Below are positions 1 to 64,000 of a DNA stretch of 64,000 nucleotides, in pieces. The translations under genes were made by a program, and so were the position numbers. Origin of the DNA: an uncultured Pseudomonadales bacterium (lineage in GTDB: Bacteria; Pseudomonadota; Gammaproteobacteria; Pseudomonadales; Pseudohongiellaceae); assembly GCA_949430125.1 (NCBI GenBank), contig CASQMQ010000025.1:6297-70296 (forward strand). The letters are read 5' to 3'. Position 1 is the first letter of the stretch, and each line of letters begins with the position of its first letter. Under the pieces are notes generated by a model that was not told the DNA's origin, searched no databases, and saw only the letters and a list, made by a program, of their open reading frames with translations.

Positions 1-1901
1 AGCAGAGCTAGCAGACTCAGCAGCACGGGGATCAAAGCCGTGTTAATCAGCTTGAGGTTCGCACCAAGTTGCTCAATGTCTTCTGTCAGCTGGTACTGTA
101 CTTCGCGAAGGCTACGCCGGGTTTCTAGCATCTGTTCATTGAACCGGTCTACTTCGGCTTGAATCTCCGGTGTTACCTGGCCGACTAATTCTCCATTCTC
201 ATCTTGGTTTAACTCCGCCAATGACGCTTCAGCTTCGGCCAGACGATCAAGCAGTTCAGCCTCTTCAACTCTTAAACGGTCATCCGCCTGACGCTGTAAT
301 TGAATTACTCTAGTGAATGGCCGCGAGTAAGTTCCACGGCCGCGGATGCTGGAGAGGTCTGCACCACCGCCGAGGTTATCTAGCGCGTTGATCACCATAT
401 CGCCATTGTTAGAAAATGGCCGAGGAATACGCTGGCCCATAAATTGGCCTACCTGGACCCACATCCTATCGCTGAGCATGTCAGTATCAGCGAAGACCAA
501 AATATTCACTTCGCTATTTGAGCTACTAAGATGCTCGGAGACCGGCTCTTCCTCGATTGTGTCTTCTTCATCAAGTGCTGCGATTTCTTCATCAAGTGCT
601 TCTACTTCCACTATCGGCCTGCCATCAGGAAACGCCGTCTCGATGACGCCGCTAATTCTCGCGGCGATGGTATGGCTTATACCTTCAGAGACAAACTCAT
701 CGAACAGAATAGATGGATCGGTAACATCCTCGAGCAGCCGGGCATCCATTAACATCGAATCACTCGATGAAACTATCAACGCCTCGAAACGAGTGTTTGC
801 GCCGGCCGCCTGACGAATCACACCAGGGGACGACATGTTAATAGTCTCGAGACGGCTCGTAACGCTGTCACTCTGCGTCAGAAAGTTTCGCTGCGCGCCT
901 AACATACCCAGGTGAGCGATAGGACGTTGACCCTGACCCATAGATACGCGCAGTGCGAGCTCGTTGTCAGTGAGCACCTTGTCGCCAGGAAATTCTATTC
1001 CCCAAGCCTCGAGCAGGCCCGGTAATTCTGAACTCATGCCGGCAGGTATTAGATTGCCCTGCTGCGTGCGGCTGACCATTGAATCGGCATTCGGATCTAG
1101 GAAGACCATAGTCTTGCCGCCACGCATCACAAACTGATCAACCGCATAGAGCATTTGCTCTGAGAGGCCCTGCGGATGCACGATCATCAGAATGTCGATC
1201 TCTTCGTCGATCTCCCCTGCTGTATTGTCAACTCGTTGCACAGCGTAGAGCTGGCGAATGATATCCATGATCATCCACTGTGCAGTTGCCTGCCCCGCGA
1301 CTGGATCGAAGCCGCCATCAATGTCCAATTCCGTTAGCAGACCCACTACTTGTAAATCTGGCTCATTAACCTTAGTAATCAATTTCATGAATTCATATTC
1401 TAGAAACTGCTCTAGTTCAGGTCGAATAAGGGGCAATGTTTCAGCAGCCCTACCCTGCGGGTTGTTCTCCCGATCTTCCGGTTGGGCTACTACCAAACCA
1501 AAATATATACCCGGGGCTCCCTGAGAGATCGGAACTGCTTGAATGCCGAACTGAGTTGCCAAATCTTCCTCTTCGGAAAATGGCTGGGGATCGATAACAC
1601 TTAGGCTAATTCGATTGTTGCTAGCGATTATGATTTCTCTCAGCAACTCCTGAACTCTATTTGCATAGGTTCGAATTTGAGGAGTATCTTCAGTGGCGCT
1701 TTCCGAATAGAAGAACATTATTTCCAAAGGGCCCTGTAAATCAGAAACAATATTTTTTGTACCCGGCGAGAGTGAGTAAAGATCATCCTGGGTAAGGTCG
1801 ATCCTTACGCTTGGCAAGGAACTAATAATTAATACACAGATTACCAGTCCTATAGAAATAATTAACAATCCGATTCGAGAAAATAGAAAATTGATATTCA
1901 T
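1..1901 (-). CDS. GldG-like auxiliary component of an ABC-2 transporter (partial, runs off the left edge)
   Basis: The minus frame is open from ATG (1901-1899) to position 1. It is absent from the ORF track, probably because it leaves the window. My translation starts MNINFLFSRIGLLIISIGLVICV (signal anchor). It contains FSNNGDMVINALDNLGG and a C-terminal coiled coil ending LINTALIPVLLSLLAL, as in GldG-type proteins. It lies directly downstream of the ABC ATPase and ABC-2 permease. Confidence 0.7.
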   Translation of the reverse strand, partial: MNINFLFSRIGLLIISIGLVICVLIISSLPSVRIDLTQDDLYSLSPGTKNIVSDLQGPLEIMFFYSESATEDTPQIRTYANRVQELLREIIIASNNRISLSVIDPQPFSEEEDLATQFGIQAVPISQGAPGIYFGLVVAQPEDRENNPQGRAAETLPLIRPELEQFLEYEFMKLITKVNEPDLQVVGLLTELDIDGGFDPVAGQATAQWMIMDIIRQLYAVQRVDNTAGEIDEEIDILMIVHPQGLSEQMLYAVDQFVMRGGKTMVFLDPNADSMVSRTQQGNLIPAGMSSELPGLLEAWGIEFPGDKVLTDNELALRVSMGQGQRPIAHLGMLGAQRNFLTQSDSVTSRLETINMSSPGVIRQAAGANTRFEALIVSSSDSMLMDARLLEDVTDPSILFDEFVSEGISHTIAARISGVIETAFPDGRPIVEVEALDEEIAALDEEDTIEEEPVSEHLSSSNSEVNILVFADTDMLSDRMWVQVGQFMGQRIPRPFSNNGDMVINALDNLGGGADLSSIRGRGTYSRPFTRVIQLQRQADDRLRVEEAELLDRLAEAEASLAELNQDENGELVGQVTPEIQAEVDRFNEQMLETRRSLREVQYQLTEDIEQLGANLKLINTALIPVLLSLLAL

Positions 1902-1915
1902 AAGCCTACTCTTCC

Positions 1916-2650
1916 TTAACTGGCTTTCTTAAGTTCGATTACTACGGCACTGGCGAAGAGCCAGGCTGCGATAAACACACCGAAGAATAAAAAGTCACGA
2001 ACATCGAAAACCCCTTTTGAGATAGAGTCAAAGTGAGTTAAGAATCCCATTGATGAAATGGCGTCAATAATAATCTGGGGAACCCAGCCGGTTAGCATGC
2101 CCAATAGAAAAGGATAGCCCAGCAGTACAAAAATCACGCAAATAGTAACTGTGAGTATAAATGCAATCACGGGATTCTTAGTACATGCTGACAAGCAAGC
2201 ACCTATCGCTAGATAAGCCCCCGCCATGAACCAACTGCCAACATATGCCGCAAATATAACTCCATTGTCCGGGTCACCTAAGTAATTGGCTGTTATCCAA
2301 ATCGGAAACGTCAAACAAAGAGCGATTCCTATTAAAGCCCATGCTGCTAGATATTTTCCAAGAATTGCATCTCTGAGATTTATCGGTAGCGTTAGAAGCA
2401 ATTCAATTGTTCCAGTTTTTCTTTCGTCCGCCCACATGGTCATTGCAATGGCCGGCACCATGAACAAATACAAAAAAGGATGAAAGGCAAAAAACGGCGA
2501 CAGGTCTGCTTGACCTCTGGCATAGAAACCACCAAAGTCGAAGGTTAAGAAGCCATTCACCACTAGAAAAATGACAATAAAAATATATGCCAATGGCGTT
2601 GCAAAATAACTTAGTAGTTCGCGCTTAAAGATAATTAATAGATTTCTCAT
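1916..2650 (-). CDS. ABC-2 type transporter permease
   Basis: 244-aa ORF that is hydrophobic throughout with about six TM segments. It overlaps the upstream ATPase gene by 4 nt (2647-2650), indicating an operon. Confidence 0.85.
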   Translation of the reverse strand: MRNLLIIFKRELLSYFATPLAYIFIVIFLVVNGFLTFDFGGFYARGQADLSPFFAFHPFLYLFMVPAIAMTMWADERKTGTIELLLTLPINLRDAILGKYLAAWALIGIALCLTFPIWITANYLGDPDNGVIFAAYVGSWFMAGAYLAIGACLSACTKNPVIAFILTVTICVIFVLLGYPFLLGMLTGWVPQIIIDAISSMGFLTHFDSISKGVFDVRDFLFFGVFIAAWLFASAVVIELKKAS

Positions 2651-3591
2651 TGCTGCGCTCCTTGTCCTTGTGTCTGCTGCGTCACCGTTCTGAACACATC
2701 TTCAAGTTGCCCACGACTGACATGAAACTCGGTAACCGGCCAATGCTTGGCCTGTGCGATTTCCGATACCTGAGAAAATATTGAATTACTGCCGCTGGCT
2801 AGTATACGAAAGACCATATCGTCTTCGCTGTCCTTCTCGACATCACCCACTTCAGCAATGCCGGTTAGGTCAGCTGCCAGGTCGTAGTTCTTGCTCAGAC
2901 GAACACTCACTGCTTGATGGTATTTTGAACGCGATTCAAGTTCAGCTGGAGTGCCGTCTGCGACAATTCTGCCTTGCGCGATGATGATCGCACGACTGCA
3001 TACCGCAGTTACCTCTTCCAATATATGGGTAGAGATGATGACGATCTTGTCGCGGGCTAAGTTCTTGATCAGTTCGCGGACATGGTGTTTCTGGTTCGGG
3101 TCAAGGCCATCTGTAGGCTCATCCAAGATTAGTACTTTAGGATCATGCATGATTGCCTGCGCTAAGCCTACGCGCCGCTTAAAACCTTTGGACAAGGTTT
3201 CGATAGTTTGCTGGCTGACTGAGTTGAGCTCTACTTCATCCAGCACTCGCTGTACACGCAGCAAAATCTCTTCTCCTGTGTAACCCCGAATCTGCGCCAC
3301 AAAATTTAGAAACTCCAAGGTTGTCATATCCCCGTAGGAAGGAGCTCCCTCCGGCAGATAGCCCATAAGAGATTTCGCTTCGATTGGGTTCTTACTGATA
3401 TCAAAGCCGTCGATGCTTATCGATCCATGACTGGCGGAAAGAAATCCGGTGATTAGTTTCATCGTTGTGGATTTACCCGCGCCATTTGGGCCGAGAAATC
3501 CGAGCACTTCGCCTTCCTTAACGGTAAAGGTGAGGTCGTCAATGGCGGTAAACTGGTCGAAGTTTTTTGTTAAATTGTTAATTTCAATCAT
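2647..3591 (-). CDS. ABC transporter ATP-binding protein
   Basis: Walker A GPNGAGKST, ABC signature LSKGFKRRVGLA and Walker B VLILDEPTDGLD in a 314-aa ORF. Confidence 0.95.
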   Translation of the reverse strand: MIEINNLTKNFDQFTAIDDLTFTVKEGEVLGFLGPNGAGKSTTMKLITGFLSASHGSISIDGFDISKNPIEAKSLMGYLPEGAPSYGDMTTLEFLNFVAQIRGYTGEEILLRVQRVLDEVELNSVSQQTIETLSKGFKRRVGLAQAIMHDPKVLILDEPTDGLDPNQKHHVRELIKNLARDKIVIISTHILEEVTAVCSRAIIIAQGRIVADGTPAELESRSKYHQAVSVRLSKNYDLAADLTGIAEVGDVEKDSEDDMVFRILASGSNSIFSQVSEIAQAKHWPVTEFHVSRGQLEDVFRTVTQQTQGQGAQQ

Positions 3592-3931
3592 CTACTTTCA
3601 GACCCTGATAGTTGCATATCTAGTTAGTATTGCGGGAGTAGCTACAAGATTCTGCGGCTGATCTTCGCTCATGAATCGGACCAAGCTCGCTACCGACATA
3701 TCTAGTCGACTAGCCGTAAATGTTATCTGCAAATTGTGATGGGCAAATATAGGCACTTAGACCCCATATTTCAAGGTCTGACAGACCAAACGACCCATTC
3801 CACAAGATAGAGTACAAAATGGAATGACATCGCAACCAGCTCTAGCATTGAAGAGAATTTAGCCTGTGCTTCTATTTGCGCTGGCGTTATAATCTCGGCT
3901 TTCTGGCTATTCAGATACCAAGTGAAGCCAA

Positions 3932-4075
3932 ATGACATCTCAGACCAACAGATTTTTCGGCCTTGTGGCGCTATTAAGCCTTACGCTGAGCCTTAGCTAT
4001 TGCGGACAAAAAGGCGGTCTGACTCGTCCAGAGCCATCTACGCTCGCTGTCTCGAATTTCAGCTCGGACAAATAG
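3932..4075 (+). CDS. lptM: Small lipoprotein, LptM/YifL (LppL)-like
   Basis: 47-codon ORF, below the ORF-track cutoff: MTSQTNRFFGLVALLSLTLSLSYCGQKGGLTRPEP. It has the lipobox LSYC followed by GQKG, typical of the small lipoprotein found upstream of lysA/dapF in gammaproteobacteria. Confidence 0.6.
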   Translation: MTSQTNRFFGLVALLSLTLSLSYCGQKGGLTRPEPSTLAVSNFSSDK

Positions 4076-4119
4076 CTCATAGGGCCACACGGCCCACATC
4101 TTGCGGACTCCAACTACGA

Positions 4120-5367
4120 ATGGACTATTTCAATTACAAAGGCGATGCACTCTATGCAGAGGAATTGCCCGTCTGTGAGATTGCCGGAAAGCATGGCACG
4201 CCCTGTTTCATCTATTCCCGCGCCACTCTCGAGCGCCACTATAGAGCCTATGAAATGGCACTATCCGGACTGCCCAATATGATCTGCTATGCAGTTAAAG
4301 CGAATTCCAATCTAGCGGTATTGAATGTCCTGGCCCGAATGGGTGCTGGATTCGACATCGTGTCTGGTGGCGAGCTCAGCCGCGTTCTTAAAGCTGGCGG
4401 AGATCCCGCGAAGGTCATATTTTCTGGTCTCGGCAAAACAGTATCCGAAATTCAACAGGCGCTGCGGGCGGGCATTCACTGTTTCAACGTGGAATCTGAG
4501 GCGGAGTTGACTCGTCTCAATGAAGAAGCTCTGCGGCTTAATCTGCCGGCCTCGATATCGGTGCGTGTAAATCCCGATGTAGACGCCGGCACCCACCCCT
4601 ATATATCGACCGGCTTGAAAGAGAACAAATTTGGAATCTCCACCGATCGCGCGATAGAGGTGTATAGAGCCGCTGCGCAGATGAGAGGAATCAAAGTATC
4701 TGGCATTGACTGCCATATAGGTTCGCAGCTTACATCCGTAGAACCTTTCCTCGATGCAATCGATAGACTGCTGGCCATGGTGGACCGCCTGAGCGAGGAA
4801 GGTATCAATTTAAGTCACTTCGATATGGGAGGAGGACTAGGTGTTAGCTACGGCGCAGAGAGCCCGCCACTGCCCTCTGAGCTTATCGAAGCGGTAAAAG
4901 GTCGTTTCAGCGATCGCGGCCTTACCCTGATGGTCGAGCCTGGGCGCTCAATCGCCGCAAATGCCGGCATCTTCGTGACTCGTGTCGAGTATATAAAGAA
5001 CACTGAACATAAGAATTTCGCGATCGTCGATGGCGCAATGAACGATCTATTGCGGCCCGCGCTTTATAGCGCCTGGCAGGAGATCATTCCAGTGATCAAA
5101 AGAAGTGGCGATGCACTTAACTTTGATGTTGTTGGCCCAATATGCGAGTCAGCCGATTTCCTTGGCAAGGACAGAGAGTTAGTAGTGGCAGCAGATGACT
5201 TGTTAGCCGTTCGCTCCGCCGGTGCTTACGGCTTCGTAATGAGCTCGAACTACAATACCCGCCCACGCGTTGCCGAGATAATGGTCGATGGAAACCGCGC
5301 GCATGTCGTTAGGCGTCGCGAAGTCCTAGCAGATCTTCTCGATCTGGAATCTTGTTTACCTGGTTGA
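4120..5367 (+). CDS. lysA: Diaminopimelate decarboxylase
   Basis: The ORF track starts at TTG 4000. The internal ATG at 4120 (MDYFNYKGDALYAEELPV...) matches the usual LysA N-terminus. The PLP-lysine context is YAVKANSN and the C-terminal part contains GAYGFVMSSNYNTRPR. Confidence 0.95.
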   Translation: MDYFNYKGDALYAEELPVCEIAGKHGTPCFIYSRATLERHYRAYEMALSGLPNMICYAVKANSNLAVLNVLARMGAGFDIVSGGELSRVLKAGGDPAKVIFSGLGKTVSEIQQALRAGIHCFNVESEAELTRLNEEALRLNLPASISVRVNPDVDAGTHPYISTGLKENKFGISTDRAIEVYRAAAQMRGIKVSGIDCHIGSQLTSVEPFLDAIDRLLAMVDRLSEEGINLSHFDMGGGLGVSYGAESPPLPSELIEAVKGRFSDRGLTLMVEPGRSIAANAGIFVTRVEYIKNTEHKNFAIVDGAMNDLLRPALYSAWQEIIPVIKRSGDALNFDVVGPICESADFLGKDRELVVAADDLLAVRSAGAYGFVMSSNYNTRPRVAEIMVDGNRAHVVRRREVLADLLDLESCLPG

Positions 5368-5375
5368 TACGAAAA

Positions 5376-6218
5376 ATGGATATTCACTTCACAAAGATGC
5401 AGGGCCTAGGCAACGACTTTATCGTGCTCAATAACCTGCGCAATGAATATCAATTGAGCGCTGAGCAAATTGCTGTACTGAGTCATCGGCAGTTAGGAGT
5501 GGGTTTCGATCAATTATTATCGGTAGAGGCTTCCTCAGAGCCCGGCATCGATTTCAGCTACCGCATCTTCAATCAGGACGGTCAAGAAGTAGAGCATTGC
5601 GGAAATGGCGCACGCTGCTTCGCCAAGTACGTCGTTGATAAAGGCTTGTTCGACGGCGATACCCTAGTCGTCAAGACGGTCAACCGTCTACTTACACTTA
5701 AAATTGCCAGTGATGGCTCAATCACGGTGGATATGGAAGCGCCCGTGTTTACCCCATCGAAAATTCCATTCATCGCCGGCGTCGATTCAAAACTACATTC
5801 ACGGCAACTTACAGTTTCGGGCAGTCCAGTCGAAATAGAGTTTTGTGCGCTGTCCATGGGCAACCCCCATGCGGTAATTAGAGTTGAAGAGATAGACCAA
5901 ACAACCGTAAAAGAGATAGGGGAAGCGCTCGGTACACATCCGGATTTTCCCGAAGGCTGCAATGTAGGTTTCATGCAGCTGTATGACAGGAATACCATAG
6001 CTTTACGTGTATATGAACGTGGTGCCGGTGAGACGCTAGCCTGCGGCACTGGGGCCTGTGCGGCGGTAGTTGCCGGTTGCTTACAAGGTCTGTTAGATGA
6101 TACCGTCAGAGTGAAATTACATGGCGGAGAGCTTAGTATTACATGGCTGGGAATCGATGCCCCCGTCCTAATGACAGGGCCAGCCACAACAGTTTTTGAG
6201 GGGAAAATTCAGATATGA
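5376..6218 (+). CDS. dapF: Diaminopimelate epimerase
   Basis: The ATG at 5376 gives MDIHFTKMQGLGNDFIVL. The catalytic Cys motifs are HCGNGARCF and ACGTGACA. The gene follows lysA as in the Pseudomonas-type arrangement. Confidence 0.95.
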   Translation: MDIHFTKMQGLGNDFIVLNNLRNEYQLSAEQIAVLSHRQLGVGFDQLLSVEASSEPGIDFSYRIFNQDGQEVEHCGNGARCFAKYVVDKGLFDGDTLVVKTVNRLLTLKIASDGSITVDMEAPVFTPSKIPFIAGVDSKLHSRQLTVSGSPVEIEFCALSMGNPHAVIRVEEIDQTTVKEIGEALGTHPDFPEGCNVGFMQLYDRNTIALRVYERGAGETLACGTGACAAVVAGCLQGLLDDTVRVKLHGGELSITWLGIDAPVLMTGPATTVFEGKIQI

Positions 6219-6943
6219 AGAGCGATAATTCGGCGGCTGAAAAAATTGAGCCTCACAGTAGTGGCGAACTCTCTGCGGCAGAAGTAGCCAGCTACCTGAA
6301 AGCCAACCCCGAATTCTTCATTGAGCAAGAAGATTTGCTTGCAGATCTTTCTCTACCGCACGAGAGCGGTAAGGCGATCTCTTTATTAGAACGACAAGTT
6401 ACTATTCTGAGAAACAGAGGGGCCGACGCGCGAAAGAAACTCAATAACCTACTTGAGAATGCCCGCAACAACGATCGGCTCTTTGATACAACGCGCAGTC
6501 TGGTCCTAGCCCTACTCCGCGCGAAAGATGTGACTGAAATTGCCGGCGTGGCTCAGGATCAGTTGTCGAATCATGCCAATATCGATTCCTGCGAAGTCAT
6601 CCTTGTAGCTAAGAAAAGCCTGAAGGTTGCAGACTCAGTAAGAACCGAATCAGAAGACATCCTCAAGAAACAATTCGTCGACGTTTTCCGCCTTAAGCGA
6701 ACTCATTGTGGCCCTATAAGTGAAGAACAGACTCAGTACCTTTTCCCTACACAGGGTGATAGCATCAAGTCGACCGCTCTTTGTCCCGTAATCAGTAACA
6801 GCGACGTATTGGCGCTGATTGCATTCGGGAATAAGGCGGACAACTACTTCAATGTAAACCTAGACACTCTTTTTCTAGATTTTATTGGTCACGTAGTCGG
6901 CGCCGTACTCGATAATCAGCCGCAGCGCACAGTAGATCTCTAA
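6215..6943 (+). CDS. DUF484 (YigA) family protein
   Basis: 242 aa, 4-nt overlap with dapF. The N-terminus VASYLKANPEFFIEQEDLLADLSLPH and the coiled coil plus GAF-like C-terminus are typical of YigA, the usual neighbour of dapF. Confidence 0.8.
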   Translation: MKSDNSAAEKIEPHSSGELSAAEVASYLKANPEFFIEQEDLLADLSLPHESGKAISLLERQVTILRNRGADARKKLNNLLENARNNDRLFDTTRSLVLALLRAKDVTEIAGVAQDQLSNHANIDSCEVILVAKKSLKVADSVRTESEDILKKQFVDVFRLKRTHCGPISEEQTQYLFPTQGDSIKSTALCPVISNSDVLALIAFGNKADNYFNVNLDTLFLDFIGHVVGAVLDNQPQRTVDL

Positions 6944-6977
6944 GGCATGTCGCAGAGCTTGAGCAAAGGTTTCCTCG

Positions 6978-7943
6978 ATGTCTATTGAAGGCCCAGCTGA
7001 AAACAAGAATCGGGTTTCAATCATCTGCCGTACACTGGGGCGCCCTGAATTACAGCAGGCGCTTCGATCCATCGCCTCTCAAGACTACCCCAATATCGAA
7101 ATCGTTCTGGTCGATGCTGCTGGTGACGATTATCTAGACTCGGCAGCCGCCGGCGACCGACCGCTTAAGTTGGTAACTACCGGCGCGGTCCTCAGTCGCT
7201 CGCAGGCAGCGAATGCTGGATTGAAAGCAGCCCAGGGCAAATATATTCAATTCTTGGATGACGACGACTGGATTGACCCAAACCATGTCAGTCAGTTAGT
7301 TAGTGTATTGGAACGTAGTGACGAAACAGCGGCCGCCTATAGCAGTACGCAGAAGACGAATGCAGCGGGCGACTCTCTGGACTATGTATTCAGAGAAGAT
7401 TTCGATCCAATACTGTTGATGCGAGACAACTATATACCGATTCACTCCGTCCTATTCGAGAGTTCGCTACTAGAGAATGGCTGTGGTTTCGATGAAGCCT
7501 TCGACATTTATGAAGATTGGGATTTCTGGTTACAACTCAGCCAGCATACCAACTTCCAGCATATCGATTCTGTTACAGCTTATTATAGAGAAGGCGGTGA
7601 CTCCAATACTGCGGTCGCAGATGTTCGTCTACGTTATCAGGGAGAAAATATTCTTGGTAAAGGCCGCGCCGCCATTTTTGAGAAGTGGCTGCCGAAGTGG
7701 ACGGGTGATCAGATGAATGCCCTTATCGGTCAACTCGATCAATCTGTATTGCTCTGTGACCAGGATACCCGAATACACAGCGAGCTGAAAAAGAATGCGG
7801 AACTGCAGCATGAGATCGAAAACCGCGACACAAAAATAATCGACCTCAATCTGCAGATACTCAACAATGTCTCGCACCTAGAGCAACAAGCTCAGCATAT
7901 CAACGAACTCATCTGCAGATACTCAACAATGTATCGCACCTAG
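6978..7943 (+). CDS. Family-2 glycosyltransferase module, the N-terminal fragment of a disrupted multidomain GT
   Basis: VSIICRTLGRPELQQALRSIASQDYPNIEIVLVDAAG and the DDD motif in QFLDDDDW indicate a GT-A fold. The ORF ends at TAG 7941-7943, created by a 1-nt deletion inside tandem repeat unit 2. Confidence 0.8.
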   Translation: MSIEGPAENKNRVSIICRTLGRPELQQALRSIASQDYPNIEIVLVDAAGDDYLDSAAAGDRPLKLVTTGAVLSRSQAANAGLKAAQGKYIQFLDDDDWIDPNHVSQLVSVLERSDETAAAYSSTQKTNAAGDSLDYVFREDFDPILLMRDNYIPIHSVLFESSLLENGCGFDEAFDIYEDWDFWLQLSQHTNFQHIDSVTAYYREGGDSNTAVADVRLRYQGENILGKGRAAIFEKWLPKWTGDQMNALIGQLDQSVLLCDQDTRIHSELKKNAELQHEIENRDTKIIDLNLQILNNVSHLEQQAQHINELICRYSTMYRT

Positions 7944-8093
7944 AGAACAAGCTCAGCATATCAACGAACTCATCTGCAGATACTCAACAATGTATCGCAC
8001 CTAGAGCAACAAGCTCAGCATATCAACGAACTCAATCTGCAGATACTCAGCAATGTATCGCATTTGGAGCAACAGACTCAGAATTTTAAGAAC
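7845..8093 (+). repeat. Four tandem copies of a 63-bp (21-aa) coding repeat; units are 63, 61, 62 and 63 bp
   Basis: Unit 1 (7845-7907) encodes LNLQILNNVSHLEQQAQHINE. Unit 2 (7908-7968) lacks an A (ctcaatctg to ctcatctg) and a C (gagcaacaag to gagaacaag). Unit 3 (7969-8030) lacks the same A. Unit 4 (8031-8093) is in frame but diverged. Confidence 0.95.
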
Positions 8094-10265
8094 CTTGAGG
8101 CTCATACAGAACAATTACAGCACGCGCATGAACTCATCGAGCACTCTATCTTCTGGCGGATGACCTATCCTCTGCGCTTGTTGAGGAATGCGGTCGCTCC
8201 AGGCAGCAAGAAGCAAGATGCAGTGAAGGAGATACTGGCTATTGAGAATTCCGAGCAAGCGACGGGACAGATCGAAGGACAGCAACTAGAGAAGCAAAAG
8301 CTCGATAATTCGGCCAAGGGCGCGTTAGATAAGTTTTTAACGTCTACAGAGCAGTTACAGTTTCCAGAAACTGAGACCCCGCAACTTTCTATTATACTCG
8401 TGTTCTACCAGCAGGCACACCTCAGCTATCTCTGCCTGCAATCACTTCTTGAATTTGCCAACGTTTGTTACGAGCTAATCATAGTAGATAATAACTCCAC
8501 TGATGAAACTGCCAAACTTCTAAATAAGATTGATAACGCCACAATTATTCGCAACGCAGATAATTTTGGTTTTGTGAAGGCAGTAAATCAAGCAGCAGGA
8601 ATAGCTACAGGCGAGTACATCCTTCTTCTTAATAATGATGCACTTATAGAAAAAAATACCTTGTCAAATGCCCTGCAAGTAATCGAGTCAGATAAATCTA
8701 TTGGTGCTGTGGGCGCCAAGATCAAGTTGCTCGATGGCAGTATACAGGAGGCAGGAAGTATTATCTTCAGCGATGGAGCCTGCCTCGGCTACGGTCGCGG
8801 CAATGTATCGGACAATTATGAGTTTATGTTTCAGCGAGATGTTGACTATTGTTCCGGCGCTTTTCTGCTCTTCAGAAACAGTAATTTCAAAGCCCTCGGC
8901 GGATTCGACCTTGACTATGCGCCCGCCTACTATGAAGAGTCTGATTTCTGTATTCGTTTGCAAAAAAAGGGACTGCGTATCGTCTATGTACCCAGCTCCC
9001 AGATCACTCATTATGAATTCGCGAGCTGCGGCGGGATGGAGAATGCACAAAAACTGCAAGCCAAACATCGTGAAGTACTTTGCACTAAACACGCGGACTA
9101 TTTAGCGGAGCAATTCGCGAACGACGACAGTAAAGTTCTCCATGCTCGCACGCGCAACAATTTTCCAAACATACTCGTAATTGATGACCGGGTTCCCCAC
9201 CCTAGCCTTGGGTCTGGGTATCCTCGATGCTCAAGCATGCTTTTCGAACTGAGCAAGATGGATCTCAATATCAGCTTATATCCTCTTCAGTTTCCTGAGG
9301 AGCAATGGGACGACGTCTACAATACTCTGCCCAACACGATTGAAGTCATTCTGGAAAGTGGCCGTGACGGCTTGCAGTCGTTTCTAGCAGAGCGGAAAAA
9401 TTTTTTCCAATTCATCGTAGTGAGCCGTGTCCACAATATGGAATTCTTTAATTATTGCCTGAGTCTGGATCCTGACCTGTTGGGTGACGCCAAGATCATC
9501 TACGATGCTGAAGCCGTGTCTGCTCCTCGCGAAATTCTGCGTATGGAATTTCACGGCGAAGCCATGTCCGCTGAAGATCAAGCAAAGCTCATCGAAAAAG
9601 AGTTGCAACAATCTAAGCTGGCGGGAAAAATTGTTGCTGTATCAAACAACGAGGCCGAGATTTTCAAGCAACACGGCTATAGCAATACCGTCGTGCTCGG
9701 TCACACCATTGCCAGCAAACCTGGAAGGAACGAATTCAAGCAGCGCAGCGGCTTACTATTCGTGGGCGCGCTTCGAGACGAGGGCTCACCGAACGTCGAT
9801 TCATTGCTCTGGTTTCTGATCAATGTCTTCCCAATACTCGAACAGGCCATTCCCGACATAAAGCTCAATGTTGTTGGTGACAATTCGGCGCCTTCGCTGG
9901 CAACCATTGGCAAAGACAACATCAACTTCACCGGTCGTGTCGACTCAATTGAGGAGATCTATAACATCTCTCGCGTGTTCATTGCTCCGACGCGTTTCGC
10001 AGCAGGCATCCCACACAAGATTCACGAGGCCGCAGCGAAAGGATTGCCTTCGGTGACCACCCCACTGCTCGCGCAGCAGCTTGGATGGAAGGACTCAAAG
10101 GAATTACTCGTGGGCGATACACCTGAAGCCTATGCAGCCCAATGTATTAAGCTCTATCAGAACGAGAAGCTCTGGCAGGATGTTCGAGATGCGGGCTTAG
10201 CAGCGATAATCGAAGACTGTTCGCAAGAGACTTTCCGAAAAAAACTAGCCGGACTTTTTAGCTAA
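8064..10265 (+). CDS. Coiled-coil, GT2 and GT1/GT4-like glycosyltransferase, the C-terminal fragment of the disrupted multidomain GT
   Basis: It is in the same frame as 6978..7943 (offset 1086 nt). In-frame repeat-encoded sequence resumes in unit 3, at about 7975. The GT2 region is LSIILVFYQQ...IIVDNNSTDET...LLLNNDA. The C-terminal GT-B-like region is LLFVGA...NINFTGRVDS...IPHKIHEAAAKGLP. The only canonical start is TTG 8064, and it has no Shine-Dalgarno sequence. Confidence 0.75.
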   Translation: MEQQTQNFKNLEAHTEQLQHAHELIEHSIFWRMTYPLRLLRNAVAPGSKKQDAVKEILAIENSEQATGQIEGQQLEKQKLDNSAKGALDKFLTSTEQLQFPETETPQLSIILVFYQQAHLSYLCLQSLLEFANVCYELIIVDNNSTDETAKLLNKIDNATIIRNADNFGFVKAVNQAAGIATGEYILLLNNDALIEKNTLSNALQVIESDKSIGAVGAKIKLLDGSIQEAGSIIFSDGACLGYGRGNVSDNYEFMFQRDVDYCSGAFLLFRNSNFKALGGFDLDYAPAYYEESDFCIRLQKKGLRIVYVPSSQITHYEFASCGGMENAQKLQAKHREVLCTKHADYLAEQFANDDSKVLHARTRNNFPNILVIDDRVPHPSLGSGYPRCSSMLFELSKMDLNISLYPLQFPEEQWDDVYNTLPNTIEVILESGRDGLQSFLAERKNFFQFIVVSRVHNMEFFNYCLSLDPDLLGDAKIIYDAEAVSAPREILRMEFHGEAMSAEDQAKLIEKELQQSKLAGKIVAVSNNEAEIFKQHGYSNTVVLGHTIASKPGRNEFKQRSGLLFVGALRDEGSPNVDSLLWFLINVFPILEQAIPDIKLNVVGDNSAPSLATIGKDNINFTGRVDSIEEIYNISRVFIAPTRFAAGIPHKIHEAAAKGLPSVTTPLLAQQLGWKDSKELLVGDTPEAYAAQCIKLYQNEKLWQDVRDAGLAAIIEDCSQETFRKKLAGLFS

Positions 10266-11197
10266 AACCGTCTAGCCAAGCGATAAATGAGGCGCTGCAC
10301 AATACCAATCTTAATCCCCATCCCTATGCAGAGTCGCAGGCTTAGCCGCTCCCTGCCAGACAACTGAGATCCATAGCGGCGATTAAACTCGGCCGCTTGA
10401 ATAGATACCTCAATCAGATGTTCACTAGGCTTTCGCGCCAGTATCCTACTCCACAATGACATGCTGACAACAGAAACCTTAGTAAACTCTTTTGCCCCGA
10501 TGGTGTTATTGCCATGTTGGCGGTAATGCACCAAGGGAGTATCCAGGTAGACTAATTTCCCGAATGCAGTAGCAACTAGAGCCAGCCACCAATCGTGCAT
10601 GATCGCCTTTTCAGGAATTGGTAGCGCCTTCTCCGCTAGAGGCTCGTTAATCAGCGCGGTGCATCCTGTCACTAAATTACTGATAACGAGATTGGGAAAG
10701 CTATTCCTCTCAATTTCTAAACCCTGATAGCTAATCAAGGATTTCGCTATCACCATATTTTGCTCGGAAACTACTTCGAGATCGCTATGAACAATTATGG
10801 GTAATGTAGAACCGTTATCCGCTTCCGTTGCCAGCATCGCCGCCAACAGTTTCTCTATCTTCTCAGGAAACCATGTATCGTCCTGATCACAGAACATCAT
10901 ATAAATCGACTTCAACCCTAGTAACTCTTTGCTCTTAAGTACGTAATCGGCAAGGAAGGCGAAGCTAGCGCTCGCTCCCATATTTACACCATCGCGAGAT
11001 ATAAGATGAATTCGTTCTGGATGATCACCAGCATAGCTCTCAAGAATAGAAACCGTTCTGTCACGCGAACCGTCGTCTCTCACTACCAGAATGAAATTTT
11101 TATGGGATTGGGCTAGCAACGAATCAAGTTGTTCACCGAGGAATTTCTCCCCGTTGTAGGTCGAGAGCAGTACAGCGATCTTTGTGTATATGCTCAT
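10262..11197 (-). CDS. Family-2 glycosyltransferase
   Basis: IAVLLSTYNGEKFLGEQLDSLLAQSHKNFILVVRDDGS and the DxD motif in FCDQDDTW. The 311-aa ORF shares 4 nt with the end of the convergent plus-strand GT gene. Confidence 0.85.
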   Translation of the reverse strand: MSIYTKIAVLLSTYNGEKFLGEQLDSLLAQSHKNFILVVRDDGSRDRTVSILESYAGDHPERIHLISRDGVNMGASASFAFLADYVLKSKELLGLKSIYMMFCDQDDTWFPEKIEKLLAAMLATEADNGSTLPIIVHSDLEVVSEQNMVIAKSLISYQGLEIERNSFPNLVISNLVTGCTALINEPLAEKALPIPEKAIMHDWWLALVATAFGKLVYLDTPLVHYRQHGNNTIGAKEFTKVSVVSMSLWSRILARKPSEHLIEVSIQAAEFNRRYGSQLSGRERLSLRLCIGMGIKIGIVQRLIYRLARRF

Positions 11198-11203
11198 CTG
11201 CTA

Positions 11204-12217
11204 CTAAACCAGTGTCTTGGCATCACGAATGCCGGAACGAATAGTTTGAAAATATTGACGGCGCTGCCCAGAGGTTGCCAATAACCAGCTTGCTTTTAGT
11301 GTGAAGCGAATCATGTCGCGCAACTTCCATCCCAAGGGAGAATAGACTGCGCCATAGAGATGAATTCTATTCCTACTGGAATAATAGATACGTGAGGGAT
11401 TGTGCTGAGCGATTAATCCTGCTTTCACCAACGGATTGGAGCTGCGCTCACCTATAGCGTGGTACAGCACTGCCGCGTCGGTACCCACCAGGTCGAAACC
11501 CAGCGACTTGGCACGAAAGCACCATTCCAGATCGATATTATCAATAAAGTAACTTTCTTTCATGTCTCCCACCTCATCGATACATTTGAGAGCGAGCAGA
11601 GATCCGGAAGTAATAAGAAAATCAGCGATGAAATGCTTCCCCTGACCCGCGAAGGATCGATCGGAACGCCAGAAGATCTTGCTGAACAATTTAAATGGCG
11701 ACTGACGCATAGTCTGAGGATTGATAATTCTAGGGCCTATTGCGGCTATACCATTCTCGCTGAAGCGACTCGCCTCGATGTGCGCGTCTACCATACGCGC
11801 TATGAAAAGGTTGCAGAGGCTACTGTCCTGATCGAACAGGAACACGTACTCATAATTTTTAGATCGCGCGCAATTGATGCCTTGATTGAGAGCCTTTGCC
11901 AGGCCTTCGTTCTCGTTGAGGCGAATTAATTCGATACAGCGCTTATAGACCATGATCGACGCTGCCAGCTCGTCGATTGCGACGGATCCATTGTCGATGA
12001 CTAGAAAGTCGGTTTCCTTGTTGAGCTGATTAACCAGTTTTAGTAATGCAGTTATATCGGGGTTGTAGGTGACCACAACAGCGCAGCTACCCCTTTGCAC
12101 AGGGTTAGTCGCCTCAGTGCCGTCGCTAGCTGTCACCTGGCACTTCCGCAGAGATAGTGAGTCGAGTTGGATCGCTGCTGGATATGATAAGGAAATAGCC
12201 AATGGACAGCACGCCAA
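11204..12217 (-). CDS. Family-2 glycosyltransferase, rhamnosyltransferase-like
   Basis: AVVVTYNPD...FLVIDNGS...FLFDQDS is the pattern seen in WbbL/RfbQ-type GT2 enzymes. The start is uncertain: ATG 12217 overlaps the upstream gene by 92 nt. In-frame GTG codons at 12136 or 12100 (VQRGSCAVVVTYNP) are more plausible. Confidence 0.8.
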   Translation of the reverse strand: MACCPLAISLSYPAAIQLDSLSLRKCQVTASDGTEATNPVQRGSCAVVVTYNPDITALLKLVNQLNKETDFLVIDNGSVAIDELAASIMVYKRCIELIRLNENEGLAKALNQGINCARSKNYEYVFLFDQDSSLCNLFIARMVDAHIEASRFSENGIAAIGPRIINPQTMRQSPFKLFSKIFWRSDRSFAGQGKHFIADFLITSGSLLALKCIDEVGDMKESYFIDNIDLEWCFRAKSLGFDLVGTDAAVLYHAIGERSSNPLVKAGLIAQHNPSRIYYSSRNRIHLYGAVYSPLGWKLRDMIRFTLKASWLLATSGQRRQYFQTIRSGIRDAKTLV

Positions 12218-12635
12218 GGCTCAAGCCGACAACTACTCCCGCATCCAAGATCCCGCGCCAGGGCTGCGGCATGCTGCGCGCAATAAGTACAAAACAAATG
12301 ATCATAGTAGTCAGCGCGACGGAGACAATCTGTCGTCTGCGAGTCGCATAGATATAACCCATGCAGAAAAGTGGCGCGAGCAGCAAATGTAATGGTCGCG
12401 GGTTATTGGCGAGATAACGGGCTCGAACAACCACTCTGGGCGCGAAGCCCAGATGAAACCCCTTATAACCTTCCGCATAGGCCATGTAGATTACGCTGAA
12501 AGCCAAGGTTAACCAGTGGACCATACTCATAGACGAGTTTTCTAGCTCAAGCGCCATAGGTGCTAGCCTAAATATCGCGAATATCAGCAGTAATAAGACC
12601 CCGCCAATACCCCATGCCATTCCAAATACTTTCAA
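12126..12635 (-). CDS. Integral membrane protein of unknown function
   Basis: 169 aa with 4-5 hydrophobic helices and no motif I recognise. It is co-directional with, and overlaps, the downstream GT gene. Confidence 0.5.
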   Translation of the reverse strand: MKVFGMAWGIGGVLLLLIFAIFRLAPMALELENSSMSMVHWLTLAFSVIYMAYAEGYKGFHLGFAPRVVVRARYLANNPRPLHLLLAPLFCMGYIYATRRRQIVSVALTTMIICFVLIARSMPQPWRGILDAGVVVGLSLGVLSIGYFLIISSSDPTRLTISAEVPGDS

Positions 12636-12878
12636 TTTAATTCACTGCCTAGATTCGATTCTCCATTATAGCGGCTTTGCTGCAGAATTTGAAAAATCTT
12701 TCTAGGCCGTCTCTGAACAATTCCAAGGCACTCTTGAGTATCTAGGGACTTGCCGCAGGTTTGGAACATCGCTTCTGCAGATAAAGTGAGATATTATTTC
12801 GCCCTGTTATCAGCGGCCACAATCCACTGAGATTACCTAGCCACCTCCTCTGCTTCAGCTCACTACAGGATAGATCGA

Positions 12879-13832
12879 ATGGGTGTAAAACTTGGTGTAG
12901 TGATGGATCCCATCGAATCCATCACTGTTAAGAAAGACACGACTCTGGCTATGTTATTGGCCGCGCAAAAGCGTGGCTGGGTAATTCACTATATATTGCA
13001 GTCAGACATGTATCTTGATCAGGGCCAATCCCGAGCGACAATTCAAACCCTCTCGGTTAAAGATGACGAGAAGGATTGGTTCAGCCTAGGCAGCAAGACC
13101 GATATCGCCTTATCGGAACTAGATGTCGTTCTCATGCGCAAAGATCCTCCATTCGACATGGATTATATCTATTCAACTTATCTGTTAGAGCAGGCGCAGC
13201 GTGAAGGGGTGATGATAGTCAACGATCCACAAAGCCTGCGTGACTGTAACGAGAAGTTGTTTGCCACTCAATTTCCGCAATGCTGTCCACCACTGGTCGT
13301 CGCCTCTTCACAAGAAAAGCTAAAGGCATTTCACAAACAGCACGAAGACGTAATATATAAGCCACTAGATGGCATGGGTGGCGCGTCAATATTTCGAGTA
13401 AAGGCTGGCGACCCCAACCTAAGCGTCGTCATAGAGACCCTAACCGATAAAGGCCGACTACAGATTATGGCGCAGAAGTTCATTCCCGATATCGTGAACG
13501 GCGACAAGCGTATCCTAATGATCGACGGCGAGCCTGTAGACTATGCGCTCGCCAGAATTCCTGCTTCCGGGGAGACTAGAGGAAATCTGGCGGCCGGTGG
13601 CAGCGGCGTAGCGCAGGAACTGACCAAGAAGGATCGCTGGATTTGTGAACAGATCGGTCCTGCTCTTCGAGAAAAGGGCCTAATCTTCGTAGGGCTCGAT
13701 GTGATAGGTGACTATCTAACTGAGATCAATGTCACCAGCCCAACTTGCATACGCGAGATAGACAAGGCGTTTAGTCTCGACATAGCTGACGACCTGATGC
13801 ACTGTATCCAGGCGAAACTAAACGCCGCCTGA
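12879..13832 (+). CDS. gshB: Glutathione synthetase
   Basis: 317 aa. MGVKLGVVMDPIESITVKKDTTLAMLLAAQKRGW and the ATP-grasp C-terminus (KPLDGMGGASIFRV, GETRGNLAAGG) match GshB. Confidence 0.95.
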   Translation: MGVKLGVVMDPIESITVKKDTTLAMLLAAQKRGWVIHYILQSDMYLDQGQSRATIQTLSVKDDEKDWFSLGSKTDIALSELDVVLMRKDPPFDMDYIYSTYLLEQAQREGVMIVNDPQSLRDCNEKLFATQFPQCCPPLVVASSQEKLKAFHKQHEDVIYKPLDGMGGASIFRVKAGDPNLSVVIETLTDKGRLQIMAQKFIPDIVNGDKRILMIDGEPVDYALARIPASGETRGNLAAGGSGVAQELTKKDRWICEQIGPALREKGLIFVGLDVIGDYLTEINVTSPTCIREIDKAFSLDIADDLMHCIQAKLNAA

Positions 13833-13863
13833 TAGCAGCAGAAGGCCCCAATGAGGCGGATAC

Positions 13864-14739
13864 ATGGCAACAAGCGATGAGGACCTTTCTACAGAGCGTT
13901 TCGGCTTTACTGTCTTTCTCTCGGCTTGTGCTCACGCAATCATAATTCTGGGTGTCGGTTTTACCTACCTTGAAGAATTGAATAGCGAGCCCGCCCTCGA
14001 AATTACCATGGCGCAGTACAGAAGCGAATTCGCTCCCGACAAGGCTGATTTTCTGGCACAGGAAAATCAAATCGGCAGTGGCACACTCGATAGCGCTGCT
14101 GCACCTAGCACTCCCTTTAAGTCCGACTTCAATGATGAAGTGATTCAAGAAGTTATACCCATTCCGCAGGCGCCAGAGATTGTAAACGAAATAGAGGTGC
14201 GAGACGCTGCTATAATTTCTTCGATTCAGAATGAGCAGCAGGTGCAACAACAACTTGATAAGCTCGAACCCAAGGACGAGAAACCTGTGTCCGAAGAATC
14301 TACTCCGGGCGATCTAAGTCTCGCTATTGCGAGTCTACAAGCACAGCTCGATCTACAATTTCAAGCCTATGCCAAACGACCGAGGAGATACACCATCTCT
14401 TCCGCTTCGACAAAGAAAAGCCATGACGCACTCTATTTGAACAGCTGGCGAAGAAGAGTCGAAGCCGTTGGCAATATAAATTATCCAATTGCAGCGAGAC
14501 AGCAACAACTCTACGGTAGTCTCAGGATGCTAGTCGCGTTGTTTCCAAATGGCGAAGTCTCAGAAATTCAAATATTGCAGTCATCGGGACATAGACTTCT
14601 AGATCAGGCTGCGGTACAGATCGTCAACATGGCTGCGCCATTCGATCCTTTCCCGGAGGCAATGCGTGCCGAAGCTGATATACTGGAAGTCATACGAACG
14701 TGGCGCTTCCACGAAGGAAATGCATTAACCAGTTTCTAA
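13864..14739 (+). CDS. TonB-family protein with a TonB C-terminal domain
   Basis: It has an N-terminal TM helix (FTVFLSACAHAIIILGV), an acidic and Q-rich linker, and the C-terminus YPIAARQQQLYGSLRMLVALFPNGEVSEIQILQSSGHRLLDQAAVQIV. Its position after gshB matches tonB3 of P. aeruginosa, from memory. Confidence 0.7.
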   Translation: MATSDEDLSTERFGFTVFLSACAHAIIILGVGFTYLEELNSEPALEITMAQYRSEFAPDKADFLAQENQIGSGTLDSAAAPSTPFKSDFNDEVIQEVIPIPQAPEIVNEIEVRDAAIISSIQNEQQVQQQLDKLEPKDEKPVSEESTPGDLSLAIASLQAQLDLQFQAYAKRPRRYTISSASTKKSHDALYLNSWRRRVEAVGNINYPIAARQQQLYGSLRMLVALFPNGEVSEIQILQSSGHRLLDQAAVQIVNMAAPFDPFPEAMRAEADILEVIRTWRFHEGNALTSF

Positions 14740-14815
14740 AGCGCCTCTGAATAATTTCATGGCTCCTTAGAATTTTTTCTATTCATAGAACTATCACTCA
14801 CGACCATTCCAAGCA

Positions 14816-15394
14816 ATGACAGACATCAATGGCACAAGTTACCTAGAGAATCAGTTCCTGATCGCGATGCCGCAGATGGAAGATTCCTATTTCGCTAACA
14901 CCGTAACCTATCTTTGGAAGCACAACGGTGATGGCGCGCTGGGTATCGTCATCAATAAACCGTTGGAAGCCAGTGTTGCCGACATATTCGACGAATTGGA
15001 AATCGAGTGCAGCATCAAACAAGGCGCCTTTCGAGAAGAGGCCGTGCTAGCCGGCGGGCCTGTGGAACAAGACAAGGGCTTCATCATTCATGATGCCTCA
15101 AAGAACTGGGAATCATCCATATCGGTAACTGAAGAGATCAATATCTGCACGTCAAAGTCTATCCTCGAAGACATAGCGAGCGGCAACGGGCCAGAGAATT
15201 ATCTTATCGCCCTAGGTTGCGCGGGCTGGGAAGCAGGTCAACTGGAACGCGAGATCACTACAAATGCCTGGCTCACGGTGCCTGCAGACCCTGCGCTGAT
15301 CTTCTCTAACGATTATGAAAACAAACCACAGCGCGCGGCTTCACTTCTAGGCGTCGATTTACAGCAGCTCGCTCCAGAAGCTGGCCACTCCTAA
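14816..15394 (+). CDS. yqgE: YqgE/AlgH family protein
   Basis: LENQFLIAMPQMEDSYFANTVTYLWKHNGDGALGIVINKP is the family N-terminus. The gene precedes ruvX, as is usual. Confidence 0.9.
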   Translation: MTDINGTSYLENQFLIAMPQMEDSYFANTVTYLWKHNGDGALGIVINKPLEASVADIFDELEIECSIKQGAFREEAVLAGGPVEQDKGFIIHDASKNWESSISVTEEINICTSKSILEDIASGNGPENYLIALGCAGWEAGQLEREITTNAWLTVPADPALIFSNDYENKPQRAASLLGVDLQQLAPEAGHS

Positions 15395-15406
15395 ACTGGT
15401 TTATTC

Positions 15407-15856
15407 GTGATAATCCACAGCTTCCCCAATAATGACGAACCAGTTTCCGCTCTCGGATTTGACTACGGTACGCAGCGTATCGGCGTGGCATTCGGTCAGA
15501 GTCTTACAGGAACGGCTCAACGGATTTGTGTGCTGAAGGCGAGAGATGGCATTCCGGACTGGGATCAGATAGAAGCTTTAATAGGCGAGTGGAAGCCTAA
15601 CCTTTTTGTAGTAGGTATTCCTTATAACCTCGATGGCAGCGAGAGCGAGCTCATGGTTCGAGCCACCAAGTTTGCAAACCGTTTGAACGGTCGTTTTCAC
15701 AAACCCAGCTACTCAATGGATGAACGTCTCTCTTCAGTTGAAGCTGCGGAACTGGCACTCAAAGAAAACAGTGGCGCAAAAAAAAGAGCCGCTATAGATG
15801 ATATAGCGGCTCAGATTATTCTAGAAAATTGGTTTTCAGAATTGGCTGCCAGCTAA
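15407..15856 (+). CDS. ruvX: Holliday junction resolvase-like protein RuvX (YqgF)
   Basis: ALGFDYGTQRIGVAFGQ...IPDWDQIEALIGEWKPNLFVVGIPYNLDGSES...DERLSSVEA, 149 aa. Confidence 0.9.
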   Translation: MIIHSFPNNDEPVSALGFDYGTQRIGVAFGQSLTGTAQRICVLKARDGIPDWDQIEALIGEWKPNLFVVGIPYNLDGSESELMVRATKFANRLNGRFHKPSYSMDERLSSVEAAELALKENSGAKKRAAIDDIAAQIILENWFSELAAS

Positions 15857-15889
15857 AAATCTTAGATAGCCTACTATTCTAATTCTACC

Positions 15890-16910
15890 CTAAAACGAAT
15901 CAGGCATTTTCACTTCTTCTCTGCTTGCCATGCCTTTCTACAACAGATCTTTCAGAAATTAATCTAGAGCCTGAAATCCTACACTGGCACATTTTTGTAT
16001 CTCTGAACACATCTGCGCAACCTTGTCCTCGCGAATCAAGTTACGGATTGCCGATGTTTCCATCATGATTTTGTGCGGCAACTCGACCGTCGCCCGGCTT
16101 CTTTAACAAAGTTTGCTAAATAACTGATTATAGTGATTCCGACAACATAGATCTTACCAAATCTTTTCCTGCTGCTAGGAATACGTCGATAACCCTGTCG
16201 ATCGTTTTCGCTGCAGCAGTTGTATGCAGAGCACCAAAAACTAAATGGCCCGTTTCAGCAGCAGTTAATGCAAGCCGAATCGTTTCCAAATCTCGTGGCT
16301 CACCAATAAGAATGATGTCGGGGTTTTCACGAAGTGCGGAGCGTAATGCCTCGTTAAAGCCATGTGTATCTCTATGAACTTCGCGTTGGTTCGCCAGGCA
16401 TTTCTTGCTCTCATGAACAAATTCGATCGGAGCCTCAATGGTGAAAATATGCTCGTACTTCGTCTCATTGATATAATCAACCATTGCTGCGAGCGTCGTA
16501 CTTTTTCCTTAACCTGTCGGTCCGCTTACTACTACCAATCCTCAAGGCAAATCGCAAATCTTCCTGAAGATTTAACCCATCCCTAATTGCTCCGTAGTCA
16601 TAATCCTAGAGGGGATAGTACGAAAAACTACAGCGGAACCACGATTCTGCGTAAAGGCATTTACCCGAAAGCAGACAAGATTTGGAACTTCAAACGAGAA
16701 GTCGGTTTCTAGAAACTCTTCATAATCTTTTCGCTGCTTATCATTCATGATTTCATAAATAAGCGAGTGAACTTCTTTGTGATCCATTTTGGCCACATTG
16801 ATTCGACAGATATCGCCATTAACACGAATGAGTGGCGACATAGCAGCGGTGATGTGTAAATCCGAAGTACCTTGCTTTACGCTGAACCCAAGTAGTTCTG
16901 CAATATCTAT
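15890..16910 (-). pseudogene. pilT: Decayed twitching-motility ATPase PilT
   Basis: Collinear PilT homology runs over about 340 codons: (I)DIAELLGFSVKQGTSDLHITAAMSPLIRVNGD...GPTG*GKSTTLAAMVDYINE...PDIILIGEPRDLETIRLALTAAETGHLVFGALHT. The start is ATA (16910-16908) behind an AGGGAG Shine-Dalgarno sequence. In-frame stops lie at 16574-16572, 16544-16542 (where Arg is expected in PRG), 16511-16509 (inside Walker A) and 16130-16128. Three further stops and a frameshift lie between 15890 and 16127. Confidence 0.9.
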
Positions 16911-17113
16911 TTTTCTCCCTTACCGCTTTTTATAGTTTTTATACTGCTCAGCAGGTCCGCGAGTGTTAACTTCTAAATCCAGTCGCTTGCATCAGTCTTT
17001 TTATTAGCGACTCAGAGCCCTGATACCACTAGCCAATAGTCGCGAGCTACCCTATAGTATATGTCCTGTAGCGAATATCTCATACCCAGCTAGCGCATAA
17101 TCCGAATCAAAAC

Positions 17114-17797
17114 GTGATCACCATAGCAAAAAATATTGAGCAGCTAAGCAGCCGAATACAACGGCTTGAACACCAATATGAGCGCAGCGCAGCAAGTGTG
17201 AAGTTGCTGGCCGTCAGCAAGCGGCACCCGGTAGAGAGCATTATTGCGGCCAATAAGGCTGGTATTGAAGACTTCGGTGAAAATTATCTGCAAGAAGCGC
17301 TGGATAAGATCCAGCATCTGTCTTCAATACGCGTGAACTGGCACTTCATAGGGCCTATTCAGTCTAATAAAACCAAAGCTATAGCCGAGAATTTTCAATG
17401 GGTACACAGCATTGATCGCTTAAAGATTGCTCAGCGTCTAAGCGGTCAAAGAGAATCCTCTGCAGCGAAGCTAAATGTCTGCGTACAAGTAAAGATCTCA
17501 CAAGAGGCGAACAAATCCGGCGTAGAATTAGGCGAAGCCGAGGCTCTCTGTGACAGCATAGAGGCACTGCCGAACATACAGTTACGCGGCCTGATGGCGA
17601 TCCCCGCAGCTGAACCCGATCCAAACTCACAGCGAATAGCCTTTCGAGCATTAGCGCAAGAATACTTTCGTCTAAAGCCACGCTATACGCAGTTGGACAC
17701 GCTATCGATGGGTATGAGCAATGATTTTGAGGCCGCTATTGCTGAGGGCTCAACGCTCATTAGAGTCGGTACTGGCATATTCGGTCCTCGCAGCTAG
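17114..17797 (+). CDS. yggS: YggS-family pyridoxal-phosphate homeostasis protein
   Basis: LLAVSKRHPVESI (PLP Lys)...NWHFIGPIQSNKTK...LSMGMSNDFEAAIAEGSTLIRVGTGIFG, 227 aa. Confidence 0.9.
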   Translation: MITIAKNIEQLSSRIQRLEHQYERSAASVKLLAVSKRHPVESIIAANKAGIEDFGENYLQEALDKIQHLSSIRVNWHFIGPIQSNKTKAIAENFQWVHSIDRLKIAQRLSGQRESSAAKLNVCVQVKISQEANKSGVELGEAEALCDSIEALPNIQLRGLMAIPAAEPDPNSQRIAFRALAQEYFRLKPRYTQLDTLSMGMSNDFEAAIAEGSTLIRVGTGIFGPRS

Positions 17798-18046
17798 CTC
17801 AGCAACCTTCGGCGCTCCTAGAGCCAAGCAAACTAGTTATCTAGACTTCTTTAAATAAAAGTCGACCAGAAAAATACCCGAAATAGCAGTTTCCTTGTGG
17901 AAACGTTAGTGACATATGACGCTAAGTGATTTAAATCAATATTCAGATGCATTATTCAGAGTCGACTAAATACGTTAGAATACGAGGCTGTTTCACAGCC
18001 ACTTCCTAAAAAGCAATAGCATTCGGAACCCGGCCATGGAGAAATT

Positions 18047-18871
18047 TTGAAAAGTACTACAATTGGTTTTATTGGCGCCGGAAATATGGCCAATGGCCTC
18101 ATTCACGGCCTTATCGCCAAAGGCACTAAGTCTGAGAATATCTGGGCCAGTGATCTAGACGATAGTAAACTTCAGTTGCTCGCCCAAGACTGCGGAATAC
18201 GGACAGGCAGTAATACGGACATAGCGAGGAGCGCCAGTGTGATCGTACTGGCCGTTAAGCCACAGGTCATGAGAGATGCCTGTAAGGCATTGGCGGCGGA
18301 TATAGGCGATCGTAAGGTGCTGCTGGTATCGATAGCCGCAGGCATTACCACTTCTCACCTAGAGGGCTGGTTTGGTGAATCTGCAGCTATCGTACGCTGC
18401 ATGCCTAATACGCCAGCTCTTGTCGGTATGGGTGCAAGCGGACTATTTGCGAGCGCCAAGGTTACCGAAGAACAAAAGCAACTCGCCCAAGAGGTTATTA
18501 GTACTGTGGGCTTCGCCACTTGGGTTGATGCCGATTCAGACATCGACATTGTTACCGCAATTTCTGGTAGTGGGCCAGCCTACTTTTTTCTGTTTATGGA
18601 AGCCATGCAGGCGACAGCGAAGGAAATGGGACTGAGCGAGGATTTGGCACGAGCGCTCACCTATCATACAGCGGCTGGCGCGGCTGCACTGGCGCAATAC
18701 AGCGAGGATGACATTGCTACGCTGCGGCGCAACGTCACCTCACCCGGCGGCACAACTGAACAAGCGATCTTGAAATTTGAAGATGGCGATCTTCGCGGCT
18801 TAGTTGCCAAAGCCCTGAAGGCCGCCAGAACTCGCTCTGTAGAACTGGCCGAAGAAATCGACAGAACGTAG
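18047..18871 (+). CDS. proC: Pyrroline-5-carboxylate reductase
   Basis: TTG start 8 nt after GGAG. IGFIGAGNMA Rossmann motif, SPGGTTEQA motif, 274 aa. Confidence 0.95.
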   Translation: MKSTTIGFIGAGNMANGLIHGLIAKGTKSENIWASDLDDSKLQLLAQDCGIRTGSNTDIARSASVIVLAVKPQVMRDACKALAADIGDRKVLLVSIAAGITTSHLEGWFGESAAIVRCMPNTPALVGMGASGLFASAKVTEEQKQLAQEVISTVGFATWVDADSDIDIVTAISGSGPAYFFLFMEAMQATAKEMGLSEDLARALTYHTAAGAAALAQYSEDDIATLRRNVTSPGGTTEQAILKFEDGDLRGLVAKALKAARTRSVELAEEIDRT

Positions 18872-18940
18872 TATTTTTTAGTCGCTGATGTTATATGGAA
18901 CAGCTGTTCCTGATCTAATGATAAATAATTTTTAAAATAT

Positions 18941-19549
18941 TTGGATAGTAATATTATGGGAAGCTCTGCAGCATTAATTTTTAGTACGGTTACTGGAATC
19001 TATCTGTTAGCCGTATTGCTTCGATTTTTGCTGCAAGTCGCTAAAGCTGATTTCTATAATCCGGTTTCGCAGGCCGTAATAAAAATTACTGACCCAATGA
19101 TTCGAGTTCTTCGAACGGTTATTCCTGGCTACAAGGGTATAGATGTTTCTTCGCTCGTATTGGCTTTCGCCATAGAAGCTGTTGCAATCTGTACGCTAAT
19201 TATTCTCTATGGAGAGAACATCTCAAACATTGGCTACACGAATATAGTTACCTGGGCATTCGCAGGCGTATTACTGATTATAATAAAAATCTATTATTAC
19301 GCTATATTGGCATCTATTATCATGTCGTTTGTTATGATGTTTTCAGGTAGCACGAATCCTCATCCTCTATTGCTACTAGTTTGGCAGTTGACTGAGCCGA
19401 TTATGAGCCCAGTGCGAAAAATAATTCCTTCAATGGGCGGCTTGGACTTTTCACCTATCTTTATTTTCATTGCCATCCAAATTATTCAAAATTTTATCCT
19501 CACTACTTTCGGCGTCGGCCCGTACGCGGCGGTTATAATAGGGATATAG
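18941..19549 (+). CDS. yggT: YggT family membrane protein
   Basis: Two YGGT-like repeats (LLRFLLQVAKADFYNPVSQAVIKITDP and TEPIMSPVRKIIPSMGGLDFSPI). An ATG at 18956 is an alternative start. Confidence 0.8.
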   Translation: MDSNIMGSSAALIFSTVTGIYLLAVLLRFLLQVAKADFYNPVSQAVIKITDPMIRVLRTVIPGYKGIDVSSLVLAFAIEAVAICTLIILYGENISNIGYTNIVTWAFAGVLLIIIKIYYYAILASIIMSFVMMFSGSTNPHPLLLLVWQLTEPIMSPVRKIIPSMGGLDFSPIFIFIAIQIIQNFILTTFGVGPYAAVIIGI

Positions 19550-19600
19550 AACATCGCCTCAATATTTAACTGAGTCGAAATATCGTTATGTGCTCTTGCT

Positions 19601-19897
19601 ATGTACTATCGCCGGCAGAAAGACGTCTTATACCTGAACTGCAGCGTTCGGCCCAAAGCCAACGAAGACCGAATAGTTGGGCCATTGGGCGAACATCTGA
19701 AAATTCAAATCTCCGCCGCACCACTTGATGGAAAAGCATACAAACAACTAATGCGATTTTTGGCAAACCTATTTCATACCAAAAAAACTGCTATTACTAT
19801 AGTAAGCGGGCTGATGGGACGACATAAAAGAGTATGTATCAAGAAACCCCTGTCTATTCCCCCTAGGATAAAAATATTCAAGGGTGCGCTTTCCTGA
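19601..19897 (+). CDS. DUF167 (YggU) family protein
   Basis: 98 aa. LKIQISAAPLDGKAYKQLMRFLANLF...IVSGLMGRHKRVCI resembles the YggU consensus (DGKAN...G..SR.K) and the gene follows yggT. Confidence 0.7.
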   Translation: MYYRRQKDVLYLNCSVRPKANEDRIVGPLGEHLKIQISAAPLDGKAYKQLMRFLANLFHTKKTAITIVSGLMGRHKRVCIKKPLSIPPRIKIFKGALS

Positions 19898-19980
19898 GAG
19901 AGCTTAGTACAGAGTTAGTTAATAGCTAGTTAGTAAATATTCAGACAAAAGGATTAGAAAGAGCCTTAAAGCCATTTGCA

Positions 19981-21183
19981 ATGCCAGACTCAATACCCAC
20001 AGATTCAGTTGGCCTCGTTACTCCCCAGGTCTATAAATTCGAAGAGCCTCTAACTCTTCGTAGCGGCAAGGTATTGCCCGAGTATGAGCTAGTCGTTGAG
20101 ACTTACGGCAAGCTCAATAGTGAAAAGACGAATGCCCTTCTTATCTGTCATGCGCTCAGCGGCGATCATCATGCGGCCGGGTACCACAGCAAAAATGATA
20201 GCAAACCCGGCTGGTGGGACAGCTGTATCGGGCCAGGAAAGGCGATAGATACCAATCTCTTCTACGTAGTTAGCCTGAATAATTTCGGCGGATGCGCCGG
20301 CAGTACCGGCCCCGCCTCGATCAATCCCGAGACCAACAAGTACTACGGCCCAGATTTTCCTGTCGTCACCGTGCGCGACTGGGTGAGTAGCCAGCTGCGG
20401 CTGATGGATCGAATGGAGATTCCCGAATGGGCAGCTGTTGTAGGGGGCAGCCTGGGAGGCATGCAAGTATTGCGTTGGGCGATTAGCTATCCCGACAAAG
20501 TTCGTCATGCAGTCTGCATAGCTGCAGCGCCTAAACTGTCGGCGCAAAATATTGCCTTCAATGAAGTTGCTAGGCATTCGATCACTAGCGACCCAGATTT
20601 TCACGAAGGGCGCTATCTAGAGAAAGGCACCTATCCGAAGCAAGGCTTAATGCTTGCCCGTATGGTCGGGCACATCACCTATTTGTCGGACAGCGCAATG
20701 CGCGCGAAGTTTGGCAAGTCAGTTTCGAATTTCGAACAAGATACGGCGGAAAATTTCGGCAGAGACCTACGCTCAGGAAAACTAAGCTTCGGATTCGATG
20801 TGGATTTTCAAGTAGAGAGCTATCTGCACTATCAAGGAGAACGATTCTCCGAAAACTTCGATGCAAATACCTATTTGCTGATGACGAAGGCGCTGGACTA
20901 CTTCGATCCCACCGTGGATTTCGAAGGCGACTTGTCGAAGGCATTTGCCAATAGCGACTGCAAATTCCTACTCATGTCGTTCAGCACGGATTGGCGATTC
21001 CCACCGGAGCGTTCGCGAGAGATAGTATCTGATCTTCTTAAGGCTGGCAGAGAAGTGAGCTATCTCGAGATCGAAGCGGATCAGGGGCACGATGCATTCT
21101 TGCTTCCTATTCCGCGTTATATAGAAGCTCTCTCGGGCTATCTGCAGCGAGTGCATCAGGAGAATGAAAGCGATGCGCCCTGA
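19981..21183 (+). CDS. metX: Homoserine O-acyltransferase (MetX)
   Basis: [14 protein letters not shown], the nucleophile elbow [10 protein letters not shown] and the C-terminal GHDAFLL; 400 aa, followed by metW. Confidence 0.95.
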
Positions 21184-21772
21184 TCTAGAAATCATTCAAC
21201 AGTGGATACAGCCTAACAGTAAGGTGCTCGATCTTGGTTGTGGCGATGGCAGCCTGCTGCATTACCTGCAGACGACTAAGAATGTGCACGGCATTGGATT
21301 AGAGATCGATGAAACGAATATTCAGCACTGCCTCGATAGAGGAACGAATGTCATCGAGCAGAACTTGGATAAAGGGCTCTCCAATTTCCAGTCAGGGAGT
21401 TTCGATACTGTTCTATTAGCGCAGACGCTGCAGGCGCTCAGCAAGCCAGATCACTTAATCGATGAGATGCTACGCATCGGCAAGAACGGCATCGTGACAT
21501 TCCCGAATTTCGGCAACTGGAAGAGCCGCTTGTATCTCGCAAGCCGAGGTCGCATGCCTGTTTCGAAATTCATTCCCCACTCTTGGTATAACACACCGAA
21601 TATTCATTTCTGTACGGTAAAGGACTTCGATGCGTTATGCACAGAGAGGAACATTAAGGTGTTGGCTAGAACAGTCGTCGATCTTGAACATCAGGGTAGT
21701 TGGTACATGAAAGCCTGGCCGAACCTCTTGGGTGAGATTGCTATCTACCACATCAGCAAAGACACGGACTAA
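21164..21772 (+). CDS. metW: Methionine biosynthesis protein MetW
   Basis: [28 protein letters not shown], a methyltransferase-like fold. It overlaps the metX stop. An ATG at 21173 is an alternative start. Confidence 0.9.
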
Positions 21773-21787
21773 AGGTTTTCTAAAAGA

Positions 21788-22390
21788 ATGCATAAAGTGG
21801 TATTAGCTAGCAGCAACAAAGGAAAGCTTGTTGAACTGCAGGCAATTCTCGAACAGAGGGATGTTCAATTATTCCCACAATCGGAATTCTCAGTGAGCGA
21901 TGCAGACGAGACTGGGCTTAGCTTTGTTGAAAATGCACTGATAAAAGCTCGCCATGCCTGCCTCTCGACCGGCCTCCCCGCTATCGCGGATGATAGTGGG
22001 ATAGAGGTGGATGCACTCAAGGGCGAACCAGGAATATATTCGGCGCGCTATGCTGGGTCCCATGGCCCCGAGGCAGACATCGATAACAATGCGAAACTAC
22101 TACGTGAGCTCGAAAACATAGCTGAAGCAGATCGCACCGCAAGGTTTCAGTGCGTTATCGCCTATATGCGACACGCCAAGGATCCAATGCCGCTGATTTG
22201 TCAGGGCACGTGGGAAGGACGCATACTGTTTAAGGAGGAAGGCGAGAACGGATTCGGCTATGATCCTCTATTCTATGTACCGAGTCACAGCTGCGCATCT
22301 GCAAAGCTGGATGCCGCAACAAAGAACGCCATCAGCCATCGAGGCCAAGCGCTAACGCAGCTACTAAAATGTTGGAACTCCCACCACTAA
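21788..22390 (+). CDS. rdgB: dITP/XTP pyrophosphatase RdgB
   Basis: VVLASSNKGKLVELQAIL...ETGLSFVENALIKAR...IADDSGIEVDAL...GFGYDPLFYVP...ISHRGQAL, 200 aa. Confidence 0.95.
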   Translation: MHKVVLASSNKGKLVELQAILEQRDVQLFPQSEFSVSDADETGLSFVENALIKARHACLSTGLPAIADDSGIEVDALKGEPGIYSARYAGSHGPEADIDNNAKLLRELENIAEADRTARFQCVIAYMRHAKDPMPLICQGTWEGRILFKEEGENGFGYDPLFYVPSHSCASAKLDAATKNAISHRGQALTQLLKCWNSHH

Positions 22391-23508
22391 GTCTCTACAT
22401 CCACATACCTTGGTGTGTGAAGAAATGCCCCTACTGCGACTTCAATTCTCATGAGGCGCAATCAGACATTCCCGAGAGCGACTACGTAGATATTATTTGT
22501 CAGGATTTCGATCGTGACTATGAGCATTGCGATGCTCGTCCGCTACAATCCATTTTTATTGGCGGGGGTACACCGAGTCTATTTGGAGCGAAGTCATTCG
22601 AGAAAATTCTGACACATATACGGTCGAAGGCATCTTTAAGCGGTGAGTGTGAAATTACCCTTGAGGCAAACCCAGGCACAGCAGAGGCGGACAAATTTTC
22701 CGGTTATTTTGCAGCCGGGATAAACCGTCTATCTATTGGCGTTCAAAGCTTCGATGAACGCCAGTTAAAAAACCTTGGCCGCATCCATTCGGCTGATGAG
22801 TCCAAGCGTGCAATCGATTTTGCCAGAAGAGCTGGCTTTGATAATTTCAATTTGGATTTAATGCATGGCCTTCCCGGGCAAAGTGTTAGCGATGCGCTTA
22901 GCGACTTGCAGACTGCAATTGATTTCGATCCGCTGCACATCTCCTGGTATCAGCTCACCATCGAACCCAATACTGTCTTCCATGCGCGCCCGCCGACTCT
23001 CCCCGAAGAGCCAATTCTAAACTCTCTGGAGGATGCCGGGCTGGCACTGCTCGCAAATTCTGGCTATCACCGTTATGAGGTATCGGCGTTCTCAAAGAAT
23101 GGCTGCCATTCACGGCACAACCTAAATTACTGGGAATTTGGCGACTACCTCGGCATAGGCGCAGGCGCCCATGGCAAAATTACACTTGCCCAGTCGGATA
23201 CCATTGTTAGAACACAGAAACATAGGCAGCCGAATCACTACCTCAACAAAAGTATTCAATCTAAGATCAAACGAACCGAAATCCTAGCGGATGAGCGCGC
23301 CATTGAATTTCTACTGAACGCCCTTCGCAGTAGACATGGGTTTTCCGAGTCCATGTTTCAATCCAGAACCGGGCTCCCTTTTAGCGCTATAGGAAAGAAG
23401 GTAGAATACTTGATTGCCGGCGGGCTGTTGCAGAGGCGAGATGGCCGTATAGCTGCCTCAGACAAAGGATATCGACTTCTAAATAGCTTGTTACAAGAAT
23501 TTCTTTAA
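22369..23508 (+). CDS. hemW: Radical SAM heme chaperone HemW
   Basis: LSLYIHIPWCVKKCPYCDFNS (CxxxCxxC), GGGTPSL and an HemN_C-like C-terminus; 379 aa. Confidence 0.9.
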   Translation: MLELPPLSLYIHIPWCVKKCPYCDFNSHEAQSDIPESDYVDIICQDFDRDYEHCDARPLQSIFIGGGTPSLFGAKSFEKILTHIRSKASLSGECEITLEANPGTAEADKFSGYFAAGINRLSIGVQSFDERQLKNLGRIHSADESKRAIDFARRAGFDNFNLDLMHGLPGQSVSDALSDLQTAIDFDPLHISWYQLTIEPNTVFHARPPTLPEEPILNSLEDAGLALLANSGYHRYEVSAFSKNGCHSRHNLNYWEFGDYLGIGAGAHGKITLAQSDTIVRTQKHRQPNHYLNKSIQSKIKRTEILADERAIEFLLNALRSRHGFSESMFQSRTGLPFSAIGKKVEYLIAGGLLQRRDGRIAASDKGYRLLNSLLQEFL

Positions 23509-23684
23509 GGAATCTCTGGTTAAGCCACTAGCTACTCAGCGAGAGTTTGGCGCGATGCAGTGCGCCGCTAATCGTTCGCCCTTACCAAGCGCGACAACGC
23601 AGCAGCAGTACGAGCCAGGCCCCGCCCGAAGGGGCTAAAAGCCAGAGTGGCTAGTGACTTGATTAGAGACTCCACGAGGTGTCT

Positions 23685-24038
23685 ATGGAAAATTTGTACG
23701 AGAAGCACTGCGAAGCCTGTCAGATGGGCGCCCCGCTGGTTAGCGATGAAGAGGCGAATGACCTATTACTTAAGGTCCCTGGCTGGAAGCGAGGTTCCCA
23801 TGAAGGTGTCGAAAAACTAACTCGCGAATTTCATTTCGTAGAGTTCAAAGATTCATTTGCGTTTACCTACAAGATAGCTACTTTGTCCGAGCGCGAGAAT
23901 CATCACCCTTCCATCTTAACCGAATGGGGCAAAGTAACTGTGTTCTGGTGGACGCACAAAATTAATGGCCTACACGTTAACGATTTCATCATGGCCGCGA
24001 AGACCGATATGATCGCAAAACTCTCCGCCCCCTCTTAA
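23685..24038 (+). CDS. phhB: Pterin-4a-carbinolamine dehydratase
   Basis: The ORF track starts at GTG 23679; an ATG at 23685 follows a GAGGTG Shine-Dalgarno sequence. Motifs are F.F.EFKDSFAF...ERENHHPSILTEWGKVTVFWWTH. Confidence 0.85.
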   Translation: MENLYEKHCEACQMGAPLVSDEEANDLLLKVPGWKRGSHEGVEKLTREFHFVEFKDSFAFTYKIATLSERENHHPSILTEWGKVTVFWWTHKINGLHVNDFIMAAKTDMIAKLSAPS

Positions 24039-24068
24039 CATTCGCACGTCTTTGACTGGAGTATTTCC

Positions 24069-25223
24069 GTGTCGGTTAATTCCAAATCTCTGTTTGAACA
24101 ACTCAATAATGTTGTAGGCCTGCCCAGCGTCAGCTCTGCTAATCCGAGCATCGACATCAGTAATAAGGCAGTGATAGACCATCTAGCAGAACAATTCGAA
24201 TCCCTTGGTTTTGAATGCGAGCTAATTCCAATCCCTGGTAGTGAGACAACTAAGTTCAATCTAATCGCGACTCTCGGATCTGGCCCCGGCGGACTGGTGC
24301 TGGCAGGTCACACCGACACCGTGCCGCTGGATGAAGAATTGTGGTCGGTAGATCCCTTCAAGGTTACTCAGCGCGATGGCAAGCTGTTCGGGCTCGGCGT
24401 TACTGACATGAAGGGCTTCTTTCCAATCATCATGGAAGCGGTAAAACCACTTTTGGACAAAAGCTTCAAAGAACCTCTCATCGTTCTCGCGACGGCGGAC
24501 GAGGAGACATCTATGCAGGGCGCACGCAGTATAGCTCAGTTGGGCCGACCTAAAGCACGTGCCGCTATCATCGGTGAACCGACCGGCCTGCAGCCGGTAA
24601 AGGCACACAAGGGCATTATGATGGATTCCGTTCGATTACTGGGACAGAGTGGCCATTCCTCCGATCCTTCTCTGGGTAACAATGCACTCGATGCCATGCA
24701 TGCGGTAATTTCTGATCTAATGACCTACCGCGAAGAATTGAAATGCAGGTACAACAGTGATCTATTCAGTATTCCTCACCCAACACTGAATCTCGGCGTT
24801 ATACATGGCGGTGACAATCCCAATCGAATCTGTGGCCATTGTGAATTGGAATTCGATATTCGGCTGATGCCAGGCATGCATATCGAAACTGTGCGAGCAG
24901 AGATAAGAAATAGAATCGCGACTCTAATGGATCCACTAGGTATACAATTTGAGTTAGCTGCCCTGTTTACCGGCGTGCCTGCTTTCTTTGCTGACGAGAA
25001 CAGCGCCCTATTGAGAACCGCTGAGAAACTCACTGGTCACTCGGGCATCAGCGTAGCATTTGGAACTGAAGGCCCTTTCCTGCAAGAATTGGGAATGGAT
25101 ACTATAATAATGGGCCCCGGTAATATCGATCAGGCCCATCAGCCTGATGAGTATATGTCGATAGATATGATCGAGCCCTGCATCGATGTGCTGCAGAAGA
25201 TGATTAGCCATCATTGCCTGTAA
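24069..25223 (+). CDS. argE: Acetylornithine deacetylase
   Basis: M20 peptidase family motifs LVLAGHTDTVP, GVTDMKGF and ATADEETSMQGA; 384 aa, adjacent to argA. Confidence 0.88.
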   Translation: MSVNSKSLFEQLNNVVGLPSVSSANPSIDISNKAVIDHLAEQFESLGFECELIPIPGSETTKFNLIATLGSGPGGLVLAGHTDTVPLDEELWSVDPFKVTQRDGKLFGLGVTDMKGFFPIIMEAVKPLLDKSFKEPLIVLATADEETSMQGARSIAQLGRPKARAAIIGEPTGLQPVKAHKGIMMDSVRLLGQSGHSSDPSLGNNALDAMHAVISDLMTYREELKCRYNSDLFSIPHPTLNLGVIHGGDNPNRICGHCELEFDIRLMPGMHIETVRAEIRNRIATLMDPLGIQFELAALFTGVPAFFADENSALLRTAEKLTGHSGISVAFGTEGPFLQELGMDTIIMGPGNIDQAHQPDEYMSIDMIEPCIDVLQKMISHHCL

Positions 25224-25244
25224 CAGAAAATTAGAGAGATTCGA

Positions 25245-26577
25245 ATGATGAACAACGAACAAGATAGCATTGGCATGATCGAATGGTTTCGTGCCTCAAC
25301 GAGTTATATCAATACACATCGAGGAAAGGTATTCGTCGTGTTATTGAGCGGCGAAGCGTTGGCGGACAAAAACCTACCCAACGTTATCTATGACCTAACA
25401 CTACTGCACAGTCTTGGCGTAAAGCTAGTGCTCGTTCATGGCGCTAGACCACAGATTTCTGCCGCGCTAGAAAACGATGCCAAGGTCTCATCCTATCATC
25501 GCAATATTCGCATCACAGAAGCAGATTGCATCGAGACTGTGACACGCGTTGTCGGTGGAGAAAGCGCAAAACTCGAAGCTCTCTTCTCCATGGGCATAAG
25601 TAATTCCCCAATGCAGGGCTCTGATGTACGTCTTTGTCGAGGAAATTTCGTAACAGCCAAACCCGCTGGCATTCACGATGGCATCGACTATCAATACACG
25701 GGAAACGTGAGAAAAATACGCGCCACTGCAATCCAGCAACAGCTGGAACAGAATAATATCGTGCTGCTTTCGAATCTGGGTTATTCGCTAACGGGCGAAA
25801 TCTTCAACCTATCTGCAGAAGAAGTAGCGGCAGAGGCTGCCATAGCACTGCAAGCAGAAAAACTGATTCTAATGATTCCACGCCCTGGCGTACTGGATGA
25901 TGACGGTAGCTTGGTTGCTTCACTAAGTGGAGATGACGCCAGATTCTATGCGGACAAACTTGCCAAGTTAGATGAGGAGTCGCAGTGCATAAGTCGTGCA
26001 CTCGATACCTGCCTGCGCGCCTATTCTAATAAAGTTCATCGGTCGCACCTGATTAGCTTCAAGGAGAATGGCGCTCTAATACGCGAACTGTTTACGCGGC
26101 AAGGAAACGGCACGCTAATTAGCAGTGATAGCTTCGAGGATTTGCGCGTCGCAACTATTGAAGACGTCGCTGGCATACTCAAACTCATTAGACCTTTAGA
26201 AGAGAACGGTTCGCTGGTAGAGCGTTCTCGCGAATTGCTAGAGACAGAAATCGATAATTTCAAGATCGTTGAGCTAGAAGACTCCGTCATTGCCTGCGCA
26301 GCACTCTATCCTATCGGGGAAGACTTCGCAGAGGTTGCCTGCATCGCTATCGACAATAGCTTTCAGAAGAATGGCTATGGTGACTCGCCTCCTGAGCAGC
26401 CTTGAGAGTCAAGCCAAGGCGGCAGGTATCAAGAAGATTTTCGTATTGACTACTGTTGCATCACACTGGTTTTTGGGAAAGGGATTTTTGGAAGTGGAAC
26501 TTAGCGATCTGCCTGAACAAAGACAAGAACTCTACAACTACCAGCGTAAGTCGAAGGCATTGTTAAAGGTATTGTAG
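25245..26577 (+). pseudogene. argA: N-acetylglutamate synthase (ArgA) with a +1 frameshift near 26385
   Basis: ORF 25245..26405 carries the kinase-like domain (WFRASTSYINTHRGKVFVVLLSGEA) and the start of the GNAT domain. ORF 26290..26577 in the +1 frame carries the conserved C-terminus RLLSSLESQAKAAGIKKIFVLTTVASHWF...ELYNYQRKSKALL. Deleting the T at 26385 (ggt gac T cgc ctc) joins GYGD to RLLSSLE with no gap relative to ArgA homologues. Confidence 0.85.
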
Positions 26578-26593
26578 CTAGGGTGTACGAAGC

Positions 26594-27100
26594 TTAGCTT
26601 ATACGTTGCATTACGCAGATACTGTAGTCATATTGATTAGATTCATCGTGCTGATATTGCTCACGTGAAGTTTCTTTCCAATTCGACTCATCGAATTCGT
26701 GAAGGATAGTATCCCCTTCGACTTGCGCATGCACACGCGTAAGATGCAGCGTATCTGCAAGAGGCAGCGCCGCCTGATACAACACCGCACCACCGATTAC
26801 AAAGGCCTGAGTGCTATCCGTCTCCTTAGATACTGCTTCGGCGCGCTCAATCGCCTGCTGCAAGGACCCAACCACTTCGGCACCCTCGGCCTGATAGTCT
26901 GCATTGCTAGTAATGACGATGCTGGTTCTTCCAGGTAACGCGCGCCCTATAGACTCCCATGTATTACGCCCCATGATCATGCAGTTCCCCATGGTGGTAC
27001 GTCTGAAATATTTTAGGTCTTCAGAAAGGTGCCAAGGTAAACCGTTGTCACGTCCGATCACTCGATTCTCAGACATGGCGCATATCAATGCGAGTTTCAT
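26594..27100 (-). CDS. folA: Dihydrofolate reductase
   Basis: LALICAMSENRVIGRDNGLPWHLSEDLKYFRRTTMGNCMIMGRNTWESIG, 168 aa. Confidence 0.92.
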   Translation of the reverse strand: MKLALICAMSENRVIGRDNGLPWHLSEDLKYFRRTTMGNCMIMGRNTWESIGRALPGRTSIVITSNADYQAEGAEVVGSLQQAIERAEAVSKETDSTQAFVIGGAVLYQAALPLADTLHLTRVHAQVEGDTILHEFDESNWKETSREQYQHDESNQYDYSICVMQRIS

Positions 27101-27137
27101 AGTATGTGCTCTTTAAAGATAAATAGATTCGAGAGGA

Positions 27138-27989
27138 TTAAACTGAAAATGGATAGGCGATGGGATCATGGTGCTCATAACCATCGACTTCGAAATCCTT
27201 CAGGGTTACCCAAGTCTCAATATCTTCAAGTGATTTTATATCCGGATTGATATGCAGCTGTGGAGGATCGAACGGCTCACGCTGTAACTGAACATCGCGC
27301 ATTAATTCAAGCTGGTCTTCGTAGATATGGGCATTGACGATCTTGTGATAGGCAAGCCCCGCCGAGTTGCCAGTAATCTGCGCTACTAGTGCCAACAATG
27401 TAAAAACCTGAATCTGATTGAAATTGAGTCCAAGTGGCACATCACAAGAGCGCTGATAGCTCGTAAGATGAAGCACGTCGTCGAGTAGAGAAAACGTATG
27501 AGTGTGCATACACGGACGAAGACAGCCTAGATCGAACTCGCCAGGGTTATAGAACGTCAATATCTCCCCACGGTCGTCCACGCCTCGCTTGAGATTGTCG
27601 ACTATCTTCTTCAATTGATCGATGCTTGTCCCATCCGGCTTCTGCCAACTTCTCCCTTGAACGCCATAGACCCGACCCATGTCATCAACACCCTTGCGCG
27701 CAGGATTACTCAACCATGCCGCGTTTTCGTTGGCATTCGCATCCCATGATTTAGTACCCAGTGCGCGAAAGTCTGCGGCATTGTCCAAGCCCTTCAGATA
27801 TCCAAGAAGTTCGCCAATAGCGGCCTTCCAGAAACTCTTACGAGTGGTAATGATGGGAAATGCGTTTCTACCGACATTATAGGTCAGATCCGCATTGATA
27901 ACGGTGAGGCACTTTTTGCCGGTACGCTCGTTCTCAATCCAAACACCTTCATCGACGATTCGCTGACAGAGAGTTAAATATTGCTGCAT
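27138..27989 (-). CDS. thyA: Thymidylate synthase
   Basis: 283 aa. [21 protein letters not shown], the active-site Cys in [10 protein letters not shown], and [14 protein letters not shown]. Confidence 0.95.
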
Positions 27990-28025
27990 GACACTTTTCT
28001 TCTATCGATTAAGTTAAAGGGGCGA

Positions 28026-28826
28026 CTACAAAGAGTTAAGTTGTGGCTGAGGCTTCATATAAGCAAGTACTAATAGGATCACACCGGCGGCTATCAATGG
28101 AGCAGATAACACTTGTCCCATAGTCATCCAATCTAACGCGACGAAACCGAGGTGCAAATCGGGCTCGCGGAAGAATTCAATGAAGAACCTGAAGCTTCCA
28201 TATCCAATCGCGAATAACCCGGTAACCGCCATTCGTGGTCTAGGCTTAGACGAGAACCACCAAAGGAAAGTAAATAATACGATTCCCTCTAATGCCACTT
28301 CGTAGAGCTGAGAGGGGTGGCGTGCCAATTGATCAACGTGGGGAAAGACCATGCCCCATGCCACATCAGTGGGCCTGCCCCAGAGCTCGCCTCCGATGAA
28401 ATTGCCGAAACGGCCAGCGCCGAGGCCGAATGGCACGAACGGTGCTATGAAGTCCATAACCTCGAAGAATTCTTTCTTGATGCTGCGCGAATACAGGAAG
28501 AATGCCAGCAGCACACCGAGCAGCCCACCATGGAAAGACATGCCTCCTTCCCAAACCCTCAGTAGCCATATTGGATCGGAGAGGAAGCGGTCGAAATTAT
28601 AGAACAACACAGAGCCCATGCGGCCGCCGAGAACCGCACCCAATGCTCCGTAGAATACCAAGTCGGATATCTGCTCTGCTGTCCATTCACCAGGTTGTTG
28701 CTTTGCGCGGATTGACGCCAGTCCCCAAGCACCTCCGAAGGCGATCATATACATAATGCCATACCAATGAATGCTTATCGGGCCGATGGCCAGTGCTACT
28801 GGGTCAAACTGGGGAAATGTCAGCAT
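28026..28826 (-). CDS. lgt: Prolipoprotein diacylglyceryl transferase
   Basis: [27 protein letters not shown]...[11 protein letters not shown]...[14 protein letters not shown]...HPSQLYE, 266 aa. Confidence 0.95.
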
Positions 28827-28965
28827 GGGTCAGTGTCGCTTGTGTCGATTGAGATGCCCGCAGGCCAGTTAGCATTCATTATACTCAACCCGTGGCAAGA
28901 AAGTTTGGCAAATTTGCCTGGGGAGATTCTGTCCATTCTTTCTGTGAGACGTTAACATAGTGGCG

Positions 28966-29748
28966 ATGTGCCTAATCATTTTTGCGTACCAGAGCGACCC
29001 ACGTTTCCCGCTAGTTGTAGCCGCCAACAGAGACGAGATTTTTGCCCGACCAACCGATCAATCCGCCCTCTGGACAGATGGGGAATCTGGCCAAGAGATA
29101 CTCTCTGGAAGAGACAAGCAAGCTGGGGGTACTTGGCTGGGTATAACTCAGAGCGGGCGATTCGCCGCAGTGACGAATATAAGAGACCCGTCTCAGACCG
29201 AACGTCGAGCTCGATCTCGTGGCGACCTGACGCGGCAGTATCTAGCAGGCAACGATTCCCCACAGCAATACTGTAAACGATTAACAGAGAGTTACGACCA
29301 ATTCGCTGGCTATAACCTGCTCGTAGGCGATAGCAACTCACTATTTTATGTAAACAACCGCGAAAAAAAGGTTTGGGAGGTGGAACCTGGGGTGCATGGA
29401 TTGTCGAACGGCTTTTTGAACTCCTCTTGGCCCAAAGTAGATAAGGGTAAAGCACGTCTGCAGGCATTGATGCAGCAACCTAAGGGACTGACTACCGATG
29501 CACTTCTCGCAATGATGGGTGACAGGTCTCAAGCCCAGGACGCGGATCTCCCGGACACTGGAATCGGCATTGAAATAGAGCGTCAATTGTCTTCCGCCTT
29601 TGTTCTGAACCAAAAGAGAGAATATGGGACTCTGTGCTCTACCGCTCTAATCGTCGATCAACGGGGAGCTGCACGCTTTAGCGAACAGAACTTCGACTCG
29701 CTGGGCAATAGATCTCAAGGTCATTCATTCCAGCTGCCACCAGCCTAA
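28966..29748 (+). CDS. NRDE family protein (DUF833)
   Basis: The ATG at 28966 gives MCLIIFAY...VVAANRDEIFARPT...GGTWLG...AAVTNIR, the family signature. Confidence 0.75.
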   Translation: MCLIIFAYQSDPRFPLVVAANRDEIFARPTDQSALWTDGESGQEILSGRDKQAGGTWLGITQSGRFAAVTNIRDPSQTERRARSRGDLTRQYLAGNDSPQQYCKRLTESYDQFAGYNLLVGDSNSLFYVNNREKKVWEVEPGVHGLSNGFLNSSWPKVDKGKARLQALMQQPKGLTTDALLAMMGDRSQAQDADLPDTGIGIEIERQLSSAFVLNQKREYGTLCSTALIVDQRGAARFSEQNFDSLGNRSQGHSFQLPPA

Positions 29749-29819
29749 CTATAACTGTATTTATCGCACCGGCTTGAGTTAGATCTAGTAATTAATACAC
29801 TGACCACCGCGAGGCCTCT

Positions 29820-30398
29820 ATGTATATCCCCAAACATTTCGAGATTACTGATGAGACGGAAATAAGTAAGTTCATCGAAGCAAACTCCTTTGGTCAGTTA
29901 ATCTCTCTGATCGACACTGCAATCGTCTCGACTCATATACCTTTTCTCTTTGATGCTGAAAGCAGAGTACTTTTGGCTCACATGGCAAAGGCAAACCCGC
30001 AATGGCAACAGATACAAGAACAGAAAGTTCTCGTCACACTGCAGGGCGAGCACGCCTATGTAAGTCCAAGCTGGTATGAATCTGCAGGAGTTCCAACATG
30101 GAACTATCAGGCTGTGCATATAGAGGGAATCGCGGAGAGTTTCACCGATCCCAAAAAACTCAAGCGCGTGGTAGATAAACTTACCGAACAAAATGAATCT
30201 GGCTACCCTGATCCTTGGCAATCCGACTATTCTGCCTCGATGCTACGCGGCATCATTGGCATTGAGATTTCGATTACTTCGATACAATGTAAGTTTAAGC
30301 TTAGTCAGAACCGTAGCGTTCAAGATCAATCCAATGTGCAAGAGCAATTGGCCGACCGCGGGCATGAAGCATTAGCGAATGGGATGAATAAGTCCTAG
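29820..30398 (+). CDS. FMN-binding negative transcriptional regulator, PaiB-like
   Basis: MYIPKHFEITDE...HIPF...AHMAKANPQW...GEHAYVSPSWY....VPTWNYQAVH...KFKLSQNR, the PaiB family pattern; 192 aa. Confidence 0.8.
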   Translation: MYIPKHFEITDETEISKFIEANSFGQLISLIDTAIVSTHIPFLFDAESRVLLAHMAKANPQWQQIQEQKVLVTLQGEHAYVSPSWYESAGVPTWNYQAVHIEGIAESFTDPKKLKRVVDKLTEQNESGYPDPWQSDYSASMLRGIIGIEISITSIQCKFKLSQNRSVQDQSNVQEQLADRGHEALANGMNKS

Positions 30399-30501
30399 CG
30401 CACTTAGCCTTCTTCTAAAGTGTTTGCAAGCTTTCACTATTGCTGTATGTTTGCCGTAGATTCCCAACATCATTCAATCAAACATCCGACAGGAAAATCT
30501 C

Positions 30502-30784
30502 ATAGTTAACGAAGGCAATCATGAACCCATCGAAGAATTAAGTGAAGAGACGCGAGATATGCATAGAGCTATTACTTCTTTGATGGAAGAAATCGAAGCT
30601 GTCGATTGGTATAACCAGCGCGTCGACGCATGTAAAGATCCAGAACTCAAAGCAATCCTCGCACACAATCAAGATGAACAAAAAAACACGCGACCATAGT
30701 TCTCAAATGGATTCAACGTCGAGGTAAAACTCTAAACAAGGAATTTAAAGACTGCCTGTTTATCGGAAAAAAATCGGCCACTAG
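30502..30784 (+). pseudogene. Ferritin-like (encapsulated-ferritin type) gene with an ATA start and two poly(A) frameshifts
   Basis: Frame 1 reads (I)VNEGNHEPIEELSEETRDMHRAITSLMEEIEAVDWYNQRVDACKDPELKAILAHNQDEQK. After A7 (30680-30686) homology continues in another frame: HATIVLKWIQRRGKTLNKEFKDCLFIGKK. After a second A7 (30767-30773) it shifts frame again to IGH-stop. AGGAAA sits 8 nt before ATA 30502, and there is no ATG, GTG or TTG upstream in frame. Confidence 0.6.
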
Positions 30785-30803
30785 CCCAGAGTGCTATTCG
30801 CTA

Positions 30804-31409
30804 ATGATTCCTGCCGATGACGCACTGCAAGGACTGCAAGGACTGCGTCAAGGAAACGAAACGAAACGTTTCGATCCGGCAAGGTTTTTCATATTGAGAC
30901 AGAAATACTATTAAAACTGAATTCGCAGAAATGACAAAATCCTTTTGCGATAATACTCGGCTGTTCAGATTCATGGGTGCCTGCAGAAGTAGTATTTGGC
31001 CAAGGAATTGGCGACCTCTTTACTATTCGCGTCGCTGGTAGTATCGTCGCAGACTGCGAGCATCGAATTTGCCGCGGAAACTTCGGCACTCGTTTAGTAG
31101 TCGTCCTCGGCCACTCCAGATGCGGTGCCGTGCCGGCAACACTTGAGCAATTAGATAGGCCAGTTGCGAATAGATCACCCCACCTTTACTTAAATAGTCG
31201 ATTAAATTCGCTCTGCCGTTGAAAACCTGCTGCAATCAGGAAGCGATGAAGACTTAATGAGTCGCGCGGTACGATCCAATATTGAGGCATCCGTTAACAA
31301 TCTGTAGCTAGGATCAGACATTTTTAAAGGTCTAGTTTCCGATAAAGGCCTAATGATTGTAGGCGTCGAATACTGCCTCGATAGTGGTCTGATCGACTTC
31401 TTCAAATAA
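30804..31409 (+). pseudogene. Beta-class carbonic anhydrase, multiply frameshifted
   Basis: Fragments are spread over three frames: MIPADDALQGLQGLRQGNE; VPAEVVFGQGIGDLFTIRVAGSIVA; SQTASIEFAAE; FGTRLVVVLGHSRCGAV.ATLEQL. The C-terminal part is interrupted by several stops. A 9-nt duplication (30825-30842) and a 5-nt triplication (30853-30867) lie near the 5' end. Confidence 0.75.
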
Positions 31410-31465
31410 ATTCTTGAAGTGTCACGGAAAACCCCATCAATCACTATTGCCTGGTTAGAAATACT

Positions 31466-32031
31466 ATGAGCGACGTCTACGAGCTAGAAAATGCACGTGT
31501 CGTGCGGCGCCAGTGGCGAAGCGAAGACTATGCAGGCTTTGCCGCCATGAAGCAGACCCCAACGTAATTCTTTAATTTCCAAGATTACTTTCTCGTAAAG
31601 AGAGCGACTCACTAACTAAGAAACTTGACAATCTAGTTGCCGAAAAACACTCGAGTTTTTGGGTTGCAGTGCATAAGAGTGATAACGCATTTATAGGCCT
31701 CGTCGGCCTGAATCAGGCAGATGATCTACCGGTAGCTAGTTGGGGTAAAGGCTATGCAACAGAAACCGCAATCGCTGTGCTATATTTTGCGTTTTCTATT
31801 CTAGAGCAAGACCGGGTAACAGCCTTTACCACCGTCTAAAATTCTCGCTCACGGAAAGTAATGTCGAAACTGGGAATGGAGAAATCGGAATGAAAATTTT
31901 TTCATCCTAGGATTTTAGAAAATAGCGGGATTAAGGAGCGTGTCTACTACGAAATTTCTCGCGAGAAGTTCTATAGAGAATTCCAAGAAAATTCGGTAGC
32001 TATCTCTTCACAGCAAAGTTCTGAACACTAA
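31466..32031 (+). pseudogene. GNAT (RimJ/RimL-like) N-acetyltransferase remnant
   Basis: Fragments RRQWRSEDYAGFAAM, FWVAVHKSDNAFIGLVGLN, WGKGYATETAIAVLYFAF, RVTAFTT and VMSKLGME follow GNAT order. They are interrupted by stops (for example at 31566-31568) and by frame changes. Confidence 0.65.
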
Positions 32032-32045
32032 TCAGACTCTTCTGT

Positions 32046-34319
32046 TTAGTTTGTGCGAGAGGATCGCAGTAGTCGATCGACACCTGCGTTATACAAAGCC
32101 AAATCAACCGCGCTTCGTACCATCTGCGTATCATTAAGCTCCATCACGTTCTGTAAGAGTTCTTCAGCGACTTCTAATGTTATGCTGCGTAGCACAGACT
32201 TTACTTTTAATAACGAAGCAGCGTTCATCGATAGCACATCGTAACCCATGGCCATTAACAATATAGCAGCGCCTGGGTCCCCTGCCATCTCTCCACAAAT
32301 ACTTACATGCTTACCTTCAGCTTGAGCCGCATTGACTACTTGTTGTAATGCACTAAGTACGGCTGGGTGAAACGCGGAGTAGAGGTTAGCCACACGTGGA
32401 TTATTCCTATCTACTGCCAGCAGATACTGCGTGAGATCGTTGCTACCTACGGATATAAAGTCGACTAACTTGGCGAGGGCGCGAGTCTGATAGACGGCCG
32501 CTGGCAACTCTATCATAACTCCTACAGGTGGGAATTTTACCTTTACTCCTTCCTGGATAAGTTCGCGGTATTCCTTCTTAATGAGTTGCAATGCCGATGT
32601 AACTTCGTTGATGTTGCTGACCATAGGTAACATGATCTGTAAATTATCGAGACCAACGCTCGCTCTCAACATAGCGTGGATCTGTGCCGTGAAAATCTCA
32701 GGATGATCCAGAGTAACTCTAATGCCCCGCCACCCAAGGAATGGATTGGCTTCTTCTATCGGGAAATAGGGTAAAGATTTATCACCACCAATATCAAGCG
32801 TACGCATGGTCACCAACTTCGGAGCGAATGCCTCTAACTGCTCACGGTAGATTTGGTATTGCTCCTCCTCACTGGGGAAACGTTCTGCTAGCAGGAAAGG
32901 CACTTCCGTTCTGAATAACCCAATACCCTCGGCGCCCTGATCGAGAGAGCGTATAACATCTGTCATTAATCCGGTGTTAACCCACAGATGTACTCTGTGA
33001 TGATCCGCCGTCTCACAAGGCAGGTCCTTTAAACCCTCAAGGCCTTTGTCTAGCTGATCCTGTTCCTGAATCGTTTCGAGGAAACGAATACGGATCTGAT
33101 CTGAGGGGTTGGTTATTACCTCGCCCTTATAGCCATCTATTATGATTTCCTTGCCGTGCAACTGGGTATAAGGCAAATCCAGAGCACCCATTACCGTTGG
33201 TATGCCCATAGTTCTTGCGAGAATCGCAACATGTGAATTGCTCGACCCCTTCACGGATATCAGACCCTTCAGCTTGGACTCGGGCACTTCCGCCAACATT
33301 GAAGGCGTAATCTCCTCGCTAACGAGAATCGTGTTGTCCGCATACTCTGTTTCTACAATGACCTTCTCTTGCAAGTAGAACAATATGCGGGCGCATAGAT
33401 CCTTGATGTCGATTGCTCGCTCACTGAGATAGGGATCGTCCATCTCCTCGAAGGCCCTGACGTGTTCTTTTGCTACGTAGGCAAGCGAACCCTGCGCCCA
33501 GTACCCCATTCTTATTCTCTCGACAATCTCATTGCCGAGCGCTGCATCATCTAACATGCGAACGTAGACATCGAAAAGCTGCAGTTCCTCTTTCGCGACC
33601 TGCCCCGATAATTTCGCATGCAGACTGCGCATGTCCTGTCTTACCAACTCCAGGCAGCTATTGAGAAACTCTATTTCACCTTCGATGTCTCGAGTGCGGC
33701 GTTGGGGTATCTGACTAAGGTCCGCATGCGGGAAAACAACAACAGCCTCACCGACGGCGGCACCGGAAGATCCTGACACACCTGGAAATACTGTGTCTGA
33801 GGTCTTATGACCAGATGGGCTAACACCCTCTACTGCGTCAGTAGCCCTCGCATGGGCGATTACGCCAGAGAGTTGAGCGGAAAGCGTTATCAGGAATGCC
33901 TCTTCACTTTCGTCGAAGCGGCGTCGCTCTTCATGCTGAACAACCAGCACACCTAGTACTGAGCGATGGTGAATAATTGGCACACCAAGAAAAGAGTGAT
34001 AATTCTCTTCACCAGTATCTTTCAGATAGTGAAAACTCGGATGCAGCGAGGCATCCTGCAAATTGATCGGTTCAGCATGTTTCGCGACGAGGCCAACGAG
34101 ACCTTCTCCTGCTTCTAGACTGACGTGTCCGACCGATTCTTTCTTCAATCCATCGGAGGCCATCAACACATGTGCATTGATATCCTTGTCGAGCAAAAAT
34201 ACGGAACAGACCTGAGTATCTAAAGCTAGACGCACTTTGTGGACGATAATATCCAACGCCGACTGTAGATCTCTAGCCGCATTTACTTTTTGGACAATGC
34301 TTCGCAATCGCTCGAGCAC
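32046..34319 (-). CDS. ptsP: Phosphoenolpyruvate-protein phosphotransferase PtsP (EI-Ntr)
   Basis: 757 aa with an N-terminal GAF domain, the phosphohistidine region KGSSNSHVAILARTMGIPTV and a PEP-utilising C-terminal barrel (GSNDLTQY, CGEMAGDP). It lies downstream of rppH as in other gammaproteobacteria. Confidence 0.95.
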   Translation of the reverse strand: MLERLRSIVQKVNAARDLQSALDIIVHKVRLALDTQVCSVFLLDKDINAHVLMASDGLKKESVGHVSLEAGEGLVGLVAKHAEPINLQDASLHPSFHYLKDTGEENYHSFLGVPIIHHRSVLGVLVVQHEERRRFDESEEAFLITLSAQLSGVIAHARATDAVEGVSPSGHKTSDTVFPGVSGSSGAAVGEAVVVFPHADLSQIPQRRTRDIEGEIEFLNSCLELVRQDMRSLHAKLSGQVAKEELQLFDVYVRMLDDAALGNEIVERIRMGYWAQGSLAYVAKEHVRAFEEMDDPYLSERAIDIKDLCARILFYLQEKVIVETEYADNTILVSEEITPSMLAEVPESKLKGLISVKGSSNSHVAILARTMGIPTVMGALDLPYTQLHGKEIIIDGYKGEVITNPSDQIRIRFLETIQEQDQLDKGLEGLKDLPCETADHHRVHLWVNTGLMTDVIRSLDQGAEGIGLFRTEVPFLLAERFPSEEEQYQIYREQLEAFAPKLVTMRTLDIGGDKSLPYFPIEEANPFLGWRGIRVTLDHPEIFTAQIHAMLRASVGLDNLQIMLPMVSNINEVTSALQLIKKEYRELIQEGVKVKFPPVGVMIELPAAVYQTRALAKLVDFISVGSNDLTQYLLAVDRNNPRVANLYSAFHPAVLSALQQVVNAAQAEGKHVSICGEMAGDPGAAILLMAMGYDVLSMNAASLLKVKSVLRSITLEVAEELLQNVMELNDTQMVRSAVDLALYNAGVDRLLRSSRTN

Positions 34320-34502
34320 TAATTTTTACTCCAGTATCCCAACGCTGCGAAAGCACTTCCCGCGATCGATAAGATACTTGCTTACTTCGGTTCGGCATGA
34401 AGGTTTGATTCCCAAATCCAGAAATCGAACTGGGGGTGGTGCAGTATCGGTCTACTGCCTTGCCTTTTGTTTTGAACTTCTGCTTGGTAGAGCAGCAGAT
34501 AA

Positions 34503-35003
34503 TTAGCAATGAATTATAGGACTGCCTATATAACTACTAAGGGGGCTCTCTAACTGTTTCAAGGCCTTTCGGTAGACATCCCGTTTGAACTCGATTACTT
34601 GGTCCACCGGGTACCAAAAATTCACCCAACGCCAATCGTCAAATTCTGGCTTTTCAGTCTTACTCAATTCGACCCTACTATCATCGCCTTCGAGACTGAG
34701 CAAAAACCATTTCTGTTTCTGGCCAATACAAAGCGGATCACTGTGCTGGCGGATAAAGTTCTCCGGAAGGCGATAGTGCAGCCAGTCTTCAGTTTGATGC
34801 AGAATCTGTACATCGGCCTCAGACAAGCCAACCTCTTCATCCAACTCTCTAAACAAGGCCTCTTCCACCGACTCACTTTGCTTAATCCCGCCCTGAGGAA
34901 ACTGCCACGCACTCTGCCCTATTCTTTTCGCCCACAGCAACTGTCCTTGCCTATTACAAATGACAATGCCGACATTTGAACGAAATCCTTTTGAATCTAT
35001 CAC
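34503..35003 (-). CDS. rppH: RNA pyrophosphohydrolase RppH (NudH)
   Basis: [17 protein letters not shown]...[28 protein letters not shown] (Nudix box), 166 aa. Confidence 0.95.
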
Positions 35004-35270
35004 TGCTAGCAGCCCTTATAACGAATTATTACGAAAACAGTTCGACATTGTTTCACAAAACTTCCCTCCTGATCAATGGCTAAACTTAGGCAAAAATCAT
35101 TATTTTCTTTTACTATCAATATGTTAAGTTCGACTGTCGCAAGCCGCAGAAGTCTATTCAAGAGCTCGATCAGTGCAGAATGGAGCTTCAGGCAGCTATA
35201 ATGCTCGAATTGCCTGAATGACTTATGGGTCAGCGAGCAAACCACGTTGAAAAAATGGAAGAAAATCTGT

Positions 35271-35951
35271 ATGCAGACGACCAATTCGGGAAAGTTAGCC
35301 TTATTCGATCTAGATAACACCCTACTAGAAGGCGATAGCGATCATGCCTGGGGAGAGTTCTTGATCAGCAATAGTTTGGTCGAAGAGAAAGCCCATCGCG
35401 AGAAAAACGACCACTTCTACGATCAATACAAGCAGGGTGAATTAGACATACACGGTTACGTCGCGTTTACACTCCAGCCTGTTATGCAACTCGACCGCAC
35501 ACAGCGAGCACAACTGATTGCTAAATTCATGGAACAATCTGTTGAGCCTATCATTCTAGATAAGGGCAAAGAACTAGTGCGCACGCATCTGGACGCCGGA
35601 GACTTCTGCATTATCATTACCGCTACGAATGAGTTCATCTCAACGCCGATCGCTAAACTCTTCAATGCCGATTTAATAATAGCGACACAACTGCAAATTA
35701 GTAACAATATGTACAATGGGAAAATTTTCGGCACTCCCTGCTATCAAGACGGAAAGGTTGCGAAACTCAATGCATGGTTAGACCAGCAAGAAACCCGTTT
35801 CAATCTGAGTGATGCCGTATTCTACAGTGACTCCATAAATGATCTACCTCTACTACAAGAGGTGGCAACGCCAGTGGCAGTAGATCCCGACCAGAGATTG
35901 CGCGAAAAGGCAGAATCCGAAGGCTGGAAAATTATAACGCTACGAAGCTAG
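35271..35951 (+). CDS. HAD-IB family hydrolase
   Basis: The ORF track starts at TTG 35247; an in-frame ATG at 35271 gives MQTTNSGKLALFDLDNTLLEGDSD (DxDxT). ITATNEF and YSDSINDLPLL are HAD motifs II and III. Confidence 0.8.
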   Translation: MQTTNSGKLALFDLDNTLLEGDSDHAWGEFLISNSLVEEKAHREKNDHFYDQYKQGELDIHGYVAFTLQPVMQLDRTQRAQLIAKFMEQSVEPIILDKGKELVRTHLDAGDFCIIITATNEFISTPIAKLFNADLIIATQLQISNNMYNGKIFGTPCYQDGKVAKLNAWLDQQETRFNLSDAVFYSDSINDLPLLQEVATPVAVDPDQRLREKAESEGWKIITLRS

Positions 35952-35968
35952 CGCATCACGCAACTCTT

Positions 35969-37228
35969 ATGCAAACATATCTCAATTTAGGTTTAACCCC
36001 GCAAAGAATGTGTATCGCAGTACTAGCGTCCTTACTTCTTGTCGGGTGCAACGACGAAACAGCTAAACCGCAAAATATTGAATCAGTAAAAGAAATCACT
36101 CCCAGTACATTCGAATTACTCAATTCTGAACTGAGTTCCTCCGCTAAAGAAATAATCCTAGAATATGTCGAACAGATAGGCGTCGACCTCATTCAAGCCG
36201 GAATTGAGATTGAAATGCTTCAGTCTTCGATAGTCATGCTTACTGGGCAAGCAACCAACGAAAATCTAAGCCTCTCAAAAAAAACTTGGCTCGACGCGCA
36301 TAGCGCATACGAGCTCACTACGCTGCATCGCTACTTTGCCATGCAGCTACTTGAGGAGCAGAATAGTTTAGCGCTAATGCAGATTCAGTATCAGATCAAT
36401 CACTGGCCGATAATTCCTGGATATATCGACTATGTAAATGGCTATCCCGATAGCGGCATAGTGCACGATATTAATGTAAATCTAGACGTTAACTCTCTTC
36501 GCGAGCAACATGGCACCTTTGATATATCCGAAGTGACCCTGGGCTTCCATGTGATCGAATTTTTGCTTTGGGGAGACGATAATGATGCTGTTCCTCGACC
36601 TGCTGACGAATTCGATGCCGTTCTAGAACTCACCCCGAAAGAAACAGAAAGCGGCTATTCCCTAGAACAGCTAAGCAACAACCGCAGGCGAGTTTTTCTA
36701 TCCATCGCCACCGACACCTTGGTCAAAGATTTTCAAGCGCTGCAGTCTTTATGGCTTTCTGAAGAACCAAGTATAAGGCGAGGAATCGAATCGAAATCGG
36801 TAACAGAAATTATCCTCATTCTTGCGGATTCGATGTCGGCAATGCTTACGGAAGAGTTGCTGCTGCGCTCTTTATATCCAATGCTGAATGGAAACTTTGC
36901 TGAGAGCATACAATCCCCCTATAGTCGGTCAACACAGAACGCGGTGTCTAGTCAGTTGAGTGGGTTGGAGAGACTATTACTTGAACGCCAAACTGAAAGC
37001 GGCGCAACTTTAGACGTCGTATTCTCTGCTATATCAGATGAATTTTCTGAATTCTTTTACCAGGACTTTGATGCGAGCAAGGCCTGTCTTGTATTGCTAT
37101 ACAGCAACAGTGAGAAAGTTTTAGCAGGAACTACGAACGAGAGAGAGTCCGAGGTCGTTGAGTGTATTAATTTACTGACCAACATTATTCACTATAACGA
37201 CAAGCTCAAATTCGATCTCACCAATTAG
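35969..37228 (+). CDS. Imelysin-like (peptidase M75 family) lipoprotein
   Basis: It has the lipoprotein signal LASLLLVGCNDE. The GFHVIEFLLWG motif (HxxE) and WPIIPGYIDYV resemble the imelysin/IrpA family. Assignment is from motif memory only. Confidence 0.55.
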   Translation: MQTYLNLGLTPQRMCIAVLASLLLVGCNDETAKPQNIESVKEITPSTFELLNSELSSSAKEIILEYVEQIGVDLIQAGIEIEMLQSSIVMLTGQATNENLSLSKKTWLDAHSAYELTTLHRYFAMQLLEEQNSLALMQIQYQINHWPIIPGYIDYVNGYPDSGIVHDINVNLDVNSLREQHGTFDISEVTLGFHVIEFLLWGDDNDAVPRPADEFDAVLELTPKETESGYSLEQLSNNRRRVFLSIATDTLVKDFQALQSLWLSEEPSIRRGIESKSVTEIILILADSMSAMLTEELLLRSLYPMLNGNFAESIQSPYSRSTQNAVSSQLSGLERLLLERQTESGATLDVVFSAISDEFSEFFYQDFDASKACLVLLYSNSEKVLAGTTNERESEVVECINLLTNIIHYNDKLKFDLTN

Positions 37229-37249
37229 GCCCGCGAATTAATAGAGCGC

Positions 37250-37768
37250 CTACCGAACAACTACCTCAATTTCAACAATCAGATCGTCTGCTAACTGCTC
37301 CAACTTTTCCTGCAGCTGCTCCAAAGCAACCTGCTCCGGCACCTCGAGAGTCGCTTTCGCCTTGAATAGAGCATCAGACGACATAGGCGCCGGTGTGCAT
37401 TGAGTGTTGAGCCGCTCCACATTAACGCCTAGCGCCGATACTGCAGCAGAAATTTCTTTAATAATACCAGGCCTGTCATTGCCTACTAAACTCAGCTCAA
37501 CCATTCGCGATTTTTGATCTGAAGGCTCGTCTGCGGCTTTCTCTATTACCAGCTTTAACTCAGGGGAGAACCCATTCAGTTCTTCTATAAGCTTTTCCAC
37601 ACGGTCATCCGCCACGCTAACCCGCAATATGCCTGCGAACTTTCCGGCCAGTTGGGACATGCTGCTCTCAAGCCAGTTGCCCGAGTTCGAAGCGATAGTC
37701 TGTGCTAGCGATTCCACTAGGCCCGGTTTGTCATCAGCAATCACGGTCAGTACTAAATTAGTTGTCAT
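37250..37768 (-). CDS. GcvR-like protein with tandem ACT domains
   Basis: The ATG at 37768 follows GAGGAA. MTTNLVLTVIADDKPGLVESLAQTI and a second ACT domain (ELSLVGNDRPGIIKEISAAV) give the GcvR architecture. The ORF track extends the ORF to 37810. Confidence 0.7.
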   Translation of the reverse strand: MTTNLVLTVIADDKPGLVESLAQTIASNSGNWLESSMSQLAGKFAGILRVSVADDRVEKLIEELNGFSPELKLVIEKAADEPSDQKSRMVELSLVGNDRPGIIKEISAAVSALGVNVERLNTQCTPAPMSSDALFKAKATLEVPEQVALEQLQEKLEQLADDLIVEIEVVVR

Positions 37769-37834
37769 ATATTCCTCAGCATTGATTCGTTCATAGTTAG
37801 ACCCCTGCACACCCAGGCTGCAATGTATAAGCCA

Positions 37835-40225
37835 TTAGAAGAGCCCAATCTGGTTGTTTAATATTTTGTCCATAGAGGATGATTTAAATACCAATATGGA
37901 ATCTGCGATCGGCGTTAACTGTCTTTCTATATAGAACTCGTAGTCTATCGCCGATTCACGATACTGGCGAGTCTCTGCACCATTAATTGTCATTATGTAT
38001 TCGATCCAACCTCCCGACTGGTACAGACTTGGCAATTCTCGTTGCCTACGAATATCTTCTGCCTTACGCGCTGCCTGCGCATGGGGTGGAACATTCTTAA
38101 TGTAGTCCTTCAATTTTCGGCGCAGGCGTTTACGCAAAACCAGCTCGTTCTCGAACATTCCATCACCTAATTGTTGAACCGTCAGCTTTATGTAATCTTC
38201 GTAAGGCTCATCAAGAAAAATACGCCTATACAACTCTTTCTGAAATTCACGCGCCAGTGGCGACCAGTCACTTCGAACTGATTCAAGTCCCTTAAACAAC
38301 AGATGCGACTTGTCTGGATTGTTACTATCAGCAATGACCCCAGCATAGCGTTTTTTGCTGCCTGCATCTGAGCCTCTAACAGTCGGCATCAAGAACTTCC
38401 TAAAATGTGTTTCAAACTCCATCTCTAGAAAACTGGAGATGTCATATTTTTCTCTTAGCCTCTTCGTCCACCATTCATTTAGTTGCGAAGTAAGATCTTC
38501 GCCGATTACTTTTACTTGATCGTCTGGAACTGAGCCTAGCAGCACAAACACAGAGTCTGTATCACCATATATTACTTGATAGCCTGCTTCTTCAATGAAA
38601 TATTTGCTCTGGATTAGAATCTCATGGCCACGCTTTGTTATAGAACTCACGAGGCGGGAATCCAAGAACCTGCAGCCCACCGTTCCTAGAATGCCATAGA
38701 ACGAATTCATAATAATCTTGATCGCCTGAGACAACGCCGCGTTCTTACTAGCCTTCGCCTTGTCGCGTGCGGACCACAGGGTGGAGATCAATTCCGGCAG
38801 AATGAATTCCTTACGAGAGAATTTTCCACCGTCATAGCCCTCGATCGGATTCTCCTCATGTGCGGCAACAGCAAGGGCCAGCGGATCTACATGGAATGTC
38901 CTTATGATGCTTGGATATAGGCTCTTGAAATCTAAAACAATCACATTCTGATGAATGCCAGGAATAGAGCCCATCACATAGCCCCCGGGACTGACATTGC
39001 TGACTGTGGATTTGTCTACGAACGGTGCGACGTATCCCTTGCGATGCAGCCGGGGAAGATAGAGAAAGTCGAAGGCTGCAACAGAACCACCGTAACGGTC
39101 AAGTTCCAGTCCCGTCAGCAAACTTCGCTCCATGGCAAAAGAAATGAGCGCCTCCTTCTGGAAAATATCCCAGACCAATCGGCAGTCCTCGAGGTTATAG
39201 CGCGCTAGGGCTGGCTTATTGTTACTAAAAAGCTCGGTGATTTCCGCACCACGTTGATCGACATCTTCTACTAGCTTTCCTCTACCCAACAGCTGACGAG
39301 AGACGTACTCCAGTGAGAAGTTCTCGAATTTATAAGTGGCAGAGCGCATTAATTCGATACCATCCAGCACCACTCGACCGGGCAACAATGCATAGTATCG
39401 ATCGGTGCTATCTCTTTCCTTGCGCCAGCTGATGGCCTCGTTGTTACGCCCTAGCAGCAATGGCATTTTTAGCCGATCACAGAAGTCTTGCAGACAACGC
39501 AGGTCGAAATTCACGATATTCCAACCCATGATCACGTCTGGGTCTAGATCTAAGATCTTCTTAACAAACGCACTGATAACCTCACGCTCAGAATTCAGCT
39601 GGTAGAGTTCTAGATTGCCGCCATCATCAGTCTGATCAATGGAATCCTCAGTTGGACCAACCATATAGACTATTGAAACATCACCCGAATAGATTCCTAT
39701 CGAATAAAGGGTGCTTGCATGATAGTCAGTCTCTATATCTACAGAGACCGCATTAAGCTGTGGTCGGTATTCTGTGGCACGCAAATCGCTAGGTATTATG
39801 TCGCTGAAGCCATCGTTCTCATTCAGACCTCCTTCGATCGAGACAGACGCAGTAATAAAACGCTCCATAAGGAAGCGATCTGTAGGTTTAAGGTCTGCTT
39901 CTGTTATCCGGATGTCTTTTTGAACGAGCCTATTTCGAATATCAAAGAGCTTTCGCTGGCTCTTGAGATAGAGTGCCGACATGAGTTCAGTATCGAAGTT
40001 CTTCAACTGTGTTGCAGCAATTCGCCAGCCAGTTAGCTGCGAGAGAATCTCTTCTACTTGAGCTTGCTGCTGCGTAGGGAAGAAGCAGACAGTTTCCTGC
40101 CTGGAGAAGCGAAGGCGCAGAGGGCCGACATTGCTAGCCAGCCAGAAAATAAGATCGACACCCGCCCCAGTTTCGACCCACTGTCTAGTGAGTATGAATC
40201 CGTCGAGTACCGAGTTTGAGGGAAT
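37835..40225 (-). CDS. polB: DNA polymerase II (family B); N-terminus without a canonical start codon
   Basis: Exonuclease motifs (VSVDIETD), pol motifs VLDFKSLYPSII and IYGDTDSVFV. The ORF track starts at TTG 40006. Conserved N-terminal sequence (DGFILTRQWVETGAGVDLIFWLASNVGPL) continues in frame up to the TAG of the upstream gene. The only candidate start is ATT at 40225-40223. Confidence 0.85.
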   Translation of the reverse strand: MPSNSVLDGFILTRQWVETGAGVDLIFWLASNVGPLRLRFSRQETVCFFPTQQQAQVEEILSQLTGWRIAATQLKNFDTELMSALYLKSQRKLFDIRNRLVQKDIRITEADLKPTDRFLMERFITASVSIEGGLNENDGFSDIIPSDLRATEYRPQLNAVSVDIETDYHASTLYSIGIYSGDVSIVYMVGPTEDSIDQTDDGGNLELYQLNSEREVISAFVKKILDLDPDVIMGWNIVNFDLRCLQDFCDRLKMPLLLGRNNEAISWRKERDSTDRYYALLPGRVVLDGIELMRSATYKFENFSLEYVSRQLLGRGKLVEDVDQRGAEITELFSNNKPALARYNLEDCRLVWDIFQKEALISFAMERSLLTGLELDRYGGSVAAFDFLYLPRLHRKGYVAPFVDKSTVSNVSPGGYVMGSIPGIHQNVIVLDFKSLYPSIIRTFHVDPLALAVAAHEENPIEGYDGGKFSRKEFILPELISTLWSARDKAKASKNAALSQAIKIIMNSFYGILGTVGCRFLDSRLVSSITKRGHEILIQSKYFIEEAGYQVIYGDTDSVFVLLGSVPDDQVKVIGEDLTSQLNEWWTKRLREKYDISSFLEMEFETHFRKFLMPTVRGSDAGSKKRYAGVIADSNNPDKSHLLFKGLESVRSDWSPLAREFQKELYRRIFLDEPYEDYIKLTVQQLGDGMFENELVLRKRLRRKLKDYIKNVPPHAQAARKAEDIRRQRELPSLYQSGGWIEYIMTINGAETRQYRESAIDYEFYIERQLTPIADSILVFKSSSMDKILNNQIGLF

Positions 40226-40231
40226 TAGGGA

Positions 40232-41407
40232 CTAGATGCGCACAGTTCGCGGGAACTGAGCGTAGTTTTCCCAGCGGCTCACCTTATCTGGAAGTTCTTC
40301 CGTAGTCGCTTGTACATTGCCATTGACGTCAGTCACGCGAGATACAATCGTATGCTCTCCCGGCGCGGCATTGTTCCAATCGTAACGGAATAGCTTCCAA
40401 GAATATTTCGTTGATCGCGGATTAATCTCGGCGCGTTCCCATGGACCGTCGTCTACTTTGACTTCGATACTTTCTATAGATGTGCCATCGTTTAGTACAA
40501 AACCTTGAATCGTGTGTTGGCCACCCATCTCCGTAACACGAACGATAGAAGACTTCAGGTTTATGGTGGTAACAGAGTTTTCAACCCAGCGTTCTATGCC
40601 ACCTATGCTTTCTTTCTTCAGAGTCACATAGTCACGCCCCATGAAGCGACCCATATATCGAGTGTCTTGAATATGGATCTGATTTAACCATTTTACATTG
40701 GAAACGCCATACCAACCCGGGATCAATGCACGTACCGGCTTGCCATGATAAAGCGGCAGCGGCTCTCCATTCATTTCAAATGCGAGCATATTTTCAGGGC
40801 GCATCGCATCGTCAATGGATAGGCTGCGTGCGAATGCTTTCTCGACTTCGGTCTCGCGAATCGTCTCGGTTTGAACATCGGTTCCGAAGAATACGATTTC
40901 CTTAGCGCCGTCTTGAATGCCCGCTTCCTCTAGAATACTTGCCAGCGAGACACCACGCCAGCGCGCGTTACCAATAAGCCCCTGAAACAATCCTCGGCTG
41001 TTGCCGCCGCACTCAAATCCAACTTGCTGTTCGATATTGTCTCGGGCCATGAGTTCTGAAAGAGAAAACTCTAACTCATTGTCTACCATGCCTGTCACTT
41101 TCAGCTTATAGGAATCGTTGTCAATCTCTGGCTGACCATAGTGCTGTACTATGTAGAAATCATCGTTGTCGGTGAAATGGGTCGTTATTTCGCGCGTATC
41201 CAACCAGTGAGTCGAGTTTGGTCGAGCCGGGCGCGCGTTGAAAGTATCAGGCACGTCAGTAAAGGGGACGAGTTGCTCGCCTTGGGCTAGCGCGGGAAAG
41301 ATAAACCCTGGTACTGACGCAGCTCCAGCTGCCAAGGCTCCTGTGCCTAGAGCACCTTTAAGAATATCGCGTCGAGAACTATCGGTTGGCTTGTCATCTT
41401 GATTCAT
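40232..41407 (-). CDS. Tat-exported molybdopterin oxidoreductase of the sulfite-oxidase family
   Basis: It has the twin-arginine signal SRRDILKGALGTGALAAGAA, the Moco-binding core FECGGNSR (the Cys ligand context) and a C-terminal Ig-like dimerisation domain; 391 aa. Confidence 0.8.
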   Translation of the reverse strand: MNQDDKPTDSSRRDILKGALGTGALAAGAASVPGFIFPALAQGEQLVPFTDVPDTFNARPARPNSTHWLDTREITTHFTDNDDFYIVQHYGQPEIDNDSYKLKVTGMVDNELEFSLSELMARDNIEQQVGFECGGNSRGLFQGLIGNARWRGVSLASILEEAGIQDGAKEIVFFGTDVQTETIRETEVEKAFARSLSIDDAMRPENMLAFEMNGEPLPLYHGKPVRALIPGWYGVSNVKWLNQIHIQDTRYMGRFMGRDYVTLKKESIGGIERWVENSVTTINLKSSIVRVTEMGGQHTIQGFVLNDGTSIESIEVKVDDGPWERAEINPRSTKYSWKLFRYDWNNAAPGEHTIVSRVTDVNGNVQATTEELPDKVSRWENYAQFPRTVRI

Positions 41408-41554
41408 GATCTTCTCTCTTTTTCTTGGTTCCGCTGGCTCTCAATCTCTCTAAGAGAAGCACCAGCACCGGAGTCGGGCCTTAGTGTTAGTCGAACAACC
41501 TTATCACAACAAACTAGTGCGAACCCAGTCGTAAAACGATGAATTCATGAATTG

Positions 41555-41827
41555 TCACGCTAGCGAATTTATTTCTTCATCTAGTCTAAAATTCTTGTTG
41601 GTGACGATGGATTCTAGCACCTGAATACGTCCCTCGAGCTCAAGAGTTTTCGCCTTCAGAGCGACATTTTCATCCTGCAGCTGTCCTGATCCGCTTTTTA
41701 GCTGCTCAGTGCGATATTTGATATAGACACTGAAACTAACGAACGAAAACACTATAGCAACTATCAATACCGGCATTAATCCATCATCCATTCGAATAGT
41801 CCCTGCTAAGAAATCTGTAGATTTCAA
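41555..41827 (-). CDS. Small membrane protein with a C-terminal coiled coil, possibly PspB-like
   Basis: One TM helix (LMPVLIVAIVFSFVSFSVYI) is followed by LELEGRIQVLESIV, reminiscent of PspB (IQALESIL). This is weak and from memory. The likely start is M13 at 41791. Confidence 0.35.
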   Translation of the reverse strand: MKSTDFLAGTIRMDDGLMPVLIVAIVFSFVSFSVYIKYRTEQLKSGSGQLQDENVALKAKTLELEGRIQVLESIVTNKNFRLDEEINSLA

Positions 41828-41890
41828 TACTCAACACCCACGCCTATCAGAATTCTAAGGATCTACAGATAGGCAGCCTTATCACTGGTC

Positions 41891-42421
41891 ATGTTCGCCA
41901 ATCGGCCTGAGCTGCCCGCAAGAGTGAGTCCAATCACGCAACCAAGACATTGCGCCGTGCGAACGCTCGTCGAGTCGAAGAGCACCCAGAGCTGCTTGGC
42001 GGGTTGGCGTGTGCTAACCGGTTTTCATAATTGGTCAGATTGGATTCCAGGAGTACGCAGTGTAAAGCAGACAGGACTCCCAGCAAGAGGCACCAAACTT
42101 CAAGTAGATAGCGGGCACAAGATGACGACCTGCTCCATTGATCGTCGGGACCCGCCTAGAAGCCTCCAGGTCAGCATCGACCTTGCCCCCGGACAGATAG
42201 CCTATGGCTTCCTGATTGAAACTAGCCCCGAGAATGCAGAAATGTGTATTTCTCTCGACTTGGAACGCCGCCTTATTGGCGTGTCTCGTATCGCCGCTCT
42301 TTTCTTCAGATGGCGACTACAGAAACTCGGGGCCAAAATACTTACCAATCTAACCCCCAGAACAAGACCACCAAAGAACAACTATGACTACATGCTAGAT
42401 AATAGTGGCTATTGCTACTAA
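41891..42421 (+). CDS. SRPBCC (START/polyketide-cyclase-like) family protein
   Basis: WRVLTGFHNWSDWIPGVRSV resembles the N-terminal W..L.D...W..W.P motif of SRPBCC proteins; 176 aa. Confidence 0.45.
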   Translation: MFANRPELPARVSPITQPRHCAVRTLVESKSTQSCLAGWRVLTGFHNWSDWIPGVRSVKQTGLPARGTKLQVDSGHKMTTCSIDRRDPPRSLQVSIDLAPGQIAYGFLIETSPENAEMCISLDLERRLIGVSRIAALFFRWRLQKLGAKILTNLTPRTRPPKNNYDYMLDNSGYCY

Positions 42422-42471
42422 CGTCCCCAACAACTGATGTGGCCGCCTTGACGTTATCCGGCCTATTCCTG

Positions 42472-42966
42472 TCAGTGCTGATGCCCGCCCGCGCCATGCA
42501 CATGACCATGCGCAATCTCTTCTGCACTTGCATCACGAATACCTTCCACCTGCACTTCGTAGTAGAGAACCTTTCCTGCCAAAGGGTGATTGAAGTCCAC
42601 GTCGGCATTAAATTTTCCAACCTTAAGAATAACAACCGCGCGCTTTCCTTGATTGGTTTCTACAGTCGCAGGCATGCCGGGTAATATTTTCTTTACCGGG
42701 CCAGGAAACTGTAAATGTTTGATAGGAACTCGCTGCGTAGAATTTGGACGGCGGAATCCATATGCATCATCTGGTTGCAGCGTAATCTCAATCGCGTCAC
42801 CTACCGTCTTGCCTTCCAGTGCTTTTTCCAACCCCACCACCACATTGTGAAACCCATGCAGATAGACCAGCGGCCTACCTGAATGAGACTCCTCGCGCCA
42901 ATCCCCACGATCGCCATCTACTCCCACTTCGGCCAACCGATAGTGAAAACTAACAACCTTGTTCAT
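42472..42966 (-). CDS. slyD: FKBP-type peptidyl-prolyl isomerase SlyD
   Basis: The ATG at 42966 gives MNKVVSFHYRLAEV...PLVYLHGFHNVVVGLEKALEGKTVGD...FNHPLAGKVLYYEVQV and a His-rich tail HGHVHGAGGHQH. The ORF track extends the ORF to 43029. Confidence 0.85.
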   Translation of the reverse strand: MNKVVSFHYRLAEVGVDGDRGDWREESHSGRPLVYLHGFHNVVVGLEKALEGKTVGDAIEITLQPDDAYGFRRPNSTQRVPIKHLQFPGPVKKILPGMPATVETNQGKRAVVILKVGKFNADVDFNHPLAGKVLYYEVQVEGIRDASAEEIAHGHVHGAGGHQH

Positions 42967-43409
42967 AGTGATAGCTTGCTCTGATTTTCCTTTTGCTGCT
43001 TGTTCTTCTGGTAACGGTGCTTCTGACATTTAGCTCTCCTGCGTGTGGAGGGGATTCTAGCAGATGATACGAGCTTATATGTAGTAGCTGCCTGCCGATA
43101 CCATCTGCCCCAATGTATTGAAGAAATTATTACCATGGTAATTTCATTGTGGTAACTTGGAAAAATTAATTCTTCTGCGAATTCAATAGGTTTCAAGATA
43201 GAGAAAAGCACTTACACAATATTCATCCAATACTAGCGGGGCTCGCCTTCGCCGAGATAATCAATTTCCTCCATCCAATAGAACTATAAATTATGCAACA
43301 GGTTCGATTTCCCAAATTTCCACCGACCACTGTTCCTATAAAAACAATGTTAGGCAACTCCGATTGAACGCTCGCTACTCTGTTAATGAGGGCGCACATC
43401 TACTAGGAG

Positions 43410-43610
43410 ATGTCTCGTAAGCAGCTAGAGGATATTGAAACTATCCGCAACTATGGCTGCCATTTAGACCTCGAGTTGCTGGCTAAGATGAAGGTCATTT
43501 ATAAGACCTCTTTAGATAAACTAGTAGGTGAAATCCGAGAAGATTATTACTCCGAATTCTATGTTCGGTCCCCGAAAAAGACTGGGCCCGAAGTCTCGCT
43601 AACCCGCTGA
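43410..43610 (+). CDS. Hypothetical 66-aa protein (doubtful)
   Basis: It appears in the ORF track only. AGGAG abuts the ATG with no spacer, and I recognise no motif. Confidence 0.2.
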   Translation: MSRKQLEDIETIRNYGCHLDLELLAKMKVIYKTSLDKLVGEIREDYYSEFYVRSPKKTGPEVSLTR

Positions 43611-43777
43611 ACCCAATCTAGAGCAGCCTGTACAACAACCAGCAAAGTGCAGACCCAGATTCATGGATCTGTTCAGGGCGCAACTCCAGACAGAAATTGC
43701 CTACATCCCGCCATGTGGCCGCAAGTGCCGAAATGGTGTACAATTTCCCGCTTTTGTGGAATTAGAGAAAGTTAAGC

Positions 43778-43954
43778 ATGGCAAATAAATCAAAAAAAGA
43801 CGCGGCTGTAAGTAATCGCGCAGATCTAGCACAGCACGTAGACACATTCTTAAAGTCAGGCGGTAAAGTGCAAGAAATCCCTTCTGGTGTTAGTGGTCAA
43901 ACCTCGACCAGTGGCCCAAGACAGATAGTGCTTAGCCACAAAACCAGCTCTTAG
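43778..43954 (+). CDS. Hypothetical 58-aa basic protein
   Basis: MANKSKKDAAVSNRADLAQHVDTFLKSGGKVQEIPSGVSGQTSTSGPRQIVLSHKTSS. The FLxxGGKVQEI motif resembles, from memory only, the conserved C-terminal segment of SutA-type RNAP-binding proteins. It is below the ORF-track size cutoff. Confidence 0.3.
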   Translation: MANKSKKDAAVSNRADLAQHVDTFLKSGGKVQEIPSGVSGQTSTSGPRQIVLSHKTSS

Positions 43955-44325
43955 TAACCTTGCTATAGCTGCGCAGAGATTCTAGGCAGACGTTCACTCT
44001 GTTTGCGTGACCTTTACGTAATCTCTGCGTGACTCACTTACATACTCCGCTTTGCTCTGCCGTTGAGCTAGAGCTGGCTAATCTCGTAGCCCTTCTGTGA
44101 GACCAAGTCTAACAACCCGTATTTCGAAGAATCGACTCCACTGATTTTTGCATTTCTACTTCTTGCTACTGATAACTACTACTTCTTTAAGCAATGCCGA
44201 TTGAGCGACTTGAATTAGCTATCTACTCAGGTATTTACTGCAAGGTTTTACACTACTAAGTGTTAAAGGTAGCATGCTCGCATCTAACGCAAAAGCGAAT
44301 CAAGGCGCAGGCCGGCAAACCCATC

Positions 44326-44685
44326 ATGTCAAAATTAGTATTCAGACTGCGTAACGTTCCCATTGATGAGGCACAGGATATACGCGAGCTTTTAGAGAAC
44401 AATGACATTGCCTACTTCGAAACTTCGGCAGGTAACTGGGGAATTTCATTCCCCGCTATTTGGATACATGAGTCTGAGAAATTCGAATTAACGCGGCAAT
44501 TGATCGGTGAATACCAGAATGAGCGTGCTGAGCGATTACGCAAAGAGTACCAATCGAGCAGAGCGAACGGCGAGGTGAAAACTGTTTGGCAGAGCTTTAC
44601 AGAAAACCCACTCCGATTTACCGCTTTTTCGGCGATAATCGTCGTCATACTAATTATTTACATGCGGGTTTTTGTATTCTTCTGA
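44326..44685 (+). CDS. Conserved hypothetical protein with a C-terminal TM helix (DUF6164-like)
   Basis: The ATG at 44326 gives MSKLVFRLRNVPIDEAQDIRELLENNDIAYFETSAGNWGISFPAIWI, which I recall as the DUF6164 pattern. The C-terminal helix is FTAFSAIIVVILIIYMRVFVFF. Confidence 0.45.
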   Translation: MSKLVFRLRNVPIDEAQDIRELLENNDIAYFETSAGNWGISFPAIWIHESEKFELTRQLIGEYQNERAERLRKEYQSSRANGEVKTVWQSFTENPLRFTAFSAIIVVILIIYMRVFVFF

Positions 44686-45093
44686 GCTGTGTCTCGAGAG
44701 CCGCTACAGTAACTAGTTAAATGCTAGACCAGCTCACTAATCCGTTACGAGCGGATTGATCTTGATATTGCTGGAAGCCTTCTCAATTAAATTTCAGAGG
44801 ACTTTACTCAACAGCTGGCCATTTGCCTGCCAATTATTTGCTACGACACTTTACAGTGCTGGAATTGTGTTATATAAAATCTCTAGGACTTTGTTAGTGA
44901 TTCTAACGGGGGGAATTTGCTAACAATACTTAGCTACCCTGGCATTAAAAAAGGAGGTGATCCCATCAATTATCAATCTATTAAGGGAGCCTCCAGTTAC
45001 TTTATCTAAGTAGGTAGTTAAATACTTGATCGGGTAATTGGAGAGGCATCGTCGATACTAGTTCGCGATTCCTTTGCTCCCAGTAAGTACTAG

Positions 45094-45130
45094 ATCCCGT
45101 TATCGCGTCCAGTGATAGCGGGATTTTTTT
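45094..45130 (+). terminator. Intrinsic terminator
   Basis: An 11-bp stem, atcccgttatc (45094-45104) pairing with gatagcgggat (45114-45124) with one G-U pair. It has a 9-nt loop and a T7 run at 45124-45130. Confidence 0.6.
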
Positions 45131-45155
45131 AGGGAAGAAATGATTTTACGCACAG

Positions 45156-46000
45156 CTAGTGAGTGCCGAGGTAACTTCGCAGTCTTGCTGGAAAATTCTT
45201 CTTGATCAATGCCTGCTGCAAGTTGCATTCTTGGGCTGCTTCAATTTCTTTCAGAAAAATTACTTTGCCAAACTCCAATACGGCTATAGGAATACCATTC
45301 TCGTAAAGCACTCGGTTCTTACTCAGTCTCAAGAGATTACGGTTAGGGGAAATTAGATTTAAAAGATTTAGCGGATCTACCGCTGAGAGACTGTAGTATC
45401 TAGGCTTGTTCGAATTGACTTGTTTCTTAAATTTGCGCAGAACGTCCACCGTTTCAGGGCGGGCAAATTGCTCGCCACCAACACCTGCTACAAACCGGCC
45501 GCCACGAATAGTGCCACGTAGCTCCATTTTACGCAGTGCCTTTAGCAAAACGCGCCACGGAGGCAAAAATAACTCTCTCTCCAACACACCGCGGAATATG
45601 ACTCCCCAGCGCTGTAAGTAGATCCCGATAAGCCTCTCGACTTGTTCCTCATCGAGAACATGCCAGTGCCGACTATTCGTGTGAGGTTGACCTAGCGCCT
45701 CGTCTGTTTCCAACAAGCTCCACCTGCCCGCATCTTCAACGCCGAACATGGCCTCGACGGCCTCGCCTTTTATGCGCACTTGGCTTCTTTTTTATTCGGG
45801 AGTAGCAGTGCACGTAAGCCGGTAAAGCTATCGCTAGTTATCGAAACGAGAGTGAAGACCCCAAGGTTTGCAATAGTCACAGCGAGAGCGCTAGCTGCTT
45901 GGACACAGCGCAAGAACCCAACATTCGGGCTCCACACTCATCAGCGCTCAATCTCCAGCTGCCTCAAGCGAATTGACATGCCTGGAAGACCTGGGCTAGG
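45156..46000 (-). pseudogene. lhr: C-terminal stump of an Lhr-type large ATP-dependent helicase
   Basis: ORF 45156..45779 contains YLQRWGVIFRGVLERELFLPPWRVLLKALRKMELRGTIRGGRFVAGVGGEQFARPE, the Lhr C-terminal signature. Upstream, in another frame, is LVSITSDSFTGLRALLLP, preceded by stops. The roughly 1200 codons of helicase core that should lie further upstream are absent, and lepB starts at 46027. The upper boundary is approximate. Confidence 0.7.
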
Positions 46001-46026
46001 TTAGAGGCCACTAAGGTGTAGAAGTA

Positions 46027-46728
46027 ATGAATGATCTAAATAAAGCCAGTATTACCGAGCGTCTCGGCAGCAACCTGAATCTGTTTTGGAAGGAAAATAG
46101 ACAATTTTTCCTATTGCTGACCTGCATCGTCTTTTTCAAGAGCGCAATCGCCGACCTGAGCTCTATCTCCGGCGCCTCTATGCAGCCTACGCTACTCGAT
46201 GGCGACAAAGTCTGGGTGAATAAGCTCGCGTACGACATAAAGATACCCTTCACCGAGATATCCCTAGGCCAGCTCTCCGATCCTAGTGGCGGCGATGTAG
46301 TCATCATCGACTCTAAAAAGGCTGATAAGCGACTTGTTAAGCGCATTGTCGGCGTGCCTGGCGACACCATCTACATGCAGAACAACGCCCTTGTTATCAA
46401 TGGCGAGGCCGCGCATTACGAGGTTCTCTCCAGAGATGACGATTCCATTATCATTCTAGAAGAGCTCCCGGATAAGACGCATCAGGCGCGTTTGTCCAAC
46501 CGCTTCGTCAGCCGAACCGCTCGCAGCTATGGACCTACCGTGGTGCCTGAAGGCCAATACTTCGTGTTGGGAGACAATCGCGATAACAGCGCAGACAGTC
46601 GTGTCTACAGCTTCGTGCCCAGAGAAGAAATCATCGGCCGCTCAAACTCCGTGGTTTTCTCTCTCGATAGTGACAATAACTATCTACCGCGTGGCGAGAG
46701 ATTTCTCGCAGGCCTCGATCAAAATTAG
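46027..46728 (+). CDS. lepB: Signal peptidase I
   Basis: SGASMQPTL (catalytic Ser), VKRIVGVPGDTI (catalytic Lys) and GDNRDNSADSR; 233 aa. Confidence 0.9.
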   Translation: MNDLNKASITERLGSNLNLFWKENRQFFLLLTCIVFFKSAIADLSSISGASMQPTLLDGDKVWVNKLAYDIKIPFTEISLGQLSDPSGGDVVIIDSKKADKRLVKRIVGVPGDTIYMQNNALVINGEAAHYEVLSRDDDSIIILEELPDKTHQARLSNRFVSRTARSYGPTVVPEGQYFVLGDNRDNSADSRVYSFVPREEIIGRSNSVVFSLDSDNNYLPRGERFLAGLDQN

Positions 46729-46946
46729 ACATTAATCCAAATTCAGCCCTGTGCCGCTGAATATGCAGCGCTACAGTGCTTCTATGGCCAATATATGGCG
46801 CACCACATTGAAGCAGCTCATCAAATTCGAAGTAATTTAACTATCTTGAAATAAAACCGGCATGAATCGGGTATTGTTAGTAATGCTTTAACTCGCTCAA
46901 AAAGCGAGGCTAGGGCAGAAATTTTGTTAAAACTCGCGAGGTAGTC

Positions 46947-47534
46947 ATGAATCAAAAAACCCAACCCCACGTCTGCGTGATGAGCAGATTCTTGCTTACC
47001 CTGATGTTGCTTGGGAGTTTCCAGGTTTCGATGGCACAGGATTTCGTCTGGGCTCCAGACTTTCCAGTAGGCGCATCGGTTCCGGAGATCTCAGCACAAG
47101 ATCAGGATGGCAATGTTCAATCATTTGACGGCTTAAAAGGCGAAAAGGGCATGCTCTTAATGATGAGCCGCTCCTTCGACTGGTGACCATACTGTAAAGC
47201 TCAGCTCGTGCAGCTGACCGAAATCAGTGATCAGATAGAAGCAATGGGCATCAATGTTGTTGCCCTAACCTTTGATTCAGTGGAAACATTGAAGACCGTG
47301 CAGGAAGATCAGGACATTCAGTTCCCTCTTCTTCACGATGAAGAAGTCACCCATGTGAATGCCTTCGGTATTCGCAATTTAGACTACGAACCAGGGCATC
47401 GGATACACGGCATACCGTATCCAGGCATATTCCTGATCGATCCAAACGGAGTCATTAAGGCCAAGTTTGCAGAAGAGAGATATCAAGATCGACCTCCCTT
47501 CGATGACATACTTGAGGCCGTCTCCGGACTTTAA
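46947..47534 (+). CDS. Secreted thioredoxin-fold redoxin (AhpC/TSA-like) with an in-frame TGA at the first Cys of CxxC; candidate selenoprotein
   Basis: ORFs 46947..47186 and 47208..47534 are in the same frame. The joined protein reads signal peptide ...LLMMSRSFDW-TGA-PYCKAQLVQL...FPLLHDEE...GIFLIDPNGVI. TGA (47184-47186) occupies the WCPYC cysteine position. There are no other lesions, and a terminator follows. Confidence 0.6.
47190..47229 (+). promoter_or_regulatory. SECIS-like stem-loop downstream of the TGA
   Basis: The upper stem is tcagct (47201-47206) pairing with agctga (47212-47217), with loop cgtgc starting 20 nt after the TGA. The lower stem is tactg (47190-47194) pairing with cagtg (47225-47229), with one G-U pair and internal loops. 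Confidence 0.35.
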
Positions 47535-47544
47535 GCGCCGTAAA

Positions 47545-47580
47545 ACTAACGGGGAGACGAAAGGCTTCCCGCTAGTTTTT
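47545..47580 (+). terminator. Intrinsic terminator after the redoxin gene
   Basis: The stem is actaacgggga (47545-47555) pairing with ttcccgctagt (47566-47576), with one mismatch and one G-U pair. It has a 10-nt loop and is followed by a T run to 47580. Confidence 0.6.
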
Positions 47581-47861
47581 GTCAACACTATAAGATATGG
47601 TGAATGAGGACTCTCATCCAAAACCTGCCCCAGTGAACAGCTCAATCCGGTCATACCTGAGTATGCAAGGGACGCGGACCTATTCGTTAGAGTAGCTCAC
47701 CGCACTTCGAATAGTATTGTAATTCCTTGTCCTGCTACCCTTTTCCCTTTGTCCGCATCAAATGTAATAATCTAGCCCAGCTGCAAGCGCATGCATCCCA
47801 AGCTATCAAGGTGTACTCAGCATAATTCAGCCAGTAGTTTCAAAAATAGCCGAATGTAGAA

Positions 47862-50112
47862 ATGGAACTTTTCCCCCACCCTAGCTTTAAGCTCAGCACG
47901 AGTCTTGTTCTCCTCGCGCTCGTTATCACGGGATTCCCCTCGTTCGAACTTCATGCGCAGTCCCTGAGTAATTACAACATACCCAGAGTGAATACTCAAG
48001 CCGCGAATTGATGGCCAGATAGATCAGGGAGAGTGGAGTCAGGCCACGCGCATTCCCGTCAATATAGAAACCAATCCGAATGACAATGTCCCCGCCGAGG
48101 TGGAGGCGCAGGCCCTGCTCATGGAAGATGGCGAGGTGCTGTACGTCGCCTTCATCGCTCTAGATCCGGACCCCGATCAAATCCGCGCGTTCTATAGAGA
48201 CAGAGACTCCATGTGGAACGATGACTGGGTGTCGATCGTTCTGGACACCTTCAACGACGAAAGACGCGCGTTCGAATTCTTTGCCAATCCCTATGGTGTG
48301 CAGGCGGATGCCATTCAAGACGATGTGAACGGCGATGAAGACGAATCTTGGAATGCCATATGGGACAGCGCTGGACAGATTAACGAAGATGGCTATGTCG
48401 TAGAGATGGCTATTCCGATGAAGCAGTTACGTTTTACGCCTAGCGAGAACAACCAGACTTGGGGCATCGATCTAGTCAGATTCTATCCGCGTGATCGAGG
48501 TACGCGAATCGCCAACAATCCACGAGATAGAAACATATCTTGTTATATCTGCCAGATTAGCAAGGCAGACGGCTTTGCCAATCTAACTCGAAGTAGAAAT
48601 CTCGAGATTATTCCGACTGTAACCTCCACTGCGGTAGAGAACAGAAACCCAGCCATGGGCGGTTGGGATAGCGAGAGTATCGATGCAGAAGGCAGCCTCG
48701 ATGTGCGCTGGGGAATTTCTCAAGACTTGTATCTCAACGCGACACTGAATCCCGACTTCTCTCAAGTCGAGGCCGATAGTGCACAGTTAGATATCAACAA
48801 CACTTTTAGTCTGTTCTTCCCGGAGCGACGAACTTTCTTCTTAGACGGCGCAGACTACTTCGATACCTTTGAGCGACTCGTGCATACGAGAAACATTTCC
48901 GATCCGGACTATGGCCTAAAACTCACGGGCAAGAGTGGAGATCACACCTATGCTCTGCTCACTGCCAACGATGTAAACACGAGTTTCTTGATACCCCGTA
49001 GCCTAGGCTCCAGCGTTGCCTCACTCGGTGAGGTTGAATCCAAAGTTGCGATTGGCCGCTATCGCTTCGATATTTTCGAGAATTCCACTATCGGCGCCTT
49101 AATTACCGATCGCCGGGCTGACGGCTACAACAATACCGTCAGCAGTGTCGATGCAGTGCTCAGGCCTACTGACCAAGATTCGATCTCTATTCAGTCCATG
49201 CACTCCAGCTCTGACTATCCAGCCCTCATACAGAGCCAATACGGGCAGGCAGGCAGCCTTAGCGATACTAGCCAGCGTCTGGAGTATCGCCACAATGACC
49301 GGCGCTGGGACTGGCGCTTGGGCTATACCGACATGGGGGATGACTTTCGTGCGGATCTCGGCTTCGTGAATCGAGTCGATTTCAAGTTTGTCGTGGCGAC
49401 AGTAGGACACACCTGGCGCGGCGAATCGGACGACTTCTTCAATCTCATCCGGGTCGCGCTAGACTACGACAGAACACAGGACCAGTCAGGCCTGCAGCTC
49501 GAAGAAGAATTTGAAGTATTCCTCAATATGAACGGCCCCAAGCAGTCATTTCTCAGTGGACTATTCGGTGGTAGCGAGACCTACTGGAACGGCAAATATT
49601 TCGATGAACAGTTCAATCAGCTTAGAGTTGGGTTTACTCCCAGAGCGAACTTGCGCCTGAGTGCCCTTATACGAGTTGAGGATATTGTCGACTTTGCCAA
49701 TACTCGCCTCGGCAGATCGAAGCGCTTTGGGCCTAGCGTCAATTATCGCTGGGGCAAGCATCTAGAGTTGGATCTAGATCATACTCTGCAGCAATTCGAT
49801 GCAGACGGCGGCAGGCTATTTACCGCGAATCTGACTGACTTAAAGACGACGTACCAATTTAGTGCGCGCAGCTTTCTTCGCTTCACGCTCCAATATACGG
49901 ACAACAAACGTAATCAGGACCTCTACGTCAGGTCAGTGCAGGCACGCACTAAGCAACTCACCACACAGCTTCTCTACAGCTATAGATTCAGCGCCGCCAC
50001 CCGTTTCTTTATCGGCTACTCCGATGCCGGCTTTCAGAACGACACTTACGACGCCATCGAGAAAACCAACCGCACAGTATTCGCTAAGTTTAGTTATGCC
50101 TGGCTCCCCTAG
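47862..50112 (+). pseudogene. DUF5916/CBM9-like outer-membrane protein with a frameshift at about 48006-48011
   Basis: The ATG at 47862 gives the signal peptide MELFPHPSFKLSTSLVLLALVITGFPSFELHAQ...RVNTQAAN, ending at TGA 48009-48011. The +1 frame continues from 48007 with IDGQIDQGEWSQATRIP...LYVAFIALDP (CBM9-like). It then runs into the 670-aa ORF 48100..50112, which ends in a beta-barrel-like ...FAKFSYAWLP. Confidence 0.7.
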
Positions 50113-50250
50113 GAATATTTTTCAGCAAGAATCCTCGTCCATTAGTTGCCCCAAGATAGAGCCCTAAAACACCTCAGGTTCTCCTATTAAAAGACTCGAG
50201 CTGTGGTTAAAATGACGCTTTCTTTCCCCGCGACTCGGACGTTTTATTAA

Positions 50251-51339
50251 ATGAGCCAACAAACTTCGCTATATCAGAAGCATCTCGATTCCGGCGCCAA
50301 AATGGTCGATTTCGCCGGATGGGATATGCCCATTAATTATGGCTCCCAGATAGAAGAACATAATCTGGTACGAAACCAGGCGGGCATCTTCGACGTATCA
50401 CATATGACGGTAGTCGATGTGTCTGGCGATGGGGCTGAAGCATTCCTGCGCTATCTCTTAGCAAACGATATCGCCAAGTTAGATGAAGTTGGGCGGGCTC
50501 TATACAGCGGCATGTTGAATGAGACCGGTGGCGTTGTTGACGACCTGATTGTCTACCGCATGAGCTTTGGCTATCGCGTCGTGGTGAACTGCGCTACCCG
50601 CGACAAGGACTTGGCCTGGATACGCACCCACGCAGCAGACTTCGACGTCAGTATTGAAGAGCAGCCACAGCTCTCTATCCTAGCCGTTCATGGGCCTGAG
50701 GCAATTGACAAAGTCAGCTCGATACTGACTAGTGACCGCGCCGCAAGAAGCAAAGAGTTAAAGAATTTTCGTGGCTTCGAATCGGGCTCTTGGTTCATAG
50801 CTCGCACCGGCTACACGGGAGAAAAAGGTCTCGAGCTAATCCTACCCAGTGAAGAGGCCCCAGAAACTTGGGATAAGCTATTAGCAGTTGGCGTCAAGCC
50901 CGTAGGCTTGGGCGCAAGAGATACACTGCGCTTGGAAGCAGGAATGAATCTCTATGGCCATGACATGGATGAAACGACTTCACCCATCGCCGCCAATATG
51001 AAACAAACAATAGCCTGGCAACCCGAGGACCGCGAGTTCATTGGCCGACAGGCGGTCACGGCTCACTTGGCAGAGAACGAGGCCTGCACAATGCCAATCC
51101 TCACCGGACTAGTTCTAGAACAGCGGGGTGTGCTACGAGAGGGCCAGAAGGTTCTGTGCGAAAATGGAGAAGGCGTAATTACCAGCGGTAGCTTTTCTCC
51201 CACGTTGAAGCATTCAATCGCATTGGCTAGAATCCCTGTGGATAGTGGCGCCTGCCAAGTAGATATTCGCGGCACACTGACCAGCGTACGGATAGTAAAG
51301 CCAAACTTCGTTCGCTTCGGCAAGAAGGTATTCGAGTAG
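50251..51339 (+). CDS. gcvT: Glycine cleavage system aminomethyltransferase T
   Basis: TSLYQKHLDSGAKMVDFAGWDMPINYGSQIEEH...GIFDVSHM...ARTGYTGEKGLE, 362 aa. Confidence 0.95.
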   Translation: MSQQTSLYQKHLDSGAKMVDFAGWDMPINYGSQIEEHNLVRNQAGIFDVSHMTVVDVSGDGAEAFLRYLLANDIAKLDEVGRALYSGMLNETGGVVDDLIVYRMSFGYRVVVNCATRDKDLAWIRTHAADFDVSIEEQPQLSILAVHGPEAIDKVSSILTSDRAARSKELKNFRGFESGSWFIARTGYTGEKGLELILPSEEAPETWDKLLAVGVKPVGLGARDTLRLEAGMNLYGHDMDETTSPIAANMKQTIAWQPEDREFIGRQAVTAHLAENEACTMPILTGLVLEQRGVLREGQKVLCENGEGVITSGSFSPTLKHSIALARIPVDSGACQVDIRGTLTSVRIVKPNFVRFGKKVFE

Positions 51340-51437
51340 AAGATTGAGACTTCACTCATAAATTAGATCTGCTGATTTAGAGCGATTCAGCTACCTAATA
51401 GAGTTAAAATTAGCACCGATTAAAAGAGGAATACCTA

Positions 51438-51827
51438 GTGAGTACATATCCAGACAATCTTAAATACGCCGCCACTCATGAGTGGGTTCGACTCGAAGGT
51501 GATGGCACGGCAACGGTAGGCATCAGCAATCATGCACAGGATGCATTGGGTGATATCGTATTCGTGGAACTGCCAGAAGTAGGAGCTACGATTCATGCGA
51601 AAGATGAAGTGGCGGTCGTAGAATCCGTGAAAGCTGCATCGGACGTTTACAGCCCAATATCTGGTGAAATTATCGCTACCAATGCCACGCTCGCCGATGC
51701 CCCGGAAACCGTCAACGCCGTTCCCTACGACGGCGGTTGGTTCTATAAAATTCAAATTAGTGACGAGCTAGAGCTGGATGAATTAATGGACGCCGACGCA
51801 TATTCGGATCACTGCGAAGAGGGTTAA
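51438..51827 (+). CDS. gcvH: Glycine cleavage system H protein
   Basis: [13 protein letters not shown]...[17 protein letters not shown] (lipoyl-lysine motif), 129 aa. Confidence 0.95.
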
Positions 51828-51920
51828 GAAGCTGAGCTATGTAGGCGAATAACCTTCGCCAACTACGGCACATCGATTTACTCTGCGCCTCTTTATACAT
51901 TTCAATATCAAAGATAAATT

Positions 51921-54905
51921 ATGTTTTCTGACAGGACAGTAATGCAAACGCAATCCAATCCGGCCGCTAAGAACGATTCCGCACAAAACGACTCCGCTGT
52001 GTCTCTCGAGACTCTGCAGTACAACGGCGAATTTATCGATCGGCATATTGGCCCAGACAAAATTCAGATAGAGCAAATGCTGAAGGCACTGAATTTAGAA
52101 TCGCTAGATGATCTTATCGCCAATACTGTTCCCGAAACGATTCTCCTGAAAAGCCCCCTGGAATTGGATGACCCGCTGACTGAAAATGCGGCACTAGCAA
52201 AACTAAAAGCAATCGCTGAACAGAACAGTACGGCGAAATCATTTATAGGGCTCGGCTACTACGACACTTTTACTCCAAATGTAATCTTGCGCAACGTATT
52301 GGAAAATCCTGGTTGGTACACGGCATACACACCCTATCAGCCCGAGATTTCACAGGGCCGTTTAGAGTGTCTACTCAATTTCCAACAGATGACTCTCGAT
52401 CTGACCGCAATGGATCTGGCAAACGCTTCGTTGCTTGATGAGGCTACTGCCGCTGCGGAGGCGATGTCTCTCGCGAAACGCGTGAGTAAAAACAGAAAGG
52501 CGAATAAGTTCTTCGTTGATCAGCACTGTTTCCCTCAGACCATCGATGTCATAAAGACTCGAGCAGAATGCTTCGGCTTCGAGCTAGTCATAGGTGATAT
52601 CGCCGACGCCGAGCTGTCCGAACTGTTTGGTGCTATTTTTCAATATCCCGCGGTGACTGGCGAAGTCCGGGATCTCACTGATATCATCAGCCAACTGCAT
52701 GAACACAAAGCTATCGCTGTAGTCGCAGCAGACCTAATGAGCCTGACTCTTTTAAAGCCTCCGGGCGAAATGGGAGCAGATGTCGTTACCGGCACTACAC
52801 AGCGCTTCGGCGTACCCATGGGATACGGCGGCCCGCATGCCGCCTACTTCGCTACTAAAGAAGACTATAAACGTGCCGTGCCCGGTCGCATCATCGGCGT
52901 CTCCGTTGACAAGCGCGAGCGCCAAGCATTTCGTATGGCACTGCAAACTCGCGAGCAGCATATTCGCCGCGAGAAGGCGAACAGTAATATTTGTACTGCA
53001 CAAGTATTGTTAGCAAATATTTCTGCTCTGTATGCCATGTACCATGGGCCCAAAGGGCTCAAGAATATTGCTCAGCGAATTCACCGACTGACTTCTATAA
53101 TGGCAGCAGGATTGCACAACGCCGGCATTGAACTAGTTAATGGAAATTTCTTCGACACTCTTACATTAAAAGTAGCCGCTAATGACTTGAATGCTATTTT
53201 GGATCGCGCGAAGGCGGGCAATATTAACTTACGCATCGATAGAGCCGAGCAAGATAAATCAATCGGCATAAGCCTGGATGAATGTTCCTCCAGAAAAGAT
53301 GTTGAGAATATTTGGCAAGTCATTCTCGGCGATGCCTCACACAAACTTTCGGCAGCCGACATTGATGCGCAGATCGTAAGTGGCGAAAAGGCAGCAGTTA
53401 TCCCAAATAACCTGATTCGTCGCAGCGAATACTTGCAACACCCCAACTTCAATAACTATCACAGTGAAACTGAGATGATGCGTTATTTGAAGAAACTCGA
53501 AGACAAAGATATTTCACTTACCCATTCGATGATCGCATTGGGCTCCTGCACGATGAAACTTAACGCCGCTGCAGAGATGGCTCCAATTAGTTGGCCCGAG
53601 TTTGCAAATCCACATCCGTTCACACCGATAGAACAGATGGCAGGCTACCAACAAATGATCGCCGGCCTCGAAAAAATGCTAGAGGTAATTACCGGTTTCG
53701 ATGCGGTAAGTATGCAACCGAATTCGGGCGCTCAGGGTGAGTATGCTGGTCTGCTAGCCATTAAGAAGTACCTTGTGAGCATCGGTGAGGGTGATCGTAA
53801 TATATGCCTAATACCTAGCTCGGCACACGGCACGAATCCCGCCAGCGCACAGATGATTGGCATGAAGGTTGTACTCGTAGCCTGCGACGATAATGGCAAT
53901 ATCGATGTTGAAGATCTCCGCAGAAAAGCTGAAGCGAATACTGATAATCTCGCTGCACTGATGATTACCTACCCCTCCACTCACGGCGTGTATGAGGAGG
54001 CCGTCAAAGAAATCTGCCAGATCGTTCATGATCATGGCGGGCAGGTATATATGGACGGCGCCAATCTCAATGCGCAGGTTGGAGTAGCGAAGCCCGCTGA
54101 TATTGGAGCTGACGTCTCTCACGTAAACCTGCACAAAACATTCTGTATACCACATGGCGGTGGTGGCCCAGGCATGGGACCTATCGGCGTGAAAAAACAC
54201 CTCGCGCCGCATGTTGCGAACCATTCCCTAATTAAACTAGATGGCCCAGAGACTAATAATAGTGCAGTCTCTGCCGCCCCCTGGGGCAGCTCCGGAATAT
54301 TACCAATTTCCTGGATGTACATAGCCATGATGGGCGCCGAGGGGCTACTGAAGGCGACCCAGGTTGCAATTCTAAGCGCGAACTATGTCGCTGTCAGATT
54401 GGCCGAACACTACCCGGTGCTCTATACCGGCCGCAACGGCATGGTGGCTCATGAGTGTATTATCGATCTACGTCCACTCAAGCTCAGCTCGGGTATCAGC
54501 GAAGAAGATGTCGCTAAGCGACTTATGGATTTCGGTTTCCACGCACCAACTATGTCATTTCCAGTAGCTGGAACGCTGATGATTGAGCCAACCGAAAGTG
54601 AGTCGAAGGCGGAGCTAGATAGATTCATCGACGCACTGATCCTAATTCGCAAAGAAATCGCAGAAGTCGAATCGGGCAATATCGATGCTGAGAACAATCC
54701 GTTAAAGAATGCACCCCACACTCTTGCCGACATGATGGATGAGAATTGGGACAGGCCTTACAATAAAATGCAGGGAGCCTATCCTAGTCAGCCCGAAGGC
54801 GTAGCTGCTTCGAACAAATACTGGCCGAGTGTAAACCGCATTGATAACGTATATGGAGATAGGAATTTGTTCTGTGCCTGCCCAAGCATTGAGAGCTATG
54901 AATAA
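51921..54905 (+). CDS. gcvP: Glycine dehydrogenase (decarboxylating) P protein
   Basis: FIDRHIGP...[14 protein letters not shown]...[19 protein letters not shown] (PLP Lys). 994 aa; an ATG at 51942 is an alternative start. Confidence 0.95.
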
Positions 54906-55145
54906 GCAGTACTAATGAGGTGGGGGAACTCGATTAGTCCGAGCTCTTTCCATCGATATCCGAGCTGCGCATTTTCTTGAGTGTTTCCAGTTCATCCTGA
55001 ATTCGTTCTAACTTCTCTCCCTGCTCTTTTTTTTCCAAAAATATTCTCATAATCTAGGTCGATTCCAACAATAGCATTGGCACCTAAAGTTCCCGCTTCA
55101 TCTCCCAGCTCCATAAACATGGTGCCCGAAGCACGACCCGAAGTT

Positions 55146-55460
55146 CTAAGCTCTTGGTGGCAAGCCATGAACCAGTGTAATACTCTTCAACGTCGTACCA
55201 GCACGGCGAAACTCAGAAAGGGCTTGATAATCGTCATCGTTGTACCACTGCTTGGCTAGCTCCTCTGAGGGAAACTTAAAGATAATAACGCGACCTTCGA
55301 GTGGAGAATCCCCTTCGAAGTTCTCAAGGTTATCGTCGAAGGTCACAAACTCACCGCCAAATCTTTTCAATATGGGAAAGAATCCCTTCTCATACTTTCG
55401 GTATTCACTCTCGTCTTCAACTACGAGGTTAGCTATCATAAATACTTCTACTTCAAACAT
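55146..55460 (-). CDS. DUF1330 domain protein
   Basis: 104 aa. IANLVVEDESEYRKYEKGFFPILKRFGGEFVTFDD....EG......VIIFKFPSEELAKQWYNDDDYQ fits the DUF1330 pattern. Confidence 0.75.
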   Translation of the reverse strand: MFEVEVFMIANLVVEDESEYRKYEKGFFPILKRFGGEFVTFDDNLENFEGDSPLEGRVIIFKFPSEELAKQWYNDDDYQALSEFRRAGTTLKSITLVHGLPPRA

Positions 55461-55529
55461 TTTCTCTCCTTAGCTATTCTCAATATCGGTTCGTTTCAAT
55501 TGCCAGTATATTAAGTCTGACCACAAATA

Positions 55530-56018
55530 CTACCCAGCAGTGTTAACTATACCCAACCACATAATCAGAATAGAAAGATTACCAATGGCAAAAATAACTA
55601 GCCTATGCAGCACGTTGTTATAGCTTAGATGAATTATGCTGTGCAGCAATCGCGCTGTGACGAATACCCACGCACTGATTACGGGTATTCGCCCGGTCTG
55701 ATCCAGCGCCAGATACACGGCAAAGCCTGCATAAAACAGTGTCGGAACTTCGAAAAGGTTATTGAAATTACGTGTCGTCTTGGCGACGAAATCTGGAATA
55801 TCGTGACCCTGCATTAAGCTGTAGTAGTTCTGCGGAACTACTCCGCTCTTTACGGACTCAATTCTCGTACGAGTCGTAAGCACCATAATTACCGTAGTTA
55901 GAATGACCAACTTAAACATTGCGTGTAACATCTTATTCTTCTCTTTAGCCGCGACAATGACCCCTATTTGTTCAAAGTCAATCCGCAGTATAATTCCAAT
56001 CATTGCATTAAACAGCAC
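55530..56018 (-). CDS. MAPEG family membrane protein
   Basis: It has 3-4 TM helices, NFNNLFEVPTLFY and ARLLHSIIH motifs like MAPEG proteins. The real start may be the internal ATG at 55931 (MLHAMFKLV). Confidence 0.55.
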   Translation of the reverse strand: MLFNAMIGIILRIDFEQIGVIVAAKEKNKMLHAMFKLVILTTVIMVLTTRTRIESVKSGVVPQNYYSLMQGHDIPDFVAKTTRNFNNLFEVPTLFYAGFAVYLALDQTGRIPVISAWVFVTARLLHSIIHLSYNNVLHRLVIFAIGNLSILIMWLGIVNTAG

Positions 56019-56032
56019 TCAGGGGCACGAAC

Positions 56033-57367
56033 TTGACCACAAATAATTATGCTAATCATATAGCCACGCTTATCCGCAACTATACCGATGCCCTCCAATA
56101 TGTAAGCAACCGGGAAACACAGCCTGCAGCGGTACTAGTCCATAGCGGCGCGGAAGTACACTACTATGGCGATGATCGAGGAGTGGCATTTCAGGCTTAC
56201 GGCCACCTGCTGCACTGGATACCAGTCAATCGCCCCAATCAATTCGTCTATTTCCGTCCCGATGAAAAGCCCATCTATTTCCAGATCGTGCCCAGCGATT
56301 TCTGGTACGAGCAGGATATAGACGTTGAACCTGAGTGGGAGGAGTCGCTCACTATCGTTAGATTGTGCAGCTTGGATGAGCTCTTTGCCCAGCTAAAACA
56401 GCATCATGTAGCGGATATTGCTTACATCGGTGGACATGCCGAAATCGCCGCCTCTCTTGGCATCGATAAGTCATTGATTAACCCAAAAAGACTACTAGCC
56501 TATCTCGATTTCTCGCGAGCAGTGAAAACAGACTATGAGCTCGAGCAGTTGCGTGCCGCCAACCGCCTAGCCCTTCTCGGCCATGCCGCTGCAAAGGCTC
56601 GTTTTTTAGAGGGAGGAAGTGAATATGAGATTCACATGGCCTTTCTGCAAACCACACAGAATCTGGAGGACGAGTGCCCTTACACGAATATCGTTGCGCT
56701 CAACGAAAAGGCTGCGATATTGCACTATCAATTCAAGCGCAAAATAAATGAGAACAAAGGGGAGGTTCTGTTAATCGATGCAGGCTGTAAAGTAAGAGCC
56801 TACGCTTCAGACATTACACGCACTTCGGTAAGCGAAGATGCCCACCCCGAATTTCGATCTCTCGTTACTGCGATGGAAACGCTAGAACTCGCATTGGTCG
56901 ACGAGGTGAAACCTGGGAAAACCTACCAATCATTACATGCATCGACACTGACAAGGATCGCTAGTGTTCTTGTTGATCACAATATCTGTAAAGGCGAACC
57001 GGCAGACCTAATTGAACGGAATATCCCGCAACTGTTTATGCCTCATGGAGTCGGGCATTTGTTAGGAATTCAAGTACACGACGTAGCTGGACATCAATCT
57101 GATATTAATGGAACCATATTATCTCCGCCTGAAAATTCTCCAGCGTTGAGAAATACACGGCTGATGGAAGTCAATATGGTCTTTACGGTAGAGCCGGGCC
57201 TTTACTTCATTCCACTTATTCTAGAGGCAGAGCGAGGCTCAGATCGTGGCAAATTGATAAACTGGAATACCATCGATGAACTCTATCCTTGCGGAGGTAT
57301 TCGCATCGAAGACAATATTCGCGTGACATCCGATGGCGCTGAGAATCTAACGCGCCAATTCGAATAG
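56033..57367 (+). CDS. pepQ: Xaa-Pro dipeptidase (prolidase)
   Basis: HIATL...LVHSG, M24 metal ligands LIDAGC..YASDITRT, HGVGHLLGIQVHD, FTVEPGLYF and GGIRIEDN; 444 aa. Confidence 0.85.
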   Translation: MTTNNYANHIATLIRNYTDALQYVSNRETQPAAVLVHSGAEVHYYGDDRGVAFQAYGHLLHWIPVNRPNQFVYFRPDEKPIYFQIVPSDFWYEQDIDVEPEWEESLTIVRLCSLDELFAQLKQHHVADIAYIGGHAEIAASLGIDKSLINPKRLLAYLDFSRAVKTDYELEQLRAANRLALLGHAAAKARFLEGGSEYEIHMAFLQTTQNLEDECPYTNIVALNEKAAILHYQFKRKINENKGEVLLIDAGCKVRAYASDITRTSVSEDAHPEFRSLVTAMETLELALVDEVKPGKTYQSLHASTLTRIASVLVDHNICKGEPADLIERNIPQLFMPHGVGHLLGIQVHDVAGHQSDINGTILSPPENSPALRNTRLMEVNMVFTVEPGLYFIPLILEAERGSDRGKLINWNTIDELYPCGGIRIEDNIRVTSDGAENLTRQFE

Positions 57368-57376
57368 AAAGATTCA

Positions 57377-58654
57377 TTAGAGCTTTGAAGCAAGAGGCAC
57401 AACTAGTTTCATCAATGCAGGCAAGGCATTCTGATTTTCTCTTACTAGCTGTTTTCCCCGCTCACCCATTTCCTGCCGCGCCCGTTCGTCTGCGATCAAT
57501 GTAGAAACGCTTTGAGCTAATTCCATCTCGTTCTGTATAGTCTTTAAACCACCAGCGTGTTCCAGTTGTTTGCAGATGGTCGCGAAGTTGTACTGAGAGG
57601 GGCCTACTAAAATTGGGATGCCCATTGCAGCCGGCTCAAGAACATTCTGACAGCCGGTATCGACAAGACTTCCACCGACGAATGCGATCGTCGCAACACT
57701 GTAGTAGTCCAACATTTCTCCCATGCTATTCCCTATCACAACTTGAGTGTTAGACTCTACTACCCCATCGTCACTTCGCCTCACTGTAGTGAAACCTTTA
57801 TCTTCGCTTAATTTTCCAGCCTTGACGAATCGCTCAGGATGTCGCGGAATCAATACCAAAAGTAAAGAAGGAATTTCATCAAGACATCTTTTGAAAGCGG
57901 CTAACACTTGCTCCTCCTCACCCTCCCGTGTGCTAGCGGCAATCAGGACCGGTCGCGCCATGTTTTCGATTGCGCAGAAGTAGGCTTGTTTCTCTTTTTC
58001 ATCTACATCAACTAAAAATTTCAAGCTTCCAGTAACTTCCACCTGTTCTGGGTTGGCCCCGAGGTCGATAAAGCGCTGTGCATCGGGAGCAGATTGAGCA
58101 GCTATCCTGTCGATCTTCTCTAAGAGGCTGCCCGTGAATGTCGCGAATCGGCCATAACCTGTTGCTGACTTTTCCGATAACCGTCCATTGGCTAACAACA
58201 GCTTAACGCCTCGATGATGACAAGAATGCACTAAATTTGGCCAGAGCTCTGTCTCCATCAAGATCAACAGGCTAGGCTGATATTTATCGAGGAAGCGATT
58301 ACAGGCACCTGGTAGGTCGTAAGGAATGTAGACATGCATCACTGACCCACCGAAAAGCATGCGGACGCGGTCTGAGCCGGTGGGTGTCATGGTTGTCATA
58401 ACAATCTGGGCGTCAGGATAGAGACGCTGCAATTCTTTTACCAATGGCGCGGATGCGGCTGTCTCGCCTACTGAAACCGCATGGATCCAAAGTGTAAGTT
58501 TGGTCTTGGCGAACTCCTTAGGCATCGGCTGCAGAGCAAAACGCTCGCCAATGCGTTTTCGATAGGCCGGAACTTCTAAAGATCGGACCAAAAGGCGGAT
58601 GATAATTACAGGCAGAGCGAGATATAAAATGACACTGTAGATAATTCGATGCAT
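57377..58654 (-). CDS. waaA: 3-deoxy-D-manno-octulosonic acid (Kdo) transferase
   Basis: IYSVILYLALPVIIIRLL...LWIHAVSVGE...VGGSLV..GCQNVLEPAAMGIPILVGP, 425 aa. Confidence 0.9.
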   Translation of the reverse strand: MHRIIYSVILYLALPVIIIRLLVRSLEVPAYRKRIGERFALQPMPKEFAKTKLTLWIHAVSVGETAASAPLVKELQRLYPDAQIVMTTMTPTGSDRVRMLFGGSVMHVYIPYDLPGACNRFLDKYQPSLLILMETELWPNLVHSCHHRGVKLLLANGRLSEKSATGYGRFATFTGSLLEKIDRIAAQSAPDAQRFIDLGANPEQVEVTGSLKFLVDVDEKEKQAYFCAIENMARPVLIAASTREGEEEQVLAAFKRCLDEIPSLLLVLIPRHPERFVKAGKLSEDKGFTTVRRSDDGVVESNTQVVIGNSMGEMLDYYSVATIAFVGGSLVDTGCQNVLEPAAMGIPILVGPSQYNFATICKQLEHAGGLKTIQNEMELAQSVSTLIADERARQEMGERGKQLVRENQNALPALMKLVVPLASKL

Positions 58655-58818
58655 GAAAACCCAGCCTAGTTATTTAGTTTGCCACTCAGATAGGGAAGTA
58701 ATTGGGAAATAGTCCCTTATGCCGATATAATTTGAGTCCTGTAGTCTATCCGAATGCAGACAAGACACTCACGTTCCACGCATCGCCTATCGCCTGCGGC
58801 TCCGAGATAAGGTAACGA

Positions 58819-60018
58819 ATGACATCGAGCTATTCAACCGACATCGTCATATTTGGCGGTGGAATTGCGGGCCTCTGGATGCTGAACTGCCTGCGCAATC
58901 AAGGCTATCAAGCCATATTGCTGGAAACAGACAAGCTCGGTTCCGGCCAGACTCTCGCTTCACAGGGCATTATCCACGGTGGTCTCAAATATGCACTGAA
59001 TGGAGCTCTCGGCGGGGCGGCGAATATCATATCCGATATGCCTGCACGCTGGCGCAGCTGCCTAGCCGGCGAGGCGGAGATCGACCTTAGAGAATGTCGC
59101 GTACTCAGTGAGCGCTACTACATGTGGTCCAGCTCTGGATTTCGCTCGAAGCTTAAAACTTTTCTCGGCAGCAAGAGCCTTAGCGGCCGAGTTACAGCTG
59201 TAGAAAAGCATGACTACCCAGACTTCTTCAAGGCAGCTACTGTCGAAGGAATTCTCTATAAACTACCGGACTTTGTAGTAGATACGAACTCCCTACTAAA
59301 CCTGTTAGTTGAGAAGCAACGCGACTGGATATTCCAAATCAGTCCAGGGAGCTATAGATTCAAGCGCGATGAGTCAAGGTTGGTCAAAGCCATCTCATTT
59401 AATGATAAGGATAAACAATTTACTCTTGAAGCACAGAAGTTTATTTTTAGCGCCGGCAAAGGCAATCAGCAACTCATTGATGATGCGAATCTAGCGGAGC
59501 CGAAGTCACAACTAAGGCCGTTGAATATGGTCTATTTAAAGGGAAGGGATCTTCCTCCTGTTTTCGTACACTGTATAGGAGATAGTTTTAGTCTAACCCC
59601 GAAGCTGACTATTACCTCCCACAGCGATGCCCGTGGAGAAATGGTTTGGTACCTCGGCGGCGAGATTGCTGAGTCCGGCGTGGGAAAAGATTCGAAGACC
59701 CAGATTTACTCTGCACGAAAACTTCTAACAACTTTGTTTCCCTGGATAAATTTTGAGAAAACCGAATTTCATTGCTTCGCCATCGATAGGGCCGAGGCCA
59801 ATGTAAACAACAATTATCGACCGGAAGATGCCTATTTTATTGAAGAGAGTAATGTGTTGGTTGCATGGCCCACCAAGCTAACTCTGACACCAAATTTGGC
59901 CGATAATATTACCAAGCATTTAATATCTAGTGGAGTTGTTCCGTCAGGAACTTCTAGAGAACAAGGTTTGATTGGTGTATTCGAAGCCGCAGAGATCGCT
60001 ACTTCACGCTGGGATTAG
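58819..60018 (+). CDS. FAD-dependent oxidoreductase
   Basis: It has the N-terminal dinucleotide fold DIVIFGGGIAGLWMLNCL...LLETDKLGSGQTLASQGIIHGG; 399 aa. Confidence 0.75.
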   Translation: MTSSYSTDIVIFGGGIAGLWMLNCLRNQGYQAILLETDKLGSGQTLASQGIIHGGLKYALNGALGGAANIISDMPARWRSCLAGEAEIDLRECRVLSERYYMWSSSGFRSKLKTFLGSKSLSGRVTAVEKHDYPDFFKAATVEGILYKLPDFVVDTNSLLNLLVEKQRDWIFQISPGSYRFKRDESRLVKAISFNDKDKQFTLEAQKFIFSAGKGNQQLIDDANLAEPKSQLRPLNMVYLKGRDLPPVFVHCIGDSFSLTPKLTITSHSDARGEMVWYLGGEIAESGVGKDSKTQIYSARKLLTTLFPWINFEKTEFHCFAIDRAEANVNNNYRPEDAYFIEESNVLVAWPTKLTLTPNLADNITKHLISSGVVPSGTSREQGLIGVFEAAEIATSRWD

Positions 60019-60024
60019 AAACAC

Positions 60025-60822
60025 ATGGGTTTGGCAAAAAGAAAACTGGGGAAGACCGGCCTTGAGGTTTCCTGTCTAGGCTTGGGTACAGTCAAGATAG
60101 GCCGCAATCAAGATGTGAAGTATCCCAGCAGTTTCTCGCTTCCATCCGATGATGAGGTATCCGCTCTGATTGCCCGGGCCAAAGAGCTCGGTATTAATTT
60201 CATAGATACAGCTCCCGCCTATGGCAGCAGCGAGCAACGCTTAGGACGCCTCCTAAAAGGACGTCAAGATTGGATTATTTGCAGCAAGGTCGGTGAAGAG
60301 TTTGCTGCAGGAAAATCCCACTTCGATTTTTCAGCAGAGCACACACAGCGCAGTATCGAACGTAGTCTACGAGACATAGGAACTGACTATCTTGATATCG
60401 TCTTGATTCATTCCGATGGAAGCGACCGCAAAATCCTCGAATCCAGCGATTGCCCTGAAACCCTACTACGACTCAAGGATAAAGGCCTCATCAAGGCCGT
60501 TGGCATGTCTACCAAGACTGTGGAAGGTGGCATGAAGGCAGCGGAAATGCTTGACTTGGTGATGGTGACCTACAACCCGTCGATGCAAGACGACGCGATT
60601 GTGATCGATCACGCACTCGCGCTCGATAAAGGAATTCTAGTCAAGAAGGCGTTGAATAGTGGCCACGACTGCATCGCTGATGATGCAAGCGAGAATCCTA
60701 TTGGCACTAACTTCACACAAAGGAATCTACGCTTCGCGCTCGATAAAGAAGGCGTCACTAGCGTGATTGTGGGGACTATAAATCAGCAACATCTGCAGGA
60801 AAATATAGAAGCCGTTCAGTAA
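60025..60822 (+). CDS. Aldo/keto reductase
   Basis: LGKTGLEVSCLGLGT...INFIDTAPAYGSSEQRLG...YLDIVLIHS, 265 aa. Confidence 0.85.
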   Translation: MGLAKRKLGKTGLEVSCLGLGTVKIGRNQDVKYPSSFSLPSDDEVSALIARAKELGINFIDTAPAYGSSEQRLGRLLKGRQDWIICSKVGEEFAAGKSHFDFSAEHTQRSIERSLRDIGTDYLDIVLIHSDGSDRKILESSDCPETLLRLKDKGLIKAVGMSTKTVEGGMKAAEMLDLVMVTYNPSMQDDAIVIDHALALDKGILVKKALNSGHDCIADDASENPIGTNFTQRNLRFALDKEGVTSVIVGTINQQHLQENIEAVQ

Positions 60823-60856
60823 CGAAGCTCTATTAATTACAGCAATCTCAATCTTT

Positions 60857-62284
60857 CTAACCTGAGTCCTTCATTTTTTCTACTATAGCCGAGGTTGAGC
60901 AGTCGTCTAGAAATTCTAATGCTTTCACTTCGCCGCCATAAGAAAGAACGTACTCGCCGCCGACAACCTGCTCCAAGGAGTAGTCTCCTCCTTTAACGAG
61001 TATGTCTGGCTGTAGAGATTTTAGTAATTCCTCTGGCGTGTCCTCTTCAAAATTTACAACCCAGTCTACTGCCTCTAGGCCATCTAGAACTGCCATTCTA
61101 CGCTCAACAGGATTAATTGGGCGACCAGGCCCTTTTAATCGCATAACAGAATTGTCTGCATTGATTGCTACGACGAGTCTGTCGCCGAGCTTTTTCGCTT
61201 CGCTTAGATAACCTACGTGTCCAGCATGAATGATATCGAAGCAGCCATTGGTGAATACGATTTTTTCTCCGTGAGCCTTAGCATCATGCACAGCGATGCT
61301 GAGTTGCTCTGCAGTCATCACACCCAACCCAGAATCTTGTTCGGCCAGTATCGCCCTTCGAAGTTCCGGGCCGCTTATCGCCGCAGTACCTAGCTTGCCG
61401 ACTACCAGTCCGGCTGCAAGATTCGCGATCCCCGTAGCATCAGCGAGGCAATCACCGGCTGCAATTGCCGAGGCGAGTACAGAGATAACCGTGTCACCAG
61501 CGCCAGTCACGTCGAATACCTCACGCGCGCGTGCAGGTAAGTGCAACTCCTCTGAGTTCGGACGTAGCAAGGTCATACCATGCTCACCACGCGTGATAAG
61601 TATGGCCTGCAATTCGAGTTCGCTCATGAGCACTAGGCCCTTACTCACGAGTTCTTCTTCGTTCCTACAGGGTCCGACAACCGCCTCGAACTCACTAAAG
61701 TTTGGTGTTAGCAGGGTCGCACCGCGGTACTTTTCAAAGTTCGTCCCTTTCGGGTCAACGATGATTGGAATATTTTGTTTTCTAGCAAGTTCGATCAAAG
61801 CGGCAACATCTTGCAATACGCCCTTCGCATAATCCGAGAGCACGAGTACTTGCGCGCTTGGAAGAAGCGAGGTTGCGCGCGATTGAAGATCAACCACATC
61901 TTTTTTATCAAACTTTTCTTCAAAATCGAGGCGGATTAATTGTTGGTGCTGGCTGATTACTCGCAGCTTAGTGATCGTCGGCTTATCTTCGGATTTCAGA
62001 AATTCGCAATAGACTCCGGCGGCGGTGAGGCGAGACTCCAAATCCTGCGCATTGTCATCCTTGCCTACGACGCCGATAAGTGTAGCCGCCGATCCTAAAG
62101 CAGCGATATTCAGCGCCACGTTACCCGCTCCACCTGGCCGGTCTTCCTGGTTGCCAACCTGCACAACCGGTACTGGTGCCTCCGGTGATATGCGCGACGC
62201 AGCGCCATGCCAATATCTATCCAACATGACATCACCGATAACCAATAACTTGGCTTGCTGAAAGGCTGGCATCTCAAGTTTCAT
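60857..62284 (-). CDS. hldE: Bifunctional D-beta-D-heptose 7-phosphate kinase / heptose 1-phosphate adenylyltransferase
   Basis: It has an N-terminal ribokinase-like domain (VLVIGDVMLDRYW, DVTGAGDT) and a C-terminal cytidylyltransferase domain (FTNGCFDIIHAGHVGYL); 475 aa. Confidence 0.95.
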   Translation of the reverse strand: MKLEMPAFQQAKLLVIGDVMLDRYWHGAASRISPEAPVPVVQVGNQEDRPGGAGNVALNIAALGSAATLIGVVGKDDNAQDLESRLTAAGVYCEFLKSEDKPTITKLRVISQHQQLIRLDFEEKFDKKDVVDLQSRATSLLPSAQVLVLSDYAKGVLQDVAALIELARKQNIPIIVDPKGTNFEKYRGATLLTPNFSEFEAVVGPCRNEEELVSKGLVLMSELELQAILITRGEHGMTLLRPNSEELHLPARAREVFDVTGAGDTVISVLASAIAAGDCLADATGIANLAAGLVVGKLGTAAISGPELRRAILAEQDSGLGVMTAEQLSIAVHDAKAHGEKIVFTNGCFDIIHAGHVGYLSEAKKLGDRLVVAINADNSVMRLKGPGRPINPVERRMAVLDGLEAVDWVVNFEEDTPEELLKSLQPDILVKGGDYSLEQVVGGEYVLSYGGEVKALEFLDDCSTSAIVEKMKDSG

Positions 62285-62604
62285 CAGAGGTTTCCTGTAT
62301 TCGACGACTGCAGTTTTAATGCTTTTTATGGCGGCTGATCATATCACATGGGCTAAATACAGGAATAATGGCGCTTTCAAGTCGATTTCTTCATTCTGCC
62401 CCAAAGTGGGAAATTTCTACCAATTAGTCGATTCCTATCGATAGCTAGTGGGGCTCTAATAGCGATATTCACTAATAAGCAATTGAGGCCGCGTAAAGTG
62501 CGGTTATTTCTAGGCTTCTGCTACAATTCGCTCAAGCAATAGCGATAAACCTATTATTCTCTTTATTCTCCCGGCACCCATTCTGGTGCTCGCTGGCGTA
62601 ACTA

Positions 62605-63534
62605 GTGGCTGAAGATTCGAAAATAAGAACACCCCTGAGCCAATTCATCGCGCCAAGCTACTGGTCGACGTGGATAGGCTTGTCTGCAATGTGGCTGGCG
62701 GCACACCTACCATACCCGTTACAGATTCATATCGGGCGAGGCCTTGGGCTTCTCAGCTACTATTTCGCTAGGTCGAGACGGCACGTCTGCGAGGTTAACC
62801 TCCGTCTTTGCTTCCCCGAGCTAACCGAGCAGGAACACAAGAAGCTAGTAAGAAAGACTTTTCGCTCTAACGGCATAGGGCTTATCGAAGTAGCTATCGC
62901 TTGGTTTAGAGATCCGGAAGACTATCGATCTCGAACAACTGTAACTGGATTGGAAAACCTAGAGGCGGCTATCGCCGAGGGTCAGGGTGTACTGCTTCTC
63001 TGCGCGCATTTCTCTAGTTTGGAAATGGGTGGTTTCTTGTTCAATCTAGTCGGGGACATGGATGTAACCTATCGAGCGAACAAGAATCCGCTTTTTCAAG
63101 CGGCGATGTTCAACGGCCGTATTCGCCACTTCCGCCATGTCTACGACCGAAAAGATGTACGGGGCGCGATGCGAAGCCTGAAGGCAGCCCGGATTCTCTG
63201 GTACGCTCCAGATCAGGATTACGGCGCGAAGCACTCGGTGTTCGTCCCCTTCTTTGGTGTTCAAGCTGCGACCATCACCGCTACGGCCCGATTCGCCAAG
63301 GTAAATGATTCCGCGGTAGTGTTTTATAGCCATTATCGGAATGAAGATAACTCGGGGTATCATCTCGACTTCGCACCCGCCCTAAAAGAATTTCCAAGTG
63401 GCGACGCTGAAGCGGATGCGCGCACTACTAACGATTTAGTGGAACAGGCTATACGCAAACAGCCTGACCAATACCTTTGGTTGCACAAGCGATTTAAGAC
63501 GCAGGCTGCGGGGCCTTCCGCGAGACCATATTGA
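62605..63534 (+). CDS. lpxL: Lipid A biosynthesis lauroyl/myristoyl acyltransferase
   Basis: GTG start. FIAPSYWSTWIGL..., LLLCAHFSSLEMGG (HX4-type acyltransferase region), DQYLWLHKRFK; 309 aa. Confidence 0.85.
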   Translation: MAEDSKIRTPLSQFIAPSYWSTWIGLSAMWLAAHLPYPLQIHIGRGLGLLSYYFARSRRHVCEVNLRLCFPELTEQEHKKLVRKTFRSNGIGLIEVAIAWFRDPEDYRSRTTVTGLENLEAAIAEGQGVLLLCAHFSSLEMGGFLFNLVGDMDVTYRANKNPLFQAAMFNGRIRHFRHVYDRKDVRGAMRSLKAARILWYAPDQDYGAKHSVFVPFFGVQAATITATARFAKVNDSAVVFYSHYRNEDNSGYHLDFAPALKEFPSGDAEADARTTNDLVEQAIRKQPDQYLWLHKRFKTQAAGPSARPY

Positions 63535-63586
63535 TCTCGTATTAAAAACAAATAGCTGAGCAGTGAACAAAAAGAAATAAGTGAAG

Positions 63587-64000
63587 ATGAATCTAGATTG
63601 GCGACAACATGACATCAGAAGGATCGCGGTAGCGGCGAGCCTCGTGCTGTCTATCTTCACCTTACTCCTACAGGAAATTCCCAACTCGGATGCCTACACC
63701 TATGCACGCACGGCGGAGATATTCCTTGCGGAAGGAATCGTCGCGGCCTATCAACATTATTCATGGGCAACATATTCGATACTAATCGGAATAGTATCCG
63801 TAACTGGACTGGATGTATTCTCAGCTGGCTTGTTCATCAACGCGATGTTCTACGCTATTCTTGTTTACGCTTTTCTCAGTATCGTTAAAGAGATCAATAG
63901 CTCCGAGCCCTTGCTCGCCATCGCAGCAGTCTGCATCCTGGTTTACCCGCAGTTGAATGAGTACCGCGACTTATTAATTCGTGACATTGGATTCTGGGCG
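63587..64000 (+). CDS. Polytopic membrane protein, GT39/ArnT-like glycosyltransferase N-terminus (partial, runs off the right edge)
   Basis: The frame is open from ATG 63587 to the window end: MNLDWRQHDIRRIAVAASLVLSIF...NSDAYTYARTAEIFL... with several TM helices. The DxY-containing first loop resembles PMT_2/ArnT-type enzymes. The LPS-core context supports this call. Confidence 0.4.
   Translation, partial: MNLDWRQHDIRRIAVAASLVLSIFTLLLQEIPNSDAYTYARTAEIFLAEGIVAAYQHYSWATYSILIGIVSVTGLDVFSAGLFINAMFYAILVYAFLSIVKEINSSEPLLAIAAVCILVYPQLNEYRDLLIRDIGFWA

Follow-up and report, generated by a model that had tools for sequence, protein, structure and literature searches.

Introduction

Coiled-coil rulers for polysaccharide length are known in a few enterobacterial O-antigen systems, where they have been tested by engineered insertions and deletions. 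In WbbB a single polypeptide carries out polymerisation, termination and chain-length control, and its coiled coil is an established molecular ruler (PMC11231755). An extended coiled coil has been described as characteristic of this way of assembling glycans; the O12 and O7 enzymes have a distal terminator and two glycosyltransferase (GT) modules at the C-terminus, while among the orthologues of O7 ORF6 some stop after the coiled coil and others carry the GT modules (PMC11231755). In WbdD the spacer is about 200 Å long, and insertions into or truncations of the coiled coil shift the modal chain length (PMC5082667).

Here we analyse a 64,000-nucleotide stretch of DNA (the window) from an uncultured marine gammaproteobacterium related to Pseudohongiella. 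One of its genes places an extended coiled coil between an N-terminal module and two C-terminal GT domains, and is interrupted inside a tandem DNA repeat. Our main reading, to which we give a probability of about 0.55, is that this is one three-module glycan-assembly gene with a repeat-encoded ruler spacer, and that the break is most likely a consensus error.

Results

The gene (6978..10265, + strand) is written as two ORFs, 6978..7943 and 8064..10265, which lie in one common frame and are split by a stop. The first-pass annotation had described this arrangement and put the joined gene at roughly 1095 codons; once the three missing bases are inserted, the frame is open for 1096 codons. The repaired protein is matched over 100% of its length by intact full-length orthologues (P0001-P0006). 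In it, a GT2 domain is followed by a continuous helix of ~128 residues, a SIFWRMTYPLR motif, a second GT2 domain and a GT4-like GT-B domain.

The N-terminal GT-A/GT2 domain (GT2a; residues about 13-205; 7014..7592, + strand) matches Pfam PF00535/PF10111 and contains the sequence FLDDDDW, which is invariant in the homologue alignment (A1). AlphaFold2 gives it secondary structure with pLDDT 70-90, and its best PDB sequence match is 9jma, a GT2 beta-1,3-glucosyltransferase. Its position makes GT2a the candidate for the module that the spacer carries at its distal end. The central GT-A/GT2 domain (repaired residues about 471-680; 8385..9014, + strand) matches PF00535/PF13641 and has pLDDT 84-92 across most of its length. 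The C-terminal GT-B-like domain is of GT4 type (Glyco_trans_1_4; residues about 730-1095; 9162..10262, + strand); PF13692 matches residues 927-1063 with 72.8 bits against a cut-off of 27 (E 4.6e-20), the domain resembles TIGR03087 in NCBIfam at a score under the cut-off, and strands and helices alternate in the AlphaFold2 model. The first-pass annotation had proposed defining the GT families by a Pfam search, and that search of the repaired protein returned GT2 twice and Glyco_trans_1_4; PF00535 matched two stretches with 133 bits against a cut-off of 23.3, the better-scoring at residues 472-585. Foldseek and PDB sequence searches gave generic GT-A matches only, with no match to WbbB or WbdD by sequence or fold. 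Averaged over the full-length AlphaFold2 model, pLDDT is only 64.

A coiled coil between the modules had been claimed, and both the structure prediction and the heptad pattern agree. AlphaFold2 predicts a single helix over repaired residues 262-389 (7761..8141, + strand), between folded GT domains, and the a/d heptad positions are 62% hydrophobic in the best register, compared with 36% overall. A helix of this predicted length would be roughly 19 nm if extended. Directly 3′ of it lies the SIFWRMTYPLR motif (8145..8177, + strand; family pattern S-x-x-W-[RK]-x-T/M-x-P-x-R). The motif is the fixed anchor for comparing spacer lengths: in homologues it lies at positions between 353 and 430, in steps of 7. 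The W-R motif is also found in stand-alone GT2a-coiled-coil proteins and in Methylobacter, and we infer that it is a membrane- or partner-binding helix.

The tandem array (7845..8093, + strand) has four units, as first described, and their boundaries hold to the base: unit 1 spans 7845-7907 (63 nt), unit 2 7908-7968 (61 nt), unit 3 7969-8030 (62 nt) and unit 4 8031-8093 (63 nt). Tandem Repeats Finder scored the array 405, far beyond chance, with 3.9 copies and 93% matches over 7841-8081. An intact unit encodes 21 aa, or three heptads, with the peptide LNLQILNNVSHLEQQAQHINE. The longest exact repeat within the array is only about 61 nt.

Alignment with three relatives (L001, L002 and L003) and comparison of alleles place all three single-nucleotide deletions in the two inner units (7908..8030, + strand; 123 nt, 41 codons), and the rest of the 3.3-kb gene is undamaged. 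The sequence CTCAATCTG of units 1 and 4 is CTCATCTG in units 2 and 3, which lack an A at about 7911/7912 and 7972/7973. In unit 2, GAGAACAAG stands in place of GAGCAACAAG, with a C missing at about 7946. Apart from this C, units 2 and 3 have the same sequence, including the variant GTATCGCAC; unit 4 has the similar GTATCGCAT. The A absent from both inner units, the C absent from unit 2 and the common variant had all been reported before and are all present in the sequence. The shifted frame ends at a TAG stop (7941..7943, + strand), which terminates ORF1 after 321 aa. The three deletions sum to -3 and the original frame is back from about 7973, so that the earlier account of an out-of-frame TAG with the frame restored downstream also stands. 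Exact removal of units 2 and 3 gives a 2-unit, 1054-aa allele like those of two relatives (P0001 and P0003), a structure also seen in assembly L086.

In the nearest relatives the gene is single and intact, 1033-1061 aa long and in the same synteny. Three of these loci (L001-L003) have 96.6-98.3% DNA identity, and the fused proteins P0001-P0005 have 86-93% protein identity to the repaired protein. The idea of one gene had been set against the possibility that orthologues are always two separate genes, and it survives, as the nearest orthologues are single fused genes. Differences among the nearest relatives are almost confined to the coiled coil, where they involve 7-, 14- or 21-aa repeats. The 2-unit allele P0001 was assembled identically from two independent samples.

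A comparison of repeat number among relatives had been proposed, and it shows variation in repeat length, in 7-residue steps. Within the window's clade (97-160 aa) the linkers are 97, 111, 118, 125 and 160 aa long, and another clade contains 11 linker lengths from 122 to 199 aa, every one of them 3 mod 7. Family-wide, 878 close pairs have unequal linkers, and in 876 of them the difference is a whole number of 7-aa steps. The stand-alone GT2a-coiled-coil proteins mostly fall in one residue class mod 7 (89/104). Between very close relatives that differ in spacer length, the catalytic parts remain 86-98% identical. Of 21 arrays in species representatives, 17 have a DNA repeat period of 21, 42, 63 or 126 bp. 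The remaining four have periods of 33, 54 and 75 bp (11, 18 and 25 aa), which also suit coiled coils, and the 61-bp period of the window, the only one of the 21 not divisible by 3. The spacer is encoded by tandem DNA repeats, and its length changes by whole heptads between very close relatives, although some of the copy-number differences among metagenome assemblies could be assembly collapse. This is not the pattern of a classical phase-variable gene, as the intact unit is 63 bp and the periods of the relatives are all divisible by 3. The window's gene has lost its frame because of point deletions inside units, not because of a change in copy number.

The gene sits in a small conserved glycosyltransferase island, with lysA-dapF-DUF484 on one side and gshB on the other. 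A convergent 311-aa GT2 gene (10262..11197, - strand) adjoins it here, in L001-L003 and in two more distant loci (L006 and L027). Beyond lies a gene of the GT2 rhamnosyltransferase family (11204..12217, - strand; TIGR01556, 202.8 bits against a cut-off of 200.55), whose true start is likely to give about 310 aa, the length in relatives. The island ends with a 169-aa small membrane protein (12126..12635, - strand), kept in the same five loci, whose sequence has no Pfam or NCBIfam match. GT genes and this membrane protein are the only conserved content; no wzm/wzt, initiating transferase or sugar-nucleotide genes were found in the window's island, and the sole nearby ABC system (1916-3591) is GldA/GldF-like. 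Elsewhere in the window, the argA reading frame breaks off at profile position 378 of 441, and the remainder follows in the +1 frame. Three-frame Pfam scans for further frameshifted genes at 30.4-32.0 kb and 43.0-44.3 kb gave no match, and neither Rfam nor tRNA scans found anything in the window.

Discussion

By analogy to WbbB, WbdD and ORF6 of K. pneumoniae O7, the coiled coil would keep the N-terminal GT2 and the two membrane-proximal polymerising GT modules a fixed distance apart. Because the coiled coil would set that distance, adding or losing repeat units (about 3 nm per 21 aa) would tune glycan chain length. We infer the ruler function of this spacer from the likeness to WbdD and WbbB (PMC11231755, PMC5082667). 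Two features of the locus stand against it. The island lacks wzm/wzt, so that linkage to a Wzm/Wzt ABC transporter, whose Wzt often has a carbohydrate-binding domain, is not seen here, and it lacks the other biosynthetic genes listed above. The distal module is an ordinary, generic GT2 outside the known terminator families, as opposed to a Kdo transferase (GT99/GT137) or a methyltransferase-kinase. A distant Methylobacter homologue with the layout GT2-heptad repeat-SWRITQPLR does adjoin a Wzt ATPase with a Wzt_C carbohydrate-binding domain.

Whether the gene is truly broken is a separate question. We consider it reasonably probable that the three deletions are a repeat-associated consensus error of the assembly, in which case the real gene would be intact with 2-4 in-frame units. 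Substitutions on the window branch (7 synonymous, 3 nonsynonymous) give no sign of relaxed selection. The argA frameshift is a second lone frameshift in the window, and it falls in a housekeeping gene. The deletion of the A occurs in no other assembly, whether in the alignment with L001-L003 or in the allele comparison, and exact look-ups of ORF1, ORF2 and the truncated argA found none on record. Scans of metagenome contigs for the unit junction, both with the A and in its absence, gave 0 matches but also missed the JGI contigs L001 and L002, and therefore carry no weight on whether the allele exists; look-ups by neighbouring proteins of the window returned only short contigs that end before the repeat. 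The same gene carries frameshifts in long-read assemblies of relatives (L085 and L086). Their proteins, P0121 and P0189, were considered as further broken alleles and rejected as evidence of recurrent pseudogenisation, because these are noisy assemblies with many split genes.

Several observations weigh against a consensus error. Outside the repeat, a single 1-nt indel separates the window from its 98.3% identical relative over 15 kb. This makes the assembly accurate on the whole, and three errors within 62 nt would call for a cause specific to the repeat. The unit 4 junction has the same local context as the two damaged junctions and is intact, which disfavours base-calling error driven purely by context. 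If the assembly was made from short reads only, k-mers bearing the deletions must exist in the reads and would hence be real.

These points favour a less probable but serious alternative, that the deletions are real and the allele of this strain is a null of very recent origin. First an inner unit would have lost one base, next slippage would have duplicated that unit, and last a second deletion would have followed; duplication of a damaged unit would account for the missing A and the GTA variant that two units share, and for their being alike save for the extra missing C. With a longest exact repeat of ~61 nt, short-read de Bruijn assembly could have resolved the array faithfully, and the window is almost free of indels elsewhere. 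The product would be a 321-aa GT2 and coiled-coil stub, with the polymerase part untranslated. Such a lesion would be repairable, because recombination between unit 1 and unit 4 could excise the damaged 123 nt and so return the gene to the 1054-aa allele with two units, the structure that P0001 and L086 have. Conversely, a null allele calls for two independent point deletions in about 125 nt and zero in the other 3.1 kb, on a branch that has no nonsynonymous excess. The allele is absent from other public assemblies, all other repeat arrays of the family are in frame, and the unrelated argA frameshift suggests residual indel errors. Two earlier suggestions fare less well. Long decay of the gene is disfavoured, because nothing else in its 3.3 kb is damaged, and collapse of a longer array during assembly is neither required nor demonstrated.

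It is also possible, though unlikely, that the coiled coil serves only for oligomerisation or as a scaffold, and that its heptad steps are neutral slippage tolerated as long as phase is kept. Tandem DNA repeats do vary by slippage without selection, the N-terminal domain is a generic GT2, and neither a transporter nor terminator chemistry was identified in the window. Against this, independent repeat families of 7, 11, 14, 18, 21 and 25 aa all keep the coiled-coil phase, and in the two-gene version of the family the variation is mostly in the GT2a arm, the large protein being mostly 1066 aa. The predicted ~19-nm spacer also matches the ~20-nm ruler of WbdD (PMC5082667), and in the systems studied so far a coiled coil with a terminator at its far end is described as characteristic of chain-length control (PMC11231755).

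The two-gene version raises the question of whether the locus could encode two working proteins, a free GT2-coiled-coil protein and a GT2-GT4 polymerase, as in other Pseudohongiella. More than 100 stand-alone GT2a-coiled-coil proteins exist, and the more distant Pseudohongiella loci L006 and L027 have two genes in a different layout, with a stand-alone GT2a-coiled-coil protein (356-374 aa) followed by a large multi-GT protein of 1066 aa that has its own extra N-terminal GT2. That extra GT2 is absent here, and the nearest relatives are fused. Both anchors, including W-[RK]-x3-P-x-R, are kept in 104 of the 120 proteins listed, most of them with a tail of about 29 aa beyond this motif, whereas ORF1 stops within the coiled coil, its last 11 residues being out of frame. 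Past the stop, no in-frame ATG, GTG or TTG precedes TTG 8064, which lacks a Shine-Dalgarno-like sequence, and promoter-like sites are no more frequent than expected by chance. We therefore reject a functional two-gene split as very improbable. Programmed ribosomal frameshifting or stop-codon read-through, for which the return of the frame after three deletions might argue, is rejected as next to impossible, since it would take three separate shifts, or read-through of the TAG plus 20 scrambled residues in a heptad repeat, in an arrangement found in no relative and with no slippery heptamer at 7905-7915, 7940-7950 or 7968-7976.

The one-gene reading with a ruler spacer has consequences beyond this window. 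Up to 11 spacer lengths occur within clades that are 85-98% identical elsewhere, nearly all of them differing by whole heptads, and these form a natural series. If chain length tracks spacer length, abundant marine bacteria would have a simple genetic route to vary their surface, for instance against phages or grazers, and the series would be a ready set of alleles with which to test the ruler model beyond enterobacteria. A bolder version holds that Pseudohongiella-like marine bacteria vary surface-glycan length through a repeat ruler that grows and shrinks by whole heptads between otherwise near-identical strains, as a contingency locus for length tuning and not for on/off switching, and that the window's allele is a real off variant restorable by deleting the two damaged units; we regard this combination as doubtful. 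For annotation, the lesson is that such genes are readily mis-assembled or called as two ORFs at the repeat.

Among the closest described systems is WbbB (K. pneumoniae O12 / Raoultella terrigena), a single protein in which the modules come in the same order: a glycosyltransferase at the N-terminus, then an extended coiled coil, then two GT modules. It differs in its beta-Kdo transferase terminator and its own polymerase GT families, where the window's gene has GT2, GT2 and GT4-like modules. Unlike WbbB, this gene has no adjacent wzm/wzt, and recent tandem repeats in the DNA make up its spacer, which is hypervariable among close strains. K. pneumoniae O7 ORF6 (methyltransferase-kinase, coiled coil, two GT2) likewise has a central coiled coil and C-terminal GT2-type polymerase modules, and the split among its orthologues parallels the fused and two-gene versions seen here. 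The likeness is one of format, as the distal module here is a GT2 and not a methyltransferase-kinase, and the last module is GT-B/GT4-like. WbdD (E. coli O9a / K. pneumoniae O3), a separate terminator protein with a coiled-coil ruler, has the format of the stand-alone GT2a-coiled-coil-motif proteins, namely a head, a coiled coil and a short C-terminal segment. Its heads are a kinase and a methyltransferase and it recruits a separate polymerase, WbdA, whereas in the window's clade a GT2 head forms one protein with the polymerase modules. In its arrangement of modules the gene follows the coiled-coil ruler format known from WbbB and O7 ORF6, with different catalytic families.

Results

The glycosyltransferase gene at 6978-10265 (plus strand) is divided into two ORFs, 6978..7943 and 8064..10265, which have a common frame. 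The first-pass annotation described them as joined by four tandem units, and this was confirmed: units 1 (7845-7907, 63 nt), 2 (7908-7968, 61 nt), 3 (7969-8030, 62 nt) and 4 (8031-8093, 63 nt) lie head-to-tail across 7845-8093, and Tandem Repeats Finder gives the array a score of 405, with 3.9 copies and 93% matches. Comparing the units bore out that units 2 and 3 are without the same base and unit 2 without a further one. Units 1 and 4 read CTCAATCTG, units 2 and 3 read CTCATCTG at the corresponding place, and unit 2 additionally has GAGAACAAG where GAGCAACAAG is expected. The TAG at 7941-7943 does lie within the out-of-frame stretch, and the original frame is back from about 7973. Restoring the three bases yields an open frame of 1096 codons.

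The module order proposed from the DNA (GT2, coiled coil, GT2, GT-B-like) held for the repaired protein. By Pfam, it has two GT2 domains and, at its C-terminus, a Glyco_trans_1_4 (GT4-like) domain. The AlphaFold2 model (mean pLDDT 64, with the first two glycosyltransferase domains above that average) places GT-A domains at residues 13-205 and 471-680, with a single uninterrupted helix (262-389) between them, and a GT-B-like region at 730-1095. Heptad periodicity is evident along this helix, with hydrophobic residues at 62% of a/d positions versus 36% overall; in each 21-aa unit the a positions are V9, A16 and N2 and the d positions L12, I19 and I5. A SIFWRMTYPLR motif (8145-8177) follows the helix immediately. 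PDB sequence and Foldseek searches returned generic GT-A enzymes and no other kind; WbbB and WbdD were absent from these matches.

The gene is preceded by lysA, dapF and a DUF484 gene. On the opposite strand downstream lie a GT2 gene (10262-11197), a rhamnosyltransferase-family gene that matches TIGR01556 barely over the cut-off, and a gene for a 169-aa membrane protein without a family match; gshB comes next. The ABC transporter encoded at 1916-3591 resembles GldA/GldF rather than Wzm/Wzt. Those of the window's other large genes that were examined have housekeeping roles, and two of these, waaA and hldE, which lie far downstream, are LPS-core genes.

The best homologues are single full-length proteins of 1054, 1047, 1054, 1061 and 1033 aa (86-93% identity, 100% coverage), encoded at loci with the gene order of the window and 96.6-98.3% DNA identity to it. 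Their differences are confined almost wholly to the coiled coil, which is built of four 21-aa units in the repaired window protein, two 21-aa units in homologues P0001 and P0003, 7-aa MEQQTQH units in P0002 (98.3% DNA identity), three 14-aa units in P0004 and one 14-aa unit in P0005. Length thus varies by repeats among orthologues that are single genes, which supports the original interpretation of one gene with a variable spacer. P0001 was assembled identically from two samples, and contig L086 (98% DNA identity) carries a two-unit allele with its CTCAATCTG junctions intact.

The same behavior extends across the family. With the linker taken from the conserved KW..W.G anchor to the W-[RK]-x3-P-x-R motif, and comparing fused proteins at least 85% identical outside it, length differences were a multiple of 7 in 876 of 878 unequal-length pairs. 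In one clade (44 proteins), linkers come in 11 lengths between 122 and 199 aa, all 3 mod 7; linkers in the window's clade are 97, 111, 118, 125 and 160 aa. Repeats of different clades are unrelated in sequence and are 7, 14 or 21 aa long, with one case of 11 aa. At the DNA level, the coiled-coil segments of the window and of 30 related loci contain 21 arrays, 17 of them with a period of 21, 42, 63 or 126 bp. Three more have coiled-coil-compatible periods of 33, 54 and 75 bp (11, 18 and 25 aa), and the last, with a period of 61 bp, is the window's own, the sole one not divisible by 3. The non-heptad spacers, of 11-, 18- and 25-residue repeats, are at loci L021, L008 and L007, respectively; protein P0050 has KAHLSQQILES three times.

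Other Pseudohongiella genomes have two genes at the corresponding chromosomal site (L006 10001-14334; L027 2532-6805). The first encodes a stand-alone protein of about 350-400 aa, in which the window gene's N-terminal GT2 type (GT2a) is followed by a coiled coil and SWKLMGPxRR. The second encodes a protein of 1066 aa whose N-terminal GT2 is a different one, followed by a short coiled coil, SIFWRMTYPLR and the same GT2-GT4 pair. It is in the small proteins that the spacer varies (89 of 104 linkers share a residue class mod 7; range 90-188 aa); the large protein is mostly constant at 1066 aa. The GT2a-coiled-coil module is found widely (875 clusters at 50% identity, E <= 1e-30), on its own or as an N-terminal or internal part of proteins as long as about 1900 aa. 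A Methylobacter homologue of 974 aa, which has heptad repeats and SWRITQPLR, adjoins a Wzt ATPase with a Wzt_C carbohydrate-binding domain.

Several observations concern assembly or other window genes. The glycosyltransferase gene often defeats assembly: short-read contig L026 stops near residue 290, shortly before the coiled-coil repeats, and in long-read contigs L085 (10001-13182) and L086 (9783-10744) it is split by frameshifts, as are many neighboring genes. In the window, argA (amino-acid N-acetyltransferase, 25245-26560, plus strand) has a frameshift near 26378-26385; its ORF breaks off at profile position 378 of 441, the last ~60 residues are in the +1 frame, and taking one base out of GGTGACTCGCC brings back GYGDRLLSSLE. 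The shift, either an indel left over from assembly or a private mutation, is relevant to the reliability of the window assembly. An AhpC/TSA-type redoxin gene (46947-47534, plus strand; PF00578, E 6.5e-23) has an in-frame TGA (47184-47186) at the first Cys place of a W-C-P-Y-C motif (SFDW*PYCKAQ). From the TGA through the following 60 nt, the sequence is unchanged in four relatives whose identity over the region is only about 93-98%, and a small hairpin follows at 47201-47217. The TGA is a candidate for a selenocysteine codon with a SECIS-like element; the fold z-score was not significant and Rfam gave no match. The DNA polymerase II ORF (37835-40232, minus strand) matches its profile only from position 74. 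The N-terminal ~73 residues are found in frame upstream, in a stretch without ATG, GTG or TTG, which suggests an unusual or lost start codon. Two regions, 30400-32046 and 43030-44260 (1.2-1.6 kb each), hold only short overlapping ORFs and had no Pfam match (minus-strand frames scanned) and no Rfam or tRNA match.

Discussion

Of these results, the most interesting is the natural hypervariability of the spacer in heptad steps. Collapse during assembly may account for some of the copy-number differences between metagenome assemblies, but not for changes of repeat type. The two-gene version at a shared site, with a stand-alone GT2-coiled-coil protein and a 1066-aa protein bearing a different GT2, implies that recombination within the coiled-coil coding region has shuffled modules. 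In the window's clade, the GT2a arm appears to have been joined to the second gene at the end of its coiled coil, and homologue P0006 retains the other motif.

The frame break is itself unlikely to be biological, and we put the probability that the three deletions are an assembly error at about 0.6. The lesions are limited to the two inner, near-identical units and the rest of the 3.3 kb gene has none, substitutions on the window branch are 7 synonymous versus 3 nonsynonymous, and the allele is in no other assembly. The lone frameshift in argA points the same way, as do the frameshifts in this gene in noisy long-read assemblies of relatives. A real, recent null allele is the less probable but still serious alternative. 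Outside the repeat, the sole 1-nt indel in the 15 kb compared with the 98.3% relative (L003) is at 15852, at the ruvX 3′ end (149 versus 153 aa), and the junction into unit 4 is intact despite identical context. Since the longest exact repeat in the array is ~61 nt, an assembly from short reads could be correct here. Should the break be real, recombination between units 1 and 4 would excise exactly 123 nt and give the 1054-aa allele again. A functional two-gene split at the window locus is unlikely, as ORF1 is without the W-[RK]-x3-P-x-R motif kept by 104 of the 120 listed stand-alone proteins, and ORF2 has neither a credible start nor a credible ribosome-binding site ahead of it.

An extended coiled coil is a marker of ABC-transporter-dependent systems with chain termination, in which the terminator is at the coiled coil's distal end; in O12 WbbB and O7 ORF6, two polymerase glycosyltransferase modules are C-terminal to it (PMC11231755). 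The WbdD spacer is about 200 Å, and insertions or truncations in its coiled coil move modal chain length up or down (PMC5082667). At 128 residues, the repaired helix would be about 19 nm long, with about 3 nm added per 21-aa unit. By analogy, the N-terminal GT2 would be the distal module and is probably a capping enzyme, a putative terminator, and unit number may tune glycan chain length. On this comparison, the window gene appears to be a coiled-coil ruler of the format already known: the coiled-coil arrangement is like that of the known ruler systems, but the catalytic families differ.
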